Positions 1-64,000 of a DNA stretch of 64,000 nt are shown one piece after another. Position 1 is the first letter of the stretch; the number at the start of each line of letters is the position of its first letter. Both the position numbers and the translations under genes were made by a program. The stretch comes from a virus. Its lineage: Duplodnaviria > Caudoviricetes. The notes beneath the pieces were generated by a model. It ran no database searches, was not told the DNA's origin, and was given only the letters and a program-made list of their open reading frames with translations. The stretch is taken from the IMG/VR virus record IMGVR_UViG_3300038345_000094, positions 1-64,000 of that record, one strand, 5' to 3'.

Positions 1-337
1 CATCAGCGAGCTTGAAGAGACGATCCTCGTCGGAGTTGCTAACGAACTGACGGAAGGTAACCTTCAGCACATAGTGATAACCAGCAGGAACCTTGCCGTC
101 ATCAAGGATAGCAGAATTGATGCCAACAGTGACCTTCTTACGAAGCGGAACGAGCTTGTTAACGGCGGAAGTAATATTGATATACTCGACATTCTTCTTC
201 TCGATAATATCGGAAGACGCAGCAGCATAGGTGGCACCCACGTCGACCTTGGCGAACTCGCCGCCATCCTTGAAGATACCGCTAGCGGTGTTGCTCACAT
301 AAAAATGACGAGCCTGATCAGTGTTAAAAACAGACAT
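1..337 (-). CDS. Virion structural protein of the crAss capsid block (auxiliary capsid-like), partial, runs off left edge
   Basis: Not in ORF track; own translation from ATG 337: MSVFNTDQARHFYVSNTASGIFKDGGEFAKVDVG...; open to window edge; follows conserved capsid-block genes. Confidence 0.65.
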   Translation of the reverse strand, partial: MSVFNTDQARHFYVSNTASGIFKDGGEFAKVDVGATYAAASSDIIEKKNVEYINITSAVNKLVPLRKKVTVGINSAILDDGKVPAGYHYVLKVTFRQFVSNSDEDRLFKLAD

Positions 338-342
338 ATCTA

Positions 343-1056
343 TTAATTAGTTTGTTGTTTGGCGGCTGAATCCCAAGCAGCTTTTGCTCTCAATACAGCC
401 AGTTCAAGTATTCTCCGATGCTCAGAGGCGGGGAACTCACAAGGCATTTCATCGGTTACGCCGTTTACAGATAAGTTCCAATCGTTATCATCATCAAATA
501 AAACAATCGGATTACACGGCCTTACATAAACGATCGTGTAAGAATCAAGAACGCCTTTATAAATAAGGACTCTGCGATATTTGCTTTCGTCTTGAGTATC
601 TTGAAATTCGTCAGCCCTTAATACGATATTCTTGTTAAACCGAAATGGATTTAAAAGAATATGGTTTATATCGTCCTGTTTGACAGGATATACATTGCAG
701 GGATGAGAACCGCAATTCTCGTCATGACACATCGCAGACTCCCTAAGTATTGCAAGAACTTTATCTTTCGGCTCAGAAGCAAAAGACACACTGTTGATGC
801 CTCTCTTTTCGAAGCCATAGCCATTGCTTATTGGCTGCATATTATTGTATTCTTTGCGAACAATAAATGGATTTAAGATGGCGAGAACTCTGTTGTTATC
901 ATCGCCGCCAATCTTATCGATAAGTTCTTGTTGATATTGTTCCTCTCCTTCTGTAAGGAAAACACTCTTTTCGTATGAATTCAAGCTCGGTGCTTGATTC
1001 GATGTGATATTATTGTAAAGGATATCAAACTCCCTGCTGAATTCTAAATTTGTCAT
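343..1056 (-). CDS. Conserved crAss-like structural (neck/ring) protein
   Basis: N-terminus MTNLEFSREFDILYNNITSNQAP..EKSVFLT typical of Crassvirales genes downstream of MCP; synteny. Confidence 0.65.
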   Translation of the reverse strand: MTNLEFSREFDILYNNITSNQAPSLNSYEKSVFLTEGEEQYQQELIDKIGGDDNNRVLAILNPFIVRKEYNNMQPISNGYGFEKRGINSVSFASEPKDKVLAILRESAMCHDENCGSHPCNVYPVKQDDINHILLNPFRFNKNIVLRADEFQDTQDESKYRRVLIYKGVLDSYTIVYVRPCNPIVLFDDDNDWNLSVNGVTDEMPCEFPASEHRRILELAVLRAKAAWDSAAKQQTN

Positions 1057-1058
1057 AA

Positions 1059-2072
1059 TTAAGCTTTATTGATCATATTGATCTTCGCTTCAATAGCAAA
1101 CCTTAATTCCTGATTCTTCGGCAGTGCGAGATACCTTGCGGAATTCTCGAACGTCGAATCTTCGTTAGCGTTACAAAGGGGTTCGTTATTGTCACGAAGG
1201 AAATAATAAGTACTCCTACGATAAACAATACCTGCATCTACAGCCTTCTTTAATAAGATCTTTGTCTCTAAATACTCATCCTTGGCGGCATCGAGGAAAC
1301 GCTGCGGATCTGTAGAAATAATATCATAGACTTGCTCCTGCAGATATTCAAGTTTCTGCTTTGCGGAAATGCTCTTACCAGTAAGCTCTTCAACAATGAT
1401 TCGAAGCTTATCCCAGTCGTCCTTGATTGCACCATACTGAACGTAACACTCATATGTGCGGTTAGCTTTCTTGGATGCAGTCTTAGAAGCAGAACCCTCT
1501 TCGACGATGTAATATTCATACGTCTCCTTTGGCTCACGCTCGTAATCTTCAAGTGACGGAGCGATATAATCCTTATTTGCAAGGAGAATCTTATAATTGA
1601 TATACTCCTCAGGAACACTTAAGTCAAGATAGTTATCTTGCTTCCGCAGACGAACCATACGATTCGACCAATAATTGTCAGTCTTCCGATAGATACTAAG
1701 ACCATTAGCGGGAAGACCTAAGATGTATTCGAGATAGTTCTTCTCATTGGTTGTCAGGACATTTGCAAGTCCACCATTCTTAAGAATAGGAACAGTAAAG
1801 AACCTGACAGCATCTTCAGCCATACCGTTGCTATATACGTGCCTCGGATCTGTAACGAGACCGTGATTCTTCGGTATACGTCTGACTATAACCCTAACTT
1901 TTCTCAGGCAATTAATAAGAGGCTTGCCATCAATGCCTTTTTCGGGGACAGAAGGAACAACCTGCTCCTCTTCCTCGTTAACTTCTTCTGGCTTGACTGT
2001 CTCAAGAGGAACAAGTTCGTCTTTTAAAGCTGATTCATCAAGCACAATTCCAGTAGTAGCTTTTTTAGCCAT
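1059..2072 (-). CDS. Conserved crAss capsid-block protein immediately downstream of MCP
   Basis: 337-aa ORF; synteny with MCP. Confidence 0.6.
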   Translation of the reverse strand: MAKKATTGIVLDESALKDELVPLETVKPEEVNEEEEQVVPSVPEKGIDGKPLINCLRKVRVIVRRIPKNHGLVTDPRHVYSNGMAEDAVRFFTVPILKNGGLANVLTTNEKNYLEYILGLPANGLSIYRKTDNYWSNRMVRLRKQDNYLDLSVPEEYINYKILLANKDYIAPSLEDYEREPKETYEYYIVEEGSASKTASKKANRTYECYVQYGAIKDDWDKLRIIVEELTGKSISAKQKLEYLQEQVYDIISTDPQRFLDAAKDEYLETKILLKKAVDAGIVYRRSTYYFLRDNNEPLCNANEDSTFENSARYLALPKNQELRFAIEAKINMINKA

Positions 2073-2091
2073 TATTCTCCCTAATAATTTT

Positions 2092-2120
2092 TAAAAATAA
2101 GGGGAGGAGTTACCCTCCCC
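2092..2120 (-). terminator. Rho-independent terminator after MCP
   Basis: GGGGAGG-6nt-CCTCCCC hairpin (2101-2120) followed by T-rich run on minus strand. Confidence 0.75.
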
Positions 2121-2141
2121 TTGTCTAGCTTATGTCGATAT

Positions 2142-3662
2142 TTACGAAGCTAACACCGCAGGGATGATAGACATCGTGCGCTGTGCATCGAGAACACAAA
2201 CGCCAAAGATAGCCATACGATGGAAGACAGCAGCATCCTCATCGAAGCTCATCTGATCGTTACCGAGCTGGCCAGTGAACGGGTTCCGCAGACCCCATTG
2301 ATAGCCACGGAAGTCGCTCTGGTTGCGAACACCACACTTGAAGATGTTCGGCTGCTCAGTGGTACCGATATAGAGGATATCGAAGCGGCTGGAATAAGCA
2401 GGACCGCCATTCCACTGAATCTTGTGACGCACAGGATCGTCATAGAAAGGAACAACATTGATCTTCACATGGACACCCATAGGAGCAATCCACTCAGTGA
2501 TCTGATAGTCGTTCACGCTGATAGCGTTACCCGGAGCGAAGTCTGCATTAACCTTCTGATAGTAAGCAGGGTTAGCGGAAGACACGAGAGGCATCCAGCC
2601 AGAAGTGGTTTCCTTAGCAGCCTTGTTGAATAACAGGGCGCCACGCTCACCAGTATTGATGACGAAAGTACGATCGCCATAGTCGAGCTTACCAGCAGAA
2701 ATCTCATACAGAGCCTTCAGGATGAGATCCATAACCTGATGCGCATCGTTGTAGTACATCTGGTTACCATAGGACATCTGCTCCATCAGACCAGCACCAG
2801 TCTTGATAGCATTACCGGACTTACCGATATTCAGATACTCGCCATCAACAGTGCGGTTGGAACGGCCCCAAAGCATAGCGTTGTTACGCTTCTCATCGAA
2901 CTGACGCTCGAGCTCGAACTCGACATTGTGCATCCACATATCTGTCACGGTGTGGGTGAGCTTACCATTGGCATTCTCAGAGATAATCGGAATACCGCAA
3001 GCGAGCTTCTTGTTCAGCATGGAACCCGGCACCTTGTGCTGCATACGAATTGTGGAGAACTCGTTACGCATCGTAACAGGAGCGGAGAAGACGATATCAG
3101 AAACCTTACGGCTGAGTTCCTTCTCGACGAACGGAGCCTCATTGCTGAAGCGCTCGCCCGGGAGCAGACGTGTTGCGGGAACACCAGCGGTGTTACCACC
3201 AGCAAGCTCAACACGGAAGACGTAGTTGGAACCCTCAACGCGAGGATCGCCAAGAATACGGAACTGATAGACCTCATTCAGCTCACCAACGATGTAGTCA
3301 CCATCGAAGAACAGCTGCTCAGGGAATACAAGATAGAAGGGCTCAACACGAGCGCCAATCATGCCCTCGTCACCATCAATAACTGTGCCGTCAAGAGTAC
3401 GAGCCTCAACAAGCGGGACATTCTTACGATTGCCACCGATGACCTGCCAAGTGTATTCGGTGTCATCATCGAACATCTTGGTCGGGAACTGAGACAGATA
3501 AGTGTTTAATGTCTTACCATAGCGATAAGCTAAGAGCTGAACCATAAGATCGCTGGCCTTCTGCGGAGCGAGCTTATAAATAGACCCAAGGTGGTTTTCT
3601 TTTGTCAGTCCACCCCAGCTCTCAAAAGAGGTCATTTGAAATTTGCCTAATTTGCCTGCCAT
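2142..3662 (-). CDS. Major capsid protein (crAss-like)
   Basis: MAGKLGKFQM..GLT..NHLG..APQKA..LMVQLLA; YQWGLRNPFTGQ..MSFDED; closely matches the phiCrAss001-type MCP as recalled. Confidence 0.95.
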   Translation of the reverse strand: MAGKLGKFQMTSFESWGGLTKENHLGSIYKLAPQKASDLMVQLLAYRYGKTLNTYLSQFPTKMFDDDTEYTWQVIGGNRKNVPLVEARTLDGTVIDGDEGMIGARVEPFYLVFPEQLFFDGDYIVGELNEVYQFRILGDPRVEGSNYVFRVELAGGNTAGVPATRLLPGERFSNEAPFVEKELSRKVSDIVFSAPVTMRNEFSTIRMQHKVPGSMLNKKLACGIPIISENANGKLTHTVTDMWMHNVEFELERQFDEKRNNAMLWGRSNRTVDGEYLNIGKSGNAIKTGAGLMEQMSYGNQMYYNDAHQVMDLILKALYEISAGKLDYGDRTFVINTGERGALLFNKAAKETTSGWMPLVSSANPAYYQKVNADFAPGNAISVNDYQITEWIAPMGVHVKINVVPFYDDPVRHKIQWNGGPAYSSRFDILYIGTTEQPNIFKCGVRNQSDFRGYQWGLRNPFTGQLGNDQMSFDEDAAVFHRMAIFGVCVLDAQRTMSIIPAVLAS

Positions 3663-3684
3663 AATTTTAAATTATAACTAAATG

Positions 3685-4806
3685 TTAAATGTCTAATCTT
3701 ATGCCAGTCCCAATATAACTATTATTATCAGAAACGCCGGAGATGTAGTTAAAGCTACCATCAGAATGGCGTGTAGTTGAATTAATCCGATGCTCTAACT
3801 CCTTGACTGAACTCTTTACTTCTTTATTGACCTTCTCTTTAACGAGCTTGTCAACATTTTTGAAACCATCAGTCAATGTATAAAGAACACCAAGATTCTT
3901 TACGAATTCAAGCCTGTTTTCTTTTTGATACTTTTCTAACGCCGTAAGCATTCTTCCCGTCTCCTTGTCTTTATAGACTGGCTTGGAGATATTTTCAATA
4001 ACCTTCATTCGCATATTCTTATCGATATTTACACCGCCAAGAATATCATCGTCAAGAATAGAAGTTTTTAAAGAATTGATATCTTTTTCCATTTGGCTCT
4101 TTTGATCTTCTACTTGCTTCTTGTTCTTTGCGATAAGCGAAGAGTAATTATTGCTGAAGAATTTCTTGTTGGCCTCCAGCGCATCCTTTGCTTCTTCGAT
4201 ATCCGTACCAGCGTCGAAAATACTCTTAACCTTTCGCGCTATCTGTTGTTCCGTATAACCCTTATTCTGCAGATCTTGAGCAATAAGATTTCGTCTCAGT
4301 TGCTCTCCGTTCTGACTTTCATCATTAAGAGCTGAATCCGTAATGTTATTCAGATAGCTGATAAGATTTTCGTATTCTTTAATCTCGTTCTTCGGTACGT
4401 TGTAATTCAAAGCTTCATTAATGCGTTTTTGCGTTTCATCAAGTTTGGATTCAACGGCTTTTCGTATTGCCTCCGAGAAGGCTTCTGGGGACTGAACATT
4501 ATCAACATCTTCAGTTGTTAGGCCGTCGAGGACACCATCTTCTACGAGAGCGTTAAGCGTGGAATGATAGAAGTTCGGTTTATCGGGAGAAGGCTTCGTC
4601 CCATCATCAGATGGTGCCTCCTCTTGGCCTGTTTTCTCACCTACGCTCTCTGAATTGGAGAAAATGGTTTCACCATCTATCCGCTCCTCGGTGATATCTT
4701 TATTATCCTCAGGATCTGTCTGAGGTTCTTTTTCTTCTTCAGCTGAATCCACGAAGAGGTTTTCAAGCTCATCTGAACTCAGTATCTGTGCAAAATCTAA
4801 TTCCAT
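3685..4806 (-). CDS. Putative capsid scaffolding protein
   Basis: Acidic N-terminus, coiled-coil, directly upstream of MCP. Confidence 0.65.
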   Translation of the reverse strand: MELDFAQILSSDELENLFVDSAEEEKEPQTDPEDNKDITEERIDGETIFSNSESVGEKTGQEEAPSDDGTKPSPDKPNFYHSTLNALVEDGVLDGLTTEDVDNVQSPEAFSEAIRKAVESKLDETQKRINEALNYNVPKNEIKEYENLISYLNNITDSALNDESQNGEQLRRNLIAQDLQNKGYTEQQIARKVKSIFDAGTDIEEAKDALEANKKFFSNNYSSLIAKNKKQVEDQKSQMEKDINSLKTSILDDDILGGVNIDKNMRMKVIENISKPVYKDKETGRMLTALEKYQKENRLEFVKNLGVLYTLTDGFKNVDKLVKEKVNKEVKSSVKELEHRINSTTRHSDGSFNYISGVSDNNSYIGTGIRLDI

Positions 4807-4859
4807 ATTTTATTTCTCCCTTGATTTTAAATATTTTTCGATTTTATGTTTTGCTTTTG

Positions 4860-4885
4860 GGGAGAAAGGCGAAATCCTTTCTCCC
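4860..4885 (-). terminator. Hairpin (possible terminator) downstream of the 1197-aa fibre gene
   Basis: GGGAGAAAGG-cgaaat-CCTTTCTCCC perfect 10-bp stem. Confidence 0.55.
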
Positions 4886-4932
4886 TCATTATCAATTAGT
4901 TAACTATTTTATTTTACTTCAAAAACGTCCCG

Positions 4933-4958
4933 TAACTCAATCAGTTTGGGCCGAAAGT
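4933..4958 (+). repeat. Putative recombination site A (TAACTCAATCAGTTTGGGCCGAAAGT)
   Basis: 13/16 identity then CCGAAA shared with 33795-33821; inverted relative to 7897-7921. Confidence 0.5.
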
Positions 4959-4961
4959 GGG

Positions 4962-7900
4962 TTACTTAAAGCGGAACTTTGCGACCTCGTTGTTGAATCT
5001 CACATATGCGGTCTTGTTACCGGTTGTTCCGTTGTTGTTGTAGGCAACATATTGGAAATCCCTGCCGAGGTATTTCATCAGCACATCCCCGTTTGGCAAT
5101 TGGTACACCGACATATCACGGCCACATTTTGCGAGGTTGCGTTGTTCGCTTGAATCGTCCGTATAAAACACATCATAAGCCCCATAGGTATCGTCCACCC
5201 ACACTTCTTCAAAGTGGAATCCGTCATAGGTTGAATAAACGCGGGAAAGAACATCCTTGTATGTGTTCGGCCTGTTGGAAGGGTTGCCGGGGTCTCCGGG
5301 GTCAAGGTCGCAGGAGTATTCACGGATGGCACAAATAAGCAAGGGCGAGTTCTCGTCCCTGCGGAACATATTACCGCCGCACCACTTCGTGAACACATCT
5401 TCTATCCCAAGATGGAGGGCAAAGTCCACCTTCAACGCATCTTTCTTCTTGCCACGATTGACACGGAATATGCCGTTGTTCGCACCATCGGAGAAAAGCA
5501 CGATACAATCTTTCAAGGCATATCCGTTCACGAATTGGAGATTTGAGCCGAGCGAGGTGTCAAGGCCAACATCGGAAGACTTCCACACGATGGTGTCTGC
5601 GAGGTTGTCATCAATCGTTTCTCCGTTGTAGTCCCACCACCAAAGTTTCGGATTGTGATAGGCAAGTTCGGGAGTTGTAGAAGGCGAACCGTCCCCGTTG
5701 ATGATGATAACACGGTCAAAATACGGGTCAACACAAACCCCGTGAATATGTGCGTGAGGGACATCCGGGGCTTTGTCCCGAAGGTCAAAAATCTTGCCGA
5801 AGGTCTGCCCGTAGTCTCTGGAATACCAGACGCATCCGCATTGTCCGTGTTGCCCATATTCGCCCACGCACACAACCGAGCCTCTCGTCTGAAATCCCCA
5901 AGACCACGGGGCAGCCGGGACATATTGAGAAATCTGCGAACAGGCGAACTTCTTGACGAATGTGGTCTTGTTGTTCTCCGTGATGTAGATGAAACAACGG
6001 ATATAAGATGTTCCGTCCACGGTTTCTGCCTCATAGGTAGCGAGGCAGAGTTCCCCGTTATCCATTTCGATAACCTGGGCACCAGCCGAATTGGACTTAA
6101 AAACGGTGAAGGTCTCGAAGTCCTTCGTCTTGTAGATGTTCACATCCGTCCCCTGCGAATTGTTCGCACATTTCCTTTGTGCGACATAGGCATACCCCTC
6201 GGAATCAACACCGATAAGCATACGGAAGTATGTCCCGTACAACTTTGTCGGGTCTCCAATGCCGGGGTAAAGGTTGTATTTTGCAGACGGGATAAGCCGG
6301 GATGTCCTTCTGCCATCCTGCCTGTTCATATACTCCCCGATGCAGGTGTTATAGTTGGAACCGGAGCCAGAAATGACAAGCGGGGTCGGTGTCTTGACTT
6401 TACTTTGAAGGGTTGTGAGGCCGATGTTGAAAGTCTGCGGAGGGTCTGCCAAGATGATGGCCGCATCCTTGCTCAAATAATCGTCCTTCGGGACACGGAT
6501 GGTCTTGTTTGCAAAAACGATTCTTCCAAGTGCGACATCGTTCCCGTAGTAACCTACGGAAAGGAATCCATCGTGTTGCGGTGTATAGTCCGTATCAAGG
6601 TCGAATGTTTCTGGGGTCTCGCCCGTTGTAAGAATCGCAACCACTCCCACATTATCTGCGGGCCGTTCCCTCGAAAAGCCGAGAATCAGTCTATCGGCAT
6701 TTTGGAATATCTCGCCCGTTGAATAGATATGGTATGTGTTCCCGGCCTTGACAGGAATATACACAAGTCTTGAATAATCACTATAAGACAAGACAATCTT
6801 CATACTTCCATCCGCTTCCACACCCGCAAGTTGCACGTTCGTCCTGTCGGTAATGATTTCTTCCGTGGCATTGATGTCAATGTCATAGAGTTTGTCATCA
6901 ACCTTGCCGATTGAATCTTCAAGTGCGTATTCCTTTGTGGTGGCCCTTTCCTTTTCAATCTCTATCCTGTTCTCGCTTTCCGCGATGAAAATACGATGTC
7001 TCGGATAGAACGGTTCGGACGCACTGTATGCCGAATAAACGCAGATGTACCCGTTTTCTTCCGGGGTGTAATAGACATCATAATCGGAAGATGCGGTTGT
7101 CTCCGGGTCATATACACTTTCGTATGCCCCGTTATTTGCGGGCGTTGCCGTACTGAATCCGATATAAGACCACGAAGTCGCTGATATTGTCTGTGCCTTT
7201 GCGATAATGCGGTATGTCTTCCCTGCGACAACGGGGAAATAATAGATGTCCTTCCCGGAAGTAGTGGCCTCGAACTGATGGCTTGTATTCCGCATAATCA
7301 TTCCCTCTACCTTTGTGACGGCGGTGATTTCGGTGAGGACTTCTTCGTTCAGTTCTTCGCCCTGTTCTTCTTCAAGTTCATCAATCCGTTCGTCCAATGC
7401 GGAAACATCGTCCGTGAGTTGTTCGACATCCCCTTCAACATCTTCGACACGGCCATCAAGGGCACCAATCTCGTCCTCAATATCATCCGTTTTGAGCGTC
7501 TTGGTGACACCAATCTCAAAGAACTTGATGCGGCCAAGATATGCGGACGAGCCATTGATTCCAACACCGACATATCCGTTTGTTGCGGGAGTGTAGGTCT
7601 CGTCAATCGTTGCGGGTGTGGATGTGTAGTTCTTGATGCTTGTGGCCACCCCATTATTTGCGGGAGCCTGCTCGGAGAACATCACACTCATCCAAGCCGT
7701 ATTGATTGGCACATCGGAGGTTTCTCCGTTGATTAGGGTCTTAATCTTGTACTGCTTTCCTGCCTCTACGGGTATGTACTTAATCCAAATCGTTGCGGAA
7801 GTGGATGATTCGTATTTCTCCGTAGAAATTCTTGCAAGGCCGTTGAAGTTGCTGCTCCCACTTGTGATGTCGGTTTCGGTCGGTGTGGAGTTATATAGTT

Positions 7901-8555
7901 TGGCCTCCAATTGACTAACTTCCGCATCTGTGGCATATCCGCTAAGGTCCATTTGGGTCGTTCCGACCTGAACCCAAGAGTAATTTGTGCCATTATAAGA
8001 AGAAATATAACGGTCGTATTCGTCATTTGCATCTGGGCCAACAAGGTAAATCTTACCCATTGTGTCGTCAGATGCATTAGGAAGTTCAGTAACCGGAACA
8101 ACTTCACCAGCGCTAAGAGATTCAAACTCTTGCTGAGAAGCGGCACCTATGTTTGCGAGGGCTTGTGTTTTCTGTGCTTCTGTCAGAGATTGTGCTGTGT
8201 ACAGAAGAGAAGCAGGATCACCCTTCGTGGAAGCCTCGTTGATTGCACTAACTAAATCAGTCTTGGCTGTTGTAGTGAGATCACTAAGATCGCCAACATT
8301 ATCTACTACTTCGTTAATCGCATCAACTGTGCTATCCTTATCAGTCGTTTTGAGATCGGTGATGTCGCCAAGCTCCTCGGAGAGACGCTCTACTTCTGCG
8401 CCGCCTCCTTCATAAGCGTCAACCCACTTACCCTTGCTGAATATCTGAACGACTACAGGAGATGTTAAATCATCTTTAATAGAGTGGTGAGCCCAAAGGA
8501 CATCTTTCCTCTTAGGAGGCTCTTCACCCTTATAAACGTCTGTATATTTTCGCAT
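4962..8555 (-). CDS. Fibre/receptor-binding protein: N-terminal docking and stalk, three CBM-like repeats, C-terminal Asp-box (BNR) beta-propeller
   Basis: Repeats YIPVEAGKQYKI / YFPVVAGKTYRI / YIPVKAGNTYHI; Asp-box-like WYSRDYGQTF, YKTKDFETF, YSTYDGFHF; fibre motif YTAQSLTEAQKTQALANIG. Confidence 0.75.
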   Translation of the reverse strand: MRKYTDVYKGEEPPKRKDVLWAHHSIKDDLTSPVVVQIFSKGKWVDAYEGGGAEVERLSEELGDITDLKTTDKDSTVDAINEVVDNVGDLSDLTTTAKTDLVSAINEASTKGDPASLLYTAQSLTEAQKTQALANIGAASQQEFESLSAGEVVPVTELPNASDDTMGKIYLVGPDANDEYDRYISSYNGTNYSWVQVGTTQMDLSGYATDAEVSQLEAKLYNSTPTETDITSGSSNFNGLARISTEKYESSTSATIWIKYIPVEAGKQYKIKTLINGETSDVPINTAWMSVMFSEQAPANNGVATSIKNYTSTPATIDETYTPATNGYVGVGINGSSAYLGRIKFFEIGVTKTLKTDDIEDEIGALDGRVEDVEGDVEQLTDDVSALDERIDELEEEQGEELNEEVLTEITAVTKVEGMIMRNTSHQFEATTSGKDIYYFPVVAGKTYRIIAKAQTISATSWSYIGFSTATPANNGAYESVYDPETTASSDYDVYYTPEENGYICVYSAYSASEPFYPRHRIFIAESENRIEIEKERATTKEYALEDSIGKVDDKLYDIDINATEEIITDRTNVQLAGVEADGSMKIVLSYSDYSRLVYIPVKAGNTYHIYSTGEIFQNADRLILGFSRERPADNVGVVAILTTGETPETFDLDTDYTPQHDGFLSVGYYGNDVALGRIVFANKTIRVPKDDYLSKDAAIILADPPQTFNIGLTTLQSKVKTPTPLVISGSGSNYNTCIGEYMNRQDGRRTSRLIPSAKYNLYPGIGDPTKLYGTYFRMLIGVDSEGYAYVAQRKCANNSQGTDVNIYKTKDFETFTVFKSNSAGAQVIEMDNGELCLATYEAETVDGTSYIRCFIYITENNKTTFVKKFACSQISQYVPAAPWSWGFQTRGSVVCVGEYGQHGQCGCVWYSRDYGQTFGKIFDLRDKAPDVPHAHIHGVCVDPYFDRVIIINGDGSPSTTPELAYHNPKLWWWDYNGETIDDNLADTIVWKSSDVGLDTSLGSNLQFVNGYALKDCIVLFSDGANNGIFRVNRGKKKDALKVDFALHLGIEDVFTKWCGGNMFRRDENSPLLICAIREYSCDLDPGDPGNPSNRPNTYKDVLSRVYSTYDGFHFEEVWVDDTYGAYDVFYTDDSSEQRNLAKCGRDMSVYQLPNGDVLMKYLGRDFQYVAYNNNGTTGNKTAYVRFNNEVAKFRFK
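7897..7921 (-). repeat. Putative recombination site B, in-frame (codes EVSQLEAKL)
   Basis: Minus strand AAGTTAGTCAATTGGAGGCCAAACT aligns with site C (18/26, one gap); coincides with a composition shift. Confidence 0.5.
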
Positions 8556-8677
8556 AATATTTATTTGTATATGTTAATCTCGGTCTATATTAAACAGTCA
8601 GAGATTGTTAGGTATCCCGCATAAGCAGGTTAACAATATTTTTATATTACTTCTAAATCTGTTTAATTTAAAAGTCC

Positions 8678-8710
8678 TGCAAATATAAGACCATTTTTGA
8701 TTTTTTCAAA
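8678..8710 (-). promoter_or_regulatory. Bacteroidota-type primary sigma promoter (-33 TTTG, -7 TAnnTTTG)
   Basis: Minus strand TTTG...TATATTTGCA upstream of fibre gene. Confidence 0.7.
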
Positions 8711-8745
8711 CAGGTTAATTTATTATATTAATTATATATTAATTA

Positions 8746-9216
8746 TTATATAATCTCTATTGTTACAACATCTCCTCTTTTAAGTGCTGGTAAAATGTGT
8801 TTTTCAAGTAATTCTCTATACCTAACAGTAGAATTAATAATCTTTCCCTTCACCTTATTATCACCAACACCGATACATCCAAGAGAATCAACTGCCGTAT
8901 TTAATGGATGAATACGAATGCCCCCAAATCCGGGAACGTTCATAATCTGTGGAGATTTACCAGCTTCTTTTGAACACCACGAACGACCAGCAAACTTTGG
9001 AGAATATGTCATCTCTATCCTATATTTGCCTTTCGGTATCGCAGTCTCTCCATAAACTTTCTTGCTTAGAATCTCTTGCGGAGACATATTGAATGTCAGT
9101 CCGCGATCTTTATCTTCCATCGTATTGCTAAAAAAGACACCGTTGACATACAATAATCCTATCGTGTAGGTATCTTTCTTGTATTTACGATTTAACAGTA
9201 ATTTCAATTCTGCCAT
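8746..9216 (-). CDS. DUF5675-type putative endolysin (L,D-peptidase-like)
   Basis: YTIG.L..NG.FFSNTMED; GETAIPKGKY; GIRIH..N...DS.GCI.VG. Confidence 0.75.
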   Translation of the reverse strand: MAELKLLLNRKYKKDTYTIGLLYVNGVFFSNTMEDKDRGLTFNMSPQEILSKKVYGETAIPKGKYRIEMTYSPKFAGRSWCSKEAGKSPQIMNVPGFGGIRIHPLNTAVDSLGCIGVGDNKVKGKIINSTVRYRELLEKHILPALKRGDVVTIEII

Positions 9217-9234
9217 AATATCTAGATTTTAATT

Positions 9235-9267
9235 TGCAAATATAGCAAAATATTTCAGAACAAACAA
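9235..9267 (-). promoter_or_regulatory. Bacteroidota-type promoter
   Basis: Minus strand TATATTTGCA with upstream TTG/TTTG. Confidence 0.65.
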
Positions 9268-9303
9268 CCGCTTTACAAAAAAAATAAGGGAGCGTTTGCC
9301 CCC

Positions 9304-9714
9304 TTAATTACAAATAAATAATTTAGCCACATCGAAGAGTCGCTCTCCGATTTCTCCATTCAAATATTGATATTCTTCACCATATGGATCGATATCATAA
9401 TAAGTAGCGATATGGACACCAATATGTCCTTTCTCGTGGTCGAACGTATTTTGATACTCGTTCGGTGAGTCACAAGGGCTTATATAGACAACAGTACTCA
9501 TATTATCGAAGTCTGTATATGTAAACCCGACGTTGCGTCTTGAATCGTCAACGATATTTCGCATTGAAGCTATCTCTTTTTGGCTACAATGCGTTATCTC
9601 CATAAAGTCGATTAACTCCTCAGTAGATGAATTATCGTCACCAAAAAAGACGTTTATGAGCCATTCGTAATCTTCAAGAAATATACGCTGTGCAATCATA
9701 TCATATCCTCCCAC
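9304..9714 (-). CDS. Hypothetical protein with HExxH motif (possible zincin)
   Basis: NTFDHEKGH; acidic 136 aa. Confidence 0.5.
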   Translation of the reverse strand: MGGYDMIAQRIFLEDYEWLINVFFGDDNSSTEELIDFMEITHCSQKEIASMRNIVDDSRRNVGFTYTDFDNMSTVVYISPCDSPNEYQNTFDHEKGHIGVHIATYYDIDPYGEEYQYLNGEIGERLFDVAKLFICN

Positions 9715-10103
9715 ATAATTGGCGTTCCGCTACCTATACAGTCCGCGTAGAAGCGAGTAAAAGGTAGCCCGTCATAGCCGTCTGGATCGTCAATTACATC
9801 TCTTATATATTTTGCTTGTTCGAGCTCACCCTTAATTGAAGAACCCATAAAATCTGCTAATACCATATTCGCAATATATACATAATCGTATCCCTTTGAA
9901 TTTCTTAAAGATATATTATGATTCGCAAGCAAATTATCCACAGCCTCTTTTTCTATCGGGACTATATACCTTTTTGCACCACTTACTGTTTTATACATAT
10001 TCGATGTCGCCCAGTCGCACATCTTTTTTGAAAAGTGCCACCCGTATATGTTTAAGTACTCCTGCATTCCTGATGGGAATGTTTCTTTACTGTCAAGTCG
10101 CAT
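9696..10103 (-). CDS. Conserved Bacteroidota phage hypothetical protein
   Basis: YGWHFSKKMCDWA, YDYVYIANM, DDPDG..G..F.RFYAD motifs. Confidence 0.65.
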   Translation of the reverse strand: MRLDSKETFPSGMQEYLNIYGWHFSKKMCDWATSNMYKTVSGAKRYIVPIEKEAVDNLLANHNISLRNSKGYDYVYIANMVLADFMGSSIKGELEQAKYIRDVIDDPDGYDGLPFTRFYADCIGSGTPIMWEDMI

Positions 10104-10106
10104 AAC

Positions 10107-10131
10107 AAAAAAGGGGCGAGTTTCCCCGCCC
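10107..10131 (-). terminator. Rho-independent terminator
   Basis: GGGGCG...CGCCCC hairpin with T-run on minus strand. Confidence 0.65.
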
Positions 10132-10140
10132 CGACATTAA

Positions 10141-10341
10141 TTAATAGCGCTTTTCGCCATATTCGCCATCGTGGCGCTCACCGTAATAACGCTTGGCTTC
10201 TTTCATTGCCGCACGATATCCATCTTCATATCCGCAATCGTAGCCTTCCTCAAAAGACTCGTCTCTGCGGCTCATACCGCCTTTACGGCCATACCTGTAA
10301 TCGCTCTTTGGTTTAGTTTCTCTTAATTCCCACATACTCAT
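10141..10341 (-). CDS. Small charged Tyr/Gly-rich hypothetical protein
   Basis: 66 aa, EEGYDCGYEDGY, YGER/YGEK repeats. Confidence 0.55.
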   Translation of the reverse strand: MSMWELRETKPKSDYRYGRKGGMSRRDESFEEGYDCGYEDGYRAAMKEAKRYYGERHDGEYGEKRY

Positions 10342-10868
10342 ATTAATTGTTCTTTATCTCTTAATTTTTCTATAAACAGCCTGTTGGCGTCTTTGAGCTC
10401 AATCAATACTTTTGATATATCAGACATCTGTGTCTTTAGATCGTCAATCTCTTTCCGTTGTGCTTGCTTTTCCGCGAGCTCTGGATTTAATTGAGACAAT
10501 ACGTCTTCACACACTTTTATGAAATCCTGATGATACCCTACGCTGTTTATTACTTCTTCGCTTTTCTGTTTTAAGCTGAGGATCTCGGCATTCATTGCCT
10601 CTCTATTATCCGAAATTACGATATTCTCCCCATCTGCATATAAATCAGCTATATCCAAATTTGCGGGAATATTCGTATAATTGCTGTTTAAGTTGTTTAC
10701 CTTTATCGTTAAATCAACAACAGTGTCTTTGTTTTGCGGAAAAGTAGTCGGCAATGGATATTTTTGTCTTATAACAGGTTGATTAACAACGTAACCAATA
10801 TCCAACCTGGGAGATTCTCCTTTGTGAAAAATATAAATCTGGCTATTCGGCCTAACAGACTGAAACAT
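10338..10868 (-). CDS. Hypothetical protein with C-terminal coiled coil
   Basis: 176-aa ORF, overlapping operon arrangement. Confidence 0.6.
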   Translation of the reverse strand: MFQSVRPNSQIYIFHKGESPRLDIGYVVNQPVIRQKYPLPTTFPQNKDTVVDLTIKVNNLNSNYTNIPANLDIADLYADGENIVISDNREAMNAEILSLKQKSEEVINSVGYHQDFIKVCEDVLSQLNPELAEKQAQRKEIDDLKTQMSDISKVLIELKDANRLFIEKLRDKEQLI

Positions 10869-10871
10869 AAT

Positions 10872-11201
10872 TTAATCTATTAATTGTAATATATTGGCAT
10901 ATCTGTCGTAATAAACGATATAGACACCAGGGGTGCTGACATCCGCAACCGTAAGATTTGCACCACCAGCTACTGTAACATTACTTGTATTACCAGCCAT
11001 AACGAAACGAATTGGCAATGTTTCAGTAGTTCCAGTAGGAATTTCTTCCGATAAATAAATCAGAAGAAGTCCGCGAAATGGATTCTGATCCCAGTCTGGG
11101 TTGAACCCGAAATCAACGCTGGTGTCACTAACAGTAATTCTACGAGATTGCAGTGTCGGTATGCCATTGATATTCACATATTGCATCGGAAATCTTGCCA
11201 T
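10872..11201 (-). CDS. Hypothetical beta-rich protein
   Basis: 109-aa ORF in same operon. Confidence 0.6.
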   Translation of the reverse strand: MARFPMQYVNINGIPTLQSRRITVSDTSVDFGFNPDWDQNPFRGLLLIYLSEEIPTGTTETLPIRFVMAGNTSNVTVAGGANLTVADVSTPGVYIVYYDRYANILQLID

Positions 11202-11216
11202 ACCTATATCAATTTA

Positions 11217-12143
11217 TTAACCCCAGTAAGAACCGCCCCAAGCGTTCCCATAACCATACCCGTTAAATCCGTAGGACATATAAGGTGTGGTGTTGACAGC
11301 CGTGAGATTAGGCCACTGAACCGGAACCGTATTCGGCTGCTTGTTCTCTATTTCGACAAGCTTTGTCGCAATAGGAGAAAGCATGGCGCTGAATTGGGCT
11401 GTCTGACGAGCCTCACCAAGAGCAGTCTTTAAAGTACCGTTCTCAGTAAGCAGGCTGTCAATCTTACCCTGTAGCTCGCGCTCCTTGATGGCGCAGAAGC
11501 CATCATTCATCGCAACAGTCTGAGCATTGATGGCAGAAAGAATCGCATTGGAGTTACGATCGGCCTGAGAACCTAATTGGTTCGTCTGCTCGATAGTAGC
11601 TATGCGAGACTCATAACCTTGCTGAGTTGTAAGAAGACGATTCTCGCAGCAACACTGAGAAAGCTGTGCCGCTAATGCAGAATTACCAGACTGGATAGAA
11701 TTGATAATCTGCAGGCCGCTCATGCCAGTCTGTGCAGAGAGTGCAGCGACAGCAGAATTAACGGTATTGATGCCAGTCTTAAGAGACTCGACGTCAACAT
11801 TCAGATTAGTCGCAAGAGCACGAACGTCAGCGTCAGTGCCATTAATAGCCTGAAGCACGAGGTCGCGAGTAGAGTTGTCAGATATTTGATTTGAAAGGAA
11901 ACCAGCATTGCCAGCGTTGTTCCCACCAAAACCAAAGCCTCCGCCATTCCAACCAAAGATTGAGGCGACGATAGCTAAAGCGATAAGCTCACCAATAGTG
12001 TTACCACCAAGGCCAAAACCATTCGCTCCATTACCAGCAAGCATACCCATTAAGGCGCCGGTATCAAAACCACCACGATTGCCATAAGGCACATCGCTGT
12101 TAAATACATAAGTTTTACTTGTCTCTTCCATATTAATTTCCAT
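11217..12143 (-). CDS. Gly/Asn-rich membrane-anchored coiled-coil protein with CCCE motif
   Basis: Hydrophobic LIALAIVASIFGW, GFG repeats, QLSQCCCENRL. Confidence 0.65.
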   Translation of the reverse strand: MEINMEETSKTYVFNSDVPYGNRGGFDTGALMGMLAGNGANGFGLGGNTIGELIALAIVASIFGWNGGGFGFGGNNAGNAGFLSNQISDNSTRDLVLQAINGTDADVRALATNLNVDVESLKTGINTVNSAVAALSAQTGMSGLQIINSIQSGNSALAAQLSQCCCENRLLTTQQGYESRIATIEQTNQLGSQADRNSNAILSAINAQTVAMNDGFCAIKERELQGKIDSLLTENGTLKTALGEARQTAQFSAMLSPIATKLVEIENKQPNTVPVQWPNLTAVNTTPYMSYGFNGYGYGNAWGGSYWG

Positions 12144-12164
12144 TTATTTTTGTAACGTTACGAG

Positions 12165-12198
12165 CGCAAAGATAAGTAAAAAATTCGAGAAAAGACAA
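12165..12198 (-). promoter_or_regulatory. Bacteroidota-type promoter
   Basis: Minus strand TTG...TATCTTTGCG. Confidence 0.65.
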
Positions 12199-12213
12199 CA
12201 ATGCTAAATAAAC

Positions 12214-12248
12214 AAAAAACCCCGCCTAGACAAACGCCTAGACGGGGA
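12214..12248 (-). terminator. Rho-independent terminator
   Basis: CCCCG.CTAG...CTAG.CGGGG stem with T-run on minus strand. Confidence 0.55.
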
Positions 12249-12263
12249 GATAATAGTAATGAA

Positions 12264-12551
12264 TTATATTATAAGGTCTCGTTTATACCACCGGAGCTCC
12301 TTAAATCCGGCAACTTTCTGACCTTTTGGGAGCCTACCTTCTCTTACCAAATTGTCGAATTTGGCTCTACTCATATTAAGATATGTATATGCTTGATACT
12401 TACTTAATGGAACATCTTTACGCGAATACTCCTTTAGCTTATTGATGACTTCCTGTATTTCTTCTTCTGACATGTTTGAATTTCCGGCATCAATGTCATC
12501 AATCAACTTCTGCATCAGGTTCTTCAGTACTGTCATCAATATTGTGCTCAT
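12264..12551 (-). CDS. Excisionase/AlpA-like winged HTH DNA-binding protein
   Basis: LSKYQAYTYLNMSRAKFDNLVREGRLPKG...LRWYKRDL. Confidence 0.65.
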   Translation of the reverse strand: MSTILMTVLKNLMQKLIDDIDAGNSNMSEEEIQEVINKLKEYSRKDVPLSKYQAYTYLNMSRAKFDNLVREGRLPKGQKVAGFKELRWYKRDLII

Positions 12552-12861
12552 CTATGTTTTCGTTATAATGTTTTTCTTGAAGTCCATATCCGGCCAATAT
12601 CATTGATAATGTAGCAACTTGTTTCCTAAGATCATTGACTTCTTGCTCGAGTTTTGCGCTTCTCTTTAAAGCATCGTCCAGCCTCGCCTTATTGTCATCG
12701 CTTAACTGTTTATAGAACTCAAGAGATTCTTTCATGTTAGCAATGACGTTGTTATCGACCTCGCTGGCGTATTTCTTCCGTGCAAGAAGCCAAGTTATGA
12801 TAGGACCAACAATTGTAGTAATAGAAGTAATAATAGAATAAGTTAAGGTACTATCTTCCAT
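12499..12861 (-). CDS. Putative holin-like membrane protein
   Basis: Single N-terminal TM helix followed by coiled coil; lysis-gene context. Confidence 0.45.
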   Translation of the reverse strand: MEDSTLTYSIITSITTIVGPIITWLLARKKYASEVDNNVIANMKESLEFYKQLSDDNKARLDDALKRSAKLEQEVNDLRKQVATLSMILAGYGLQEKHYNENIDEHNIDDSTEEPDAEVD

Positions 12862-12862
12862 A

Positions 12863-13471
12863 TTAATCTATGACTTCAATGAAGCGTGACTGCTCGCTCT
12901 TTATGTAAGGGTTCTTTTCAATCACTTGCACATCAACTACGGTGTGTTTCTTCTGGAATAACCTCGCTAAGAAACATTTCTTAGGTGGGTCTATAGTCTC
13001 GCGTTTCTTCGAGGCTATAATATACTTCTCGCTAGGCACCGAAACACCAACGCTTAAAGTATCTGGATAAGCCAAATGGAAATCAATATTATACCACGGA
13101 CAAGTAAAAGCCGTATCTAACGACACTCCTTCACGAATAAACAAAGTATCGCGAAGTTTCAACGTATCGTGTATTTCGACTACAGAAGAGACGTATGACA
13201 AGCTCTTAATCTTCTTATCGAGAATCTTATTCTCCTTACGAACCTTGTTGAGTTCTTGCACGATTGAATCTCTACTGTAGTTGAGCTCATCAATAGTTAG
13301 TTCAAATCTACGATTTTGATTTACAGTTGAGTCATATAACTGCTCGTATGCTTTTATGTTATTTCTCGCGTCTGAGTAGCGGTTTCTCAGATTGCGATAG
13401 TCACTAATAAAGTAACAAAGCATAGAAACCGCTACCAGAGCTGTGAGAAAGATGATTATATATTTCTTCAT
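12863..13471 (-). CDS. Membrane-anchored coiled-coil protein (spanin-like)
   Basis: N-terminal hydrophobic anchor, coiled coil, DT-rich beta region. Confidence 0.5.
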   Translation of the reverse strand: MKKYIIIFLTALVAVSMLCYFISDYRNLRNRYSDARNNIKAYEQLYDSTVNQNRRFELTIDELNYSRDSIVQELNKVRKENKILDKKIKSLSYVSSVVEIHDTLKLRDTLFIREGVSLDTAFTCPWYNIDFHLAYPDTLSVGVSVPSEKYIIASKKRETIDPPKKCFLARLFQKKHTVVDVQVIEKNPYIKSEQSRFIEVID

Positions 13472-13474
13472 ATA

Positions 13475-16400
13475 TTAATCACATAAACGAATGACGTACC
13501 AGTCGCCGCCAGCGAAAAACACGTGATAATATGTACCATTCCGTAATATCCATCTGACGTTATTCTGAGAGACAGACCCACTCTGAATAGAAATTATCTT
13601 ATTCCCAGAACCAGGAGCAACATTAAGCACCTTATCATTTACAGCGTTGTCTTGAACAAGGAAGTCATAGAAGATTCCGTTGCCAATATCTGAGCTATAT
13701 TGAGAGGCTGGTACATTTGGCAGATAAACATTTGCATTCGAACCACCGCCAGTAAGAAGGTATGTCGTACCAGAATCTTCAGCGAGACAGTTATAAGACG
13801 CATAATTCACGCGAACAATTGGTTTACTATACCGAATCTTACTGAGACCAGCACTAATCGAACCATTAATAACGACATTCCCATTAACCTCTAAAGCCGT
13901 TGCGGAATTTGTCGCACTAACATATAATGCTGGCTCTGGATGAGACGTGCTTTGTCTATCGTAAGTAATCTCAACGAAGCCGTGCTGATTATCGTCCGCG
14001 ATATCAAAGATACCAGTACTATTTACTCGACCGCCAGTTCCAGCGACAGGACGCTTATTAGAAACAGAGAAGTCGCTTGGCGACATATTGATTGAAGACT
14101 CTGCACCAGTATCAGTATTCACGTAATCTCCGTGTAAATAATCCTGATTAATGACAAGAGGACCAATCGAACCACTACCGGCCGTGATTCTACCAGAAAT
14201 ATCGGCACCAGTTGCGACTAAATCATGAGCAACGACATGACCGTCTTCATAGACCTGGAATGTCGCGCCATCAATACCAGCAGGCTGAATTCCATCGGTC
14301 ATACCAGAAGCAATCATAATCTTGCCGTGAGCATCACTTGTAGCGTGAATATCATCGCCACCATTGATCATCGCAACAATATCACGATTCTCATCATAAA
14401 TGCCAAGATAACCAGTCAGAATTGCATCATAAGAATCACTAACCTTTTCAAATAAAGACTTGATATATTCGATATCTGTATAAGTGTAGTACGCTATGAT
14501 AACCGGAGTTGTGACATCGTAAGTGCCATCCGAATACCAAACAACCTCGTAATTCCACAGATAAGGATAATCTGCATTCACAAACTGAGGAGATGCCTTC
14601 CACTGACCAGTGCCGCCAGTCGGAGGATTCGGAATTACGGGAGGATATGGATCTTGACCATCGTGTGGCTCCTTATAAGCAGAGGCATAATAGTATTCAC
14701 GAATCTGAGCAATTCCCTTGCCCGGAATAGAAACACCGATACAAACAATCGGAGTGTCCGTATAAGGTGTAGCACCGGAGTCCCAATAAGTACGCTCGAA
14801 GTTCCACAGCCACGTCTTAACAGTAACATTAGAAAGATCAGGTGCTTCATTTGTATAAGGATACCCAGTGTCTCTATCTGTTACCCTAGGAGCATCGGGG
14901 CCATCACTTGTAGCGTAAAACTCAGCAACGTGATCAATACCACGTCCATGAGAGCCATCACGAACAAAACGAGAATAAAGTGCGGCGTAATCGGTGTTGT
15001 TTGCCTGTCCTTTATATGCTTGCCAGTGGCCATCGACTTTCTTACGCCAGCAAACCCAGCAGCAAGGATGAGCAAGAGATGGTTCAAGAAGATCGTCATA
15101 CCAACCATCGGGAACGTAATCGTCGACATCCTCAGAAGTAGTAGGAACATGCGGAGCTTCATCATCGTCGGTAAGAGTAAAGATATACTCATAACCGAAA
15201 CCATCCTGTCCTCTCCAATAGCGCCAAGGAGCATAAGTACTTGGAGTTGTAGCAGATGTCGGGTTATTATCCCAATACATACCGATATAATCGCCGGGGA
15301 CAGTACCGTCATAAGACTCAGTAGCCGGATTGTATGTGAACGGATTACCATTCGGGCTGTTCGAATACTTTATGTGAAGATACGCGCCTTGACCAGCAGG
15401 GCCGGGTTGACCTTGTGGACCACGAATGACACCAGCATTGACAAAGTTGTCTTGATCCCAAACCCACATATTGCCGTTAGGATCGAGATAGAAGTCACCA
15501 ACACTCAGAGTGCCTGTCTCGTCTGTATAGGTAGAGCTCTGTGCACCACGAGTAAACTTATAAAGCTTATTATATACGCTACTATTAGTTCCTTTAGCAA
15601 TGGCATAATCAACGTTCTTTAATCCGGGATGAGAATCATAATATGTCTGAGCCGCATCGAGGCTATCAAATGTACCGAAGATAGAACCACGAGGAGTAAC
15701 ACTTGTACCATCAGTACCATCTTCGCCCTTAATCTTAATGACTATCCAGCTGTCTTGAGTATAGACGCCGCCATCATACTTACGCATTGCCATCCACACG
15801 GGATCGGCGGATTCGATTTCTGTAGGATCGTCATACCAATAGATATCGGCAGGGTCTTTACCCGGATTGGCGTCATCAGGAGATGTACGGCTCGGATACG
15901 GGAAGCCAGCAGGAAGAGTCTCCTCATCGCACCACTCATAGTCGTAACCATTCAGACCGTCTGAGATGATCTCGGGATCAGCCCAGTGCTCATCGCTTTC
16001 AGAAGGATCGGTAGAGAACATACGAGAAGTAGTCCAAATCTTACCGTTACCAGAAGGAATACCGTCGGACCAGCCATCAGGCACAGGCTCCTCATAAGAA
16101 CCAGCAGAATCAGCAGGACGAGCAGGAGTCGTATTAGAACGCATGAAGACGATGCTCTTGAAGTGAGCTGAAGGAGAAATACCATCACGACCATCCTGAC
16201 CGTTAAGACCATTCTCACCTTTAATCTTCATTATAGACCATTCGCCCCAGTAGCCGTTCTTCTTAATCCGCACAGCCATCCACTTATCTGTGGTGACGCC
16301 AGCATTATGCCAATTAGAAGGATTGGAAGAAGGAGTTCCCGGACTATCAATAGCTGAATACTCAAAGTCGATATCTGCAGTATCGGTAGCCTGAACTGGT

Positions 16401-17326
16401 TCGCTCCACTCATAGAGGACATCGAGAGACTCGTTATTAGAGAACCAGCGAGAAGACATCCAAAGGATTTCCTCACCGCCCGGAATGCCATCAGACCAGC
16501 CCGGAGGAATCGGGTCTGTATATGAACCACCCTCTGGCTTATTCGGCTTAGTGCGATTTCTGCGGAAGACAATGCTACGATATGTAGAATAAGCAGAAAC
16601 GCCATCGGAGCCCGGATCGCCCTTTTCACCCTTAGCGCCAGCAGGACCAGTAATTGACTCTAATGAGAGAAGTCGCTGGTAGGTAGTACCGTTGTTGTAA
16701 GAAACTTCGATATAGCCGTCATAAACACGGAGTAACGGGGTAACACCACCGCTACCGCCTTCACCACCGACTTGGCCGACGATAGTATAACTATTACCAC
16801 CATCGCGAGAGATGCTGAGCATATTATCAGCAATCCTAAGCTGTAAGTCGTTCAGATCGGCATTCTGCCCAGCAGGGCCTTGAGCACCAGGAGCACCAGC
16901 AGGACCTTGTAATTCGGCCTTAGAAATCAGTCGTGTCCAAGTAACACCATCGTTGGAATACTCGATCCAGCCATTATTAACACGCATATAAATCGTGCCA
17001 CTGCTAGAACCGCCACCGCCGATAAGACTAATGAGATCGGTAAGCTTAACGGCATTACCATTATACAGGAACGAAGTAGAGCCATCAGCATTGACTTGCA
17101 TAGCATTGCGGCGATTGGAATCAGATGTACCAACGCCAACAGAGAAGAGTTGACCCTCGTTTGGTTTATTATACTTACCAGAAGATAACTCGCCTTCGTT
17201 TGATGCAATAGTACCGTGACCTGTGGCTAAACTATAGTCACCAGATGCAACGTTACTTGCTTTCTTTTGGAGTGCAGAGTTGCACCCTTCGCCTTCAATG
17301 AAAGGCGTACAGCAATTATCACACAT
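13475..17326 (-). CDS. Long tail fibre with collagen-like repeats
   Basis: GPAGAPGAQGPAG, GEKGDPG, GQDGRDG; duplicated SIVF.R...P.GWSDGIP.G domains. Confidence 0.75.
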   Translation of the reverse strand: MCDNCCTPFIEGEGCNSALQKKASNVASGDYSLATGHGTIASNEGELSSGKYNKPNEGQLFSVGVGTSDSNRRNAMQVNADGSTSFLYNGNAVKLTDLISLIGGGGSSSGTIYMRVNNGWIEYSNDGVTWTRLISKAELQGPAGAPGAQGPAGQNADLNDLQLRIADNMLSISRDGGNSYTIVGQVGGEGGSGGVTPLLRVYDGYIEVSYNNGTTYQRLLSLESITGPAGAKGEKGDPGSDGVSAYSTYRSIVFRRNRTKPNKPEGGSYTDPIPPGWSDGIPGGEEILWMSSRWFSNNESLDVLYEWSEPVQATDTADIDFEYSAIDSPGTPSSNPSNWHNAGVTTDKWMAVRIKKNGYWGEWSIMKIKGENGLNGQDGRDGISPSAHFKSIVFMRSNTTPARPADSAGSYEEPVPDGWSDGIPSGNGKIWTTSRMFSTDPSESDEHWADPEIISDGLNGYDYEWCDEETLPAGFPYPSRTSPDDANPGKDPADIYWYDDPTEIESADPVWMAMRKYDGGVYTQDSWIVIKIKGEDGTDGTSVTPRGSIFGTFDSLDAAQTYYDSHPGLKNVDYAIAKGTNSSVYNKLYKFTRGAQSSTYTDETGTLSVGDFYLDPNGNMWVWDQDNFVNAGVIRGPQGQPGPAGQGAYLHIKYSNSPNGNPFTYNPATESYDGTVPGDYIGMYWDNNPTSATTPSTYAPWRYWRGQDGFGYEYIFTLTDDDEAPHVPTTSEDVDDYVPDGWYDDLLEPSLAHPCCWVCWRKKVDGHWQAYKGQANNTDYAALYSRFVRDGSHGRGIDHVAEFYATSDGPDAPRVTDRDTGYPYTNEAPDLSNVTVKTWLWNFERTYWDSGATPYTDTPIVCIGVSIPGKGIAQIREYYYASAYKEPHDGQDPYPPVIPNPPTGGTGQWKASPQFVNADYPYLWNYEVVWYSDGTYDVTTPVIIAYYTYTDIEYIKSLFEKVSDSYDAILTGYLGIYDENRDIVAMINGGDDIHATSDAHGKIMIASGMTDGIQPAGIDGATFQVYEDGHVVAHDLVATGADISGRITAGSGSIGPLVINQDYLHGDYVNTDTGAESSINMSPSDFSVSNKRPVAGTGGRVNSTGIFDIADDNQHGFVEITYDRQSTSHPEPALYVSATNSATALEVNGNVVINGSISAGLSKIRYSKPIVRVNYASYNCLAEDSGTTYLLTGGGSNANVYLPNVPASQYSSDIGNGIFYDFLVQDNAVNDKVLNVAPGSGNKIISIQSGSVSQNNVRWILRNGTYYHVFFAGGDWYVIRLCD

Positions 17327-17333
17327 ATTTTAC

Positions 17334-19619
17334 TTAACTATTAATTGCATTTATTATCTGTTGCAGCGTATAATAATTACCATCGCCGCTATTATAAAAT
17401 CTGATTGTACCGTCTGTTAAGACTTCAATCGCATTTTTCCTATGCTGTTCGTCAGTACCTACACCAATAGAGAAGATAACATTCACTTTAGACTCATTAT
17501 ATTGTCCGCAAACGAATGCGCCGTCTTGATCATCAGCACGGTTGCCAAGACCAGTTACAAAAGCATCACTTGCGTCAGCGACACATTCTTCACCGAATAC
17601 GAAAGTATTATCACCACTTGCGCCTGAACCGCTACCACCAGCAAAACTATTCTCACCAGAAGCCTGATTATATTGTCCACAAGCAAAGGATGCGAATCCA
17701 CTCGCTTCACTACCTAATCCTGCAGCATGAGAGTTAGGACCGCTTGCTATAGTGCTATTCCCTTCTGCATGAGAACAGTTACCGCTTGCTGTCGAACCGG
17801 CTCCTTCTGCATGAGATTTATCTCCACTCGCAACGCAATTGAGTCCTTCCGCGTGAGAATAATCGCCATATGCACCAGATACTATCACGAAGAAGCTACC
17901 GTCATCTTCATATCCGCCCTCAATAAAAGGATCTTTCTCGAAGTAAAAAGTATAAACACCACCACCGCTTGTCGTAACTTGTGTTATTCTTGTATACGTG
18001 TAATTAATGTATACTAATTTACCAGCAAGTTCATTAACGTCATTCTCGATATTCAACTCATCTCGAGGAATAACGTATGTAGCCTCAACGGATTTTGTTA
18101 AATCGTCATACGACCCATTGGTATATGTAATCTCAACTTCATTGTATTCAGAAGCACCTTCAGCGTGAGAATATTTGCCAAGAGCAAAATTACCACCTTC
18201 AGCGTGAGATCCATCTCCGCCAGCGACCGCACCTTCGTATTTATCGTCAGCGTAACCTTCCGCATGAGACCCAACACCTAATGCGATTGTTCTAGATCCT
18301 TCGGCATGAGACTCATCGCCAAGTGCATCAGTAAGATAACCCTCAGAGTGAGAACCGTAGCCAATAGCTTGCGTGTCATCACCAAAGGCTTGAGATCTTT
18401 CGCCAAGTGCATAGACGTTATGACCTATTGCAATTGCTTCCTGAGCTGGTGCAGTTGCGCCATAGCCAAGACTGACACTTTTCAGGTCCTCGTTGGTTCT
18501 AAGTAATTCTGTTTTTACATAACCCCTAAGATTCGGGATGTTAACTTCACCAGAAGTAAATACCTCTAATGCATTCTCTCTATTTGAATCACTTGTACCA
18601 ATACCGACAGAAAATATCTGGTTGTTGTTTAACTTGTTATATTTACCAAATGCACTTTCTGCTTCGTTCGTGATAACCGTATAGTAATTGGCAACAAAGC
18701 CATAACGACCGTTTGCTTGAGTTTGATAACCAGTAGAGAAGGTGAATTTCTCGTTACTGTTTGCGTAAAATCCTAACGCAACAGAGTTATCGCCAAGAGC
18801 ATTGCAAGCCCAGCCTCCGGCAATTGAATAATTGCCAACTGCTTTAGATCTATGTCCAAAAACAAAAGACCCCTTACCTAAAGCTTCCCCATCTGATCCA
18901 ATGACAAGCGTGTTCTCTCCAGATGCTTTAGTCCCAGAGCCAAACGCTACTCCGCACTTCCCAGATGCTACAGAGTCAATACCCGATGTGAGAGAGAAAT
19001 CACCGCTGGACACATTATCTAAGCCCATTGCAACAGAATTGTCGCCAGAAGCAGAAGACCCACCTGGGAGCTCTGCAGAATATTCTCCGCTACCAGAATT
19101 CCAAATCTTTTCAGCCTGTGGAATATTCAGTTTCGGTATGTTAACATTACCAACAGCATCAATCTCAATTGCATTAAGTCTGTTTTCCTCACTATCGCCA
19201 ACGCCAATGACAAATAAAGCATTTGTGTCGATATTATTATATCGTCCTAATACAGTCTGATACGGCTTATCTGCGATCAAACCAGAACCTATGGCGACGG
19301 AATGATCCGCCAATGCTTTAGATTGATGACCAGCAGAGAATGCAAAAGCGCCTTTAGCAATATTGCTTGCCTCACGCATCGCCGCAGAAGCCTTCCCTTC
19401 TTCTCTTACAAAAGGAGAACCACAGCAGCAGCATTCCGTCGTATCTGTTTTATAGGAGCCCCATATAAGAGGCTCCCATTTATTCTTTATCCAAATCTCG
19501 GCAATCATCGCCGATTGGATGTCATTTCGTTTTTCGTGATGAATCCAAATAACGTCCTTGCTTTCAGGCGCATCTTCTCCACGATAAACAAATGAATATA
19601 TGTTTCTATGTAAAGGCAT
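17334..19619 (-). CDS. YadA-head-like trimeric fibre/adhesin
   Basis: Many ~14-aa A.G..SHAEG repeats and neck motifs (FSVGIGTSDSNRENALEV). Confidence 0.75.
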   Translation of the reverse strand: MPLHRNIYSFVYRGEDAPESKDVIWIHHEKRNDIQSAMIAEIWIKNKWEPLIWGSYKTDTTECCCCGSPFVREEGKASAAMREASNIAKGAFAFSAGHQSKALADHSVAIGSGLIADKPYQTVLGRYNNIDTNALFVIGVGDSEENRLNAIEIDAVGNVNIPKLNIPQAEKIWNSGSGEYSAELPGGSSASGDNSVAMGLDNVSSGDFSLTSGIDSVASGKCGVAFGSGTKASGENTLVIGSDGEALGKGSFVFGHRSKAVGNYSIAGGWACNALGDNSVALGFYANSNEKFTFSTGYQTQANGRYGFVANYYTVITNEAESAFGKYNKLNNNQIFSVGIGTSDSNRENALEVFTSGEVNIPNLRGYVKTELLRTNEDLKSVSLGYGATAPAQEAIAIGHNVYALGERSQAFGDDTQAIGYGSHSEGYLTDALGDESHAEGSRTIALGVGSHAEGYADDKYEGAVAGGDGSHAEGGNFALGKYSHAEGASEYNEVEITYTNGSYDDLTKSVEATYVIPRDELNIENDVNELAGKLVYINYTYTRITQVTTSGGGVYTFYFEKDPFIEGGYEDDGSFFVIVSGAYGDYSHAEGLNCVASGDKSHAEGAGSTASGNCSHAEGNSTIASGPNSHAAGLGSEASGFASFACGQYNQASGENSFAGGSGSGASGDNTFVFGEECVADASDAFVTGLGNRADDQDGAFVCGQYNESKVNVIFSIGVGTDEQHRKNAIEVLTDGTIRFYNSGDGNYYTLQQIINAINS

Positions 19620-19624
19620 ATTTA

Positions 19625-22054
19625 TTAACTATTTGAAGAAGGCTTGCGTCTTGCAGCCATACGCTTCACTGCGATATCTTCCTTTTGCTTCTCTCGATCA
19701 AATTCAAGTTTACGATTTTCCAAATCGAGTTTTGCGTCGAATTCGCGGATCTTCTCACGAAGCGTCTCTCTTTCATTCTCGGACATCATATCTGGCTCTG
19801 CAATACCATCATCGATTATATCTTGCTGCTTAGCATTTGCATTAATTTGGGCAACAAGAAGACGAGTGTCATTATCTCGTTGATTGATTGCGTCCTGAAG
19901 CTGCATTTGAGCCTCTTGCATTTGTGCTTGAGCCTGTATCTTCTGCTGTTCGAGTTCTGACTGCTGTTGCTGTGCCTGTTGAGCTCTCTCCATCATTTCG
20001 CGTTCAGACTGTTCAACGAGACGCTCCTTCTCAGCGAGAGAGCTCGTGTTGTACATCTTGAGCATTGTAGAGAACGAAATAGCTTGATTTTGAAGAGCTG
20101 CTTGTGCAAGCTGTCCAATCTGCTGATGGAGTTGCTGCATACCGTCAGAGTAATCAACGACGATACCATAGTCGCACTCATTAAAGATATCGCCATCGAT
20201 ATCAATAATCTTCATCGAGCCGTCGGAAAGAATGTAATTAAATTTAAGCTTACGGCCATTCATTGCAACCTTTGCAGTCTCGATGAAGCACTCAAGAACG
20301 CGTTTCTTAACGTCATCGTGCGTAGCGAACAGCCATTCTGTAATATGAGACGACTGCAGATTAGATCGTTCGATACCACCAACAGTCTCACGATTACTAA
20401 CATTACCTTCGCGTTGCTTTGTAATACCTGTAATCTCGGACATTTCCATCTTGATGAACTCGAGAAGATTAATCTGAGATTGTATGGAATTACCAAATTC
20501 CGCATCGATAACACCAGTGGTATTGTTATTCAGAGCGCCAGCTAGCTTGCCAGTAGATTGGCCGTAATTACCCTCCTTAAAGGAGTCTGTGATATACAAG
20601 CCATTTACCTTCGCGTAGTACATCCACTTATCGACATCCCAGCCCTTAGGAACTTGAGCGAAATCGAATCGCACAAGTTTGCCCCAGTTATGAGCCATCA
20701 ATTTATTAAGACGATCGTGAACGACATCATAAAGATAATTGTACTGTTTCATCATATCGACAAGCGAGAATGGCTTGGCATCGATAATATTATAAACAGA
20801 CCCAATAATACCGAAGTGACACTTAGACGGGCTTGACAGCGAGTTATATTGCACTGGGCAAGGACGCATATTGACATAGATATCTTCGCCAATCTTTACG
20901 CCTTCCCATGCTTGGTTGATCCACATAATTTCCTCTTCTTCGCCAGCGTCCGTATTAGGTATGTAATCCTCGCTGAAGAAATCAAATAACTCTTCGCCGC
21001 TTTGAGGATCATAATGCTTTACTTTCTTGACCTTGCGCATCGACTTCCAGTACACACGAACGACTCGTATATTACCATTGCCGTCGTAAGGAAGCAAAGA
21101 ATCACTACCACCGTCGTTAAAGACATTAAAGGGGTCCCAATATTCGCCCATGCCATCTTCACCGAGCGTAATGGTATCATCAATCATATGCATATGTACG
21201 AAGCCTTGCGTCTCATCGTAGTTATCAAGTGCATCAACGCCAGCCTGATAATTCAATGGCGCTTCGTTAAGTTTCTTGATATCTTTCTCCGACAGCACGT
21301 CGTAATACATATCGATAATCTTGCCCGGCGACATGTAATCCTCAAGTATAATCACGTCAGCATCTTCAATTCTATTCGAGAAGCCAGAACGGAATACCCG
21401 AATCTTTAATGGATTAATCTTCTCCAATACTGGCTCGCCACCCTGTATGCTGCATTGATAGATTTCTTCTCCACCAATAGCAGCATCCATAAAGCCCTGC
21501 GTGAATTTGAGTTTAAAATTCTGCTCTTTAGAGTAATGCTGTAATATCGAATTACACATTACCTCGTGTTCGTCTTGCCACTCGTACTGAAAATGATGAG
21601 AGATCTTTTCCAACTCTTGGTTATACTTCTGCTCGTCATCCCTGTACATCTCAATGGCTTGCAACACGGCAGCCTGAAGAGCTTCTTGTTTTCTGCTCTC
21701 TATTTCCGATAAGGCGTTCGGATTCGTAACGACAGCTCTGTAATCAAAAATACGATTTGATTCTTCGCCTCTGAGCAGATTCAATTTGCTGTTCATAATA
21801 GGATAATGCTGAATATTATCCGGGACAAACCTAGCTTTTAGATGGTCCGGATTTAAAATAAGCTGCAAATCCGCCATATGAAGCTTGCCGTTAACAAGAT
21901 CGTAGTTTATCTTCTTATGAACAATAGACTTTCGAACTGGGCTATAGTTGACGAATGTCTTCGAATCTGCCCAATCTACACATTGCTTTCTCCACTTCTT
22001 CGTCTTCGCCTTAAAAGACTTTCTCTGTGAAGGAAATCCTATTTGTTCTGCCAT
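19625..22054 (-). CDS. Portal protein (crAss-like)
   Basis: 809 aa; NIQHYPIMNSKLNLLRGEE; WINQAWEG; Q-rich C-terminal barrel; downstream of TerL. Confidence 0.9.
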   Translation of the reverse strand: MAEQIGFPSQRKSFKAKTKKWRKQCVDWADSKTFVNYSPVRKSIVHKKINYDLVNGKLHMADLQLILNPDHLKARFVPDNIQHYPIMNSKLNLLRGEESNRIFDYRAVVTNPNALSEIESRKQEALQAAVLQAIEMYRDDEQKYNQELEKISHHFQYEWQDEHEVMCNSILQHYSKEQNFKLKFTQGFMDAAIGGEEIYQCSIQGGEPVLEKINPLKIRVFRSGFSNRIEDADVIILEDYMSPGKIIDMYYDVLSEKDIKKLNEAPLNYQAGVDALDNYDETQGFVHMHMIDDTITLGEDGMGEYWDPFNVFNDGGSDSLLPYDGNGNIRVVRVYWKSMRKVKKVKHYDPQSGEELFDFFSEDYIPNTDAGEEEEIMWINQAWEGVKIGEDIYVNMRPCPVQYNSLSSPSKCHFGIIGSVYNIIDAKPFSLVDMMKQYNYLYDVVHDRLNKLMAHNWGKLVRFDFAQVPKGWDVDKWMYYAKVNGLYITDSFKEGNYGQSTGKLAGALNNNTTGVIDAEFGNSIQSQINLLEFIKMEMSEITGITKQREGNVSNRETVGGIERSNLQSSHITEWLFATHDDVKKRVLECFIETAKVAMNGRKLKFNYILSDGSMKIIDIDGDIFNECDYGIVVDYSDGMQQLHQQIGQLAQAALQNQAISFSTMLKMYNTSSLAEKERLVEQSEREMMERAQQAQQQQSELEQQKIQAQAQMQEAQMQLQDAINQRDNDTRLLVAQINANAKQQDIIDDGIAEPDMMSENERETLREKIREFDAKLDLENRKLEFDREKQKEDIAVKRMAARRKPSSNS

Positions 22055-22072
22055 ATATTTCGTAATTTATTC

Positions 22073-22116
22073 TGCAAATATAGAAAAAGTCCACCACTTT
22101 TCAAAGGTGATGGACT
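22073..22116 (-). promoter_or_regulatory. Overlapping terminator hairpin (after TerL) and Bacteroidota-type promoter (portal)
   Basis: AGTCCA...TGGACT stem 22088-22116; minus strand TTTG...TATATTTGCA. Confidence 0.6.
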
Positions 22117-22135
22117 ATAATTTAATTTGCTATTA

Positions 22136-24373
22136 CTAATCAAGAAATCTTTGATCATAGTTGCGGGTAAAATAATCGTCAACACCGAGATAATCAGCAT
22201 CAAAATCCTTTCTTCCGCTTTGAGGATTTCCGTTGTATAATATCATAAACTGTTCACGATACAACATTACCATACCTAATGCTCTAACACGGTCAACGTT
22301 TATATCTGGATTAAACAAGATAAGCTCCTTAAGTAAGGCCCTGCTCTTAATATTGAAAAGATTGAATTGTGTCGTTTCTATCTCTTCGCCAGTTTCTGTT
22401 CTTTCTACTTTAGGGCATGGTTTCAGAAGCCAATCCCTAATGAGTTTATTTGCGAAGTTGTTGACGGGAAGCGTAGCATTGACACCATAAGATTTATTAC
22501 CGAAGCCGATTGTCTTGATAATATCCCTGTCTTTAAGATATTCAGGCGTCTCAGCTAATAAGTAAGAACAATTCAATCGCGAGAAATAAGCAAAGATACC
22601 CTTCTTATTGCTCTCGTATAAGCAACGAGCGTTATAGAATAGACATAACTTTCGCGTGACCTCATAACAATCGTCGGCATACATTTTACGACCTGTATAT
22701 TCCGCCACAATCTTATCCGTCCATAAGTCAAGAACGAAATTGCTGTATAAAGACATCGTATCGGCATCATCATCATCAATAGGGTCGACTCCAATGATAT
22801 ACCTATTATTATATACTTTGCCGTCAGAACTGACTTCTGGCATTGTATATATTTCTATCGCGCCTTCGATTTTATTATCTTTAGTAGGGAACTCGTGTAT
22901 CGCTTTATCTCCAGTTGGTACGTATTTGACAGAACCATCAGGATTAATCTCGAGATCGCCACAATAGATATCATCAAAGAATGCTGCGTTATTATCTATC
23001 TGGTTCAATCTTGCACTCAGCTCAGTCTGCGGAAATATATTTCCTCTGCTTCTGAGGATAGCTTCCTGTGGCGTAATAGGAATTTCAGCCGTACGCTTGG
23101 TAATAGCACTTATATCCGAAGAATTATATTTAACACGGTATCTGTCGACAAGAATTTCCAGCAGAGCTTTAGTTACATCAGAATTTCCATCGTGATCGTA
23201 ACAGTCAGATCTGTTGAGATAAGCAGGAAAGAAATAGGTGAACTGCTTTCGTCCTTGTCCCTCCTTGTCATAGACGTTAGGATTGCCTTGTACGTTATAA
23301 CCATCAGGATGATACATAATCTCCTGTAACGAGGAGAAGTCAGACTCACTATCGCCAGCAGTACCAATAAGGTAAAGAAGTCCGAACACACGGCTACCAT
23401 CTTCGACAGAAGGACGGAGGTTACTATAGACCTCAAGCAAGTTATTAAATGAACCAGCCTCTTCCATTACGTACAGAACACCACGAGATCCACGGAGTTT
23501 AGACACGTCAGCATTCGAAGAGCGACCTACAACTGCATTCAGGGTACCCCTCTTAACGCCAGTATCGAGATCCATATAACCGGCCTGCCACAACATATTC
23601 TGCATCGTATTTGTCAATCTCTTCGATGGGAACTGCGTATGGTCTGCACAGAAGTCAATAGCATATTGGAACTTATCGAGCGTCTGGTCACCGCCAGTCA
23701 GTTTAGCTCTATCGGCAGCGGTAATATAGCAGGTCACCTTCTCATTATTATCCCAAGATTCGCCAAGCAGGAACCGTTTAGCAAGCATCTCCGCAACGGA
23801 AATAGACTTACCGCAACCACGTCGTGCTAATTCGACCGCGTGATGACCATTCTTTCTTGCCTGCCACAAGTAATGATATTTATAATAGTGTCCCTCCCAA
23901 GTGTCTGGTAAATCCATAACACGCATAGAAGCATTGCTATCATCACTCATCTTCTTGGTAAGCTGGATTGGCATATAGTTCAAGAGATAATAAAAATCTC
24001 CCGGAATCCATTCGCCATCTTCTTCTCTTACCATCCCATTGTGACACCTGTCAATCTCGCGTATAAGCCACTTCATGTAATCACTGTTAGGATTACCATT
24101 TACTCGTAAGTCAGTATACCTACCAGTCTTCTGATAATGTATGCCAACTTCCCTGAAGTAATCCATATTCTCAAGTATATGTGGCTTCGTGACATCGACG
24201 ATTATCCTACCTTTTTCGTCTCTTGGCAAGTCTTTCGCCCTTGGCCTGTCAGCCGCTATAAGCGATCTAATGAAAGGAACGTTATTTAAGAAGTCATAGA
24301 ATTGATCTTGCACCTCCTGAGGATAATTCTCAAGATGTAAATCCTCAAGAGGTGTTTGTATACTATTCATCAT
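22136..24373 (-). CDS. terL: Terminase large subunit
   Basis: Walker A ARRGCGKS, Walker B YVMEEAG, RNase H IIGVDPID, C-terminal VDRV. Confidence 0.93.
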   Translation of the reverse strand: MMNSIQTPLEDLHLENYPQEVQDQFYDFLNNVPFIRSLIAADRPRAKDLPRDEKGRIIVDVTKPHILENMDYFREVGIHYQKTGRYTDLRVNGNPNSDYMKWLIREIDRCHNGMVREEDGEWIPGDFYYLLNYMPIQLTKKMSDDSNASMRVMDLPDTWEGHYYKYHYLWQARKNGHHAVELARRGCGKSISVAEMLAKRFLLGESWDNNEKVTCYITAADRAKLTGGDQTLDKFQYAIDFCADHTQFPSKRLTNTMQNMLWQAGYMDLDTGVKRGTLNAVVGRSSNADVSKLRGSRGVLYVMEEAGSFNNLLEVYSNLRPSVEDGSRVFGLLYLIGTAGDSESDFSSLQEIMYHPDGYNVQGNPNVYDKEGQGRKQFTYFFPAYLNRSDCYDHDGNSDVTKALLEILVDRYRVKYNSSDISAITKRTAEIPITPQEAILRSRGNIFPQTELSARLNQIDNNAAFFDDIYCGDLEINPDGSVKYVPTGDKAIHEFPTKDNKIEGAIEIYTMPEVSSDGKVYNNRYIIGVDPIDDDDADTMSLYSNFVLDLWTDKIVAEYTGRKMYADDCYEVTRKLCLFYNARCLYESNKKGIFAYFSRLNCSYLLAETPEYLKDRDIIKTIGFGNKSYGVNATLPVNNFANKLIRDWLLKPCPKVERTETGEEIETTQFNLFNIKSRALLKELILFNPDINVDRVRALGMVMLYREQFMILYNGNPQSGRKDFDADYLGVDDYFTRNYDQRFLD

Positions 24374-24945
24374 ACCATACTATTGATACTTGCGATATTA
24401 AACCCATCGTCAAGCAAGGTCTTATTGTTACCACCACGAGCGCGACCTTTCTCTTCGATTTCTTTCGCGACGACTTTTTCTGCTTCTACGAGGTCTTTAG
24501 CTAATTGCGGAATTTGCTTAATAGCTGAAGTAATCGAATTAATCGTATAAACAGGCTTTCCCTTGTCGTCAAGGGTATTTAAGTCGACATCTTTGAGGAA
24601 TCTACCTACCTTATCAACGGCTATCTTAGCGGCTTCAAGTAATGCGTACGAAGATGTTATCGTGTGCTTCTCATATACTTCCATAGCCGCCTTAAGCTCT
24701 TTAGATGGCTTGAAATTAGCAGGAAGTCCTTCTTGTAATATAACCTCATCTGCGCGCTCTTTCAAGTCCGTAATATAACTATATGTACTCCTAGGATCAA
24801 CCATGAAGAACATAAATGATGCTTGTTGCAGAAAGTTTTCCTTTGTAGGACTTTTATCTGCTTCCCATAAATCCCTGATAGGCTTTACTAATAAAGCCTC
24901 AGGAGATATCTTTATTTCGTAATTTTCGTATTCAATCAGGTGCAT
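24370..24945 (-). CDS. Putative terminase small subunit
   Basis: Helical 191-aa ORF overlapping terL start. Confidence 0.5.
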   Translation of the reverse strand: MHLIEYENYEIKISPEALLVKPIRDLWEADKSPTKENFLQQASFMFFMVDPRSTYSYITDLKERADEVILQEGLPANFKPSKELKAAMEVYEKHTITSSYALLEAAKIAVDKVGRFLKDVDLNTLDDKGKPVYTINSITSAIKQIPQLAKDLVEAEKVVAKEIEEKGRARGGNNKTLLDDGFNIASINSMV

Positions 24946-24947
24946 AG

Positions 24948-24973
24948 CAAAAAAGCCCGGTGGTAAGCCGGGC
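24948..24973 (-). terminator. Rho-independent terminator
   Basis: AGCCCGG-tggtaag-CCGGGCT plus T-run on minus strand. Confidence 0.7.
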
Positions 24974-24978
24974 TATCA

Positions 24979-25380
24979 TTAAATAATTGTAGGAGGAGTG
25001 TATAAAACTGATTTCTCTTCGTCTTTCTCTTTAGCAAACTCTTCAATAACGTAGTCTACATCGCCTTCAGTAAGGAAAAGAAAACGTCCAGATTCCAAAT
25101 CAACAACTGGGAAATTAATCTTAACTTCCATCTCGTTCTCGTTGTTGAGGTCGTCTCGTAAGTTATGCTTGACGCGTATATACTTATCGGGGTTGATTCG
25201 AACGTAATCACCAACTTTAACGTCTCGCACAAGTGGACCAACTGCAATAACTTGCTGGATATCCTTTACGACGCCTTCAGCTTCTTTAATGTTGAGAATC
25301 AACTTGCTATCGTCGCTTTCAAACCTATCCATCGTAGTAACGATGTGATTCATCATTGGTTTAATCTTCCTTGGTATCAT
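24979..25380 (-). CDS. GroES-like co-chaperonin
   Basis: IKPMMNHIV...VIAVGP..RDVKVGDYV...FLFLTEGDV. Confidence 0.7.
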   Translation of the reverse strand: MIPRKIKPMMNHIVTTMDRFESDDSKLILNIKEAEGVVKDIQQVIAVGPLVRDVKVGDYVRINPDKYIRVKHNLRDDLNNENEMEVKINFPVVDLESGRFLFLTEGDVDYVIEEFAKEKDEEKSVLYTPPTII

Positions 25381-25615
25381 TATCTAATATATTATAAAGT
25401 TTCTTCACCTCATCATCGTCGAAAAGTAATTCACAACGCAGAAGCAAAGTATTGAAATATCCGCACATATGCTCATATTGGGCGTTCATAAGGGCTAACA
25501 CAGTAGGATCTAGAGTACCCTTGTCTGTAAATTTAATGATCGCACGATTGAGTTTCTGCATATTCTTCTTGAGGTCGCTCGCTTCGATCACCATCCTCAT
25601 CTTGTATTTCTCCAT
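25361..25615 (-). CDS. Small helical crAss-type hypothetical protein
   Basis: Likely start MEKYKMRMVIEASDL at 25615; LM..QY..M..Y...L..R pattern. Confidence 0.55.
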   Translation of the reverse strand: MEKYKMRMVIEASDLKKNMQKLNRAIIKFTDKGTLDPTVLALMNAQYEHMCGYFNTLLLRCELLFDDDEVKKLYNILDNDTKED

Positions 25616-25865
25616 ATTTCTTCTTTTTGTTTTTTCTGTATTTCTTATGTCTGTAATAATCGACATATAGTTTTCCAATACCGGGTAGCGTAAAGCTTGG
25701 GAATTTTTCTTTTATTTCATCTTCCGTATAATCCGTATCGATGTCGTATTCTCTTGTCGTATCCCTTATGTAATCAAAATACAACTTGTATATTTCACGT
25801 ACATCTTCAAGTGGCATTCCGCTTTGTTCTGCGTACTTCTTACAAAGTTGTTCCCATTTCCGCAT
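25533..25865 (-). CDS. HU/IHF-like DNA-binding protein
   Basis: AEQSGMPLEDVREIY...FTLPGIGKLY; basic tail. Confidence 0.6.
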   Translation of the reverse strand: MRKWEQLCKKYAEQSGMPLEDVREIYKLYFDYIRDTTREYDIDTDYTEDEIKEKFPSFTLPGIGKLYVDYYRHKKYRKNKKKKYGEIQDEDGDRSERPQEEYAETQSCDH

Positions 25866-26262
25866 TTTCGTCGAATTGAAATAATAGAAGTAACTTGAAT
25901 GTCCCGTCGTTATTGTCAACAACAAGATTTGGAATTAACTTCTTATGTATCCTATCGTTCACCAAAACACCACGTTTTCTTAACTTACACAAAAGAACTT
26001 GAAACTGATTTAAAGACATATCGCATAATGATCGCACTTCATCCCTAAAATCGGAACCCATCGTTACTCTATCCAATAAATCGTTATCCTTGATGGCTGC
26101 ACTCAGCTCATATCTCTTGTACAGATAAGCAGAAACTATATCCATTTCCTTTGGTGTCATATGATGGAAAGGTAACATGAATTCTAACCACTTCTTGAAA
26201 AATTCCATTCCGAGTTTGGTCGGGATTCTAATAGCATTGTTTATGCTTATGTGCTTTTCCAT
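25840..26262 (-). CDS. Hypothetical protein (possible winged HTH)
   Basis: 140-aa ORF in operon; MSLNQFQVLLCKLRKRGVL. Confidence 0.55.
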   Translation of the reverse strand: MEKHISINNAIRIPTKLGMEFFKKWLEFMLPFHHMTPKEMDIVSAYLYKRYELSAAIKDNDLLDRVTMGSDFRDEVRSLCDMSLNQFQVLLCKLRKRGVLVNDRIHKKLIPNLVVDNNDGTFKLLLLFQFDENAEMGTTL

Positions 26263-26265
26263 TAT

Positions 26266-26559
26266 TTATTCCTTTGTCTTTTCCTCTTCGATCTTCATGC
26301 TTTCAACAATCTCGTCAATACAGTACTTAGTGAAATCCTCAGGGAAGGAATCCTTATACTTGACAACCTTAAATAAGAAATCAAGACGAGTGAAGAAATT
26401 ACCGAGCATCGCGTCGTTAAGCCTACGCTTTAATTCTGAATTGGTTGCGCTAAGATTATTAGCAATATTCATCAGATCATCATATGGGATCTTCTTGTCC
26501 TTAGGCTCCTCGACCTCGACAGCTGCATCTGGCAGCTCAACTTTAACCTTACTACTCAT
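26266..26559 (-). CDS. Hypothetical protein
   Basis: 97-aa ORF in operon. Confidence 0.55.
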   Translation of the reverse strand: MSSKVKVELPDAAVEVEEPKDKKIPYDDLMNIANNLSATNSELKRRLNDAMLGNFFTRLDFLFKVVKYKDSFPEDFTKYCIDEIVESMKIEEEKTKE

Positions 26560-26561
26560 TA

Positions 26562-26741
26562 CTATTTATTTTTTTCTTTTTCTTCTTCGAGCCACTGCTC
26601 GATATGTTCATCTCCTAAATCTGTACTACCGCAGTCGTCACAAAAATCAGGATATCCGTCTCCGGCAATAATATTCAATGAATGACATCTCCTGCAATAT
26701 GTAACAGGAATATCATTGTAATTAATTTCCTGTTGAGTCAT
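26562..26741 (-). CDS. Small zinc-ribbon protein (59 aa)
   Basis: Not in track; MTQQEINYNDIPVTYCRRCHSL...FCDDCGST, two CxxC. Confidence 0.65.
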   Translation of the reverse strand: MTQQEINYNDIPVTYCRRCHSLNIIAGDGYPDFCDDCGSTDLGDEHIEQWLEEEKEKNK

Positions 26742-26871
26742 AATACACTAAACAAACGTATCCATTTTCTTCTGTTAAGCAAACGAACTCTTCTTTCTTT
26801 ACATGTAATTCATTTGCTTGTGCTAACACTCGCATTAGAGTTTCGCCCCAAATATAATTAAAACCTTTCAT
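26722..26871 (-). CDS. Small hypothetical protein (49 aa)
   Basis: Own translation MKGFNYIWGETLMRVLAQANEL... Confidence 0.45.
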   Translation of the reverse strand: MKGFNYIWGETLMRVLAQANELHVKKEEFVCLTEENGYVCLVYYDSTGN

Positions 26872-26891
26872 AAAAATAAATTAAAACTTTG

Positions 26892-26963
26892 CAGGTCCTC
26901 GAAGATTCGGACTTCGATCAACGGTTTTGGAGACCGTCATGCTACCAATTGCACCAAGAACCC
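26892..26963 (-). tRNA. trnW: tRNA-Trp (CCA)
   Basis: Cloverleaf; anticodon arm ACGGT-CTCCAAA-ACCGT; T-loop TCCGAAT variant. Confidence 0.9.
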
Positions 26964-26993
26964 AACCACATTATTTACCTATACGCAACAAAA

Positions 26994-27146
26994 CTATTTA
27001 TTATACGTGTCTATAATTTCTATATTAACAATATCGTTAGGACTATTAATTAAACTTATTAATGTCTCTTCTGTTACCTCCATTTCTTTTTCAAATAATG
27101 GAACAGGACACATAGGCCCCATATCATAAGTTACTTTAATCTTCAT
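26994..27146 (-). CDS. Small hypothetical protein (50 aa)
   Basis: Own translation MKIKVTYDMGPMCPVPLFEKEM...; promoter just upstream. Confidence 0.45.
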   Translation of the reverse strand: MKIKVTYDMGPMCPVPLFEKEMEVTEETLISLINSPNDIVNIEIIDTYNK

Positions 27147-27176
27147 CTCCTTAACTGCGTAGCTTCTTAACTACGG

Positions 27177-27209
27177 TACAAAGTTAAGCATTTTTTTTGA
27201 TAAAATCAA
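27177..27209 (-). promoter_or_regulatory. Bacteroidota-type promoter
   Basis: Minus strand TTG...TAACTTTGTA. Confidence 0.55.
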
Positions 27210-27251
27210 TACCTAAAACTATTGCAAATGTCGATTTTTTTACAGGGGGTA

Positions 27252-30200
27252 CTAAAAAATACCGGAAATATTGTTAAATTCTTTTAATCTACCTCCGTTT
27301 TTGTACGCCCACTCTTGTTTAAGATAATTTTCCGGAACGTCAACTTCATACCATGTATTACCATTCGGATCTGTTACAATGCGGACATCTGCGTTCTTGT
27401 AGAGTTTCTTATATTGTCTCGGAAATTCAGTGTATTTACGGAGAATATCTTCATAATCATAAACTGTCTTCTTGGTTATGCCGGGTTTTAATTTTGCCTC
27501 ACCCTGAAGTAATCGCATTCTTTCGCCAAGCAAACTTGAATATTCCGCCATCGCTTCTTCACCGCCCGGTTCGCTTTCCAGATAATCTATTCTATTATTG
27601 ATTTCAGCTATCCGTCTATCGACATCATCTCCATAGGTATAAACTGGTCCATCAGCAGTAATATCTCTTCCGCTCGCGTCAAAATACGCTTCGCGTTCGG
27701 GATATCCTTCGATTTTAGCAGCAGTTTCTCTCGTAGGATATCGCATCTTAGCCTGACCTTTCTCTGCGGCATATCGAAGATTTTCTTGAATTTGGTGAGA
27801 AGTGAAATTTTCTGCGAGATAATCCTGCTGGGTGGCCAATTTTGGATTTCTACGCATATCAAATTCAACTGTAAGTTCTTCCAACAACTGTTTGTCCTTT
27901 TCAATCTGCCCTCTCAAACTATCCGCAAACCAAGGAGACATATCGGAGCCATCATTCATCTTTTTCGTCCTCAAGCCCTCCATTTCACTATTTATGGATT
28001 CCTTAAGATTATTGATTCTTCTTTCCAGAGAATTAATTCTTTTTTGATTATATTCCCCATCGAGATTCATTTTCTTATAACTCTGCCCCCAGTCGCTCTG
28101 ACTTTCCATTACATGAAGAACATTTGGTTCATCAAAAGTAGTATAAGTGCGAGAATGACCAAGGGTATTTGGATTATAATGTTTGCCAGAACCGTTAGGG
28201 ATACGAGAAGATGAAAAAGTAAAAGTTTTTGGATAAGCAGTATTTAATGGTATCGTCATTGGATCAACTTCTTTAAAATAAAAAGAAGCAAGATCATTAA
28301 AACTCATTTTCGTGTTTAAATCTCCCCTTAAATAATAATTATCTAATCCATCCGTAGTTACATTATAATCGAAGAATTCATCAAATCGTTTGCGTACGTT
28401 AGGATGAGATGTTACTTCTTCTAAGTCATGAAGTCCCAACCTATCTATACCATAATTTTCAAATCTCGTGTCAGGCGTTCTTTCATAAGTAATCAATTCG
28501 CCCTGAATGGCTTTCCTGAACCGATTATAGTCGATGGATTTCTTTCCGGCAAATTCGTCAGAAGCAAGGACCTTATCTATAACAGCCTGTTCAACCTTAC
28601 TTCCTTTCCCGGCAAGAGCGCGAACATTATTCACATTGACAGTTCCACTTTTGGATATCTGCTTTTCAAGAGGATTACCATGCATTAAAGATTTTAGCAT
28701 GTATCCACCACCGAGATTTTCGATTTCATAAGGAGCAGATACCGCTTTTGAAACAACTGGAGCAGCCTCCATACTTGCTCTTGTGGCAGGAGCTAAATAA
28801 GTAAAGTTGGTACTTATCCTTCCTGGAGCGCTATCGGTAAACGCACGGAAGATATCTTCTCCAAAATTCGTAGCATCATCTACATAATTCTTGAGCCAAC
28901 TAACCCCTCGAGCACCAGCACCAAGAGCAGCGGCAAGAGCCACATCACGGCCTACTCTTCCCCATCTACCTTCAGCTGCATCAGCACCCATATGACCAAG
29001 CCAGGTTATTGCACCAGCAGGAGTAGGAGTAAGACCGACAACGGTATCAACAGTATTGAAGATATCCTGACCGGCACGGCTTATAGCTTCGGATACTGGC
29101 TTTGCGCCTTTTTGATATCCTTCCGCATATCTTGCAGCAGCAGCCTGCGAACCATTGAACTTGGCCGGAAGAGCAGCGGTAACTACAGCTGGTTCGAGTG
29201 ACCCACCAGATACTTCTGGTATGGTCTGCAGATAAGTTAGATAATCGCCACCAAGTGGAATGACGCCATAAGGGCCGCCATCATAGAGATAATTGTCAAG
29301 CGGTCCACCATCTTCATGCCTCCACTTTCTCGCATTCCGTGCGAAGACTACCATTTTTTTGTGCGCCGGATTGCCATCATTATACAATTCAGCCTCTGTT
29401 TTCCCTGTTCTTGCCTTCAATTCTGTCAGCCTTCCGCGATGAGAAGGTTTAATATGAATAGATCCACCATCCTTGCGAAATATAGGATACTCATTCCCAA
29501 GCATTTCTATTTCTTCGAGTAGCGTTTTGTTTCGGCCAAGTGGTTTTCCACCAGAATAGCGCTTATAATTCTTTTTAATCAAGTCCAGATCGCCAGAATG
29601 GAAGCCTTCCATAAGACTAGGAAATTTTGATAAGCCCGGATTATAAGAATAATCCACAAGAATACTTTGAGATTTATTGCTTAGTTTATCCCATTCTCCA
29701 GCACCATACTTGCCATCATATACCTTTTTTGCGGCATCGTAATATTTTTGAACTAATGTATCAACTGCACTGACAGCCTGTTCGTCCGTAAGATATCCTT
29801 GCTGTAATGCGAGTTTTGCTTCTGGAGTACCGTTAGATAATTTGATACCATAAGCAATAGTATCAGCACCGCCCTCGTGAGACTTATGTGGGTACCATCT
29901 ACCGGTCTTAGCATCATAGCCGCCATTAGCATTATTCTTCGAATTCTCAACAGCCATAATACGTCTAGCTGCATCTTGTCGAGCATCGAGTGTATACATA
30001 GCAGAAGGAGCGTCTGGTATCAATACGCCATAACCTCTTTGCGGCATCTCTAATCCCAGCTCTATTGGCATATCTTCGAGCATCCCGGTAGTTCTCTGCG
30101 GCACATAATCGCCATAGTCCGGTAGCGGTTTATATCTTAAAGGAACTTCTATTGGCGCACCAACATTAACTGGCGGGTTATATAAATAAGCGTCGCTCTT

Positions 30201-30380
30201 ATATTGTGCAGTATTAGTAATTGGACCACCATCTGCTTTTAATTTACCGCCACAAGAGTTATAATGAGCAATAATACTGGCTAAATCCCTATAGCCAGCA
30301 CGTGTATATATGCCAATAAGCTCAGCCTTCTCTTGCTGGGAAAGCTGAGCATATCTATCATTTATATTAGCCTGTATCAT
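27252..30380 (-). CDS. Large multidomain virion/cargo protein with lysozyme-like domain and repeated GG motifs
   Basis: AVEN...WYPHKSHEGGADTIAYGIKL and LVDYSYNPG lysozyme-like motifs; CGGKLK, KADGG, RKDGG, HEDGG, YDGG, YKNGGRL; C-terminal HSR...ESQSDW domain. Confidence 0.65.
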   Translation of the reverse strand: MIQANINDRYAQLSQQEKAELIGIYTRAGYRDLASIIAHYNSCGGKLKADGGPITNTAQYKSDAYLYNPPVNVGAPIEVPLRYKPLPDYGDYVPQRTTGMLEDMPIELGLEMPQRGYGVLIPDAPSAMYTLDARQDAARRIMAVENSKNNANGGYDAKTGRWYPHKSHEGGADTIAYGIKLSNGTPEAKLALQQGYLTDEQAVSAVDTLVQKYYDAAKKVYDGKYGAGEWDKLSNKSQSILVDYSYNPGLSKFPSLMEGFHSGDLDLIKKNYKRYSGGKPLGRNKTLLEEIEMLGNEYPIFRKDGGSIHIKPSHRGRLTELKARTGKTEAELYNDGNPAHKKMVVFARNARKWRHEDGGPLDNYLYDGGPYGVIPLGGDYLTYLQTIPEVSGGSLEPAVVTAALPAKFNGSQAAAARYAEGYQKGAKPVSEAISRAGQDIFNTVDTVVGLTPTPAGAITWLGHMGADAAEGRWGRVGRDVALAAALGAGARGVSWLKNYVDDATNFGEDIFRAFTDSAPGRISTNFTYLAPATRASMEAAPVVSKAVSAPYEIENLGGGYMLKSLMHGNPLEKQISKSGTVNVNNVRALAGKGSKVEQAVIDKVLASDEFAGKKSIDYNRFRKAIQGELITYERTPDTRFENYGIDRLGLHDLEEVTSHPNVRKRFDEFFDYNVTTDGLDNYYLRGDLNTKMSFNDLASFYFKEVDPMTIPLNTAYPKTFTFSSSRIPNGSGKHYNPNTLGHSRTYTTFDEPNVLHVMESQSDWGQSYKKMNLDGEYNQKRINSLERRINNLKESINSEMEGLRTKKMNDGSDMSPWFADSLRGQIEKDKQLLEELTVEFDMRRNPKLATQQDYLAENFTSHQIQENLRYAAEKGQAKMRYPTRETAAKIEGYPEREAYFDASGRDITADGPVYTYGDDVDRRIAEINNRIDYLESEPGGEEAMAEYSSLLGERMRLLQGEAKLKPGITKKTVYDYEDILRKYTEFPRQYKKLYKNADVRIVTDPNGNTWYEVDVPENYLKQEWAYKNGGRLKEFNNISGIF

Positions 30381-31303
30381 ATATTCAACGAAACTAATTT
30401 AACATCCTCTTTTTTATTGAGATTATCACGGCCTCTTGCAACAGTGCCACAGTCTTCACATCTAAACAGTTCATATCTGCTGACTTGCGTTGTGTAGAAA
30501 CCGTCAATCTTCTTCATATGCACGCTGCCACAATGAGGACAAATCATAGCCGTAGAGTCAACGAGATTGCCAAGAGGCGGGTGATTAGGAATCCATGGAA
30601 GAAGCTTCAGATAAACGAGCTCCAGCATCTTAACGTCGTTCTTGTTATATTCCTGCATATAAGCCAAAGACTCATCATCGCCATGGACACACTTGCGCCA
30701 TAACTCAAAATCGGTATCAAGCTTATGAGGAAAACCAAAATACTCGCACAAAGCGTCAAGCTTATTGCTCATGAAGCCAAACTTCTTTCTGGCAACTTGC
30801 AACGTATCGATTATCCTATAAGGACGTGGAGGCTTCAGGCCGTTCATCAGAAATCTAGTATTGACCCACGGGATATCTGCGCCAATGGCATTATGAGCAA
30901 TAATGATATCTGCCTCATCAAAAAGGGCCCAAAGACTATTCATAATTCTCGAATCATCTTCCTTAAGAGCCTCCTCGCCAGTAAGCCTGTCGCTCATTAT
31001 TTCTGCATCATATAACCATTTTGCTGACCAGCAGAGCATAAACCAATGGCCGTTAGTGTGATCCCAAGCAATATTCTGCTTCCATAAGCTAAAGACATAT
31101 GCCTCTACAGGAGCAGTCTCTGTGTCCAGAAGCAAAATCTTAGGCAGTTTCCTGACAGATCTTTGCTTCTCGTCGAGGAGAATTCGCTTAGCCTCGTAGA
31201 TTGTCTGCCTGTCAACATGATTTCTCTTTGCCAACTTACCAGCGCCCATCTTGATAAAGTATGGTTTATCCCTGTATTTATCGGCTATTTCTATTGCTGT
31301 CAT
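30377..31303 (-). CDS. DnaQ/RNase H-like 3'-5' exonuclease with C-terminal zinc ribbon
   Basis: LLLDTET, AHNAIGAD, IDTL, YNKNDV; CPHC...CEDC. Confidence 0.85.
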   Translation of the reverse strand: MTAIEIADKYRDKPYFIKMGAGKLAKRNHVDRQTIYEAKRILLDEKQRSVRKLPKILLLDTETAPVEAYVFSLWKQNIAWDHTNGHWFMLCWSAKWLYDAEIMSDRLTGEEALKEDDSRIMNSLWALFDEADIIIAHNAIGADIPWVNTRFLMNGLKPPRPYRIIDTLQVARKKFGFMSNKLDALCEYFGFPHKLDTDFELWRKCVHGDDESLAYMQEYNKNDVKMLELVYLKLLPWIPNHPPLGNLVDSTAMICPHCGSVHMKKIDGFYTTQVSRYELFRCEDCGTVARGRDNLNKKEDVKLVSLNI

Positions 31304-31306
31304 ATC

Positions 31307-31585
31307 TTAAAATTTAGAGTTTGAAACACCCTTCAGTAATATATTGACCTTTTCGACAGGACATTCTTGTTTGACGTCTTTCTCGTCAACATAATCGAAA
31401 AGAACGCCTTTTATTGAGTTCAACTCCTTTTCTTCAGCTTCAATGACTTCATCGAGCTTAAGACTTTCCTCAAACAATTCATGTTTGCGTTCCTTTAGCT
31501 GTTCAAGACGCTCCACCTTTGCTACTATTACTGCTGGTGCTTCTGGAGACATAAGCTCCGTATGTAAAAAATAATATCGTCTCAT
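31307..31585 (-). CDS. Hypothetical coiled-coil protein
   Basis: 92-aa ORF in operon. Confidence 0.5.
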   Translation of the reverse strand: MRRYYFLHTELMSPEAPAVIVAKVERLEQLKERKHELFEESLKLDEVIEAEEKELNSIKGVLFDYVDEKDVKQECPVEKVNILLKGVSNSKF

Positions 31586-31587
31586 TA

Positions 31588-31956
31588 CTATTTCCCCTTT
31601 TTATATAAATATAATATAATAAATAAGAATATACCTATGGTAATCAAATATACGATAGCACTCACTTCAACCTGAGAATAATAATCCACAACACTAATTA
31701 TATTATTGACCAGTACATAATGAAGAAACATTCTATGATATTCGCAGAAGCAAAAGACATAACTTGCCAAATACAAGAATGCTAACGTAAGAAAAGAAAT
31801 GCCACCTATGTAAGAAAGAAACCATGCATCAACACCAAAAAGCCAGAACCCCGTATTGAGCACATCGCATAATGCAATCACCATAGGTATAATCTTTAAT
31901 ATCCAAATCGTAAGTTTATATAAGCGTTTACTTCTTAAGTTTGCCGCCACAGCCAT
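31588..31956 (-). CDS. Hypothetical multi-pass membrane protein
   Basis: 3-4 hydrophobic segments. Confidence 0.6.
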   Translation of the reverse strand: MAVAANLRSKRLYKLTIWILKIIPMVIALCDVLNTGFWLFGVDAWFLSYIGGISFLTLAFLYLASYVFCFCEYHRMFLHYVLVNNIISVVDYYSQVEVSAIVYLITIGIFLFIILYLYKKGK

Positions 31957-32047
31957 AATCCTTACCGTGCTTCACTCCCGCTTTTGTCACTAACGGACGG
32001 CGAGGCCCCCTAGAGCTGTCATTGCCCTGTTTTTTCTTCGATGCCAT
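31928..32047 (-). CDS. Small basic peptide ending YGCGGKLKK (39 aa)
   Basis: Own translation MASKKKQGNDSSRGPRRPLVTKAGVKHGKDYGCGGKLKK; fills the intergenic gap; shares CGGKLK with the 1042-aa protein. Confidence 0.55.
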   Translation of the reverse strand: MASKKKQGNDSSRGPRRPLVTKAGVKHGKDYGCGGKLKK

Positions 32048-32537
32048 GTATACTATTTTCGTTTGTTATAGTGTAAATCGCAGGTACATAATTTTCATCA
32101 ACTGTAATTATATAACCATTGATTGCCTTATCTCTAAAATCATGATACGCTGATTGTATCTTTACGAGATTCGTACTTACCGTCTTTTGTGTTATTGCAA
32201 GTACTGTATCTGAATATTTCAAACATGTAGACGTAATGTCTATATCTCTTAATTGCTGCAATGTTGGAGTCGCTCCATCAAGTTCAAGATTTCCCAGAAC
32301 ATCATCTACGTCTTGTCCGTCGTCTTCAAAATCAAGAATTTCAAGAACGTGTGTTGTCAACTCCTCTTGGTCATCATTCCCAGACGATTGTTGACCGACA
32401 TCAACCCAATCACTACCATCATATATCTGTGTTACTATCGGCGATGTACTGTCACCAGTTACTGAATGATGCCGCCATATAACACCACTGCTTATCGGAG
32501 GTGTTTCTCCTTTGTATATTTTAACGTATTGTCCCAT
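32019..32537 (-). CDS. Protein with N-terminal module shared with two fibre proteins
   Basis: YKGETPP....VIWRHH....TSPIV.QIY....W aligns with N-termini at 8555 and 19619. Confidence 0.6.
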   Translation of the reverse strand: MGQYVKIYKGETPPISSGVIWRHHSVTGDSTSPIVTQIYDGSDWVDVGQQSSGNDDQEELTTHVLEILDFEDDGQDVDDVLGNLELDGATPTLQQLRDIDITSTCLKYSDTVLAITQKTVSTNLVKIQSAYHDFRDKAINGYIITVDENYVPAIYTITNENSIHGIEEKTGQ

Positions 32538-33535
32538 TATTCGTCTCTTACGTATTCGTCAAATATCTTCAAGTCCATATGACCAGAACAACGCTTGATA
32601 GCATGTATATTACATCCTCTAAGTACGTTAATAGTAATAGCCGTACGTCTTGCCGTATGCGATGATATTAATGCGTATTTCGGTTTATTATAGACTATAA
32701 GTTCACCATTCACTCGCTCCTCATATCTGACATTATCGCAGAAGCCAATATCCTTCATTAACTGATGTAGCTTATGGTTGTAGTTTCCTATTGTCGCAGT
32801 ATATGGCGGTTCGTAATCATACTTCTCAAGGAGTCTATACGTCGTCTTTGCGTCAATTGCGTATCTGTCTATATTCACGACTGCAAGACCGCCTGTCTTC
32901 TGCTGTGTAATCTTGAAGATATTTCTATCAAAACACCCTTTGTTGATTCTCACCATGTCAGAATACCGTTGATATAGATTACAAGACAGTACGAACATAT
33001 CTCTTACTCGTTCCATCGTCTCCCTAAAATCCTTTCTTCGGTTTCTATAAAATCGCTGTACATCAAAATATGTTATTCTCGATACCTCATCTGCAGTAAG
33101 AGCAATCTTGTTATTGAACGTTTTCGGTATAACAACATCCATAAACGTTGGAGATACCGTCACATTGTACTTAACTGCCCAGTTTAATACAGATTTCAAT
33201 TGAGAACAGATAGTTGATATAGTAGAAAGTTTAAGTCCGCGATTCTGGCAGAATGCGATGAAATAGCCCCAGAATATATCTGTTATCTGTACGGGCTGTA
33301 ACTTAACGTGATATTCCTCTTCAAGAAGAGAAATGTTGTTTATCAAACAGTTTATTGTCTCAGGATAATGGGGATGAAGCTTACTCTTTGCTTTAGCACA
33401 CGCCCTTATCACTTCCAATAAACTACACCCTTTCAAATCAAGAACGAATGGGTCACGTAGGGACTTTTCAAGATAAGAAAGGAAATCATCTTTTTGAGAA
33501 TAATCAAAATCCTTTTTTATTGCCGCTTCTCCCAT
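32537..33535 (-). CDS. Tyrosine recombinase (Bacteroidota type, no obvious arm-binding domain)
   Basis: Catalytic set R (QRYSD), K (QQKTG), HxxR (SHTARR), H (SGH), Y (DEY). Confidence 0.92.
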   Translation of the reverse strand: MGEAAIKKDFDYSQKDDFLSYLEKSLRDPFVLDLKGCSLLEVIRACAKAKSKLHPHYPETINCLINNISLLEEEYHVKLQPVQITDIFWGYFIAFCQNRGLKLSTISTICSQLKSVLNWAVKYNVTVSPTFMDVVIPKTFNNKIALTADEVSRITYFDVQRFYRNRRKDFRETMERVRDMFVLSCNLYQRYSDMVRINKGCFDRNIFKITQQKTGGLAVVNIDRYAIDAKTTYRLLEKYDYEPPYTATIGNYNHKLHQLMKDIGFCDNVRYEERVNGELIVYNKPKYALISSHTARRTAITINVLRGCNIHAIKRCSGHMDLKIFDEYVRDE

Positions 33536-33550
33536 TAATATGAGTATATA

Positions 33551-33664
33551 AAAAAGGGGCGAGTGTTAGCCCGCCCCTCATAGGTCGACTACCGATCTTT
33601 GCCATAACGATATGTTTTATCGTTTCAATATGCAAAGATAAGTAAAAAAATCGACAAATCCAAA
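33551..33664 (-). promoter_or_regulatory. Promoter plus leader terminator hairpin upstream of recombinase
   Basis: TTTG...TATCTTTGCA (33631-33664); AGGGGCG..CGCCCCT-TTTTT hairpin at about 33551-33577. Confidence 0.6.
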
Positions 33665-33793
33665 TTTTTTCTCCATTTTTTAATGGATTTTATTATTCTA
33701 TTACTTTTTAATAAATTATCTTAGTCAGTTATATGCCTTCTAAGTAGTTAAGTTACACCAAATTTTCTAAGAAAACCCCTTCTATTTGGGGAT

Positions 33794-34030
33794 TTAACTT
33801 AGTCGGTTTGTACCCGAAACTAACGTGTCTTGCTTCTGGGATAATTCCGAGGCAGAAGCAGAACCTATATTGGTGCGCGCTCGCTGCTGTTGCGATGAAG
33901 TAAGCGACTGGGCAGTATACTTCACGGCATTGGGAGTACCGCCCCCACCACCGCCCTCCTCAAGCAGCTTCTCTATCGTCTCTAAATGACGTACGTAATC
34001 ACGATTCGATCGTTTATTAATCGCTACCAT
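33794..34030 (-). pseudogene. Truncated fibre gene fragment (78 aa)
   Basis: YTAQSLTSSQQQRARTNIG matches the 1197-aa fibre; ends abruptly after KQDTLVSGTN inside site C. Confidence 0.55.
33795..33821 (+). repeat. Putative recombination site C (TAACTTAGTCGGTTTGTACCCGAAACT); core copy CTTAGTCAGTTA at 33720-33731
   Basis: Similar to sites A and B; next to recombinase gene. Confidence 0.5.
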
Positions 34031-34139
34031 TGCTATTCTCACTGTTACCGCCACCTAACAACTCTTCAATCTTTATTAAATGACGTATGATGTTCATATC
34101 AGACTGCTCGTTCTGATCATAATACTTGTCTTCTTCCAT
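34017..34139 (-). CDS. Small protein (40 aa) paralogous to the N-terminus of the next ORF
   Basis: NEQSDMNIIRHLIKIEELLGGG vs NKRSNRDYVRHLETIEKLLEEGGG. Confidence 0.55.
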   Translation of the reverse strand: MEEDKYYDQNEQSDMNIIRHLIKIEELLGGGNSENSNGSD

Positions 34140-34492
34140 ATTATATGCTTGTATTATATTTCATTCATTAGGACAACTAAAACAAAACCTCCAACTTCAC
34201 CTCTGGATACAATATATCCTAGGCGGGTTTTGCCCCGTCCACCTTACCGTCTCCGGCAGGTCTATCCATAAATCTTCAGGAAACCGCGTTACATCACTCC
34301 CGAACAGCTGTTTACCTCTGCCTTTTCTCATAGTACTTGGCCAGCTAAATTCCCCTATATCTATGGACCGTTTTGGCCACGGGTTAAACTATTCGCCCAT
34401 GTGAGAACCTGACGCTATATCCTTATAATCAGATGATATCAGGCTGACAATCGCATAGTACTAATATACGATACCACTAAATATTTTAACGA

Positions 34493-34526
34493 TGCAAAGA
34501 TAAGCAAAATTTTTGACATTTCCAAA
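34493..34526 (-). promoter_or_regulatory. Bacteroidota-type promoter heading the late arm
   Basis: Minus strand TTTG...TATCTTTGCA. Confidence 0.7.
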
Positions 34527-34828
34527 TAATTTCACTGAAAATTACAAATAATTATAAAAAAAATAATTTTTAAATTTTTTTCTCCAAAATTTTCGAAATC
34601 ATCACGATTCGTGTGAGTGGAGGATAAAAATATTTTTTTCTAAATTTTCAAAAATTCTTGATGTTCGTGTGTTTGGGAAATACCCGTCAGCACCCCCACC
34701 GGTGAGCCCTAAAAGGGTGCGATACCCCCGCCGTCGACGAGCAGTCGTCTTCGGCCAATATATCGCAAGCGTCTTTCGCCACCGTACGCGTAAACCGTGT
34801 GGCATCAACATCTAAACGACAGCAAACT

Positions 34829-35326
34829 ATGTCTACGATGTTACAGCGTATCCGGAACGCCAAGTCCGGACAGTCCAGCCTCACGCCCAACGCCAATGCC
34901 GACCGAATCTACGGCAGTGCCTATGTCCCGTCGAACTACGCCATCAAGAGCGAAGCCGTCGACGCAATGGGACGGCACATCGCCATCCTCGCCGCACAGG
35001 TCGATGAGAATGTCACGACCAACCGTCGTGGCGAACTCTACGCCCAGAAGCGAGTCGTCGGCTTCCTCGCAGGTCCTGACGGCAAGGCCAGTGGCTCCTA
35101 CATCTTCATCAAGTTGCGGAGCGACTCCTCCCTCACGCCAGGCCAGTGGCTCGACCCGAAAACCCTCGTCGTCGCGAATATGTCGCAGAACGGCCAGGTC
35201 CTCAACGGGCAGTACCTCATCGAAGAAGGCCACGACTTCGGCGGTACCATCGGCGCCGTCAAGCCCACCTGCATCGACGAGACAGCCGTTGACGCCTCCG
35301 TCCTCGCCCTCGCAAAGACCGAGTAA
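34829..35326 (+). CDS. First plus-strand gene, GC-rich hypothetical protein
   Basis: Strong C-ending codon bias; ATG after A-rich leader. Confidence 0.65.
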   Translation: MSTMLQRIRNAKSGQSSLTPNANADRIYGSAYVPSNYAIKSEAVDAMGRHIAILAAQVDENVTTNRRGELYAQKRVVGFLAGPDGKASGSYIFIKLRSDSSLTPGQWLDPKTLVVANMSQNGQVLNGQYLIEEGHDFGGTIGAVKPTCIDETAVDASVLALAKTE

Positions 35327-36047
35327 TCGGCTGGACCGACAGCACTGCGGGCTCCCCAACACCACGGGGGGCCCGTCAGTAAACGGCAGTCCGGCAGCTT
35401 AGAACGAACATCTATACCTTTAATATAATATATATATAATATATAAGGTATAAGTGTTCAACTCCAATCTGCCTATCTCTCCTTTGTCACGGTTGATACA
35501 ACTTTAAGTTCATTGTTAACAACAATTAGAATGTATAGTTCGTTTCTCAAAATACCACAACCGCCTATTTAGGGATGATATGGCAGCGTAACTCTTTGGT
35601 AATCAATGAGTTTGGAGGCTATTCTGCTGGTCGGCAACCCCATTTCCCAACATTATTTATTACCTAATTATTACTTAATATTAGAATATGAGGGCAATAA
35701 AATTATGTTTTCGGGGATTGGAGGTAGTAGTCTGTGCTATACAAAGAATGGTATCCCGTCCGCCAAGTAGGTCTATCCATAGTTATATTAACTGTGTTGT
35801 ATAGGTCGAAGTTGCCGACCATGGGGTTTAAAAGACAAGCCACCTTGGAGTGAAACAGGCAAATAGCATACCTATAATGGGCGCGATAAATGCTTACCGT
35901 TGTGATTAGCTAGGCAACGCCCTACCTGCTGGGAACTGCAGGCAGTTATGGGGGTCACTGAGAGACCTCTTAATATGCAGTAAACGCTGACGGATGTCGG
36001 TATGACTGCGAAGCCACCTATGGGGACAGGTAAAAAGTCCCCAACAT

Positions 36048-36122
36048 TGCGGAGTAGAGCAGTGGTAGCTTGTCAGCCTCATAAGCTGAAGGTCGTAGGT
36101 TCGAATCCTACCTCCGCAACCA
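36048..36122 (+). tRNA. trnM: tRNA-Met (CAT), initiator-like
   Basis: Cloverleaf, loop CTCATAA, encoded CCA. Confidence 0.92.
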
Positions 36123-36143
36123 AACCTTTAACACAAAAAGCGT

Positions 36144-36590
36144 ATGGACAAAATCATTGAATTCGCGCTTACCCACAACGACTTAGAGCGTAAGGGTATT
36201 CTCGACATCGTCAGGGAGTTGACGATGTCTGGCTTCGATGCTGCTCTTGCTACGGAGTGGCTGCTTGGTATTTCCTCTCGCGAAGAGGCTCTTGCCAAAG
36301 TTCCTACTACTGTTATTCACGGTGGTGTCACTTACACTCTCACTGAGGTGAAGTTCCTCGAGCGCCAGGGGAACTACGAGTATCCAAGCTCGACTGTTCG
36401 TTACTTCCGCACTCAGGAAGAGGCTGACCGTTACTCCAACACTCGTGAGTTCAACTACCGCAACTACTCCGACAATCAGTCCGAGGAATTCAATTTCCGC
36501 GGTGAGTGGCATTACACGGGTAGCAGCTGGATCAGTATCGACGAGTGGATGAAGTGGTCGAAAGAAGGTGAAACTCCTCAAAACAGATAA
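36144..36590 (+). CDS. Hypothetical protein
   Basis: 148-aa ORF with A-rich leader. Confidence 0.6.
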   Translation: MDKIIEFALTHNDLERKGILDIVRELTMSGFDAALATEWLLGISSREEALAKVPTTVIHGGVTYTLTEVKFLERQGNYEYPSSTVRYFRTQEEADRYSNTREFNYRNYSDNQSEEFNFRGEWHYTGSSWISIDEWMKWSKEGETPQNR

Positions 36591-36593
36591 CCT

Positions 36594-36839
36594 ATGGAAA
36601 AGCACGTAGAGATTGTAGGGGTCATCCATGTGGTGTACCCCTACAGGTCTGCGCGTCTGGCAAATTGGACGTGCTGTGTTCCGTTGAGCGATCTGGACAT
36701 CCTGTATCTTCGTCGTCGTCTTTTGAAGAACGGCTTCGGTCTGGATAACCACATTTGCTTCTCCACGACGGACGGCAACTTCATGTATTCCGACAACAAA
36801 CTGTATGTCGGTGGTCAGATCGTCAAGGGCCGTTGGTGA
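36594..36839 (+). CDS. Hypothetical protein
   Basis: 81-aa ORF, tight operon packing. Confidence 0.5.
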   Translation: MEKHVEIVGVIHVVYPYRSARLANWTCCVPLSDLDILYLRRRLLKNGFGLDNHICFSTTDGNFMYSDNKLYVGGQIVKGRW

Positions 36840-37120
36840 TGCAATTCATTATCCATCATATCTACGATGAGGATGGCGGCTTTGGTGACGCTGTTCAAAT
36901 CGATGAAGTGATTGGTGTGTTGGAATGCACTCCAAGTCAGCTGCAGGAGTATCTGGACAGATACAACAAGAAAACGGCTTATTGTCAGCCATATGCAACC
37001 CTTTATTGCGGTGAGCTTAAAGCGGAGGCTGTGGATGACATAAAGTTGTTGTTTCTCGACGAAGATCCTATCCCCGAAGTTCGTAAATGGCCTGAGAGAT
37101 ATGGATTTGATAGCGAATAA
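36839..37120 (+). CDS. Hypothetical protein
   Basis: TGATG overlap start MQFIIHH. Confidence 0.55.
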   Translation: MQFIIHHIYDEDGGFGDAVQIDEVIGVLECTPSQLQEYLDRYNKKTAYCQPYATLYCGELKAEAVDDIKLLFLDEDPIPEVRKWPERYGFDSE

Positions 37121-37248
37121 CAGCGTATTGCGCACAGTCGTAGCGTTGATTTTCATTGTAGTCATGGCGTGGTGCGTCTATTCCATACTTCGGTATGAGA
37201 TGGACACATCTTACCGTGACGAAACAGAAACCAATAACAGAGAGCAAG

Positions 37249-37515
37249 ATGAAACTGATCAAAGACTCTAACGGTAACTTCATTATTGCTGATGACAATG
37301 GCGTCAGCAAGCAGGTAGTCCATGCCGATGAGGTTATTGATGGCGCAAAACTGGCGAAATACCAGCGTAACGCCTCCAACATGGACAACAAGAAGCTTCT
37401 CGACACGTACGTGGAGATGAATCTCGTTGCATTTGTCGACAGGGAGGATGAATATCCTGACTTCGAGACGATGTTCGAATGTGTCTACCACGAGCTAATC
37501 CGGAGGATGTCATGA
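37249..37515 (+). CDS. Hypothetical protein
   Basis: Start MKLIKDSNG. Confidence 0.55.
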   Translation: MKLIKDSNGNFIIADDNGVSKQVVHADEVIDGAKLAKYQRNASNMDNKKLLDTYVEMNLVAFVDREDEYPDFETMFECVYHELIRRMS

Positions 37516-37967
37516 AGACTTTCAATCTGAAAGAGATCAGCAATGCTATTGCCATCTTCTGTCATCGCGTGAAGCTCGGGCAGTCCTGTTATGCGGAAGA
37601 CCTGCATTTGAACAACAGGGCCGCTCAGTTGCTTAAAATCGCCCTTACGAGCAAATTCAGTAAGTCCAAGAGACATCCTTTCGACTTCCCGAGATTGTTC
37701 ATTCTGGACGATAAGAAGCATCAACTCTACCACAAGGTTACTACTCCCAACGATGTTGATTTGAGCAATATTGGTACTGTAAAGGATATCATTACGCTCA
37801 TGACATTCGTTGGTCGCACTAAGCGTGGTGTCGCCAAGGAGGAAAGAACGGAAGTTCTCCAATCTTCTGGCTTGGGTGGAAGATTCCGCCTCAATGGTCG
37901 TACAGTCACGAGAATCGTGATTGAATTTCACGACGGGGTCATCGACACTCACATCACGACTTGTTAG
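37512..37967 (+). CDS. Hypothetical protein
   Basis: ATGA overlap start MKTFNL. Confidence 0.55.
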   Translation: MKTFNLKEISNAIAIFCHRVKLGQSCYAEDLHLNNRAAQLLKIALTSKFSKSKRHPFDFPRLFILDDKKHQLYHKVTTPNDVDLSNIGTVKDIITLMTFVGRTKRGVAKEERTEVLQSSGLGGRFRLNGRTVTRIVIEFHDGVIDTHITTC

Positions 37968-37993
37968 TTCTTCTCGGTTTTTGTGTTGGTTTC

Positions 37994-38034
37994 GGGGCAT
38001 TGTGAGGGCTTCAGCCCTTATAGTGCCCCTTTTT
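37994..38034 (+). terminator. Rho-independent terminator
   Basis: GGGGCATTGTGAGGGC-TTCA-GCCCTTATAGTGCCCC-TTTTT. Confidence 0.8.
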
Positions 38035-38046
38035 AAAATCAGTACG

Positions 38047-38391
38047 ATGAAAAGACTTACAACCATCCTCCTCGCTATCCTGATGTGCGCCTGTGTGAGC
38101 GCCAAGGAAAGCAAATGGGTCGAACAACAATGTGTAGACCTTCCTTCTGGTGTCAAGATGGAAAAGGGCACCACTTCGTCCGGCAATGTCAAATACTGGT
38201 TTGAATTCGATCAGATTGGCAAGGTGACTGTTTCTCCAGGATCTGCTGAGAAATATCTCGCTGGTGAGATCACTCTGCAGCTGGTGAAATGGCGTCATGT
38301 TGATACTGGCGACTACAAATACAGTATCAGACAGAAGAAAGGCTCGAAACAGACCAAGAATATCGATTTACTAACGATTTTCAAGCGATGA
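38047..38391 (+). CDS. Secreted or lipoprotein-like hypothetical protein
   Basis: Signal peptide MKRLTTILLAILMCACVSA. Confidence 0.6.
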   Translation: MKRLTTILLAILMCACVSAKESKWVEQQCVDLPSGVKMEKGTTSSGNVKYWFEFDQIGKVTVSPGSAEKYLAGEITLQLVKWRHVDTGDYKYSIRQKKGSKQTKNIDLLTIFKR

Positions 38392-38672
38392 CCTTCGAGC
38401 GCGGCTGCCGGTACGATGAGAAGACTGGCGAAGTTTGTATCTACATGAACAAGCCGAAGAACATCACGGAGTCGCTGAAGGGGCGAAACATACGCTTTGA
38501 GCATATCAACATGTGCGTAGACGAGTTTAAGAACAAGTCTGGCGTTACTATGTTGAGCTTCAAGGGTATTGTTAGAACCCGCTTCAGCGACTTCAAGTCT
38601 ACGACAATCTATCTCCGCGGCCGTATTACGAATGAAATTCAAGCAATGTCGTTTCGATATGGAAAGAAATGA
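38388..38672 (+). CDS. Hypothetical protein
   Basis: ATGA overlap; 94 aa. Confidence 0.5.
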   Translation: MTFERGCRYDEKTGEVCIYMNKPKNITESLKGRNIRFEHINMCVDEFKNKSGVTMLSFKGIVRTRFSDFKSTTIYLRGRITNEIQAMSFRYGKK

Positions 38673-38752
38673 TTTGTTGACTGATGTCCTTGCCTTCCTG
38701 TTCGCACTCATTGTTGCGATAGTTATCATTTACTCATTATTCTTTAGTTAGT

Positions 38753-39376
38753 ATGAATTTATTCCTCAAAGATCTCAATGTTCGTGATTTTTTGAGAAAC
38801 TATAGGTGTGTTATCCTCTGTCCGGGTGATAGAGCTTATTACACTTATAGCAATCCGCTCACGATGCTCATTGAAGAACCGGAGAGACACAGTGTGCCAA
38901 GCTATCGTATTGGCGATTCGCTTCGTTTCTTGACTGAGAATCACCTCCCGGAGTATCTTCACGACTTCTATCCGACCATCGACATAGACTTCGACAATCC
39001 TCGTCCGCGTATGACGCTGTCGCATAACTATCAGAATGCGCAGTTCTTCATGCCGGGAGATAAACTCGAGTCTTACATCATCGACATGGATAGCGCCGTA
39101 AAGGTGGTGGAGGAATTCAAGTGGAAAGTTCCTCACACATTCACGAAACTCAGCAAGGAGACCGTTTCTCGTTTCTTGAAGACGCTGGACGAAAAAGAAG
39201 GTTTCGACCTTTCGAAAATCGTCTTGGCGCCTATAAAGTATACGCTCGTCAATCCGGGTGCTGGTTGGAACGAGAGGCTTGTTCCTAAAAAATACATCGT
39301 CTTCGACAATAAGTTGAATCCTATCTACGTGAATGCGTTACTTGAGGTTCTCGACAAGATTATCGTAGACGATTAG
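38753..39376 (+). CDS. Hypothetical protein
   Basis: 207-aa ORF. Confidence 0.6.
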   Translation: MNLFLKDLNVRDFLRNYRCVILCPGDRAYYTYSNPLTMLIEEPERHSVPSYRIGDSLRFLTENHLPEYLHDFYPTIDIDFDNPRPRMTLSHNYQNAQFFMPGDKLESYIIDMDSAVKVVEEFKWKVPHTFTKLSKETVSRFLKTLDEKEGFDLSKIVLAPIKYTLVNPGAGWNERLVPKKYIVFDNKLNPIYVNALLEVLDKIIVDD

Positions 39377-39484
39377 CTCTAAGAGTGAAGCTTGATACCG
39401 GCTTGCTGTCAATAACTGGGCCCGTAGGGAATATGTGAGACAGTATAAAGTAGAGATAAAACCGCTCGAAGCCACTCTTTTCTT

Positions 39485-39569
39485 GCCTTGGTGATGAAAT
39501 GGTAGACATAGTGGACTTAAAATCCACTGGCCAGAAACGGCCGTGCGGGTTCGATTCCCGCCCGAGGTA
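39485..39569 (+). tRNA. trnL: tRNA-Leu (TAA)
   Basis: GTGGA-CTTAAAA-TCCAC; long variable arm; GTTCGA. Confidence 0.92.
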
Positions 39570-39599
39570 CAAAGTTCAACTTATTAACACAAAGAAGAG

Positions 39600-39806
39600 A
39601 TGAAATTCATTGCAGCCTTAGTAGTGCTTCTTTTGTTGGCTTTTGCAGCACTATTCTTCGCGTCTCTCTATGTCGTGCTTGCTCCTACTCCTCGGCATAA
39701 GCACAAAGAAATCAAGACGCCAGTGAAAAAGCCTGAAGTAGAACCGCTCGGCGAGTCGAAAGACATCAACGGCATTGAAGTCCAACAGGGAATACTTATG
39801 TCATGA
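39600..39806 (+). CDS. Small membrane protein
   Basis: Long hydrophobic N-terminus. Confidence 0.55.
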   Translation: MKFIAALVVLLLLAFAALFFASLYVVLAPTPRHKHKEIKTPVKKPEVEPLGESKDINGIEVQQGILMS

Positions 39807-40299
39807 TTCATTTCACTGCCTACTGGGGTTACATTGAAGAAATTCGTGTCAGCCCCGAAAATGCACTCAAGATGGCAAGAATGTCATACCACAACGGTGT
39901 GTTGTCCTTGCCAGACTACTTGAAGATTCGCAGTAAACTCGAACAAAAAATCGGAAAGAAATGAGCAGAGTGGTAACTAACAAATTACTCCGCGCGATTG
40001 ACCTCTGGATCGACAGGATTAAGTCAAGACGAGAATTAAGGAAGGCTTTGAAAGCCTCATACTCTCAGTGTGAATATGCTGAAGAGCCAGATCCTGTGAT
40101 TGACGATATCGATTATGTCCGGAGAAGCTAAGAAAAAGGAAAGTCTCATCATCATTCATCTCGACAGGGAGGTAGACGATCAGTTACTTGAAGCGATGAC
40201 GCAATCTGTTATTGCATTCATGAACAGACGTTGGCCCATCGAAGCGAATTGGCAATTACCGTCTTAATTAATGTCTAGCAATCTTAAAATCAGGAGGTT

Positions 40300-40530
40300 A
40301 TGACAGAAAAGAAATTCCAGAAAATAAACGCTGCGCATAGTGAAATTCGATATTGGAGAGATGTCCTTCGAAACTTAAAGGACATTCCAACAACGGACTT
40401 TCACATTCGCGCTTCTACTGTTGGTAGTGGCTGTGATCACTCAGTTTCGTTTATCATAAAGGGAGATGAACTAATCGACCTGATTACCAAGAAACTGCAG
40501 ACAGCGATAGACGAATTCGAACGGCTTTAA
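40300..40530 (+). CDS. Hypothetical protein
   Basis: 76-aa ORF. Confidence 0.5.
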   Translation: MTEKKFQKINAAHSEIRYWRDVLRNLKDIPTTDFHIRASTVGSGCDHSVSFIIKGDELIDLITKKLQTAIDEFERL

Positions 40531-40538
40531 AGCTGAAT

Positions 40539-40612
40539 AGGGAGTTAGCTCAGCCGGTTAGAGCAGTACCCTTATAAGGTAAAGGTCCTGGGTTCAAGCC
40601 CCAGACTCCCTA
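40539..40612 (+). tRNA. trnI: tRNA-Ile (TAT)
   Basis: TACC-CTTATAA-GGTA anticodon arm; A73. Confidence 0.88.
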
Positions 40613-40642
40613 CCGATTGTTAAACTTCTAATTGACCAGTAT

Positions 40643-41542
40643 ATGACACGAGAAGAAGCAATAGAAATTGTGAAAACGCAATATTCTCACGATAGTGTTA
40701 TGAAAACAGCTCTCGGGATGCTGATTCCTGAACTCTGTGAGAGCAGCGATGAGATAATTCGGTCTGCTATGATAAAAGGATTCAATTTTCTAATGGTGAA
40801 ACGCGAAATTAATACATTTGCCGGGACACCAATTAGAAATATTCTTGCCTACCTTGAAAAGCAAGAAAATGCCTTTGAGAACGGTCGTCAGTTTGGAATT
40901 ATGCAAGAACAGGCAAGACAAGAACTTGAATGGCCAGATGAAAAGCAGAAAGAGCAAAAGCCTGAAATCAAATATGTTTATCCAAAATTTAGAAAAGGAG
41001 ATGTTATCGAACCAATTACACCAAATGGTCATTTTACACCAGTGCGGGTTGTAGATATATGGAATAACAGCTATTCTTGTAGGTCTGATGATGGTAATGC
41101 GTATCTGAGTCTTCCTATAAAGCATGAAGACGAATATAGACTTGTAAAGCAGAAGCCCACAGAGAAGCAAGATTACTCTAGACTGAATGACCTTGAACGG
41201 GCAATCCATCGTGGATTCCTTGCTGCTGGGATTGAAAATGTTTCTGTCACTATTATCAAAGAAACCGCACAGGATTGTCTTGCACAGATGAAGTCAGCAG
41301 AGTGGAGCGAGGAGGATAAAAAATTTCTTCAAGTTGCTATTTCTTGCACTTATGACCGAGGTTATTTGTCGGTTTCTAATTGGCTCAAATCCCTCCGTCC
41401 TTCTTGGAAACCCAGCGAGGAGCAGATGAATTGTTTATGTGCCGCAGTTGATGCGGCAATAAGAAAACACAACGAATCGATAAGTGGATATGAGCCCGCA
41501 AGAGTTCTAAAATCACTCTACGAACAACTCAAGAAACTTTGA
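40643..41542 (+). CDS. Modular Bacteroidota-phage hypothetical protein
   Basis: AYLEKQ, EQKP, WSEEDK, WLKSLRP.WKPSEEQM modules. Confidence 0.65.
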   Translation: MTREEAIEIVKTQYSHDSVMKTALGMLIPELCESSDEIIRSAMIKGFNFLMVKREINTFAGTPIRNILAYLEKQENAFENGRQFGIMQEQARQELEWPDEKQKEQKPEIKYVYPKFRKGDVIEPITPNGHFTPVRVVDIWNNSYSCRSDDGNAYLSLPIKHEDEYRLVKQKPTEKQDYSRLNDLERAIHRGFLAAGIENVSVTIIKETAQDCLAQMKSAEWSEEDKKFLQVAISCTYDRGYLSVSNWLKSLRPSWKPSEEQMNCLCAAVDAAIRKHNESISGYEPARVLKSLYEQLKKL

Positions 41543-41543
41543 C

Positions 41544-41777
41544 ATGGAAGCACCTGATAAAATATATCTTGAGAAAAGTCTTTCTTTTCCAGACAAATTT
41601 CACCGCCATTGGTATAAAGAAGACATAGTTGGAAATGGCATTGAATATATTCGCAAAGACAAACTAATTGAGTGGACGGAAAGAGAGTTAGAGAAACGTA
41701 AAAATACAGGAGATGATTACTTCTATCCTGCAATCGTTGTCCTTGAAGATTTGATTGATAAACTTAACGAGCTATAA
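41544..41777 (+). CDS. Hypothetical protein
   Basis: APDKIYL...IEYIRKD motif. Confidence 0.55.
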   Translation: MEAPDKIYLEKSLSFPDKFHRHWYKEDIVGNGIEYIRKDKLIEWTERELEKRKNTGDDYFYPAIVVLEDLIDKLNEL

Positions 41778-41781
41778 CACA

Positions 41782-41955
41782 ATGAGCGTATTAATTAATG
41801 CTAATCGTCTTATCTCGAAGCTCGAAACCCTCCACGACGAGTACGAGAAAAAAATCGACGAAACGGGATATCCCGGGTTCGAGTCTTCGATGGACCTGAT
41901 CGACAAAATAGAAGAGATGGTCCAAGAGATGAAGAACAAGGGACAGAAGAAATAA
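41782..41955 (+). CDS. Small hypothetical protein
   Basis: MSVLINANRLISKLE... Confidence 0.45.
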   Translation: MSVLINANRLISKLETLHDEYEKKIDETGYPGFESSMDLIDKIEEMVQEMKNKGQKK

Positions 41956-42134
41956 TATTCGCGCGGTTTTTGGGGGTAGTGCCGCGCATATACCGAAAAA
42001 AGGGTTGCAGTAGGTCGCCATCATGTGAACCCTTGATCCCTAAAGTTAAAAGCCGCGGGCGGTCAAATGCAGAAGGCTACTGCGGGAGACAGACCATTGG
42101 GTAATTCCATAGGAGCGCACTAATGATGGCTTTT

Positions 42135-42208
42135 GGTCCTGTAGCTGAGTTGGTAAAGCACCGCCCTTTTAAGGCGCGTGATCGTCAGTTCGAGCCTGAC
42201 CGGGACCA
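42135..42208 (+). tRNA. trnK: tRNA-Lys (TTT)
   Basis: CGCC-CTTTTAA-GGCG; C27:C43 mismatch. Confidence 0.88.
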
Positions 42209-42229
42209 CACAGAAAAAGAGATTTGAAG

Positions 42230-42586
42230 ATGGAAGAACAAGTCAATCATCCTCGTCACTACAACAATTACTCCGTAGAAGTGATAGAGATGTTCAGGAG
42301 AATCTACGGAGATAGGAAGACCGCTGACTGGTGTGAGATGACAGCTTTAAAGTATCGCATGAGAATGGGTACGAAGAAAGATAATCCCACACAGCAGGAT
42401 CTTGATAAAGAGCAGTGGTATCTCGCAAAAGCAAAAGAATTGCGGGAGAGCGACGATCTTTCAGTTCGAATCGAATTACTTCTTGAACGGATCAAAGAGA
42501 ATCAGGATGAAATACGAGAGCTTAGAAGGCAGATAACTGATCTTCGAATAAGAAGTAAAAATATGACTACAATAGATATTGGGTGA
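42230..42586 (+). CDS. DUF3310 (SaV-like) protein
   Basis: VNHPRHYN...ALKYRMRMG.K...QDLDK..WYL. Confidence 0.75.
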   Translation: MEEQVNHPRHYNNYSVEVIEMFRRIYGDRKTADWCEMTALKYRMRMGTKKDNPTQQDLDKEQWYLAKAKELRESDDLSVRIELLLERIKENQDEIRELRRQITDLRIRSKNMTTIDIG

Positions 42587-42666
42587 GTTGGCCGAGCGGT
42601 CGATGGCAATTGCCTTGAAAGCAATCGTACTGTAAGGTACCGGGAGTTCGAATCTCTCACTCACCG
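42582..42666 (+). tRNA. trnS: tRNA-Ser (TGA)
   Basis: ATTGC-CTTGAAA-GCAAT; long variable arm. Confidence 0.92.
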
Positions 42667-42672
42667 CAAAAT

Positions 42673-42767
42673 GGTTAAGCGACGCGAAGGGATGCACGGC
42701 GAGAGCTCCTACGGAGTACGGACACCCGAGAAATGTGTCTTTTCGGGTTCGAATCCCGACTTAACCA
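42673..42767 (+). ncRNA. Aberrant tRNA-like RNA
   Basis: Perfect acceptor stem GGTTAAG/CTTAACC-A and T-arm TCGGG-TTCGAAT-CCCGA, but no canonical D or anticodon arm. Confidence 0.7.
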
Positions 42768-42854
42768 CATATGCAGGCGATAACGAACGTAGAAAACAAC
42801 CATTTTCTCATAATATAGGACATTTCAAAGGCACAAAATATCGCTTGCATACTT

Positions 42855-42927
42855 GGGGGATTAGCTCAGCTGGTAGAGCATAACATTTGCAATGTTAGGG
42901 TCAGGAGTTCGAATCTCCTATTCTCCA
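42855..42927 (+). tRNA. trnA: tRNA-Ala (TGC)
   Basis: G3:U70; TAACA-TTTGCAA-TGTTA. Confidence 0.92.
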
Positions 42928-42934
42928 CAAATTC

Positions 42935-43007
42935 GGGAATATAGCTCAATCGGTAGAGCAATTGGCTGTTAACCAATAGGTTGTAGGATCGTGCCCTACT
43001 ATTCCCG
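42935..43007 (+). tRNA. trnN: tRNA-Asn (GTT)
   Basis: ATTGG-CTGTTAA-CCAAT; atypical T-loop ATCGTGC. Confidence 0.85.
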
Positions 43008-43029
43008 CAAAACTAAAAACAAAAGCCAT

Positions 43030-43203
43030 ATGAAAAGAAGAGATTTTCTTTCTTGTGAAGGTACGAACTGTCCTCTCAAGAATACCTGCCACAAGTATCA
43101 CAACTGGATGAACGATGACGATTCTGTACTAACGGAGATAGCACCAGCGTATGTCGATAACCAGTGCGTGAATTACAATCAGATTGATTACTGCGGTAAT
43201 TAG
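43030..43203 (+). CDS. Small Cys-rich protein
   Basis: C.G..CPLK..C...Y...C. Confidence 0.55.
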   Translation: MKRRDFLSCEGTNCPLKNTCHKYHNWMNDDDSVLTEIAPAYVDNQCVNYNQIDYCGN

Positions 43204-43317
43204 AAATATAAACCATGCCGGTGTGGTTTTCACTGTCCATATCCTGAGTCGTTTTGGTGTTAGTAGGTTGTTTAACATATTCGTTCATCGGCCGCAGCTG
43301 TGCGTTAAACAGCATTT

Positions 43318-43393
43318 GCCACTTTAGCTCAGCTGGTAGAGCGTGTGATTTGTAATCTCAAGGTCGTCGGTTCGATCCCGGCAAGTGGCTCCA
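43318..43393 (+). tRNA. trnT: tRNA-Thr (TGT)
   Basis: Loop TTTGTAA; encoded CCA. Confidence 0.9.
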
Positions 43394-43548
43394 GCGTTAA
43401 CTCTGTACGCAAAGAAACAGAGATGCTCTTTCACATTTATGGGGGTCACATTGATTGTTTAACCCTGCCAGTGAAAACACTGGTGCCGTTTGATATGAGA
43501 TGCTTGCATTCCGGAGACCCCCTTTACTCGACAATCATTTTTCTGCTT

Positions 43549-44307
43549 ATGAAGAAAATAGTATTATTTCTCTCCGCGCTAGCACTGCTGGCATGTGCAA
43601 GGACTCCTCTGACACAAGAGGTGACCTTCAAGCCCACTCTCGTAGAGACGGGTAGTATGACAAGAGCGACTAACCATAGCGAGATACTAGATCTCATTGA
43701 GTCGACATACACTCCATTCGCAGTTGATCTTTACACGAACGAAGAAGCGAACCAATTCATCAAGATGGAGTTCGGGAGGACTTATACAGTTCCTATCGGC
43801 ACATTCAAGGTGACTGGTTACAATTCGATTACGCAAACAGGATCGACATCTGGAAAATACACGATTGGTAAATCTCCGAGTTTCTATACGCAATCATATG
43901 TGACTATCGAATACGGAACTCAAGAGTATGCCATCCCGATTGAAGTTCGTTCTGCTGCCATCGTTATCGATCTCTCGGAAGTATATCAAGTCGCTGTGAA
44001 AGGAAAGTCTGGTTCGTATATTACATTCCAGAACTCAGATTTTGTCTATTCCGACCACTATGGAGTATTCTTTATCAACGGATACTTTAGCGGAGCTGAT
44101 CGAGTCGAGATTATGGTAATGCCAAAAACTGGCGCTAACAAGGAGACCGAATTTATTCTTTGTGCCGACTCTGTGAATACTGGCGGTAGTACTTATGCTC
44201 AACTGGAAATGGGAAAGTATTATGTATTACATCCCAATCCTATTACTGAGCTCAGCGGAGTTTCGTTTTCTATGGATATTCCCAATTGGGAGTGCGGACT
44301 TGACTAA
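43549..44307 (+). CDS. Lipoprotein
   Basis: MKKIVLFLSALALLAC lipobox; beta-rich body. Confidence 0.7.
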   Translation: MKKIVLFLSALALLACARTPLTQEVTFKPTLVETGSMTRATNHSEILDLIESTYTPFAVDLYTNEEANQFIKMEFGRTYTVPIGTFKVTGYNSITQTGSTSGKYTIGKSPSFYTQSYVTIEYGTQEYAIPIEVRSAAIVIDLSEVYQVAVKGKSGSYITFQNSDFVYSDHYGVFFINGYFSGADRVEIMVMPKTGANKETEFILCADSVNTGGSTYAQLEMGKYYVLHPNPITELSGVSFSMDIPNWECGLD

Positions 44308-44310
44308 GAT

Positions 44311-44511
44311 ATGGACGAGAAACGGCTCAAGGAAATAACTAGACGTTATAACGCCGAAAGACATAACTTCAGCTTCCCTACGGTTTCTGCTTCCGAGCAG
44401 GGAGTAAAATCTATCATCGAGATGGATAAGAAAATGGAAGAACTGTCTGATGACAAGCTGATCTTCAAGATTGCTGTTGTCGTTAACGATCTCGCATTCG
44501 GCTGGAATTAA
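44311..44511 (+). CDS. Hypothetical protein
   Basis: 66-aa ORF. Confidence 0.45.
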   Translation: MDEKRLKEITRRYNAERHNFSFPTVSASEQGVKSIIEMDKKMEELSDDKLIFKIAVVVNDLAFGWN

Positions 44512-44530
44512 CGCGCAAATTGGCTGTACT

Positions 44531-44683
44531 ATGGCAAAGATGTCAAAAGAAAACGCACTTTGGATACTCGTTCAGATGAGTAGATCTTCATTCTATGGAC
44601 CAAATGTAATCGAAGCATTGCGTATGGGCATCGATGCTCTCCGTAAAGCCAACGATTACGAAAAAGGGAACAAGCCTCAATAG
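44531..44683 (+). CDS. Small hypothetical protein
   Basis: MAKMSKENALWIL...EALRMGIDAL. Confidence 0.45.
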   Translation: MAKMSKENALWILVQMSRSSFYGPNVIEALRMGIDALRKANDYEKGNKPQ

Positions 44684-44694
44684 ACAAGCGGTCA

Positions 44695-44767
<73 letters not shown>

Positions 44768-44814
44768 CAAAGCATTTAACTTTCATTCTTGACTTTCTTG
44801 TTTAGTTGGTTTCG

Positions 44815-44855
44815 GCCACTCTTTCGCAGTGATGCAAGAGAGTGGCTTCTTTTTT
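44815..44855 (+). terminator. Rho-independent terminator
   Basis: GCCACTCT...AGAGTGGC plus T-run. Confidence 0.7.
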
Positions 44856-45073
44856 AAGACAATGTTACGAGCGAGTAATCGCTCATTGAGATATTCCGGG
44901 GTGTTGCTGACACACAGGTCATCGACTTATCTCTCAGCGCATAGCATCAACGGATATAGTGTGAGACGCTGTAGGGCTCGCACAAGAACAGTGCAACTCT
45001 CGAAGCATTTATGGATGATGCTTGCAGTGAATGAAGCCCGGTACTTCACGAAGCGCTGTTTACACTGCAAAAT

Positions 45074-45144
45074 TGAAGCATGGTGTAATGGCAGCACTAG
45101 GGATTTTGGTTCCCTCAGTCCAGGTTCGAATCCTGGTGTTTCAA
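45074..45144 (+). tRNA. trnQ: tRNA-Gln (TTG)
   Basis: AGGGA-TTTTGGT-TCCCT; U1:A72. Confidence 0.9.
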
Positions 45145-45169
45145 CAAACAACTCCAAACTAGTTTTCAT

Positions 45170-45457
45170 ATGAAAAAATGGTCTGAACAGGAGATTGCAG
45201 CCTTGAGCAACTCCGTAGCCACTCATGGCTATTCCAAAGGTATCAGGGCATTCATCAACAGCGCAGAGAATGGTTGCGGCCGCACTTTCTCGGCGTGTGA
45301 GTACATGCTTTACAAACAGGCTAAACAGCATCAGGTCGACGATGCTACAGTGCCTGTTGACGAGAAGCCTCAGATGCACAAGGTCGACGACGACACCAAA
45401 CATGAAATGTCGTGGATCAAAAGTTTAATCTATAGGCTTTTCGGTTGTAAGTCATGA
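45170..45457 (+). CDS. Hypothetical protein (SANT/Myb-like N-terminus)
   Basis: KKWSEQEIAAL...RTFSAC. Confidence 0.5.
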   Translation: MKKWSEQEIAALSNSVATHGYSKGIRAFINSAENGCGRTFSACEYMLYKQAKQHQVDDATVPVDEKPQMHKVDDDTKHEMSWIKSLIYRLFGCKS

Positions 45458-46704
45458 ACATCACAGTTGTATCTTCTGAGGGTTACGGTCGGTTATATAT
45501 CCATCAGACCCTCTTAGACTACATCAGTGGTAACACGCTTATAATCACGCGGAACAACGAAACTCAACAGTCTTGGCGATTGTCAATCGTGTCTGCAAAC
45601 AGCACACCAGACAACGTCCCAAAGAGAACACTTGATTCTATATTCCGAGAGTTCCATTTCTTGAATGGATACGGAATGAATCCTGACGCGTATGATATCT
45701 CCACTCGTTTCTATGACAACGTTATTCTTGACGATGTCTGGATGGTTTATCAATCGGCAGTTATATCGACTTGGATTTCAAGAGTGAAAACCACAAATCC
45801 AGCGATAAACTTCATTGGAATCAGCGAAACGATAGGAGAATCTTACAAAACAAGGATAGATCCAAGAATAACCGACATCGAATTAGTGTTTGCTTCAAGG
45901 TTAAAAGCTACCTTGGAAAGTAAGTTAGAGAATAAACCAATCAAGGCTCCGCAGCATGTTCTTCATATCATAAAGAATGACATGTTGCACGACAAGACGA
46001 TTCATTCGATTTCTTACTCTCCAAATGGAAAGCATTTTGCCTTGACTTCCTGCATCGATATCGGCATCTTTGCTGAAGACATATTTGAGTTTAAAGACAG
46101 GGAAATCTCAGCGTTCGCTCCTATTCCAAGGTGTATAGACGAGCTTTACAAGGCGATGAATCTATTATCTACGGCGATGACGTTCGACCCGTCTGCCGAC
46201 AAGGGGAAAGCAATGGGATTCCTATCTTCGCAGTTAAACAGCTTATTGTTCTCGCTTGACAGACAGAACTTGACTAACAGCAAGTTATTGGATGCCATGC
46301 AAGTATCAATGAGAGACCAGAAGAATATTATTTTCTGTGACATCAAACAAAGCGATTTTCTTAGACAGTACACTAACTGGTATCTGAAGAGAAGATTCGG
46401 AGACCAGACATTAGGATTCGCGATTGATAGTTTCCTTAAAAAGAAATACTCAACGCTGTGTATTGAAGATCGTTCGTATGAGCCAACAGTAGAGATTCTG
46501 AAGGACTGCGATAACGTCTTGCTATTCGGTTCCAACAAGTATGACAGGAGTCTGATTTTGGACATCCACGCAAAAGCAAAGGGTGATCTGAATATCATTA
46601 CTTTTGTCACGCCGAAAACCATTGATGAGTCTAATGTCCTCATGGCCGTTAAAGGCATTGAGGATAATTCTCTCACCATCTTAACGCATGATTTATCATC
46701 TTGA
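45454..46704 (+). CDS. Degenerate (probably inactive) SF2 helicase-like protein
   Basis: Motif positions kept but residues altered: EGYGR, VILDDVW, GISET, TPKTIDE. Confidence 0.5.
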   Translation: MNITVVSSEGYGRLYIHQTLLDYISGNTLIITRNNETQQSWRLSIVSANSTPDNVPKRTLDSIFREFHFLNGYGMNPDAYDISTRFYDNVILDDVWMVYQSAVISTWISRVKTTNPAINFIGISETIGESYKTRIDPRITDIELVFASRLKATLESKLENKPIKAPQHVLHIIKNDMLHDKTIHSISYSPNGKHFALTSCIDIGIFAEDIFEFKDREISAFAPIPRCIDELYKAMNLLSTAMTFDPSADKGKAMGFLSSQLNSLLFSLDRQNLTNSKLLDAMQVSMRDQKNIIFCDIKQSDFLRQYTNWYLKRRFGDQTLGFAIDSFLKKKYSTLCIEDRSYEPTVEILKDCDNVLLFGSNKYDRSLILDIHAKAKGDLNIITFVTPKTIDESNVLMAVKGIEDNSLTILTHDLSS

Positions 46705-47287
46705 TTCGCGGCAGCTTTCAAGAGATGGGCTCTTCCTTGAAGATGTCCTTGCAATGCTCTTGATTAAGCACTGTTCGAATCTAAATTTACTGTTTGAAAG
46801 GCTTCTTGAAAAAGGACTTATCGAGAAGAACGCGAATATGAACGGCTCGTACTATCTGCCTGAAGGTGTCCTTCACGAGTTAGAAGATGCCATTCAACGC
46901 TGTGCACCGACCTCCTCGCAAGATGAGGTTATAGAAACGCTGGCTCGTAAAATGATTGCGATGTTCCCTACCGGCTTGAAGCCGGGCACTAGGCAGTCAT
47001 GGCGCGGTAACATCAATGATATATCTCGCCGGTTGAGGAAATTCCAAGAGAGATATCCTCAATACCGGGTAGATAAAATCCTTGATGCAACCAAGCGATA
47101 TGTCGAGTCGTTTAACGGCCAGTACGACTATATGAGAATCCTGAAGTATTTTATCTGGAAGGATGAAACCAAGTATAACGACGAAGGACACGGTTATATC
47201 GATTCCTATTCGGACTTGGCTAATTTCATAGAGAATGAAGATGCAGGTAAGCCATCGGAAGGCACAGATTTCGCGACTCTTGTCTAA
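46688..47287 (+). CDS. Conserved replication-associated protein upstream of dnaB
   Basis: FP.G.K.GT..SWRGN...ATKRYV.SF...YMRILKYFIWK; synteny. Confidence 0.55.
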   Translation: MIYHLDSRQLSRDGLFLEDVLAMLLIKHCSNLNLLFERLLEKGLIEKNANMNGSYYLPEGVLHELEDAIQRCAPTSSQDEVIETLARKMIAMFPTGLKPGTRQSWRGNINDISRRLRKFQERYPQYRVDKILDATKRYVESFNGQYDYMRILKYFIWKDETKYNDEGHGYIDSYSDLANFIENEDAGKPSEGTDFATLV

Positions 47288-50200
47288 TGGGTTCACTGGT
47301 AGACAGGGTAATTGACGCACTTGAAGAGCGAAGGGAAAGATTAGAAAGCGGTCAAATAAACTGCATACCGTCGCCATTCAAGAGATTTTCAAACAACTTC
47401 GTCGGGATAGAACAAGGTAAATACTATCTCGTATCTGCAGCAACTAAGGCAAAAGTAAAGGTGTTATTAATTTCTTGTTAAATGCGTGTTGTAATTAAAT
47501 AATATTTTGTATATTTGCAAAAATTATTTAATTATGCAGAGTATAAAACAAAATCTTAAAAGAAGCGGTGTATATGTAATACTAAACAAGTTGAACAATC
47601 ACCGCTATGTTGGAAGCAGTAAAAATATCTATAGTAGATTATTGAAGCATCGATCATTACTTAGAACGGGTAAACACGAAAATTCTCATTTGCAAAACGC
47701 ATGGGATAAATACACAGAATCAAATTTCGATTATGCGGTTTTGGAGTATTGTGAAATAAATAAATTGTATGAAAGAGAACAATTTTTTATTGATACATTA
47801 TCTCCAGAATACAATATCGCTCCACGTGCTGATTCTGCTGGATTTATTTCAGAAAACATGAGAAAAAATATGTCTATATCAAGAATTACTGGCATAAAAA
47901 ACGGAAGTATTCCCAAGACGCACAATAAACCAATTTTTGTATACAATAAAAACGGGGAATTTGTCGGATATTGGGACTCAATTCGTAGTGCTTGTTTAGC
48001 TCTTAGAATAGACTATTCGTGTGTGCAAAGAGTAATAAAAGGCGAATATACACAAACTTGCGGGTATAAATTCTTTTCCGAAAAACAAGACATCGTTGCT
48101 CCATTCAAAAAAGCAAAAGGCGAGCATGCAGTGCCAAGAAAAGTATTTGTATTCACTAGTGATGATGAAACGCTGAAATTTTACGGAATGGAAGAAGCCG
48201 CGAAATATTTCAATGTTACAATAAAGACACTTAGACAATATACTACTGGAAAACACAAATTTAAGAGAAAATATTATATAACATCGTATCTGCCGTGTGA
48301 TTAAGTAATTAATCATATTATAACTCCTGGATATCGTCGAAGGCTAAACGGAAACGCATGCTAACTTGACGAGGCGAAGAGCTAATGACTCAGCCCAAGA
48401 GACTAAATACAGGAGCATCTTACTGGGATGAAGACATAGTCCAGACTACAAACAGTATGATGGGTTTAATTCCCGTACTAGGCTAATGACCCGGTGAACG
48501 AGAAATCGTTAATGAAGATACTGGTGGTGAAAACCATAGTGGTACGAGGTAAGTCGCAGATTATGAACTACTTATTCCTGTATAATAGTATTTTCTATGC
48601 TTATAAACATCAGGATAAAGTTAGGCTAAGAATTCTGTATTACCCGCTTGAAGAGACGCAAGAGGCAATCACAACTCGCTTTATGTGTTACTTGCTTTAT
48701 GTGTTGTCTCACGGTGTTATCCGCAGATCTCCTACGGAATTGCGCTCTACAAAAGAGGACGATCCGATTGAACCGGAAGTGCTCGAATTGTTAAAGAGCG
48801 ATACGTATCAATCGATACTGAATTTCTATGAAGATCATGTTACATTCCTGCCGGACCGAAACCCTACGGGTATTATGTATTCGGCCAAGAAGTACGCGGA
48901 TAACAACGGGACGGAACACAAGAAGAAAGTCACCATAACGGATAGACATGGCGTAGTAGTAGACGAAAGAGAAGTCTTCGACTATTATGAACCAGCTGAT
49001 TCCAACGAGTATGTGATGATCATTGTTGACCATATAAGTCTTATAGACACCGAACAGGGTAAAACCTTACGAGAGTGTATGAATATGCTTTCAGAGTATA
49101 TGATGAGACTGAGAAATCGGTATAATTATATCCCTGTTATCATACAGCAGCAATCTCAGGAGACTCAGAGTCTTGAGGCTTTCAAGTTCAACAAGATCAG
49201 GCCAAGCGTTGCAGGTTTAGCAGACAGTAAATATCTTGCGAAGGATTAATAACAATGTTTGTAATTGTGTTTGTTTATTTAAAAAGTTTTCTTATATTTG
49301 CACCATAATTTTATAAGTTATGGTACATTCAAAAATAAAAGAAAATTTAGAACTGTTCGAAAGGCTTTTCAACGACGGATTAAGCGATTATAAGATCGCA
49401 AAAATATTAGGTTTAAACCACGCTACGATATTTCAGTTTCGCAAAAAGCATGGATACATTAGAGACTCTCTTCGCACTGCAAAAGCAAGAGAATTAACTA
49501 ATGTGGAAATGGAAGTAATAATTGGATCTTTACTTGGCGATGGAAATATGCGACGAACCGGGAAGAATGCTTCGTTCTGTATTGGACATGGTCCTAAACA
49601 AAAGGACTACTGCTTCTACAAAACGAAACTTCTTGAAGATTTAGGCGCAAAATTTTCATATTCTAAAAGAAAAGTTCCAGATAAGCGTAATGGGAAATTG
49701 TATGACACCTATTGGTGTAGAGTTGGTGCAAATCCAAACTTTAATCCAATCTATGAAGAGTTCTATAAGGACGGGAAAAAACATATTCCAATGGAATTAG
49801 TAAACAATTATTTCTCTCGTCTTTCATTGGCCATATTGTATATGGATGATGGAAATAAAACAGAGAATGGCTATACCATAGCGACTATGTGCTTTGATAG
49901 AGATGAGATAAATGAATTTAGAGCATTCTTGCTGTTAAAATTCAATTTAGAAACTTCTGTATTTGGTGATGGTCGTTTATATATTATGGCTAAAAGTGCT
50001 GATTTGTTTACCGATTTAATAAAAGAGTATGTTATAGACAGTATGCAATACAAACTTCATAGCAGTCCTTGTAAAACTGGGTTAAAAAGGGGAACTCCTG
50101 AAAAGGACAATCCTTTGCCAAGCTCTGATTTAAATGGTTAGAGAAGGCCAAACGACTAGGTGATGAAACTCAAATGAGAATATAATTCACCCACGAAATC

Positions 50201-50543
50201 CCAGCGCAGTGATGCGAAGATATAGTCTGAACTGCATAGTAATATGCAGAAGTAAAGGATAAAGAGCTTTTACGATAACATATTGTGTAATGTCATGCTG
50301 GGCGTAACCAATCCTTATGCCCACGAGCTGAAAGAGTATTTTGGCTATGATATTGCAAGACTAAAGGGTAGCATTAGATTTCTCGAATGTGTGATTAACC
50401 GTGACGGTGAAAGCAACGGGATAGTTGCCCTTTATTTCGACGGAGCAGTGAATTTCTTCACTGAAATGCCACCCCCGGACGATCTGGCGGGGATGGAAAA
50501 AGTCTATGCTATGATTCGCGATAGGGCGATTCGTAGATTATAG
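47287..50543 (+). CDS. dnaB: DnaB-like replicative helicase, three exons 47287-47450, 48547-49246, 50286-50543 (373 aa spliced)
   Basis: Splicing restores Walker A AATKAGKS and DSKYLAKDCNVMLG; Walker B IIVDH; IIQQQ. Confidence 0.88.
47488..47519 (+). promoter_or_regulatory. Intron-internal Bacteroidota-type promoter for the HEG
   Basis: GTTG...TATATTTGCA. Confidence 0.6.
47534..48304 (+). CDS. GIY-YIG homing endonuclease with NUMOD1-like domain
   Basis: SGVYVI...YVGSS.NI..R...H; LQNAWDKY; EREQFFID; YN. Confidence 0.9.
   Translation: MQSIKQNLKRSGVYVILNKLNNHRYVGSSKNIYSRLLKHRSLLRTGKHENSHLQNAWDKYTESNFDYAVLEYCEINKLYEREQFFIDTLSPEYNIAPRADSAGFISENMRKNMSISRITGIKNGSIPKTHNKPIFVYNKNGEFVGYWDSIRSACLALRIDYSCVQRVIKGEYTQTCGYKFFSEKQDIVAPFKKAKGEHAVPRKVFVFTSDDETLKFYGMEEAAKYFNVTIKTLRQYTTGKHKFKRKYYITSYLPCD
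49270..49302 (+). promoter_or_regulatory. Intron-internal Bacteroidota-type promoter
   Basis: TTTG-19nt-TATATTTGCA. Confidence 0.65.
49320..50141 (+). CDS. LAGLIDADG homing endonuclease (two motifs) with N-terminal HTH
   Basis: IIGSLLGDG and LAILYMDDG. Confidence 0.9.
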   Translation: MVHSKIKENLELFERLFNDGLSDYKIAKILGLNHATIFQFRKKHGYIRDSLRTAKARELTNVEMEVIIGSLLGDGNMRRTGKNASFCIGHGPKQKDYCFYKTKLLEDLGAKFSYSKRKVPDKRNGKLYDTYWCRVGANPNFNPIYEEFYKDGKKHIPMELVNNYFSRLSLAILYMDDGNKTENGYTIATMCFDRDEINEFRAFLLLKFNLETSVFGDGRLYIMAKSADLFTDLIKEYVIDSMQYKLHSSPCKTGLKRGTPEKDNPLPSSDLNG

Positions 50544-50581
50544 GCTTATGGCTATACGCCTCCCCCTTATACGCAACAAAC

Positions 50582-51268
50582 GTGGGAAATGTAGTAGCTA
50601 TCATCGGTAAATCCGGTACTGGCAAGTCTACCAGCATAAAAACATTAGACCCTCGAGAAACGGTTATTCTCAACCTGCTGAATAAGCGCCTGCCATTCAA
50701 GGGCAGTGACAAGATGTACAACGCGGAGAACAAGAATCTCTTCGCGGTCGACACCTATGATCGAATTATCGCCGTTGTCAATAATATCAGCGAGAAGGCT
50801 CCTCACATCAAGAACATCGTTATCGACGATATCTCATTCGTGATGCGGAAGGAGTTCTTTGCTCGTTCTAAAGAGCGTGGATATGAGAAGTTCAATGACA
50901 TTGGTACTCATATGCAACAAGTGATTGTTGCTTGTGAGCATACAAGACCTGATTTGAATATCTTCCTTATGTTCCACTCTGAAGATGTCGTTGATGGTGG
51001 CGATATTGTGGAATACAAGATTGCAACTGTCGGTAAGATGGTTGACCAGTCTTATAATCCACTCGAAGTCGTTGAAGTCGCTCTGTTCTCAAGCAGCGAG
51101 TTCGATGCGGACGGCCATATCACCTATGGCTTCTATACGAAGAGACAAAAGGTGGATGGAGTCGTTGTCCCGGCCAAATCTCCGGACGGTATGTTTGAGG
51201 AATCTTTCATTCCTAACGATCTCGGTGCGGTCATCAAGGCCATCGACGATTATCATAATGCAGAATAG
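50582..51268 (+). CDS. AAA/P-loop ATPase (Sak4-like)
   Basis: GKSGTGKS, IVIDD, C-terminal AKSP.GMF....IPNDL. Confidence 0.85.
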   Translation: MGNVVAIIGKSGTGKSTSIKTLDPRETVILNLLNKRLPFKGSDKMYNAENKNLFAVDTYDRIIAVVNNISEKAPHIKNIVIDDISFVMRKEFFARSKERGYEKFNDIGTHMQQVIVACEHTRPDLNIFLMFHSEDVVDGGDIVEYKIATVGKMVDQSYNPLEVVEVALFSSSEFDADGHITYGFYTKRQKVDGVVVPAKSPDGMFEESFIPNDLGAVIKAIDDYHNAE

Positions 51269-51270
51269 AT

Positions 51271-52197
51271 ATGGCATTTGGCACAAGTTCAGCAAAACCA
51301 GTCTTCACGCGGTACACAGGAATCGGTATCGCTAAGGTCGTTGGCATCAATCCGACGATGAAAGAAATCAATGACGCTTTTGGTCGTGAAGTTTATACAA
51401 ACGAGCCCACTTATACACAAGAAGTGGAATATGATGGAGTGAAGTCGAAGATGAGCAGGGTTTCCTTCCTGCTTAAATTCGAAGCCTCTGATAATATGGG
51501 ATATTCTGATTTGCATTTTCTTACTATCTCCATTACCAATAAGGTTATCAAGAGTTCTGATACGACGAACCCCAAGGTTCAAGTGATTGATGAATTCGGC
51601 CGTACGGCATGGGTGACAGAAGATGAATTCAAAGAGAAGAAGATTCCAGTCTACTCCAATGGGCCAGCTAAGCTTACAAACAACTATCACGCTGTCTTGC
51701 GTGGCGAAGAGCGTCTTGTGAAGTTCATCTCTGCTGTCAGGGCTACTCCTAGCATCGATGTATGGGATCCAGACGGCAAGTGTTGGGTTACTAACAAACG
51801 AGAAGATGCAGAAAACTGCAAGAAGGAGATTCCTAAGGAAGACATGAAGAAGATCCTGAATGGCGATTTCTCTCCTGTCCGCTCTTATCTTGAGGATGTC
51901 AAGGACAACAAGGTTAAAGTTGTTCTCGGCGTTCAGACAAGCAATGACGGTCGTCAGTATAACACCATTTATGACGGTGATTTCATGACTGTTTTCCAGA
52001 AGAAAACGACTAACATAGAGAAATCTGTGCGTGAAGCGCAGGCTAATGGGAGATATCCGAATACTGTCTTTACTTTTGGTCCGCTCGTAGAAGCAACATC
52101 TGTGAAGCCGGATGATTTATCAAAACCTGTTGATCCGGCTATCTCCTCACCTAGCGCATCTTCTTTCAATCCTCTTGACGACCTCCCATTTGACTAA
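51271..52197 (+). CDS. Putative single-stranded DNA-binding protein
   Basis: Acidic aromatic tail DDLPFD; follows ATPase. Confidence 0.55.
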   Translation: MAFGTSSAKPVFTRYTGIGIAKVVGINPTMKEINDAFGREVYTNEPTYTQEVEYDGVKSKMSRVSFLLKFEASDNMGYSDLHFLTISITNKVIKSSDTTNPKVQVIDEFGRTAWVTEDEFKEKKIPVYSNGPAKLTNNYHAVLRGEERLVKFISAVRATPSIDVWDPDGKCWVTNKREDAENCKKEIPKEDMKKILNGDFSPVRSYLEDVKDNKVKVVLGVQTSNDGRQYNTIYDGDFMTVFQKKTTNIEKSVREAQANGRYPNTVFTFGPLVEATSVKPDDLSKPVDPAISSPSASSFNPLDDLPFD

Positions 52198-53156
52198 TGT
52201 TTGGCAAGGAGAAGAAAAAAACTCAAGATGATATAACTAACGAGATGCTGTTAGCATACTATTTCGATGTCTATCAAGTACCATGCGTGATAAAATCACC
52301 ATTCCGTACTGACAGGAAGCCATCCTTTAGTTTCTATAAGACACAATCAGGGAATATACGATTCAATGATTTTGCTTCTGGAGAAAAAGGAACGCTTCTT
52401 GAGGCGATAGCACGATTGAAAGAAGTTGATGTTGACAATATCTGGCAAGTCATACGAGACGATTTTTCATCTCCAGACACCAAGCATTATTTTGAAGACG
52501 AACGTATGACAACCATCGTCAGAAACGATCGGAGAGAATTCCGTATCAAAGTAAGACGATGGGAGTCTTACGATCTCGATTATTGGGCTTCTTTTGGCGT
52601 TAATTTGGACTTTCTTACACGAATGGAAGTGTACCCTATCTCGCATGTTTTCATTGAAAAGAACGGCATTTTATGGCCGTTTCCGTGCGATAAATATGCG
52701 TACGCTTATGTGGAAAGAAAAGAAGGATTCGTGTCATATAAGATATATCAGCCCTTTAATACGAGTGGAAGAAAATGGCAGACTAATATGGACAAAAGTA
52801 CTATCGGCTTATGGACTAAACTCCCAGAAGCAGGAGATAAAGTATGCATCTGTTCATCATATAAGGACGCTATGAGTCTGTGGTGCAACACTGGGATACC
52901 AGCCATCGCCATTCAAGCCGAAGGGTTTGACATGAGTGAACATGCACAGAATGATCTTCGAAAGAGATTCAAAGAGGTTATCATCATCTTGGATAACGAT
53001 AGACCAGGAATTGAATACTCGCAGCGACTGCAAAAACAGACTGGCTTCAAGAACGTTATCATACCTCCATTCGATGGGGGTAAAGACATCTCTGACTTAT
53101 ACAAAGCAATTGGAGACAGAGATACATTCAAGAAGAAAATACTTGAAATACTATGA
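52197..53156 (+). CDS. dnaG: DNA primase (TOPRIM)
   Basis: SPFRTDRKPSF, F.DF..G..G; ICSSYKD; ILDNDRPG; KDISD. Confidence 0.85.
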   Translation: MFGKEKKKTQDDITNEMLLAYYFDVYQVPCVIKSPFRTDRKPSFSFYKTQSGNIRFNDFASGEKGTLLEAIARLKEVDVDNIWQVIRDDFSSPDTKHYFEDERMTTIVRNDRREFRIKVRRWESYDLDYWASFGVNLDFLTRMEVYPISHVFIEKNGILWPFPCDKYAYAYVERKEGFVSYKIYQPFNTSGRKWQTNMDKSTIGLWTKLPEAGDKVCICSSYKDAMSLWCNTGIPAIAIQAEGFDMSEHAQNDLRKRFKEVIIILDNDRPGIEYSQRLQKQTGFKNVIIPPFDGGKDISDLYKAIGDRDTFKKKILEIL

Positions 53157-53380
53157 AATTTGGCGTTAGATTCCAAAAAATGTTCGCTATGTTTCCCGAT
53201 ATCGATCGTACAAAGATCGCACATAATCGGGTTACTAAGCTTACTCGGCCGGAGATGTATGAAATCCTTCGCGGGATGAAGGCATCCGGCATAAAGACAC
53301 CAGCTCAGCCTACTCGTACTGGCTCTGAGGAGATGCGGTCTTTCATCTTCACGATAATCGATAAGAACGTCTCCAAGTAA
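53153..53380 (+). CDS. Hypothetical protein
   Basis: 75-aa ORF overlapping both neighbours. Confidence 0.5.
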   Translation: MKFGVRFQKMFAMFPDIDRTKIAHNRVTKLTRPEMYEILRGMKASGIKTPAQPTRTGSEEMRSFIFTIIDKNVSK

Positions 53381-54222
53381 TGAAAGCGAAAAGAGTGTCT
53401 TTCCACCTGTCCTTAAGATCGCGGAACACATCAAACCGTGAATTGAAGGACATTGTCTGTCCTGTCAAGACTATCTATCGTATGGGCAGTACGACTCCTA
53501 CTGACGAAATTACGCATCGTAGGACATTCATAGAGATTAACACCGCTGATGCGTGTCGTATCTCTTCGAATAAGATTCTGATGAAGCGTAGATTCTGCCA
53601 TGGGAAAGTCCGTACTCCGCAATTCTATATGATGGTGAACAACAGTCTCGACGGGCTACGCGCAAGGACGAAACACCGGCTGGGAAAGTGGCCTGCTGGC
53701 ATCATTGCCAAAAGGTATAACTCCAGTAAGGGAAACGGGCTTGCCCTTATCAAGAGTATGGATGATTTCGAAAACTTCGTTACGGGCAAGTCTACCAATG
53801 AGTTGTCCAAGTGGATTTTCGAAAGATACTCTACCTACACGCGTGAATATCGTCTTCACGTGACAAATGATGGTTGCTTCTACGCGTGTCGTAAGATGTT
53901 GCGCAATGAAGCAGATGTCAGATGGCACCGTCATGACGAGAATTCCGTGTGGATCACCGAAGAAAACGATCTTTTCGATAAACCAAGCAATTGGGATGAC
54001 ATAGTTAAAGACTGTGTCTCGGCTCTTAAGTCCGTAGGGCTTGATATCGCCGCATTTGACATCAAGGTGCAGCGTTCCAACGGGGATTCGCCTAAATGGC
54101 TTATCCTCGAGTGCAACAGTGCGCCGGGCTTGGGTACAATCGGATTGGAAAAATATAAAGAAGAAATCCCAAAACTCATAAATGTCAAATTAAATGAACA
54201 AAGATTACCTCAAAATCGTTGA
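53380..54222 (+). CDS. ATP-grasp ligase (RimK-like)
   Basis: SSNK..MK, IIAK...SKGNG, REYRLHV, GLDIAAFDI, ILECNSAPG. Confidence 0.85.
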   Translation: MKAKRVSFHLSLRSRNTSNRELKDIVCPVKTIYRMGSTTPTDEITHRRTFIEINTADACRISSNKILMKRRFCHGKVRTPQFYMMVNNSLDGLRARTKHRLGKWPAGIIAKRYNSSKGNGLALIKSMDDFENFVTGKSTNELSKWIFERYSTYTREYRLHVTNDGCFYACRKMLRNEADVRWHRHDENSVWITEENDLFDKPSNWDDIVKDCVSALKSVGLDIAAFDIKVQRSNGDSPKWLILECNSAPGLGTIGLEKYKEEIPKLINVKLNEQRLPQNR

Positions 54223-55204
54223 TGCCGTAGGCTCTTCTAGTCACGGCGTCGATTCCACGTTCTCTTGTTCTGGCGACAGTAACCTGCCGATGCTGACTCG
54301 AATTTGCTTCGGCTCTTTCACTAAGTCGTTTTGCAGCAAGCGGAAAGTCGACATCACGGTAAGAATGTTCAAGAACATTTGGAAACAAGGCTGTTATAAT
54401 TGCAGTAAGGGTGTCACTCCCTTTACTTGCGAAGAGATAGTCCAGTATCTGAATGATCTTCGGAAGATCTTTCCGTTCGAATTCGAAGTCGAAGAAAAGA
54501 CCATTCCTCACAAGAGGTACGAAAACATGCTTTTCTCCGGCCGCAATGAAGACAAGGTTGATGTCATCGATGTGACTTATCATATCGAAGGACCTCATAT
54601 TGCCTTCATGTTCATCCTGTCGCTTCAGCGATTCCTCTATGCCTTTGGCGATTCGTTCTATCTCGCTCTCGCTTTCGAGATCAAGAATGGCGGCTATGGT
54701 TTCGATAAGATGAATCTCTTCAACATTCTGAATTGCGTCATCTCTACGACTCACTGCCGTTACATGGGGAATGATATGTATCATCTCAACCCAGAGAACT
54801 TCGTATATCTCCTTAACTCGAAAGACTTCAGGGAGATGCTTATCGCTCGTGAAGAACTGGCGCAGCAGAAGTATGAAGACGGTTGTGCTGATCTTCATCT
54901 GAGTATGCCGTACGTTAATGACTCTCGTCTTAAGCGTATGCGTGTGGACAATCCGCACCGCTTCACGTGCTTTAAAGAAGGAAACGATGATGCCAAGAAG
55001 GTAATACTTGACACTATTATCTTCAATCTCGGAATCCTCCGCGAGTACAACGGCTTCGGAGAGAAGGCGAAGATCAAGAGAGACGCCCTTGCGGCCAAGA
55101 CAAAAGAGATATTCCGCGATCAAATCAATTGCTACGGCGAAAGAGAAGACAGCGATATCATCTCCGTCAAGACACACATCGATGAAACCAGACTAGCCGA
55201 ATGA
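54194..55204 (+). CDS. Hypothetical protein in amidoligase cluster
   Basis: 336-aa Cys-rich ORF overlapping both neighbours. Confidence 0.6.
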   Translation: MNKDYLKIVDAVGSSSHGVDSTFSCSGDSNLPMLTRICFGSFTKSFCSKRKVDITVRMFKNIWKQGCYNCSKGVTPFTCEEIVQYLNDLRKIFPFEFEVEEKTIPHKRYENMLFSGRNEDKVDVIDVTYHIEGPHIAFMFILSLQRFLYAFGDSFYLALAFEIKNGGYGFDKMNLFNILNCVISTTHCRYMGNDMYHLNPENFVYLLNSKDFREMLIAREELAQQKYEDGCADLHLSMPYVNDSRLKRMRVDNPHRFTCFKEGNDDAKKVILDTIIFNLGILREYNGFGEKAKIKRDALAAKTKEIFRDQINCYGEREDSDIISVKTHIDETRLAE

Positions 55205-55860
55205 AACGAAAAGTTTATGTCATTGGCCCCTATATGGGGTACGCGTCGTCCATAACCGACAAGCAACTTGTTGACAAGATCGAAGATGCAGATGTTGTCG
55301 TCCTTACTGGCGGCTCTGATGTCGATCCTTCGACTTATGGCAAGCCGTCCGAACCCGAGACTTACGGCAATAAGCAAAGAGATATCTTTGAGATTGCAGA
55401 GTATCGGAAGGTAAGAAAGGACCAAGTCGTTGTCGGTATCTGCCGTGGCGCCCAACTGCTTACTGCCCTTAATGGCGGTATTCTCGTACAGCATGTCACT
55501 GGACATTGCAACGGTATGCATAAGATGATCAGTACTGCAGGAGAAGTCTTTAGTATCACATCTCTGCATCACCAGATGTGCTATCCTTTCGACATGCCGA
55601 AGAGCGATTACGAGGTACTGTTCACTTCGTATCCCGCTCGAAGCTCTGTTTACAAGGGCTCTGGAGTTGACACAGAGGTACTCGAAGCTCACGGTGAGCC
55701 AGAGATTATCCTCTATCACAAGGACACAGAGCCCATCGCACTGGCCGTTCAGGGTCATCCTGAGATGATGGATATCGACAGTAAGACTGTCCGTATGTTC
55801 AACGATCTCATCGATGAATGCCTTGAAATGGCGAAGAAAAGACAAGAAATGGATGTTTAA
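55201..55860 (+). CDS. Class I glutamine amidotransferase / peptidase C26
   Basis: LTGGSDVDP, GICRGAQ, SLHHQ, VQGHPE (C-H-E triad). Confidence 0.9.
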   Translation: MKRKVYVIGPYMGYASSITDKQLVDKIEDADVVVLTGGSDVDPSTYGKPSEPETYGNKQRDIFEIAEYRKVRKDQVVVGICRGAQLLTALNGGILVQHVTGHCNGMHKMISTAGEVFSITSLHHQMCYPFDMPKSDYEVLFTSYPARSSVYKGSGVDTEVLEAHGEPEIILYHKDTEPIALAVQGHPEMMDIDSKTVRMFNDLIDECLEMAKKRQEMDV

Positions 55861-55876
55861 CCTATAAACTCTTGTT

Positions 55877-56728
55877 ATGATCTTACCTGCAATGCATTTC
55901 ACGATCGGAGCTGATCCTGAGATGTTTATCATCAACACGAAAACTGGAGAAGTTGTCTCCGCGATCGGTCTTATCCCGGGCGAAAAAGGACACCCTTGGG
56001 TAGATCCGAACTGGTTTGAAGGATTCGGTCTTGAAATAGACAATATCCTTGCGGAGTACAACATCCCTCCTGTGTCGAGGAAAGAGGACTTCATTAGCGC
56101 AATCAACTTCATGAAGGATTACATCGATGCTTATGTCAAGAAGACCAATCCTGACTATGGCATTCTTTGTGCTTCTTCGAAGATGGTACCTGAAGACCAA
56201 CTCGACAATCCTATCGCCAAACTGTTCGGTTGTTGCCCAGACTTCAACTGCTACACTGGCGCTCCTAATCCACGTCCGAAGGGCGAGATGACCAATCTTC
56301 GCTCTGCGGGATTTCATGTGCATTATGGCTACGAGAACCCTGACATCGACACCTCCGTCGAGATGGTGAAGTATTTCGATGTCTTCCTTGGGCTTATGTC
56401 GTTATTCTTTGATACCGACCGGAAGCGTCGCTCCCTGTATGGCAAGGCTGGCTGCTATCGACTCACCTCTTATGGTGTGGAGTATCGCACCCTGTCTTCC
56501 AAGATGGGCGAAACCGACGAGACGATTGGCCTCATCTATGACGGCGTTCTCGCTGCCACTCAGGCATATGAAATCGACTTGCATATCCATTGCCAGCCGG
56601 ACGTCATCACAGCTATCAACAACAGCGATATGCTGATGGCTCGTGCTATCCTGTCAACCATTCGGAAATCAACCGATAAAAACACTTTCATCTATTCTTA
56701 CTTGTCGAACGTCCTTAAAATCAAGTAA
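55877..56728 (+). CDS. phiEco32-like COOH-NH2 ligase type 2
   Basis: IGADPE.F, DNILAEYN, FGCCPDFN, RSAGFHVH.G, RRSLYGKAG.YR...YGVEYRTLS. Confidence 0.88.
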   Translation: MILPAMHFTIGADPEMFIINTKTGEVVSAIGLIPGEKGHPWVDPNWFEGFGLEIDNILAEYNIPPVSRKEDFISAINFMKDYIDAYVKKTNPDYGILCASSKMVPEDQLDNPIAKLFGCCPDFNCYTGAPNPRPKGEMTNLRSAGFHVHYGYENPDIDTSVEMVKYFDVFLGLMSLFFDTDRKRRSLYGKAGCYRLTSYGVEYRTLSSKMGETDETIGLIYDGVLAATQAYEIDLHIHCQPDVITAINNSDMLMARAILSTIRKSTDKNTFIYSYLSNVLKIK

Positions 56729-56730
56729 CA

Positions 56731-58269
56731 ATGTGTGGATTATTCGGCATATTAAGTAAAGAGAAAGTTACGATTGACAAGCGGGCGATTGCTGTTCTTG
56801 GTCTAGCCAATGACAGCAGAGGCGGTGATGCATGTGGACTGTTTATCGATGGTCAAGTCGAATATGGCACAGAAAAGGAACTTGTTAACTTCTTCAACTT
56901 CTTCCAACAGAGTGAGTTGTTCAAGGTCTCCCAGAAAGCCAATGTTGTTCTTGGCCATTGTAGAAAAGCGTCTGTCGGTGGCAAAGCTGCAGATAAGGCG
57001 CAACCGGTAGTTATCAAGGAAGGAGAGGAAATCAAGTTCGTCCTGCTTCATAACGGGACAATCAAAAACTATTCCGATCTGGCGAAGAAGTATATCCCTG
57101 ATGTCGATACAACCGGGATGTCCGACTCGCAAATCATGGCTCGCATCTTCTATGATGTTGGCTATGACTGCCTTGGTGAGTATAATGGCGGAGCCGTTTT
57201 CGTTGCTGCTGATTATCGTGGCGAAAAGCCAGTAATCAGACTGTGGCGAGGATGGGCCAAAGAATATAGTTATAGCAAGGAGATGACAGCAGAACGCCCT
57301 CTCTACTTGACTATGTTCAACAACAGACTCGTATTCTCTTCTATCAGTGAAGTCTTACAGGCTTTGTACCCCTTTAGCGAGGTTAAGACTGTCAGGCCGA
57401 ACTCACTTTGTGTCTTTAGCGACGGTAAGTTCTACGTCGAACGAGAGTTTGACAGGTCTTCCTGCCTACAGACCCCGACTTCATACTCGTCTACCAGTAA
57501 TGCTTACACTGATGATAGGCAATATTATAACGGGTATGGCTCGCATCAAACGGGCGGCGGGTACGTCTACGACTCGCGTAAGGCCAAAGCAAAAGAAGAA
57601 GAAACGAAAAAGACGACATTGACTCCCGGTATGGGCTTCTCTGCTAGCCGACTTCTGTACGATGACAATGTTGATCTCACGGGATACCAAGATTCCGTCT
57701 ATTGCGACGAGAATTTCTTGGTTTACTATGTTAACGCCCTCAATCGCGGTGTTAGCAGATCTGAGTTCATCCCCTCAACGTGCAAGTTGCTTCATGGCAT
57801 CTATAACTTGAACTCCATTGGTTTCATCAAGAACGACAAGCCGAACGACGATAAGTGCTTCAATTTCGCATTCTATAACGGAATACTGTTGAAAAGTGTC
57901 GACTGCTTTAAGTTCTTGCAGAAACTTGCGAAGATGTGGTGCGTGAATTTCGCTGATATGGGAAATCTCGCTCCGTATCTCGTGGAGGCTCTCGCTATGT
58001 ATCCGGTGCCAAAAGACCAAGGCGGCGTTAGTAACATTTTCCATATGATAGATCCAGATAACGATTTCTCCGAGGTGGTCGTAGATGGCGATGCTACTTA
58101 TCCCATCGCGCTCACTCAGAGGACTGTCAAGTTTGACCATGGGATTATCTCCAATGTCTCGAAATCGACGGTCTTCACGGACACCTTCGACTATGCGAAG
58201 AAAATCGCCGGGTCTTACATCATCGACAACAAATCAATCCTCGCATTTTTAGATACGGCATATGATTGA
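56731..58269 (+). CDS. Class II (Ntn) glutamine amidotransferase
   Basis: MCGLFG, RGGDACG, LGHCRKAS, HNGTI.N, SDS. Confidence 0.9.
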   Translation: MCGLFGILSKEKVTIDKRAIAVLGLANDSRGGDACGLFIDGQVEYGTEKELVNFFNFFQQSELFKVSQKANVVLGHCRKASVGGKAADKAQPVVIKEGEEIKFVLLHNGTIKNYSDLAKKYIPDVDTTGMSDSQIMARIFYDVGYDCLGEYNGGAVFVAADYRGEKPVIRLWRGWAKEYSYSKEMTAERPLYLTMFNNRLVFSSISEVLQALYPFSEVKTVRPNSLCVFSDGKFYVEREFDRSSCLQTPTSYSSTSNAYTDDRQYYNGYGSHQTGGGYVYDSRKAKAKEEETKKTTLTPGMGFSASRLLYDDNVDLTGYQDSVYCDENFLVYYVNALNRGVSRSEFIPSTCKLLHGIYNLNSIGFIKNDKPNDDKCFNFAFYNGILLKSVDCFKFLQKLAKMWCVNFADMGNLAPYLVEALAMYPVPKDQGGVSNIFHMIDPDNDFSEVVVDGDATYPIALTQRTVKFDHGIISNVSKSTVFTDTFDYAKKIAGSYIIDNKSILAFLDTAYD

Positions 58270-59545
58270 ATTCATCAATAGATCCAATCAACCCTATCCG
58301 GAGGGGAAGACAGATACGATCGTAGCGATCAAAGATAATGAACTTCATTTCAAGCTGAAGAACACCAACAGCAAGGCAAGGATGCTCTCCGTTGGAGATA
58401 ATCTCTTCCCGCTGGATGATGATCTCGTGCTGTCTGGAGTCGACCTTATGTTCTCGTCCAACTATGGACATTATGTAATGGTATCCAAGGGCGACATCCC
58501 TACGGATCACATTATCTTAGGTCGTGGTCGCTATCCGTATTCCTTCTCTCGGGAGTACGAAGCTGTGCGCCATTTCGATATCTTCAAGGATACTGCAGAA
58601 CTGGTAGATCCCAAGAAGCTCCGCCTCGTATCGCCGACTCATACTTTCGGCATCGAGTTCGAAACATCTGCTGGCTATCTTCCGCAAGAGCTGTGTTTCA
58701 AAACGGGTCTCATTCCGTTAAGAGACGGTTCGATTGGTGCCTGTGAGTACTCCACAATCGTCTTGAAGGGTGCTCAAGGTCTCGACCTGCTTCGTAAGCA
58801 GGCCGACACGCTGAAGCAGTACACTGTCTTTGACAAGGAGTGTGCGCTTCATATGCACCTCGGTGGATTTCCACTCTCCTCAAAGGCTTTGTTCATCCTT
58901 TATGCCATGTGCTTCTACCTCGAGAGAAACATGTATGAGAACATGATTCCTCGGCTGTCGTTCAGAACGGCAGACTACAAGGCAAATGGCAAGGATTACT
59001 GCCTTAAACTGCCAGAGTTCCATTCCTTCTTAGACCTGTATAAGTTCTTCGTTGGAAGAGACTATGGCGGTAGTCTCAGCCAGCCGCATCCCGATGATCC
59101 TACTCGGGAGCGTAAATGGCAGATTCACAACAGGTATTATGGGTTAAACCTGATCAACATGTTGTGCTATAAGTCTCCCAAGACCGTAGAATTTCGGTTT
59201 TTACGGCCGACATATAACTGGAAGAAGCTGTTCTTCTGGGTATATTACTTCGATATGCTCCTCTGTATTGCCGAGAAGCTGCAACAGAAGTTAATCAACA
59301 AGGAGTTTACCTATATCTTCGATGCCGTTTATAAGTTCATGGCGAAAATGCCGCCAACTGAGCTGATTAACGACTATACGGATAATGAATCCCTGCGGGC
59401 CTTCATGAAGGGCATGATGAAAGCCAATGCGGCTGTTGTCAACAGTCAGGGTCAAGTGAACGACTTCTGTGGCAGACGTATCGACATTGAAGATGTCATT
59501 ATCAACAGGTGGTTCTACGACTCCGGGATCGACTTGGAGAAGTAA
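58262..59545 (+). CDS. Putative amidoligase (GS/GCS-fold, Amidoligase_2-like)
   Basis: TFGIEFET, RDGSI...EY, CALHMH, RYYGLN, TVEFR. Confidence 0.85.
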   Translation: MIEFINRSNQPYPEGKTDTIVAIKDNELHFKLKNTNSKARMLSVGDNLFPLDDDLVLSGVDLMFSSNYGHYVMVSKGDIPTDHIILGRGRYPYSFSREYEAVRHFDIFKDTAELVDPKKLRLVSPTHTFGIEFETSAGYLPQELCFKTGLIPLRDGSIGACEYSTIVLKGAQGLDLLRKQADTLKQYTVFDKECALHMHLGGFPLSSKALFILYAMCFYLERNMYENMIPRLSFRTADYKANGKDYCLKLPEFHSFLDLYKFFVGRDYGGSLSQPHPDDPTRERKWQIHNRYYGLNLINMLCYKSPKTVEFRFLRPTYNWKKLFFWVYYFDMLLCIAEKLQQKLINKEFTYIFDAVYKFMAKMPPTELINDYTDNESLRAFMKGMMKANAAVVNSQGQVNDFCGRRIDIEDVIINRWFYDSGIDLEK

Positions 59546-59550
59546 CCTGA

Positions 59551-60012
59551 ATGTCTAGCAATAAAAAGGTAAAGAATGCCAGCCCAACAAAAGCGGATGG
59601 GATAGAATTCAAATCCCGGTTAGAAGCAAACACTTATAAGCGGCTGAAAGACGAAGGTTTTTCACCGCAATATGAGCGATTGTATTTTGACCTGATAGAC
59701 GCATTCTATCCCCGTAGCGCTTGTTACGATAAGCACTACGACCGCTCTTTGAAGGACAAAGTGTTTGGTCTTAACACCGTTAAAGTCCAAGCCATTACCT
59801 ACACGCCAGATTTTACCTTTATGTACAAAGATAGACTCATAGTCATCGAGTGCAAAGGTAAACCGAATGACGTGTTTCCACTCAAGAAAAAGCTCTTTCG
59901 TAGGTGGATGGATAAATACACCCATCTTACGGGAGTGAGTATCTTATACTTCGAAATTCATTCTCTGGATGAATTAGAAGAGAGCATCGAAGTAATTCGA
60001 TCGCTAAACTGA
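59551..60012 (+). CDS. DUF1064-like PD-(D/E)XK endonuclease
   Basis: DGIEFKSRLEA, YTPDF...IECKG. Confidence 0.8.
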   Translation: MSSNKKVKNASPTKADGIEFKSRLEANTYKRLKDEGFSPQYERLYFDLIDAFYPRSACYDKHYDRSLKDKVFGLNTVKVQAITYTPDFTFMYKDRLIVIECKGKPNDVFPLKKKLFRRWMDKYTHLTGVSILYFEIHSLDELEESIEVIRSLN

Positions 60013-60019
60013 CCTTGAA

Positions 60020-60373
60020 ATGGCAAAGAGCATAACACAGAGGATCGAATATCTGTTAGGGTCACTACCCGACACTGACATTCCCATTGCCAGAAAGTAT
60101 TTCGCTAATCATCAATATGAAGAGATACGTGAACTCACGGTCTCTGCCATAACGAAGATTAAGAAGGCAAGAGGATCTAACGACATAAGCAAAATCCAGA
60201 AGTATGCGTACATCACTGATAAGCGCATGCTTGATATGATGAAGCTTAACATAGAGTTAGACAACTACCTCGCCCTCTTGGAAGAGATTCTCGGACAAGA
60301 CGACGACGTAGAAGAACCTGACTTTATGGATATCGATCCTGACATGTTATCTGAGGAAGACATTTATGGCTAG
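60020..60373 (+). CDS. Hypothetical protein
   Basis: 117 aa, acidic tail. Confidence 0.55.
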   Translation: MAKSITQRIEYLLGSLPDTDIPIARKYFANHQYEEIRELTVSAITKIKKARGSNDISKIQKYAYITDKRMLDMMKLNIELDNYLALLEEILGQDDDVEEPDFMDIDPDMLSEEDIYG

Positions 60374-61448
60374 TCGAAAATCAATCCTTGACATCGCCTG
60401 GAATGTGCCTGAAGAGACATATCGAAGCGACCCGTCGTATCACTATTCTTTGCTGTCAGATTTTCGAAATAAGGGCATTCATTTCGCGAATGAACTACTG
60501 AATCCACCCGAGGAGAGAAAGCCCTCCAAATCGCTTATTTTCGGGTCTCTCGTTGATGCTATGCTTACCGACGAGAGTAAACTGGAGCAGTTCGAGAATA
60601 TCGGCAGAGAAGAAGACGTAGTAAAACTCACGGCCACAGAGTTAAAGGTGGCAACATATATACTTGAGAACCAAGATTTCTTCCCGCTTCAATTATTGAA
60701 GACAGACTCTGGTATATTCTATCAATGTTTCGTCGATTGTGATGCATATACGACAAGTAAGCCTCAGACAATTCTTGACAAACACGGAGACAGAATACTT
60801 GATTATCTCGAGAAGTCTCTTGTGATAACTGGAGATAAATACCAAGTCACCGAGGAAGACTGGGTTGATGCGCTTGAATGCAAGGCAGCTATACTCGAAT
60901 CATCAATGGGGAAGTACTTCAATGCTCTCCCGTTTGATGGTGATATTGAACGAGTGAATCAGCTCAAGTTGAAATGGAGAGATCCGAAGACCGGAATCAC
61001 TTATCGAGTGATGCTTGATAATGTCTATGTAGATCATGACAATAAGATAATCCAGCCTAATGATGTGAAGACGTCCTCTTCTTACGAGGACGAGTTTTAC
61101 AATAGTTTCATCAAATGGAATTATGACATTCAGGCTAGATTATATTGGCGTGTCCTGTATAACATACTCAAGGAAGACCCGTATTTCAAGGACTTCACGA
61201 TTCTACCATTCCAGTTCTTGGTTGTTTCAAGATATTCCAAAACGCCTATCATATGGCGTTACGACGATTGTGTAAAACCCGGAGAGCTTGTCTACCACAA
61301 GCGCAACGGAAGTGTGATCGTCCTCGAAGATCCTTTTGATATTGGATTCAGACTGCAGAAGGCAGCAGACAGAGCCTGTGCCATACAGGAAGGCATCTCT
61401 ACCGTAAGCAGCAATCTGATTGAGTATTGGATCGAAAATGGCAGCTAA
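60366..61448 (+). CDS. PD-(D/E)XK exonuclease (RecE/exoVIII-like)
   Basis: FGSLVD, MLD...D.KT, YDIQARLY. Confidence 0.75.
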   Translation: MASRKSILDIAWNVPEETYRSDPSYHYSLLSDFRNKGIHFANELLNPPEERKPSKSLIFGSLVDAMLTDESKLEQFENIGREEDVVKLTATELKVATYILENQDFFPLQLLKTDSGIFYQCFVDCDAYTTSKPQTILDKHGDRILDYLEKSLVITGDKYQVTEEDWVDALECKAAILESSMGKYFNALPFDGDIERVNQLKLKWRDPKTGITYRVMLDNVYVDHDNKIIQPNDVKTSSSYEDEFYNSFIKWNYDIQARLYWRVLYNILKEDPYFKDFTILPFQFLVVSRYSKTPIIWRYDDCVKPGELVYHKRNGSVIVLEDPFDIGFRLQKAADRACAIQEGISTVSSNLIEYWIENGS

Positions 61449-64000
61449 TGATTAAATACGTAACAAAACGAGACGGTAAAGTTCAGGAATTCACGAGTGA
61501 TAAAATCCTCAATGCAATCAAGAAGGCTTTCAAGGAAGTCTTCGGTGATGAAGATGTATCTGAGAAGATAAGTACCGCATTTGCGTCGGTAATGGCTAGG
61601 ATTGAAAGCCTGCCAGACAAGACGCATATCGAGAAAATCCAAGATATCATTGAGGAGGAGCTCATACATACTGGACAACTCAATGTTGCGAGGAAGTTCA
61701 TAGCTTACCGCAATCAGCGTAATCTCGCCAGAAAAGCAGACACTATCAAGATTTTCGATAGTATCATTCAGGCACAAGCAAACGATATCACTAGAGAGAA
61801 TGCGAATATGAACGCAGATACTCCCGCTGGTATGATGATGAAGTTTGCTTCTGAGACAACTAAGACTTATGTCGATGAAGTACTCCTTTCACCGGATGTG
61901 GCTGATGCTGTGAAGAACAATATCATTCATATTCACGACAAGGATTACTATCCTACGAAGTCACTTACTTGTCTTCAGCATCCGCTTGATAGATTACTTA
62001 AGAACGGATTTGTTTGTGGGCATGGCGAGGCTAGACCAGCGAAACGAATAGAGACAGCTACTGCGCTTACAGAAGTGTCTCTGCAGGCCATACAAAATGA
62101 GATGCATAGATTACTGTGCATGCTATCAGTAATGATAGAAAAATATAAACGATGTGAACCGGTTCATCAGCCGGGTGTGACGAAAGTTGCTAACGGGAGA
62201 AAAGCCCAATATCCCGTGCTAAGCTTCACTTTTTGTTGATTTTTCTTGCATATGTCAAATATTATTCTTATATTTGTATTATGAAGAAAATTAATGAATT
62301 ATTCAGTCTTGAATGGGCGTCAGATTGCTATTTTATTGACGATGATCTTAATATCGTTAATATAAAGACAGGTAATCTAAAATCGAAAACCATAGGGAAA
62401 AGAGGCTATTACTATGTTACCCTTAATAGAAGAGATGATAATAAACAAATTAAAGTATATTATCATAAAATCGTAGCATTAGCCTTTATTCACAATGGAC
62501 CATATGATGTGATTAATCACATAGATGGAAATAAATTAAACGACTCTGTTTCGAATTTAGAATTTTGTTCTCAGAAGCACAATGTACAACATGCTTTTAA
62601 GACAAAACTTGTGAATAGAAATGAGAAAAAGTTTTTAATTCGATTTTTAGATGGCGGTGAATGTGTAATGACAGCAAAAGACGCAAATAACATTATTGGT
62701 ATCCCAAGGGTTACGTTATATGACTTATATTATAAGCATTCTCGTTCTCCTAAGTGGTCTATAGCTGAAGTAATAAGTGAAGAAAGTGTAGAGACTATCG
62801 AAAGCAAATAACCGCATAAGGAGTTATTTGCAAGTAGAGTAGGACGGAGATGATGCCGTCCGAAGCGCATCGGGCCCTACGCGTGAAGGCGAGGGCTGTG
62901 AGATAGTCCATAAGAACCTATGGGTGGGCAATCTATTCCTGCAATTGATTTCTATCTTGCGCCGTTTGTGAAGATGGCATTCAAAGAAGAACTCAAGAAA
63001 ATAGCGGAACTGTATCCCCATATACCTAAAGATGCATTCGTCAAGGAACTTGATGTTGATGTTAAGGAATACATAAAGAAAGAAGTCGATCCTAAGAGTT
63101 CTACACACGATATGATTATCCAGTATGCGATTAATCGTACCGTTGATAGGGTTCATCAGGCGATTGAAAGCTTTATCCATAATGCCAATATCATTCATTC
63201 TCGTGGCGGAAATCAGGTTGTATTCTCGTCGATTAACTTCGGTACAGATACATCACCTGAAGGTCGTTGCATCATCAGAGAGATTCTCAACTGTACTTAT
63301 GAAGGAGTTGGTTTCGGTTCTACCGCAATCTTCCCGATTAGCATTCTGAAAATCAAAGATGGTGTCAATGTCAAGCCGGGTGATCCTAACTACGATCTGT
63401 TCAAGTTTGCCTGCAGGGTGACAGCAAAGCGCTTCTTCCCTAACTTCCTGAATCTCGATGCTTCTTATAACGTCGATGATGCGTGGAAACCAGATGATCC
63501 GATGAGATATATGCATGAAGTCGCAACCATGGGTTGTAGAACTCGCGTGTATGGCAATCTCTTCGGCCCTAAGACATCTGTCGGTAGAGGTAATCTTAGC
63601 TTCACTACTGTTAATATTGTTCGTCTTGCGCTGGAGTGTATGGATATCAAGGATAAAGAAGAGCGCATCAACGCATTCTTTCGCAAGTTCGATCTTGCCC
63701 TTGATATCGCGGCAAAACAGCTTAATGAGAGGTATAACTTCCAAGCCACTGGTGTTGCAAAACAATTCCCTATGCTTATGAGCGGAATGTGGCTTGGTAG
63801 TGAGAATCTCAAACCTGACGATCCAGTCGGTCCTGTGTTGAATCAAGGCACTCTGTCGATGGGATTCATTGGGCTGGCTGAATGCCTGATTGCACTCATT
63901 GGTAAGCACCACGGCGAAAGCGAAGAGGCTCAACAGCTTGGATTGAGTATTATCTCCCACATGAGAGAGAAAGTGGATGGCTATTCACAGAAGTATCAGC
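61448..64000 (+). CDS. nrdD: Anaerobic (class III) ribonucleotide reductase, exons 61448-62107 and 62923->64000 (partial)
   Basis: ATP-cone VTKRDG; HIHDKD; spliced QNEMH|GGQSIP; SRGGNQ..FSSINFG; MGCRT; GRGNLSFTTVN. Confidence 0.92.
62245..62278 (+). promoter_or_regulatory. Intron-internal Bacteroidota-type promoter
   Basis: CTTG...TATATTTGTA directly before the HEG ATG. Confidence 0.55.
62281..62811 (+). CDS. HNH homing endonuclease
   Basis: YYHKIVA..F...INHIDGNKLNDSVSNLEF...N..HA. Confidence 0.9.
   Translation: MKKINELFSLEWASDCYFIDDDLNIVNIKTGNLKSKTIGKRGYYYVTLNRRDDNKQIKVYYHKIVALAFIHNGPYDVINHIDGNKLNDSVSNLEFCSQKHNVQHAFKTKLVNRNEKKFLIRFLDGGECVMTAKDANNIIGIPRVTLYDLYYKHSRSPKWSIAEVISEESVETIESK

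Follow-up and report, generated by a model that had tools for sequence, protein, structure and literature searches.

The fibre gene and its surroundings

The DNA analysed here (the window, 64,000 nt) is the first 64 kb of a circular phage genome of 102,257 bp, whose ends overlap by 77 nt. The phage belongs to Crassvirales: its genome measures ~100 kb and encodes a major capsid protein of the crAss type as well as tail ring proteins (PF23898, E = 2e-170; PF25710, E = 1e-32). A fibre gene of 1197 aa, reported in an earlier note on this DNA, is borne out by the open reading frame list and the translation. It is flanked by a DUF5675 gene and by a 373-aa gene, the latter being followed by the major capsid gene; in one relative (L003), the 373-aa gene directly follows the same promoter that serves the fibre gene in the window. 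We take the boxes of this promoter to be of the Bacteroidota type, going by the consensus of Bacteroides promoters. A G+C-rich hairpin downstream of the gene is likely to be the terminator of the fibre transcript. Searches of PDB sequences with the fibre and the 373-aa protein as queries gave no match. A search of sequencing runs found one bovine gut run with all sampled words, probably the source, and 23 runs with about a quarter of them. The features are listed in Table 1.

Table 1. Features of the fibre locus and of the recombinase region, in window coordinates
Feature	Position	Strand	Basis or remark
Crass_capsid match	2142-3662		Major capsid gene
G+C-rich hairpin, 10-bp stem	4861..4890	(-)	Downstream of S; read from the sequence
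S element (site A)	4931..4962	(+)	Non-coding; 26-nt conserved site; 3' edge of the cassette; inverted relative to J
Fibre gene, 1197 aa (P0001)	4962..8555	(-)	ORF list, translation; PHROG tail-fibre matches at aa 56-111
C-terminal cassette, aa 221-1197	4965..7895	(-)	GC3 0.54-0.61; homologues P0002-P0011; fold searches
Junction J (site B)	7893..7924	(-)	Codes ...AEVSQLEAKL; conserved knob module ends here; 5' boundary of the cassette
Native stalk and "knob" domain, aa 51-220	7896..8405	(-)	94-97% identical in P0012/P0013; GC3 0.37
N-terminal docking module, about aa 1-50	8406..8555	(-)	BLASTP
Promoter boxes, presumably Bacteroidota-type (TTTG ... TATATTTG)	8680..8710	(-)	Upstream of the fibre gene
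Tyrosine recombinase (putative), 332 aa, short	32537..33535	(-)	PHROG 1 integrase, E = 8e-15; 25-28 kb from J and S
Site C	33795..33821	(+)	Overlap with a small ORF (3' end) that has a fibre-stalk repeat; not of the S family

The C-terminal 3 kb of the fibre gene is a discrete cassette, with the in-frame site B at one edge and the inverted, related site A at the other; we refer to these as J and S, respectively. Upstream of it, the docking module recurs in two other proteins of the same phage, of 761 aa (start 19619) and 172 aa (start 32537), with BLASTP E values of 6e-13 and 4e-17. The module is 94% identical in P0053, which diverges past aa 52, and 56% identical in a 137-aa gene that occupies the same slot in L002. 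The stalk and knob that follow have a GC3 like that of the remainder of the phage. A structural model of the N-terminal 230 aa was of low confidence (pLDDT 45) and was left out.

The cassette encodes three divergent β-sandwich-like repeats (about aa 221-700) and a seven-bladed β-propeller (about aa 750-1197). The earlier note had described these parts as CBM-like repeats and an Asp-box propeller. The three repeats are seen as short motifs only, and self-BLAST was not significant. The propeller itself stands, since the model of the C-terminal ~450 aa has seven blades (pLDDT 78.5) and a best fold-search Z of 23.6, but the Asp-box is limited to one motif-like match. The imported part (aa 221-1197) probably serves as the fibre end that binds a glycan or receptor. 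The shift in GC content that had been placed at the cassette edge is real, although smaller than the claimed ~50% versus ~40%: the cassette has 49.2% GC and the 5' part of the gene 45.4%. The step is sharper at third codon positions, where GC3 changes from 0.37 to 0.54-0.61 at J. Phage contigs that carry the S element have a GC content of 49-58%.

The 5' junction of the cassette

Site B lies in frame at 7897-7921 on the minus strand and codes VSQLEAKL, as had been reported. The earlier note had asked whether homology among relatives breaks at its SQL codons: two relatives that are 97% (P0012) and 94% (P0013) identical to the fibre over aa 1-220 become unrelated beyond that point, right after ...EVSQLEAKL. 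On the other side of the junction, P0002-P0011 are homologues of the cassette with other N-termini; the alignments of P0004 and P0005 begin only at aa 211 and 219 and run onward, and in P0009-P0011 the propeller alone matches. The fibre is a modular tail fibre in the usual sense: the N-terminal anchor is kept, close relatives have unrelated C-termini, and the break falls at a domain border. The module formed by the knob and the junction is found in 1,788 protein clusters, and homology ends at aa 220-224 in 61 of 158 family members. The C-termini attached to it vary and include enzymatic ones (GDPD, SGNH, M14, and metallophosphatase). No close relative came up when IMG/VR and JGI metagenomes were scanned with the N-terminal 211-220 aa or when the propeller was the scan query, and GenBank phages matched neither the locus nor S. 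J is conserved as a peptide, whereas its synonymous sites vary, and J is therefore a poor sequence-specific DNA site.

The S element and its family

The reported position of site A (4933-4958, plus strand), 3 nt from the fibre TAA stop at 4962-4964, was confirmed. S and J lie on opposite strands, 2.96 kb apart. S belongs to a family with the consensus TAAGTCAGTCAATTAGGGCCGAAAGT, which we found in 14 other IMG/VR contigs and in one rumen MAG contig; the exact scan of IMG/VR gave 17 stretches with 15 distinct S sites. Conservation extends to the TAA immediately left of the pattern used in the search. S reads as a 6-7-bp GGGCCG centre with an imperfect inverted arm on either side, and site A is a palindrome at 14 of 18 positions. 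The element follows closely on the stop codon of a fibre gene or of a small ORF located behind one, in every case inverted with respect to the junction; in L018, L026/L052, L053, L059, L060, L062, and L071, an inverted junction lies 1.8-3 kb from S. Tandem arrays of two to five copies are frequent. Site A is a member of this family by its 26-nt match, its place near the fibre-operon stop on the other strand, and its inverted orientation relative to the junction. A second crAss-like phage (the 94-kb L055 record) also carries S sites and a recombinase, and S is common to crAss-like phages and unrelated, temperate-type rumen phages. In the literature, we found no description of this S/junction architecture.

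A weight matrix was built from 15 independent S sites, all of them from other phages. When applied to the 102-kb genome, it gave site A as the best match (40.4 bits) and site B, on the opposite strand, as the second best (14.6 bits); nothing else exceeded 8 bits. A score of 14.6 bits was reached somewhere in 23 of 200 shuffled genomes, and site B counts as S-like only because it coincides with a junction set independently by protein homology. Site A is also the only place in the genome with at least 20 of 30 matches to the junction DNA of L025.

The kinship of sites had first been argued from pairwise similarity, which does not carry it. Sites A and B agree at 15 of 25 bases, differ in their central regions, and share at most 5 nt in a row; their score of 8, equalled by 491 of 20,446 genome tiles, is background. 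The similarity between sites A and C (score 12) was reached in 13 of 20 shuffled windows and is at chance level. The letters of site C and of a 12-mer at 33720-33731, both beside the recombinase gene, are as the earlier note gave them, but neither belongs to the S family. Site C scores below 8 bits, and the matrix found no S-like site beside the window's recombinase. Separately, an inverted repeat matching at 19 of 20 positions (33725-33744 and 42521-42540) was considered and set aside as probably due to chance; its second arm lies within a coding ORF.

The tyrosine recombinase

The 332-aa protein matches PF13102 at its cut-off and PF00589 with 18.6 bits, below the cut-off. An HTAR (HxxR) motif and a tyrosine near the C-terminus can be read by eye in its translation. 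These signs point to membership in the tyrosine recombinase superfamily. The protein is the sole PF00589 match in the genome and the phage's only recombinase. All S-bearing records that are at least 90% complete encode a tyrosine recombinase, which lies no more than 4.3 kb from S in seven of the nine cases that could be placed. In two other phage types (L018; L021/L022), the enzymes are 66-70% identical in amino acid sequence to that of the window and lie 54-80 nt from S; in the two crAss-like phages, the recombinase is 25-35 kb from S. Fibre genes adjoin int-attP in many temperate phages, and for this reason the proximity of S and recombinase is weak evidence. Judged from sequence, an involvement of the recombinase in cassette swapping is plausible.

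Exchange of cassettes between phages

The clearest view of exchange comes from two phages, L053 and L059, whose sequences are 99% identical up to a point some 9 nt beyond J and then once more starting at the S edge. The intervening cassette measures 1.75 kb in one and 2.74 kb in the other. The same type of break at S is seen in L058/L062, the two ends of one contig. Two boundaries, a family of sites, and the exact replacement of cassettes in relatives are all seen directly in these genomes. The exchange of C-termini between phages that had been proposed for this locus is in agreement with the replacement of cassettes at the J and S edges, but site C and the 12-mer are not members of the site family. 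On balance, the 3-kb stretch is probably a horizontally exchanged fibre C-terminal module of a crAss-like rumen phage, with J and S as its boundaries and with recombination at or beside both.

The native part of the protein (aa 1-220, with the docking module, stalk, and knob) ends in J, and the imported part runs from J to 3 nt short of S. In the mechanism that we propose, cassettes would be replaced between phages via recombination at, or adjoining, J and S, and the arrangement in the window would be a fixed, expressed state. S itself may be a protein-recognised recombination site, most likely of a simple tyrosine recombinase like the 332-aa enzyme. If the arms of J and S are alike and their centres differ, exchanges of J with J and of S with S would be favoured over inversion between J and S. 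It is a tentative possibility that J and S are heterospecific sites of a natural recombinase-mediated cassette exchange, in which tyrosine recombinases shuttle receptor-binding modules and ORF-S units and the pool spans unrelated rumen lineages, including Crassvirales. Such an exchange would be, in effect, an integron-like system for phage host-range modules. Within genomes, no co-variation of J and S was detected (p = 0.33), and none of the 11 inter-S segments compared was found twice across different arrays.

General or short-homology recombination could also swap the cassettes, and S would then be a 3'-UTR or regulatory element, a passive homology patch that no recombinase uses. Homologous recombination in conserved flanks would leave exact breaks at J and S too: the flanks of the swapped segments are 94-99% identical, and crossovers anywhere inside them give identical break points. 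The conservation of J at the protein level only fits this explanation, as do the lack of J-S co-variation and of hybrid sites and the position of S between the stop codon and the terminator hairpin, where it is transcribed along with the fibre gene. There is also a precedent in T4-type phages, where mobile regulatory cassettes, the promoter/stem-loop cassettes (PeSLs), are reported to mediate modular shuffling of genomes (PMC2839356). However, ordinary mosaicism leaves unexplained why S is an inverted near-copy of junction DNA, why its 26 nt are almost invariant among phages with unrelated flanks on both sides, and why ORF-S units form tandem arrays. S does not itself form a hairpin. Long-range RNA pairing between J and the S copy in the 3'-UTR was tried as an explanation and rejected, as pairing in the window was no better than in shuffles (101 of 500). 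We consider ordinary mosaicism a rather unlikely explanation of the locus.

The earlier note had offered a different mechanism, in which the 332-aa recombinase reversibly inverts the segment between sites A and B, the OFF state being a truncated fibre. The two sites are indeed mutually inverted and bracket the cassette exactly, and the single tyrosine recombinase of the phage has the short size of an "armless" enzyme. A phage-encoded tyrosine invertase that acts on receptor-binding-protein genes has been reported in the Rin shufflon of bifidobacterial prophages (PMC6109161). Even so, such a flip is highly unlikely because the centres of the sites differ, there is no second cassette, no hybrid of the inverted state was seen, and the recombinase is 25-28 kb away, with the sites claimed beside it failing the S matrix. 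Tyrosine recombinases require identical overlap regions, which A and B lack. The genome holds neither an alternative cassette nor a second stretch that repeats the fibre gene, and reading onward from S gives junk, for a median of 31 codons at 23 sites and 35 in the window. In assemblies, each of the 23 S sites and every junction seen has the expressed configuration, and inverted-state hybrids number 0 of 23.

It is extremely unlikely that S is the attP, or an attP relic, of a temperate donor phage, brought in together with the cassette and irrelevant to exchange: S does lie in the usual place of attP, 54-80 nt behind the integrase stop, in L018 and L021/L022, and about 300 nt from another integrase in L058, but it occurs in arrays of two to five copies, adjoins a 551-aa gene instead of an integrase in L053 and L059, and occupies two loci on a single phage contig (L053 and L063), each behind a different fibre gene. 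Among 185,579 bacterial and archaeal genomes, there were 10 matches to the pattern, and neither an attB nor an S-flanked prophage was seen; a role of S as a host attachment site was rejected, as the element with its flanks was absent save for one phage-like 4.4-kb rumen MAG contig, where it lies behind a fibre gene. A diversity-generating retroelement was likewise rejected, given no PF00078 reverse transcriptase, no template repeat, and a fibre gene without internal repeats.

Comparison with known systems

The preferred reading, an exchanged module bounded by J and S, has likenesses to several systems. In Mu (Gin/G), P1 (Cin/C), and p15B (Min), as in the window, crossover sites lie at the junction of constant and variable parts inside a fibre gene, inverted sites flank the part that codes for the variable C-terminus, and the arrangement serves to vary the host range. 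Gin, Cin, and Min are serine invertases encoded beside the segment, which holds a second C-terminal cassette in the opposite orientation. In contrast, the window has neither a serine recombinase nor a second cassette, its sites are non-identical, and no inverted state was seen. With no fibre repeat and only the 35 junk codons open past S, there is no inverted alternative C-terminus of the kind that serine invertases switch. A Gin-like switch was rejected, as the whole genome has no match to the serine recombinase family PF00239.

The tyrosine invertases of the Rin and R64 Rci shufflons also share features with this family of loci, namely a receptor-binding protein with a constant N-terminal part, short repeated sites, small tandem genes, and a recombinase at the far end (PMC6109161). 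The layout of L058, L056, and L018 (fibre, J, cassette, S, a series of ORF-S units, and recombinase) resembles that of Rin. In Rin, an 11-bp rix site lies upstream of each promoterless variable C-terminus, and inversions have been observed (PMC6109161). Here, in contrast to rix, S comes after the ORF in each unit, every ORF has a start of its own, what follows S is junk, and no inversion was seen in assemblies. A shufflon has several sites in both orientations, each heading a promoterless C-terminus, whereas the window has one J and one S; in the other phages, S sites trail the ORFs in a single orientation.

Integrons (IntI, attI, attC) are similar in their tandem units of one ORF and one partly palindromic site, all in one orientation and near a tyrosine recombinase, and in a content that differs among close relatives exactly at the sites. 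Unlike attC, S is 26 nt long and has an imperfect palindrome of 14-18 nt in place of a long hairpin. Other differences from integrons are that the 3' part of a gene, joined in frame at J, makes up the first unit, that J and S are inverted rather than direct, and that no cassette was found twice.

In T-even phages, conserved motifs in adhesin genes border swapped modules, including adhesin tips, and act by homologous recombination. Motif-mediated exchange in these phages, including that by PeSL regulatory cassettes (PMC2839356), is similar to the present case in that short conserved border sequences are the break points of swapped modules. The T-even motifs are not inverted copies of each other; here, in contrast, the motif at the 3' edge is non-coding, is nearly an inverted copy of the 5' junction, which is coding, and is common to unrelated phage groups.

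Implications

Mosaic tail fibres are well known, and the movement of their modules is usually credited to chance recombination. The module described here has two defined edges, of which the 3' one is formed by 26 strongly conserved, non-coding nucleotides. If S is the target of a recombinase, gut Bacteroidales phages would possess a dedicated mechanism, open to testing, by which they swap host-recognition modules, and a short motif could be used to locate receptor-binding cassettes in viromes. Even as a mere homology patch, S would still be a precise marker of cassette borders in uncultivated phages. The swappable fibre tip may show a route by which these rumen phages trade host-recognition parts.

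Genomic context of the fibre gene

The contig is 102,257 bp long with a 77-nt overlap of its ends, and the window is its first 64 kb. By gene content the phage is crAss-like: one ORF matches the major capsid family of Crassvirus (E 2e-170), and a gene near by encodes a tail ring protein. Sequencing runs containing the locus are labeled as bovine or sheep gut. Bacteroidota-type promoter boxes (TTTG ... TAnnTTTG) recur upstream of minus-strand genes, which fits a Bacteroidales host. One of the 11 phage tRNAs is of suppressor type (anticodon tta, reading the TAA codon), and in the ~11 kb around it all table-11 ORFs are short and overlapping; stop-codon recoding may thus operate in part of the genome.

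Coordinates of features in the genome of the window's phage
Feature	Position	Strand	Remark
Major capsid ORF	2142-3662	-	
Site A (copy of S)	4933-4958	+	3 nt past fibre stop
Fibre ORF	4962-8555	-	1197 aa
Site B (junction J)	7897-7921	-	in frame within fibre gene
N-terminal module	8406-8555	-	heads 1197-aa protein
N-terminal module	19470-19619	-	heads 761-aa protein
N-terminal module	32388-32537	-	heads 172-aa protein
Promoter boxes	8680-8710, 12157-12205, 33623-33671, 34485-34533	-	
Inverted repeat (19/20)	33725-33744 / 42521-42540		probably chance
Two small ORFs	33794-34140	-	upstream of recombinase
Site C	33795-33821		not detected as S
Short overlapping ORFs	about 34000-45500		
Suppressor-type tRNA	42135-42209		
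ORF containing repeat arm 2	42224-42586		
Junction-peptide match	70142-70171	+	genome coordinates, outside window

Modular architecture of the fibre protein

Protein comparisons show that the fibre is modular and that site B, here called junction J, is a genuine junction. Fibre residues 1-220 are matched at 97% identity by P0012 (909 aa, encoded on a 102,011-bp contig) and at 94% by P0013 (891 aa, containing a GDPD domain). The relatedness of both close relatives to the fibre is lost directly past ...DAEVSQLEAKL. The homologs P0004 and P0005 align only from aa 211/219 through the C-terminus, and P0009-P0011 only with the final ~450-490 aa. A full HMMER search using aa 1-260 as query matched 1,788 clusters; where a match extends into the knob (158 cases), the alignment ends at aa 220-224 in 61. 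The matches have a common motif, DLS-x-YATK-x-E-[VL]-[SN]-QL-x-x-[KE]-V, past which their C-termini are unrelated (SGNH, GDPD, M14 peptidase or metallophosphatase domains). GC3 is 0.37 in aa 1-220 versus 0.54-0.61 in the remainder of the fibre. The C-terminal ~450 aa are predicted to form a 7-bladed beta-propeller (pLDDT 78.5), the best structural match being YncE (Z 23.6, rmsd 3.3 over 297 residues), with many propellers tied.

A second break, past aa 52, is seen in the homolog P0053. The first 50 aa of the fibre also occur on 761-aa and 172-aa proteins of the same phage and are therefore regarded as a docking module; this ~50-aa segment (Y-x-G-E-x-x-P ... W-x-HH ... W), which precedes unrelated C-termini, is probably a virion docking peptide common to the three proteins. 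The whole fibre gene is absent from a ~75%-identical relative (window 4830-8667 vs L003:3107-3117), and in another, L002 (4302-4755), the same slot holds a 137-aa gene with the docking module only; both are more distant relatives than the phages encoding P0012 and P0013. This slot, flanked by a DUF5675 gene and a 373-aa gene, is a site of variable insertion directly behind a late promoter. Elsewhere in the genome, the second-best match to the junction-peptide profile, LDQLAQEVRG (18.4 bits), is not flagged by the DNA matrix for S described below, and may belong to another fibre-like gene.

The conserved element S

Site A belongs to a conserved non-coding element, S. When compared with the junction DNA of unrelated loci, it is the sole genome location with at least 20/30 matches to the junction of locus L025 (22; runner-up 19). 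A peptide scan of fetched loci found sites reading stop-[VFL]-S-Q-L-G-P-K-V in L018, L021/L022, and L026, and an exact scan of IMG/VR for a degenerate 20-nt pattern yielded 17 stretches, comprising 15 distinct S sites. Their consensus is TAAGTCAGTCAATTAGGGCCGAAAGT, in which the TAA, beyond the searched pattern, is conserved as well.

A weight matrix built from the IMG/VR sites, with the window excluded, was run on the 102-kb genome. Site A scored highest (40.4 bits), followed by site B on the opposite strand (14.6 bits) and a palindromic echo of A (12.2 bits), all other positions reaching at most 8. Of 200 shuffled genomes, 23 contained a position with a score of 14.6 bits, and site B is convincing solely because it coincides with the protein-defined junction; junctions of other phages scored 9.6-28.1 bits. 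The letters and positions of sites A, B, and C are as the earlier note gave them, but their pairwise likeness, which it took as evidence, is at chance level: A against inverted B scores 8 in a +1/-1 local alignment, equaled by ~2% of genome tiles, and A against C scores 12, reached in 13 of 20 block-shuffled windows. Site C, the supposed third copy, went undetected by the matrix and is not real. Taken alone, the three sites are inconspicuous, and if judged by such comparisons only, the finding would be dismissed. Neither full-text literature searches nor GenBank phages yielded a description of S.

Cassette exchange at J and S

An inverted J lies 1.8-3 kb from S in L018, L026/L052, L053, L059, L060, L062, and the MAG contig L071, and in these loci S is within a few nt of the fibre stop codon. 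Many loci (L054, L055, L056, L058, L059, L071) carry 2-5 S copies in a single orientation, each directly behind a small fibre-strand ORF; the flanks of S vary on both sides from phage to phage. One phage record has two fibre genes, with J and S at each. S is also present in another crAss-like phage, the L055 record (94,278 bp with terminal repeats; capsid E 7e-140), where the sites follow a fibre-like gene of 480 aa and an ORF of 57 aa; their genome position is unlike the window's.

Loci L053 and L059 are 99.3% identical until ~9 nt beyond J. Identity resumes, at 98.5%, at the edge of S that faces the cassette, and between these points the two loci carry unrelated sequence, 1.75 kb in one and 2.74 kb in the other. 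The ends of one contig, L058/L062, also diverge at S. In this 34.4-kb IMG/VR contig the terminal 160 nt (L062:12115-12274; S plus constant flank) are repeated at 657-816 of L058:1-816 behind different genes; two cassette variants from one phage population were apparently joined during assembly. The earlier note asked whether homology breaks at the sites. It does so in the DNA of relatives of the system and in the proteins of relatives of the window. A and B hold up as real edges of a mobile fibre cassette, although the original reasons for pairing them fail statistically. We consider it very likely that J and S are the cassette borders and that cassettes are exchanged there.

Recombinase and alternative mechanisms

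The window encodes a tyrosine recombinase of 332 aa, the sole recombinase of a genome in which no serine recombinase was found. Its closest relatives (66-70% aa identity) are on contigs of phages that are not crAss-like; those of L018 and L021/L022 end at a distance of 54-80 nt from an S site, which abuts a convergent fibre operon, and in L019 and L020 the enzyme is present and S absent. The S arrays of L058 and L056 have another, longer type of integrase at a distance of 0.3-3 kb. A tyrosine recombinase is encoded in all six S-bearing records with a completeness of 90% or more (PF00589 in five; in the L058 record, G008, a PF13102 match on a 432-aa ORF). In the L055 record the recombinase is ~35 kb from S. 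S can be read as a GGGCCG centre between two imperfect inverted arms, and J as the same arms around GAGGCC, an arrangement that would suit a simple tyrosine-recombinase core site. That S is a recombinase target is a tentative proposal, somewhat less probable than its opposite. Upstream of the window's recombinase, two small ORFs look like fibre-gene fragments: one has a fibre-stalk repeat (AVKYTAQSLT ... ARTNIG ... KQDTLVSGTN) with an early stop, and the other, of 40 aa, is paralogous to the start of the first. One arm of the inverted repeat also lies upstream, in an AT-rich region, and the other just ahead of tRNA-Ser.

The earlier note had proposed that the recombinase inverts the A-B segment, leaving a truncated fibre as an OFF state; we regard inversion of the window's cassette as highly improbable. 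Tyrosine recombinases require matching overlap regions, and A and B have 15/25 bases in common, no run longer than 5 nt, and differing centres. The frame continued from S consists of a median of 31 junk codons (23 sites), so inversion would merely truncate the fibre, and no S site has a preceding Glu codon with an open fibre frame, so the assemblies contain no inverted-state hybrid. Within genomes there is no co-variation of J with S, synonymous positions of J vary, and RNA pairing of J with a transcribed S copy is at chance level in the window. Neither a repeat of the fibre gene elsewhere nor a reverse transcriptase was found in the genome. S is non-host sequence: of 185,579 bacterial and archaeal genomes, one has a true site, on a rumen MAG contig and there too behind a fibre gene. 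This rarity also counts against a role of S as an att site.

Among described systems, the nearest are the Rin shufflon (PMC6109161), the PeSL cassettes of T4-type phages (PMC2839356), the Gin/Cin/Min switches and integron arrays, all of which lack the J/S layout. The best reading is that the window's cassette is a fixed, imported C-terminal module with a coding junction at one edge and, at the other, a conserved non-coding element in inverted orientation, and that such modules are swapped between phages at the J and S edges.

Follow-up and report, generated by a model that had tools for sequence, protein, structure and literature searches.

What might a phage make with three amide-forming ligases and two glutamine amidotransferases encoded side by side? 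The question is raised by the window analysed here, positions 1 to 64,000 of IMG/VR record IMGVR_UViG_3300038345_000094, which comes from a complete 102-kb crAss-like phage genome and carries seven tightly packed ORFs, all on the + strand, at 53153-59545. A sequence-only reading had proposed a pathway for a glutamate/amine-based peptide. The broad idea fits the evidence given below, although we infer the pathway: most likely, the cassette assembles a glutamate-linked amide compound, adds amide groups to it and trims it.

The cassette and its enzymes

The cassette is flanked by a primase upstream and a resolvase/exonuclease pair downstream (Table 1). Neighbouring genes either overlap by 1 to 29 nt or are separated by 2 to 16 nt, and the first ORF begins within the end of the primase gene, with a 4-nt overlap at the stop codon. 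The lengths, order and strand of the ORFs were exactly as the sequence-only reading had given them, Pfam and PHROGs back its gene identities (PHROGs for all five enzymes), and the flanking genes agree with its placement of the cluster between primase and nucleases.

Table 1. Coordinates of the cassette genes and their flanks
Feature	Position	Strand	Remark
Primase	52197-53156		flank of cassette
75-aa basic protein	53153..53380	+	without family match
RimK-like ATP-grasp carboxylate-amine ligase, 280 aa	53380..54222	+	phrog_2599
336-aa protein, crAss-like-only family	54194..55204	+	candidate C26 partner
Class-I glutamine amidotransferase / Peptidase C26 (gamma-glutamyl hydrolase type), 219 aa	55201..55860	+	Peptidase_C26
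COOH-NH2 ligase type 2 (glutamine-synthetase-like amidoligase), 283 aa	55877..56728	+	PF14395, phrog_3815
Ntn (class-II) glutamine amidotransferase, 512 aa	56731..58269	+	GATase_6
Amidoligase_2-type (glutamine-synthetase-like) ligase, 427 aa	58262..59545	+	phrog_2443, BLASTP
DUF1064 resolvase plus PD-(D/E)XK exonuclease	59551-61448		flank of cassette

The ATP-grasp ligase is RimK-like by PHROGs (phrog_2599, 7e-29), whereas its scores against Pfam ATPgrasp_ST and R2K_2 are under the cut-offs. BLASTP relates it to genes of cr108_1 (5e-75) and phi14:2 (5e-59) and to phiEco32 gp80 (2e-8). Residues K65, E156, R158, H160, K172, D227, E244 and N246 are invariant in 13 orthologues, and the motif E244-x-N246 is present in the translation. 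The COOH-NH2 ligase matches PF14395 with 43.6 bits (E 2.7e-11; cut-off 25 bits) and phrog_3815 with 1e-59; the alignment of 13 orthologues has 22 invariant columns, with D13, E15, D55, E60, H147, H149, R184, R195, E202 and R204 invariant in all 13 sequences. The last ligase, which has an N-terminal extension of ~130 aa, reaches only 19.4 bits against PF12224 (22-bit cut-off). Nevertheless, we assign it to Amidoligase_2 because of its BLASTP match to phi14:2 g041 ('amidoligase enzyme'; 4e-35), its match to phrog_2443 (1e-7) and its active-site residues E132, E134, D155, E162, H197, H199, E310 and R312, invariant in 12 sequences; a cr108_1 gene matches it at 1e-64. No solved structure related by sequence was found for any of these three ligases.

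The class-I enzyme matches Pfam Peptidase_C26 (1.8e-16, 61 bits; cut-off 20.5) and GATase (6e-6), as well as a GATase entry in PHROGs (1e-28). In NCBIfam it comes closest to the models for gamma-glutamyl-CDP-amidate hydrolase and gamma-glutamyl-GABA hydrolase, with scores far under both cut-offs, and its triad C81, H186 and E188 is invariant in eight sequences. The class-II enzyme matches GATase_6 in Pfam (6.2e-14), with Cys2 present in the translation. In its AlphaFold2 model, residues 1-245 match the PurF, GlmS, AsnB and EgtC folds with Z of 20-23 (22.9 for PurF and 19.9 for EgtC), residues 252-316 form a disordered linker (pLDDT below 50) and residues 317-512 a beta-rich C-terminal domain (pLDDT mostly 80-90). 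Neither Pfam nor the model has an asparagine-synthetase-type domain behind the Ntn domain, and the C-terminal domain should define the acceptor of this enzyme. As read from the translations, all catalytic residues of the cassette enzymes are present and invariant across 8 to 13 divergent orthologues, in keeping with the intact motifs described earlier.

Linkage of the cassette genes across phages

The cassette type is already known. A computational prediction by Iyer, Abhiman, Burroughs and Aravind in 2009 reportedly described the phiEco32 gp77-gp88 amidoligase cassette, with PF14395 and PF12224. As judged by sequence comparison, the present cassette is a crAss-like version of it: the ATP-grasp enzyme, COOH-NH2 ligase type 2, Ntn amidotransferase and amidoligase are orthologous by BLASTP, and the genes likewise lie on one strand near a primase. 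However, the gene order differs. GGCT (gamma-glutamyl cyclotransferase) and a gp85-like protein are missing from the crAss-like cassette, as is any detectable homologue of gp87 or gp88, and it has the C26 enzyme and the 336-aa family instead. PaP3/LUZ24-type, PA11-type, Lahexavirus and Zobellviridae phages carry cassettes of this type as well. Closer at hand, Cellulophaga phage phi14:2 (g037-g041) and the uncultured phage cr108_1 (Crassvirales, Steigviridae, Asinivirinae) share the gene order and the primase-to-resolvase/exonuclease position at 25-45% identity per gene. The phi14:2 cassette differs in having GGCT and lacking both C26 and the 336 family, and that of cr108_1 in containing two paralogues of the 336 family and in being followed by a UDG gene. 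The sequence-only reading had compared the cluster with those of phiEco32-like phages, as computational predictions with no demonstrated product. The literature searched agrees: it gave computational mentions only and no report of a product, substrate or phenotype for any cassette member.

The cassette is widespread. A tblastn search with the COOH-NH2 ligase gave matches in 314 of 50,697 phage records; the cassette is also present on many metagenome contigs, and the hosts come from at least five phyla. BLASTP identifies orthologues of all four core enzymes in eight phage records of unrelated lineages, the enzymes are annotated in three more, and in all 11 annotated phage loci the cassette lies within a few kb of a primase or primase/helicase. 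Independent assortment of the genes, which the sequence-only reading had counted against its proposal, was not seen. Rather, the COOH-NH2 ligase, amidoligase and Ntn enzyme are together on one strand in 35 of 47 loci, and 30 of these 35 cassettes also contain the ATP-grasp gene.

All 35 cassettes except two truncated contigs encode C26 or GGCT (C26 only in 22, GGCT only in six, both in five). Indeed, whole-genome checks found four C26 phages without GGCT and five GGCT phages without C26, and the whole 102-kb genome gave no match to GGCT (AIG2/GGACT, PF06094) at E<=1. GGCT is thus not universal among phiEco32-type cassettes, since 22 of the 35 compared have C26 only, including this one with C26 in place of GGCT.

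The presence of these two enzymes bears on a catabolic or salvage role, in which glutaminases and ligases would break down or redirect gamma-glutamyl compounds of the host (glutathione-like thiols or gamma-glutamyl polyamines, for example) with no dedicated product. GGCT acts in degradation, the PuuA/PuuD pair of a GS-like ligase and a C26 enzyme is catabolic, and the closest named C26 models are gamma-glutamyl-amide hydrolases. However, three ligases that consume ATP and have their active sites strictly conserved would be excessive for this purpose, and some of the hosts are bacteria without glutathione. We give salvage very little credence and favour synthesis of a dedicated amide product.

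Gene adjacency suggests how the enzymes might be organised. The amidoligase gene adjoins the Ntn gene in 26 of 35 cassettes and C26 adjoins the COOH-NH2 ligase gene in 16 of 27, which suggests two ligase-glutaminase pairs, one of C26 with the COOH-NH2 ligase and one of the Ntn enzyme with the Amidoligase_2 protein. A C26 partner cannot be an absolute requirement of the COOH-NH2 ligase, as the six cassettes with GGCT only lack C26 altogether.

The intact copy described here places the phiEco32-type cassette in gut crAss-like phages too. Cultured carriers in which to seek the product include Cellulophaga phage phi14:2, phiEco32 and PaP3/LUZ24-type phages, and the experiments are narrowed by the two ligase-glutaminase pairs, the C26-or-GGCT rule for intact cassettes and the fusion of the 336 family to C26 described below. 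Once the product is identified, genes of hundreds of phages, including some candidates for therapy, would have an assigned function.

The lineage-specific proteins

Neither the 336-aa nor the 75-aa ORF had a family match in Pfam, PHROGs or NCBIfam. The 336-aa protein has 32 close homologues, several from contigs of ~100 kb, and a family profile search gave 57 matches. It defines a new family whose members were all seen in crAss-like clusters. Its AlphaFold2 model, a check that the sequence-only reading had proposed, is folded (pLDDT 85.7); Foldseek returned no match in the PDB, and the matches in BFVD were all crAss-like proteins (E 1e-7 to 1e-9). C38 and R146 are invariant in all 79 family sequences and Y149 in 75 of them. 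The gene adjoins C26 in six of six loci and, in some relatives, a 336-like domain is fused to a degenerate C26-like domain without the triad. Given the folded model, the restriction to one lineage, the invariant Cys, Arg and Tyr and the degenerate-C26 fusions, the protein looks like an enzyme or a specificity subunit. The same features (the fold, the invariant residues and the C26 fusion) argue against the earlier suggestion that it might be the carrier or substrate, which is unsupported. The family, its adjacency to C26, the degenerate-C26 fusions and Cys38/Arg146/Tyr149 are the new elements of this cassette.

An ORF of 71-80 aa fills the slot of the 75-aa protein in L015, L016 and cr108_1, and identity to the two closer relatives is 50-55%. 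Its C-terminus varies among four aligned homologues, is not acidic and in none of them ends in Glu. Such a C-terminus, neither conserved nor acidic, is unlike those of S6 and LysW; it speaks against a RimK/LysX-type acceptor and against a carrier or substrate role for the small ORF. Since it overlaps the primase stop codon, the gene may instead belong to the replication genes, and its membership of the cassette is uncertain.

Could the ligases instead modify proteins? They would then attach glutamate or short peptides as tags to some protein of the host or the phage, much as RimK acts on S6 or PafA on lysines, with C26 or GGCT as the tag remover and the lineage-specific proteins providing target recognition. 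PHROGs places the ATP-grasp enzyme nearest to RimK-like proteins, phage ATP-grasp ligases belonging to the R2K clade have been argued to modify proteins (PMC4431377), and variable lineage-specific subunits would fit host-specific targets. Additionally, the top structural rows for the 336-aa model in the VIA comparison are PafA (Z 4.2, rmsd 5.3, 201 aligned) and Dop (Z 3.9, rmsd 5.9, 178 aligned), but these weak Z scores are under the tool's stated noise level, and profile comparison of the 336 family with both GS-fold ligases was not significant (hhalign E 0.12-0.34). Moreover, the cluster holds no conserved acceptor with an acidic C-terminus, no S6-like acceptor for the RimK-like enzyme was found, and two amidotransferases are hard to fit into a simple tagging system. 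We consider protein tagging rather unlikely. Less likely again, the 336 family might be a new enzyme that forms a complex with C26 and transfers a glutamyl or peptide product onto a host-specific macromolecule. If so, gut crAss-like phages would carry a pupylation-like tagging or envelope-editing system, with target recognition supplied by fast-evolving lineage-specific subunits.

Proposed chemistry and acceptor

Our preferred reading, to which we give a probability of roughly 0.55, is that ligases and paired glutaminases yield an amidated Glu/Gln-derived product on an acceptor other than DNA. In the scheme that we infer, from reaction order and pairing to product and acceptor, the cassette would be expressed together with the replication genes. 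The three ATP-dependent ligases, one RimK-like ATP-grasp enzyme and two of GS fold, would each activate a carboxylate by forming an acyl phosphate and then couple it to an amine, with C26 as the partner of the COOH-NH2 ligase and the Ntn enzyme as that of the Amidoligase_2 protein. These partners might supply ammonia from glutamine and so turn a carboxylate into a carboxamide, as in MurT/GatD, or they might cleave gamma-glutamyl amides, as in PuuD and EgtC. The net product would be a short amidated amide or peptide moiety derived from glutamate or glutamine, made from universal metabolites and assembled on a non-DNA acceptor, and the 336-aa protein together with C26 would act as a lineage-specific specificity or transfer subunit. 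In rough terms, the acceptor could possibly be a free small molecule or polyamine conjugate; a peptidoglycan precursor or other envelope component and a protein are each slightly less probable, and a nucleic acid or some other acceptor is in either case improbable.

The pairing has precedents. MurT/GatD, PuuA/PuuD and EgtA/EgtC follow the same logic, combining an ATP-dependent carboxylate-activating ligase with a class-I or Ntn glutaminase-fold enzyme, although the matches are at the fold or superfamily level and the pairing here would follow from adjacency. The C26 enzyme is nearest to PuuD-type hydrolase models (all under cut-off) and the Ntn domain resembles EgtC. NAGGN synthesis likewise combines an ATP-grasp enzyme (Ngg) with an Ntn amidotransferase (AsnO), but the Ntn enzyme here has no asparagine-synthetase-type domain.

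The same enzyme kinds also act on the cell wall. MurT/GatD ligase-glutaminase pairs and AsnB-type Ntn amidotransferases amidate stem-peptide carboxylates, and an ATP-grasp ligase adds D-Asp. The cassette might amidate or extend carboxylates left free on cytoplasmic precursors of peptidoglycan or on some other component of the envelope. The altered cell surface would block superinfection or change lysis. This reading is attributed to Iyer et al. 2009; in PMC10580990, the 2009 paper is the reference given for modification of the cell wall and exclusion of superinfecting phages. Peptidoglycan is, besides, common to the whole host range of cassette phages. However, no cassette protein showed a peptidoglycan-related domain, no Mur-ligase, transpeptidase or flippase gene is annotated in the 11 phage loci, the cassette is placed among replication genes, and no experimental report turned up in the literature searched. 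We regard envelope modification, too, as rather unlikely.

The position near primase or primase/helicase genes leaves some room for a role linked to replication or to DNA. It might point instead to hypermodification, with an amino-acid-derived adduct on a phage DNA base or nucleotide precursor. Indeed, amidoligase and amidotransferase genes lie beside thymidine-hypermodification genes on some viral contigs (Lee et al., PMC8989533). However, the 102-kb genome has no recognised entry enzyme for such a pathway: neither a ThyA-type dUMP hydroxymethylase (PF00303) nor TGT/DpdA, the transglycosylase of 7-deazaguanine DNA modification (PF01702), gave a match, and Tet_JBP (PF12851), the other possible source of 5-hmdU beside ThyA-type enzymes, gave nothing above threshold, the one 10-bit match being a chance hit on the antisense strand of another ORF. 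It encodes an ordinary ThyX and dUTPase, and no 5-hmdU kinase or pyrophosphorylase is annotated in the 11 phage loci. Hypermodification of DNA or nucleotides is very unlikely, consistent with our preference for a non-DNA acceptor. As a separate observation on gene content, the genome encodes a 159-aa P-loop kinase (AAA_33) at genome positions 68852-69331.

The window cluster as a phage amidoligase cassette

The window covers the initial 64 kb of a genome of 102,257 bp that is complete, with direct terminal repeats. Among database entries its nearest relative is an uncultured crAss-like phage, cr108_1 (Steigviridae, Asinivirinae). Between 50.6 and 62.8 kb the + strand carries a train of genes without a break, and seven ORFs of this train make up the cluster at 53153-59545 (see table), with neighbours overlapping by 1-29 nt or separated by 2-16 nt. 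None of the family databases used for assignment (Pfam, PHROGs and NCBIfam) gave a match for the 75-aa and 336-aa ORFs. The catalytic residues of the enzymes are present in the translations and are invariant across 8-13 very divergent orthologues. Sequence comparison detected no solved relative of the ATP-grasp ligase, the COOH-NH2 ligase or the amidoligase, and scans for promoters and terminators over 50-63 kb gave signal no better than chance. The cluster had been described in the sequence-only reading, and its ORFs, families, catalytic residues and neighbours were confirmed in full. That reading was also right to place it with the predicted clusters of phiEco32-like phages and to know of no demonstrated product: we found no such demonstration in the literature, and the window cluster is a further example of a known, biochemically unsolved cassette.

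Features of the window and of the genome stretch L051, which is from the same phage
Feature	Position	Strand	Basis or content
Sak4-like ATPase, unknown protein, primase	upstream of cassette		
RimK-like ATP-grasp ligase	within 53153-59545	+	Pfam/PHROGs/NCBIfam
Peptidase_C26 / class-I amidotransferase (C26)	within 53153-59545	+	Pfam/PHROGs/NCBIfam
COOH-NH2 ligase type 2	within 53153-59545	+	Pfam/PHROGs/NCBIfam
Ntn amidotransferase	within 53153-59545	+	Pfam/PHROGs/NCBIfam
Amidoligase_2-type ligase	within 53153-59545	+	slightly below Pfam cut-off; orthology to annotated amidoligases clear
DUF1064 resolvase, PD-(D/E)XK exonuclease	downstream of cassette		
336-aa protein, C-terminal tail	55153-55204		disordered
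Ntn linker, residues 252-316	57484-57678		disordered, pLDDT <50
GIY-YIG/NUMOD and LAGLIDADG homing endonuclease ORFs	47507-48304 and 49320-50141		replication region
Split nrdD (anaerobic ribonucleotide reductase)	61427-64000 and genome 62920-64497 (L051:427-3497)		ORF with ATP-cone and NRDD profile positions 1-103; HNH endonuclease ORF; third ORF with NRDD 104-562
653-aa ORF at DNA polymerase position	genome 66011-67972 (L051:5011-6972)		no Pfam match at E 0.001

The COOH-NH2 ligase matched 314 phage records by tblastn, and annotation was examined for eleven of these, spread over the whole ranking (among them cr108_1, Cellulophaga phage phi14:2, Leptolyngbya phage Lbo-JY46, phiEco32, a PaP3-type Bruynoghevirus, Aeromonas phage LAh_9, Vibrio phages IME271 and 1.208.B, phage T4S1 and Pseudomonas phage PA11). 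In all eleven, the ATP-grasp ligase, COOH-NH2 ligase, Ntn and amidoligase genes share one strand, with a primase or primase/helicase gene nearby, and BLASTP indicated orthology of these four core enzymes across eight of the records. To the comparison we added the two loci returned by a metagenome scan for the cassette, together with 34 contigs from a genome-assembly scan, most of them 40-55 kb, binned into MAGs and probably phage. All ORFs of the resulting 47 loci were scored with profiles made from the cassette families. Both GS-fold ligases (the COOH-NH2 ligase and the amidoligase) and Ntn lay on one strand in 35 loci, 30 of which also had the ATP-grasp gene; the others were mostly short or truncated contigs. 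Thus the core is linked, and the independent assortment that would have refuted the sequence-only reading was not seen.

Three MAG contigs (L032, L040 and L044) carried a reduced variant, in which the COOH-NH2 ligase, C26 and a gamma-glutamyl cyclotransferase of the GGACT family (GGCT) were the only cassette enzymes; amidoligase, Ntn and ATP-grasp genes were not detected there at E 1e-5. A second C26 is usual in these contigs, as is a family of ~250 aa without assignment. Cassette contigs of 40-86 kb (L019, L021, L023, L025, L029 and others) occurred in MAGs named Saccharibacteria, Patescibacteria, Ktedonobacterales, Acetivibrio and others; probably these are phages that share bins with their hosts and so would broaden the host range of the cassette. 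Neither the window region nor the 336-aa protein matched phage records (megablast, tblastn), and in IMG/VR the COOH-NH2 ligase and the 336 alignment, used as scan queries, retrieved nothing or one 769-base fragment. A ribose-phosphate pyrophosphokinase gene adjoins the cassette in LAh_9 (L008) and Lbo-JY46 (L006), with a nicotinamide phosphoribosyltransferase gene also beside it in LAh_9; these genes probably belong to an unrelated neighbouring NAD-related module.

Putative glutaminase-fold partners of the ligases

The amidoligase directly adjoins Ntn in 26 of 35 loci and C26 adjoins the COOH-NH2 ligase in 16 of 27. A protein resembling gp85 of the phiEco32 cassette has its gene between those of the two GS-fold ligases in all 14 loci that carry it. 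With hhalign, this gp85-like family showed no significant similarity to C26 or to the amidoligase proteins, where interest lay in the N-terminal extension. A new finding here is that every intact, non-truncated cassette encodes a gamma-glutamyl-amide-cleaving enzyme, either C26 alone (22 loci), GGCT alone (6) or both (5); only two loci lacked both, and these are truncated contigs. The whole genomes of the window phage, cr108_1, IME271 and PA11 contain no GGACT-family gene, and those of phi14:2, phiEco32, the PaP3-type phage, LAh_9 and 1.208.B no Peptidase_C26 gene. The two are swapped within families, between phi14:2 and cr108_1 in the Steigviridae and between PA11 and 1.208.B in the Zobellviridae. 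Of 10 cultured or annotated genomes, 9 conformed to strict mutual exclusion, but since five loci of the wider set have both, we limit the claim to the presence of at least one of them.

The predicted structure of Ntn has a standard class-II glutaminase as its N-terminal domain, matching PurF, GlmS, AsnB and EgtC (a gamma-glutamyl hydrolase) at Z 20-23. In the model, a 65-residue linker rich in Ser, Thr, Tyr, Gly and Lys separates this from a beta-rich domain of ~195 residues, which had no family match in Pfam and no usable match in an Atlas search. Orthologues of Ntn range from 377 to 846 aa.

The adjacency, the presence of C26 or GGCT in every non-truncated cassette and the glutaminase domain of Ntn fit together in a model whereby three ligases would form amide bonds and each GS-fold ligase would act with a glutaminase-fold partner. 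That partner would serve as an ammonia source, on the pattern of MurT/GatD, or would strip off a gamma-glutamyl group in the manner of PuuA/PuuD, EgtA/EgtC and BtrJ/BtrG. The likeness to these systems is one of analogy and not of orthology, and the two putative ligase-glutaminase pairs, suggested by gene adjacency, are new here. The sequence-only reading had proposed a pathway making a glutamate/amine-based peptide, or modifying host envelope or proteins, in exclusion, anti-defence or signalling; this remains reasonable, though unproven. A passage of PMC10580990 cites a 2009 paper (Iyer et al.) for cell-wall modification and superinfection exclusion, and R2K-clade ATP-grasp ligases of phages have been argued to modify proteins (PMC4431377). 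The comparison also provides a cultured crAss-like relative in which the putative pairs, the C26-or-GGCT rule and the link of the 336-aa protein to C26 could be tested.

DNA modification and the nucleotide genes

Amidoligase and amidotransferase genes lie beside thymidine-hypermodification genes on some contigs described by Lee et al. (PMC8989533). However, none of the modification markers sought was detected in the complete window phage genome: a ThyA-type hydroxymethylase and TGT/DpdA are missing, and Tet_JBP gave nothing above threshold. The genome carries an ordinary ThyX, a dUTPase and an anaerobic ribonucleotide reductase. We regard a role in DNA modification as very improbable.

The gene for the anaerobic reductase is split, apparently by an intron or a comparable insertion that bears a homing endonuclease. 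The other homing endonuclease ORFs and the ORF at the DNA polymerase position are listed in the table.

The 336-aa family and the 75-aa ORF

The 336-aa protein has 32 close homologues, several on contigs of ~100 kb, and searching 1.8 billion representatives with a profile identified 57 relatives. We find that, in this comparison, the family is confined to crAss-like clusters, namely those of the window, cr108_1 (two paralogues) and contigs L015-L018. Its AlphaFold2 model is confident (pLDDT 85.7, pTM 0.87). Foldseek found no match to it in the PDB, and its matches in BFVD (E 1e-7 to 1e-9) were crAss-like proteins only, including both unannotated cr108_1 ORFs. The best rows of a wide structural search, PafA (Z 4.2) and Dop (Z 3.9), lie under the tool's stated noise level, an Atlas search gave leads only (scores 0.78-0.80, DUF932 among them), and hhalign comparisons with the COOH-NH2 ligase, amidoligase, gp87 and gp88 families were not significant.

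A tie to C26 came from three relatives of ~480 aa (P0051, P0053 and P0069), in which a 336-like domain follows an N-terminal domain that matches the cassette C26 profile (E 4e-11 to 7e-8) but no longer has the Cys-His-Glu triad. Since the 336-aa gene also adjoins C26 in 6/6 loci, this newly recognised fusion argues that the two families are functionally connected.

The 336-aa and 75-aa proteins had been suggested to be the carrier or substrate of the pathway, which our results do not support. Across 79 members of the 336 family, only Cys38, Phe39, Arg146 and Tyr149 are essentially invariant, and the model places Cys38 between a strand and a short helix. Judged from conservation and the model, this looks like an active or binding site and not like a carrier. 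The 75-aa ORF, which overlaps the primase stop codon, is a real gene, because ORFs of 71-80 aa occupy the same slot in L015, L016 and cr108_1 (50-55% identity in the two closer relatives); in phi14:2 this slot holds GGCT. Unlike RimK/LysX acceptors, with their acidic conserved C-terminus, the protein has a C-terminus that is neither conserved nor acidic. It may be a cassette member, or may instead go with the replication genes.

In other lineages, unrelated proteins without an assigned function take the 336 slot: in phiEco32 these are gp87 and gp88, and in other contigs a family found in 11 loci that had no significant hhalign match to the 336 family. The presence of such fast-evolving, lineage-specific subunits beside a conserved catalytic core suggests that they may supply target specificity.

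Finally, the tail of the 336-aa protein bears, a few residues from its end, a short acidic motif, K-[FV]-D-E-[ST]-x-L, which is kept in most close homologues and missing in distant ones, and which could be a docking or modification site.
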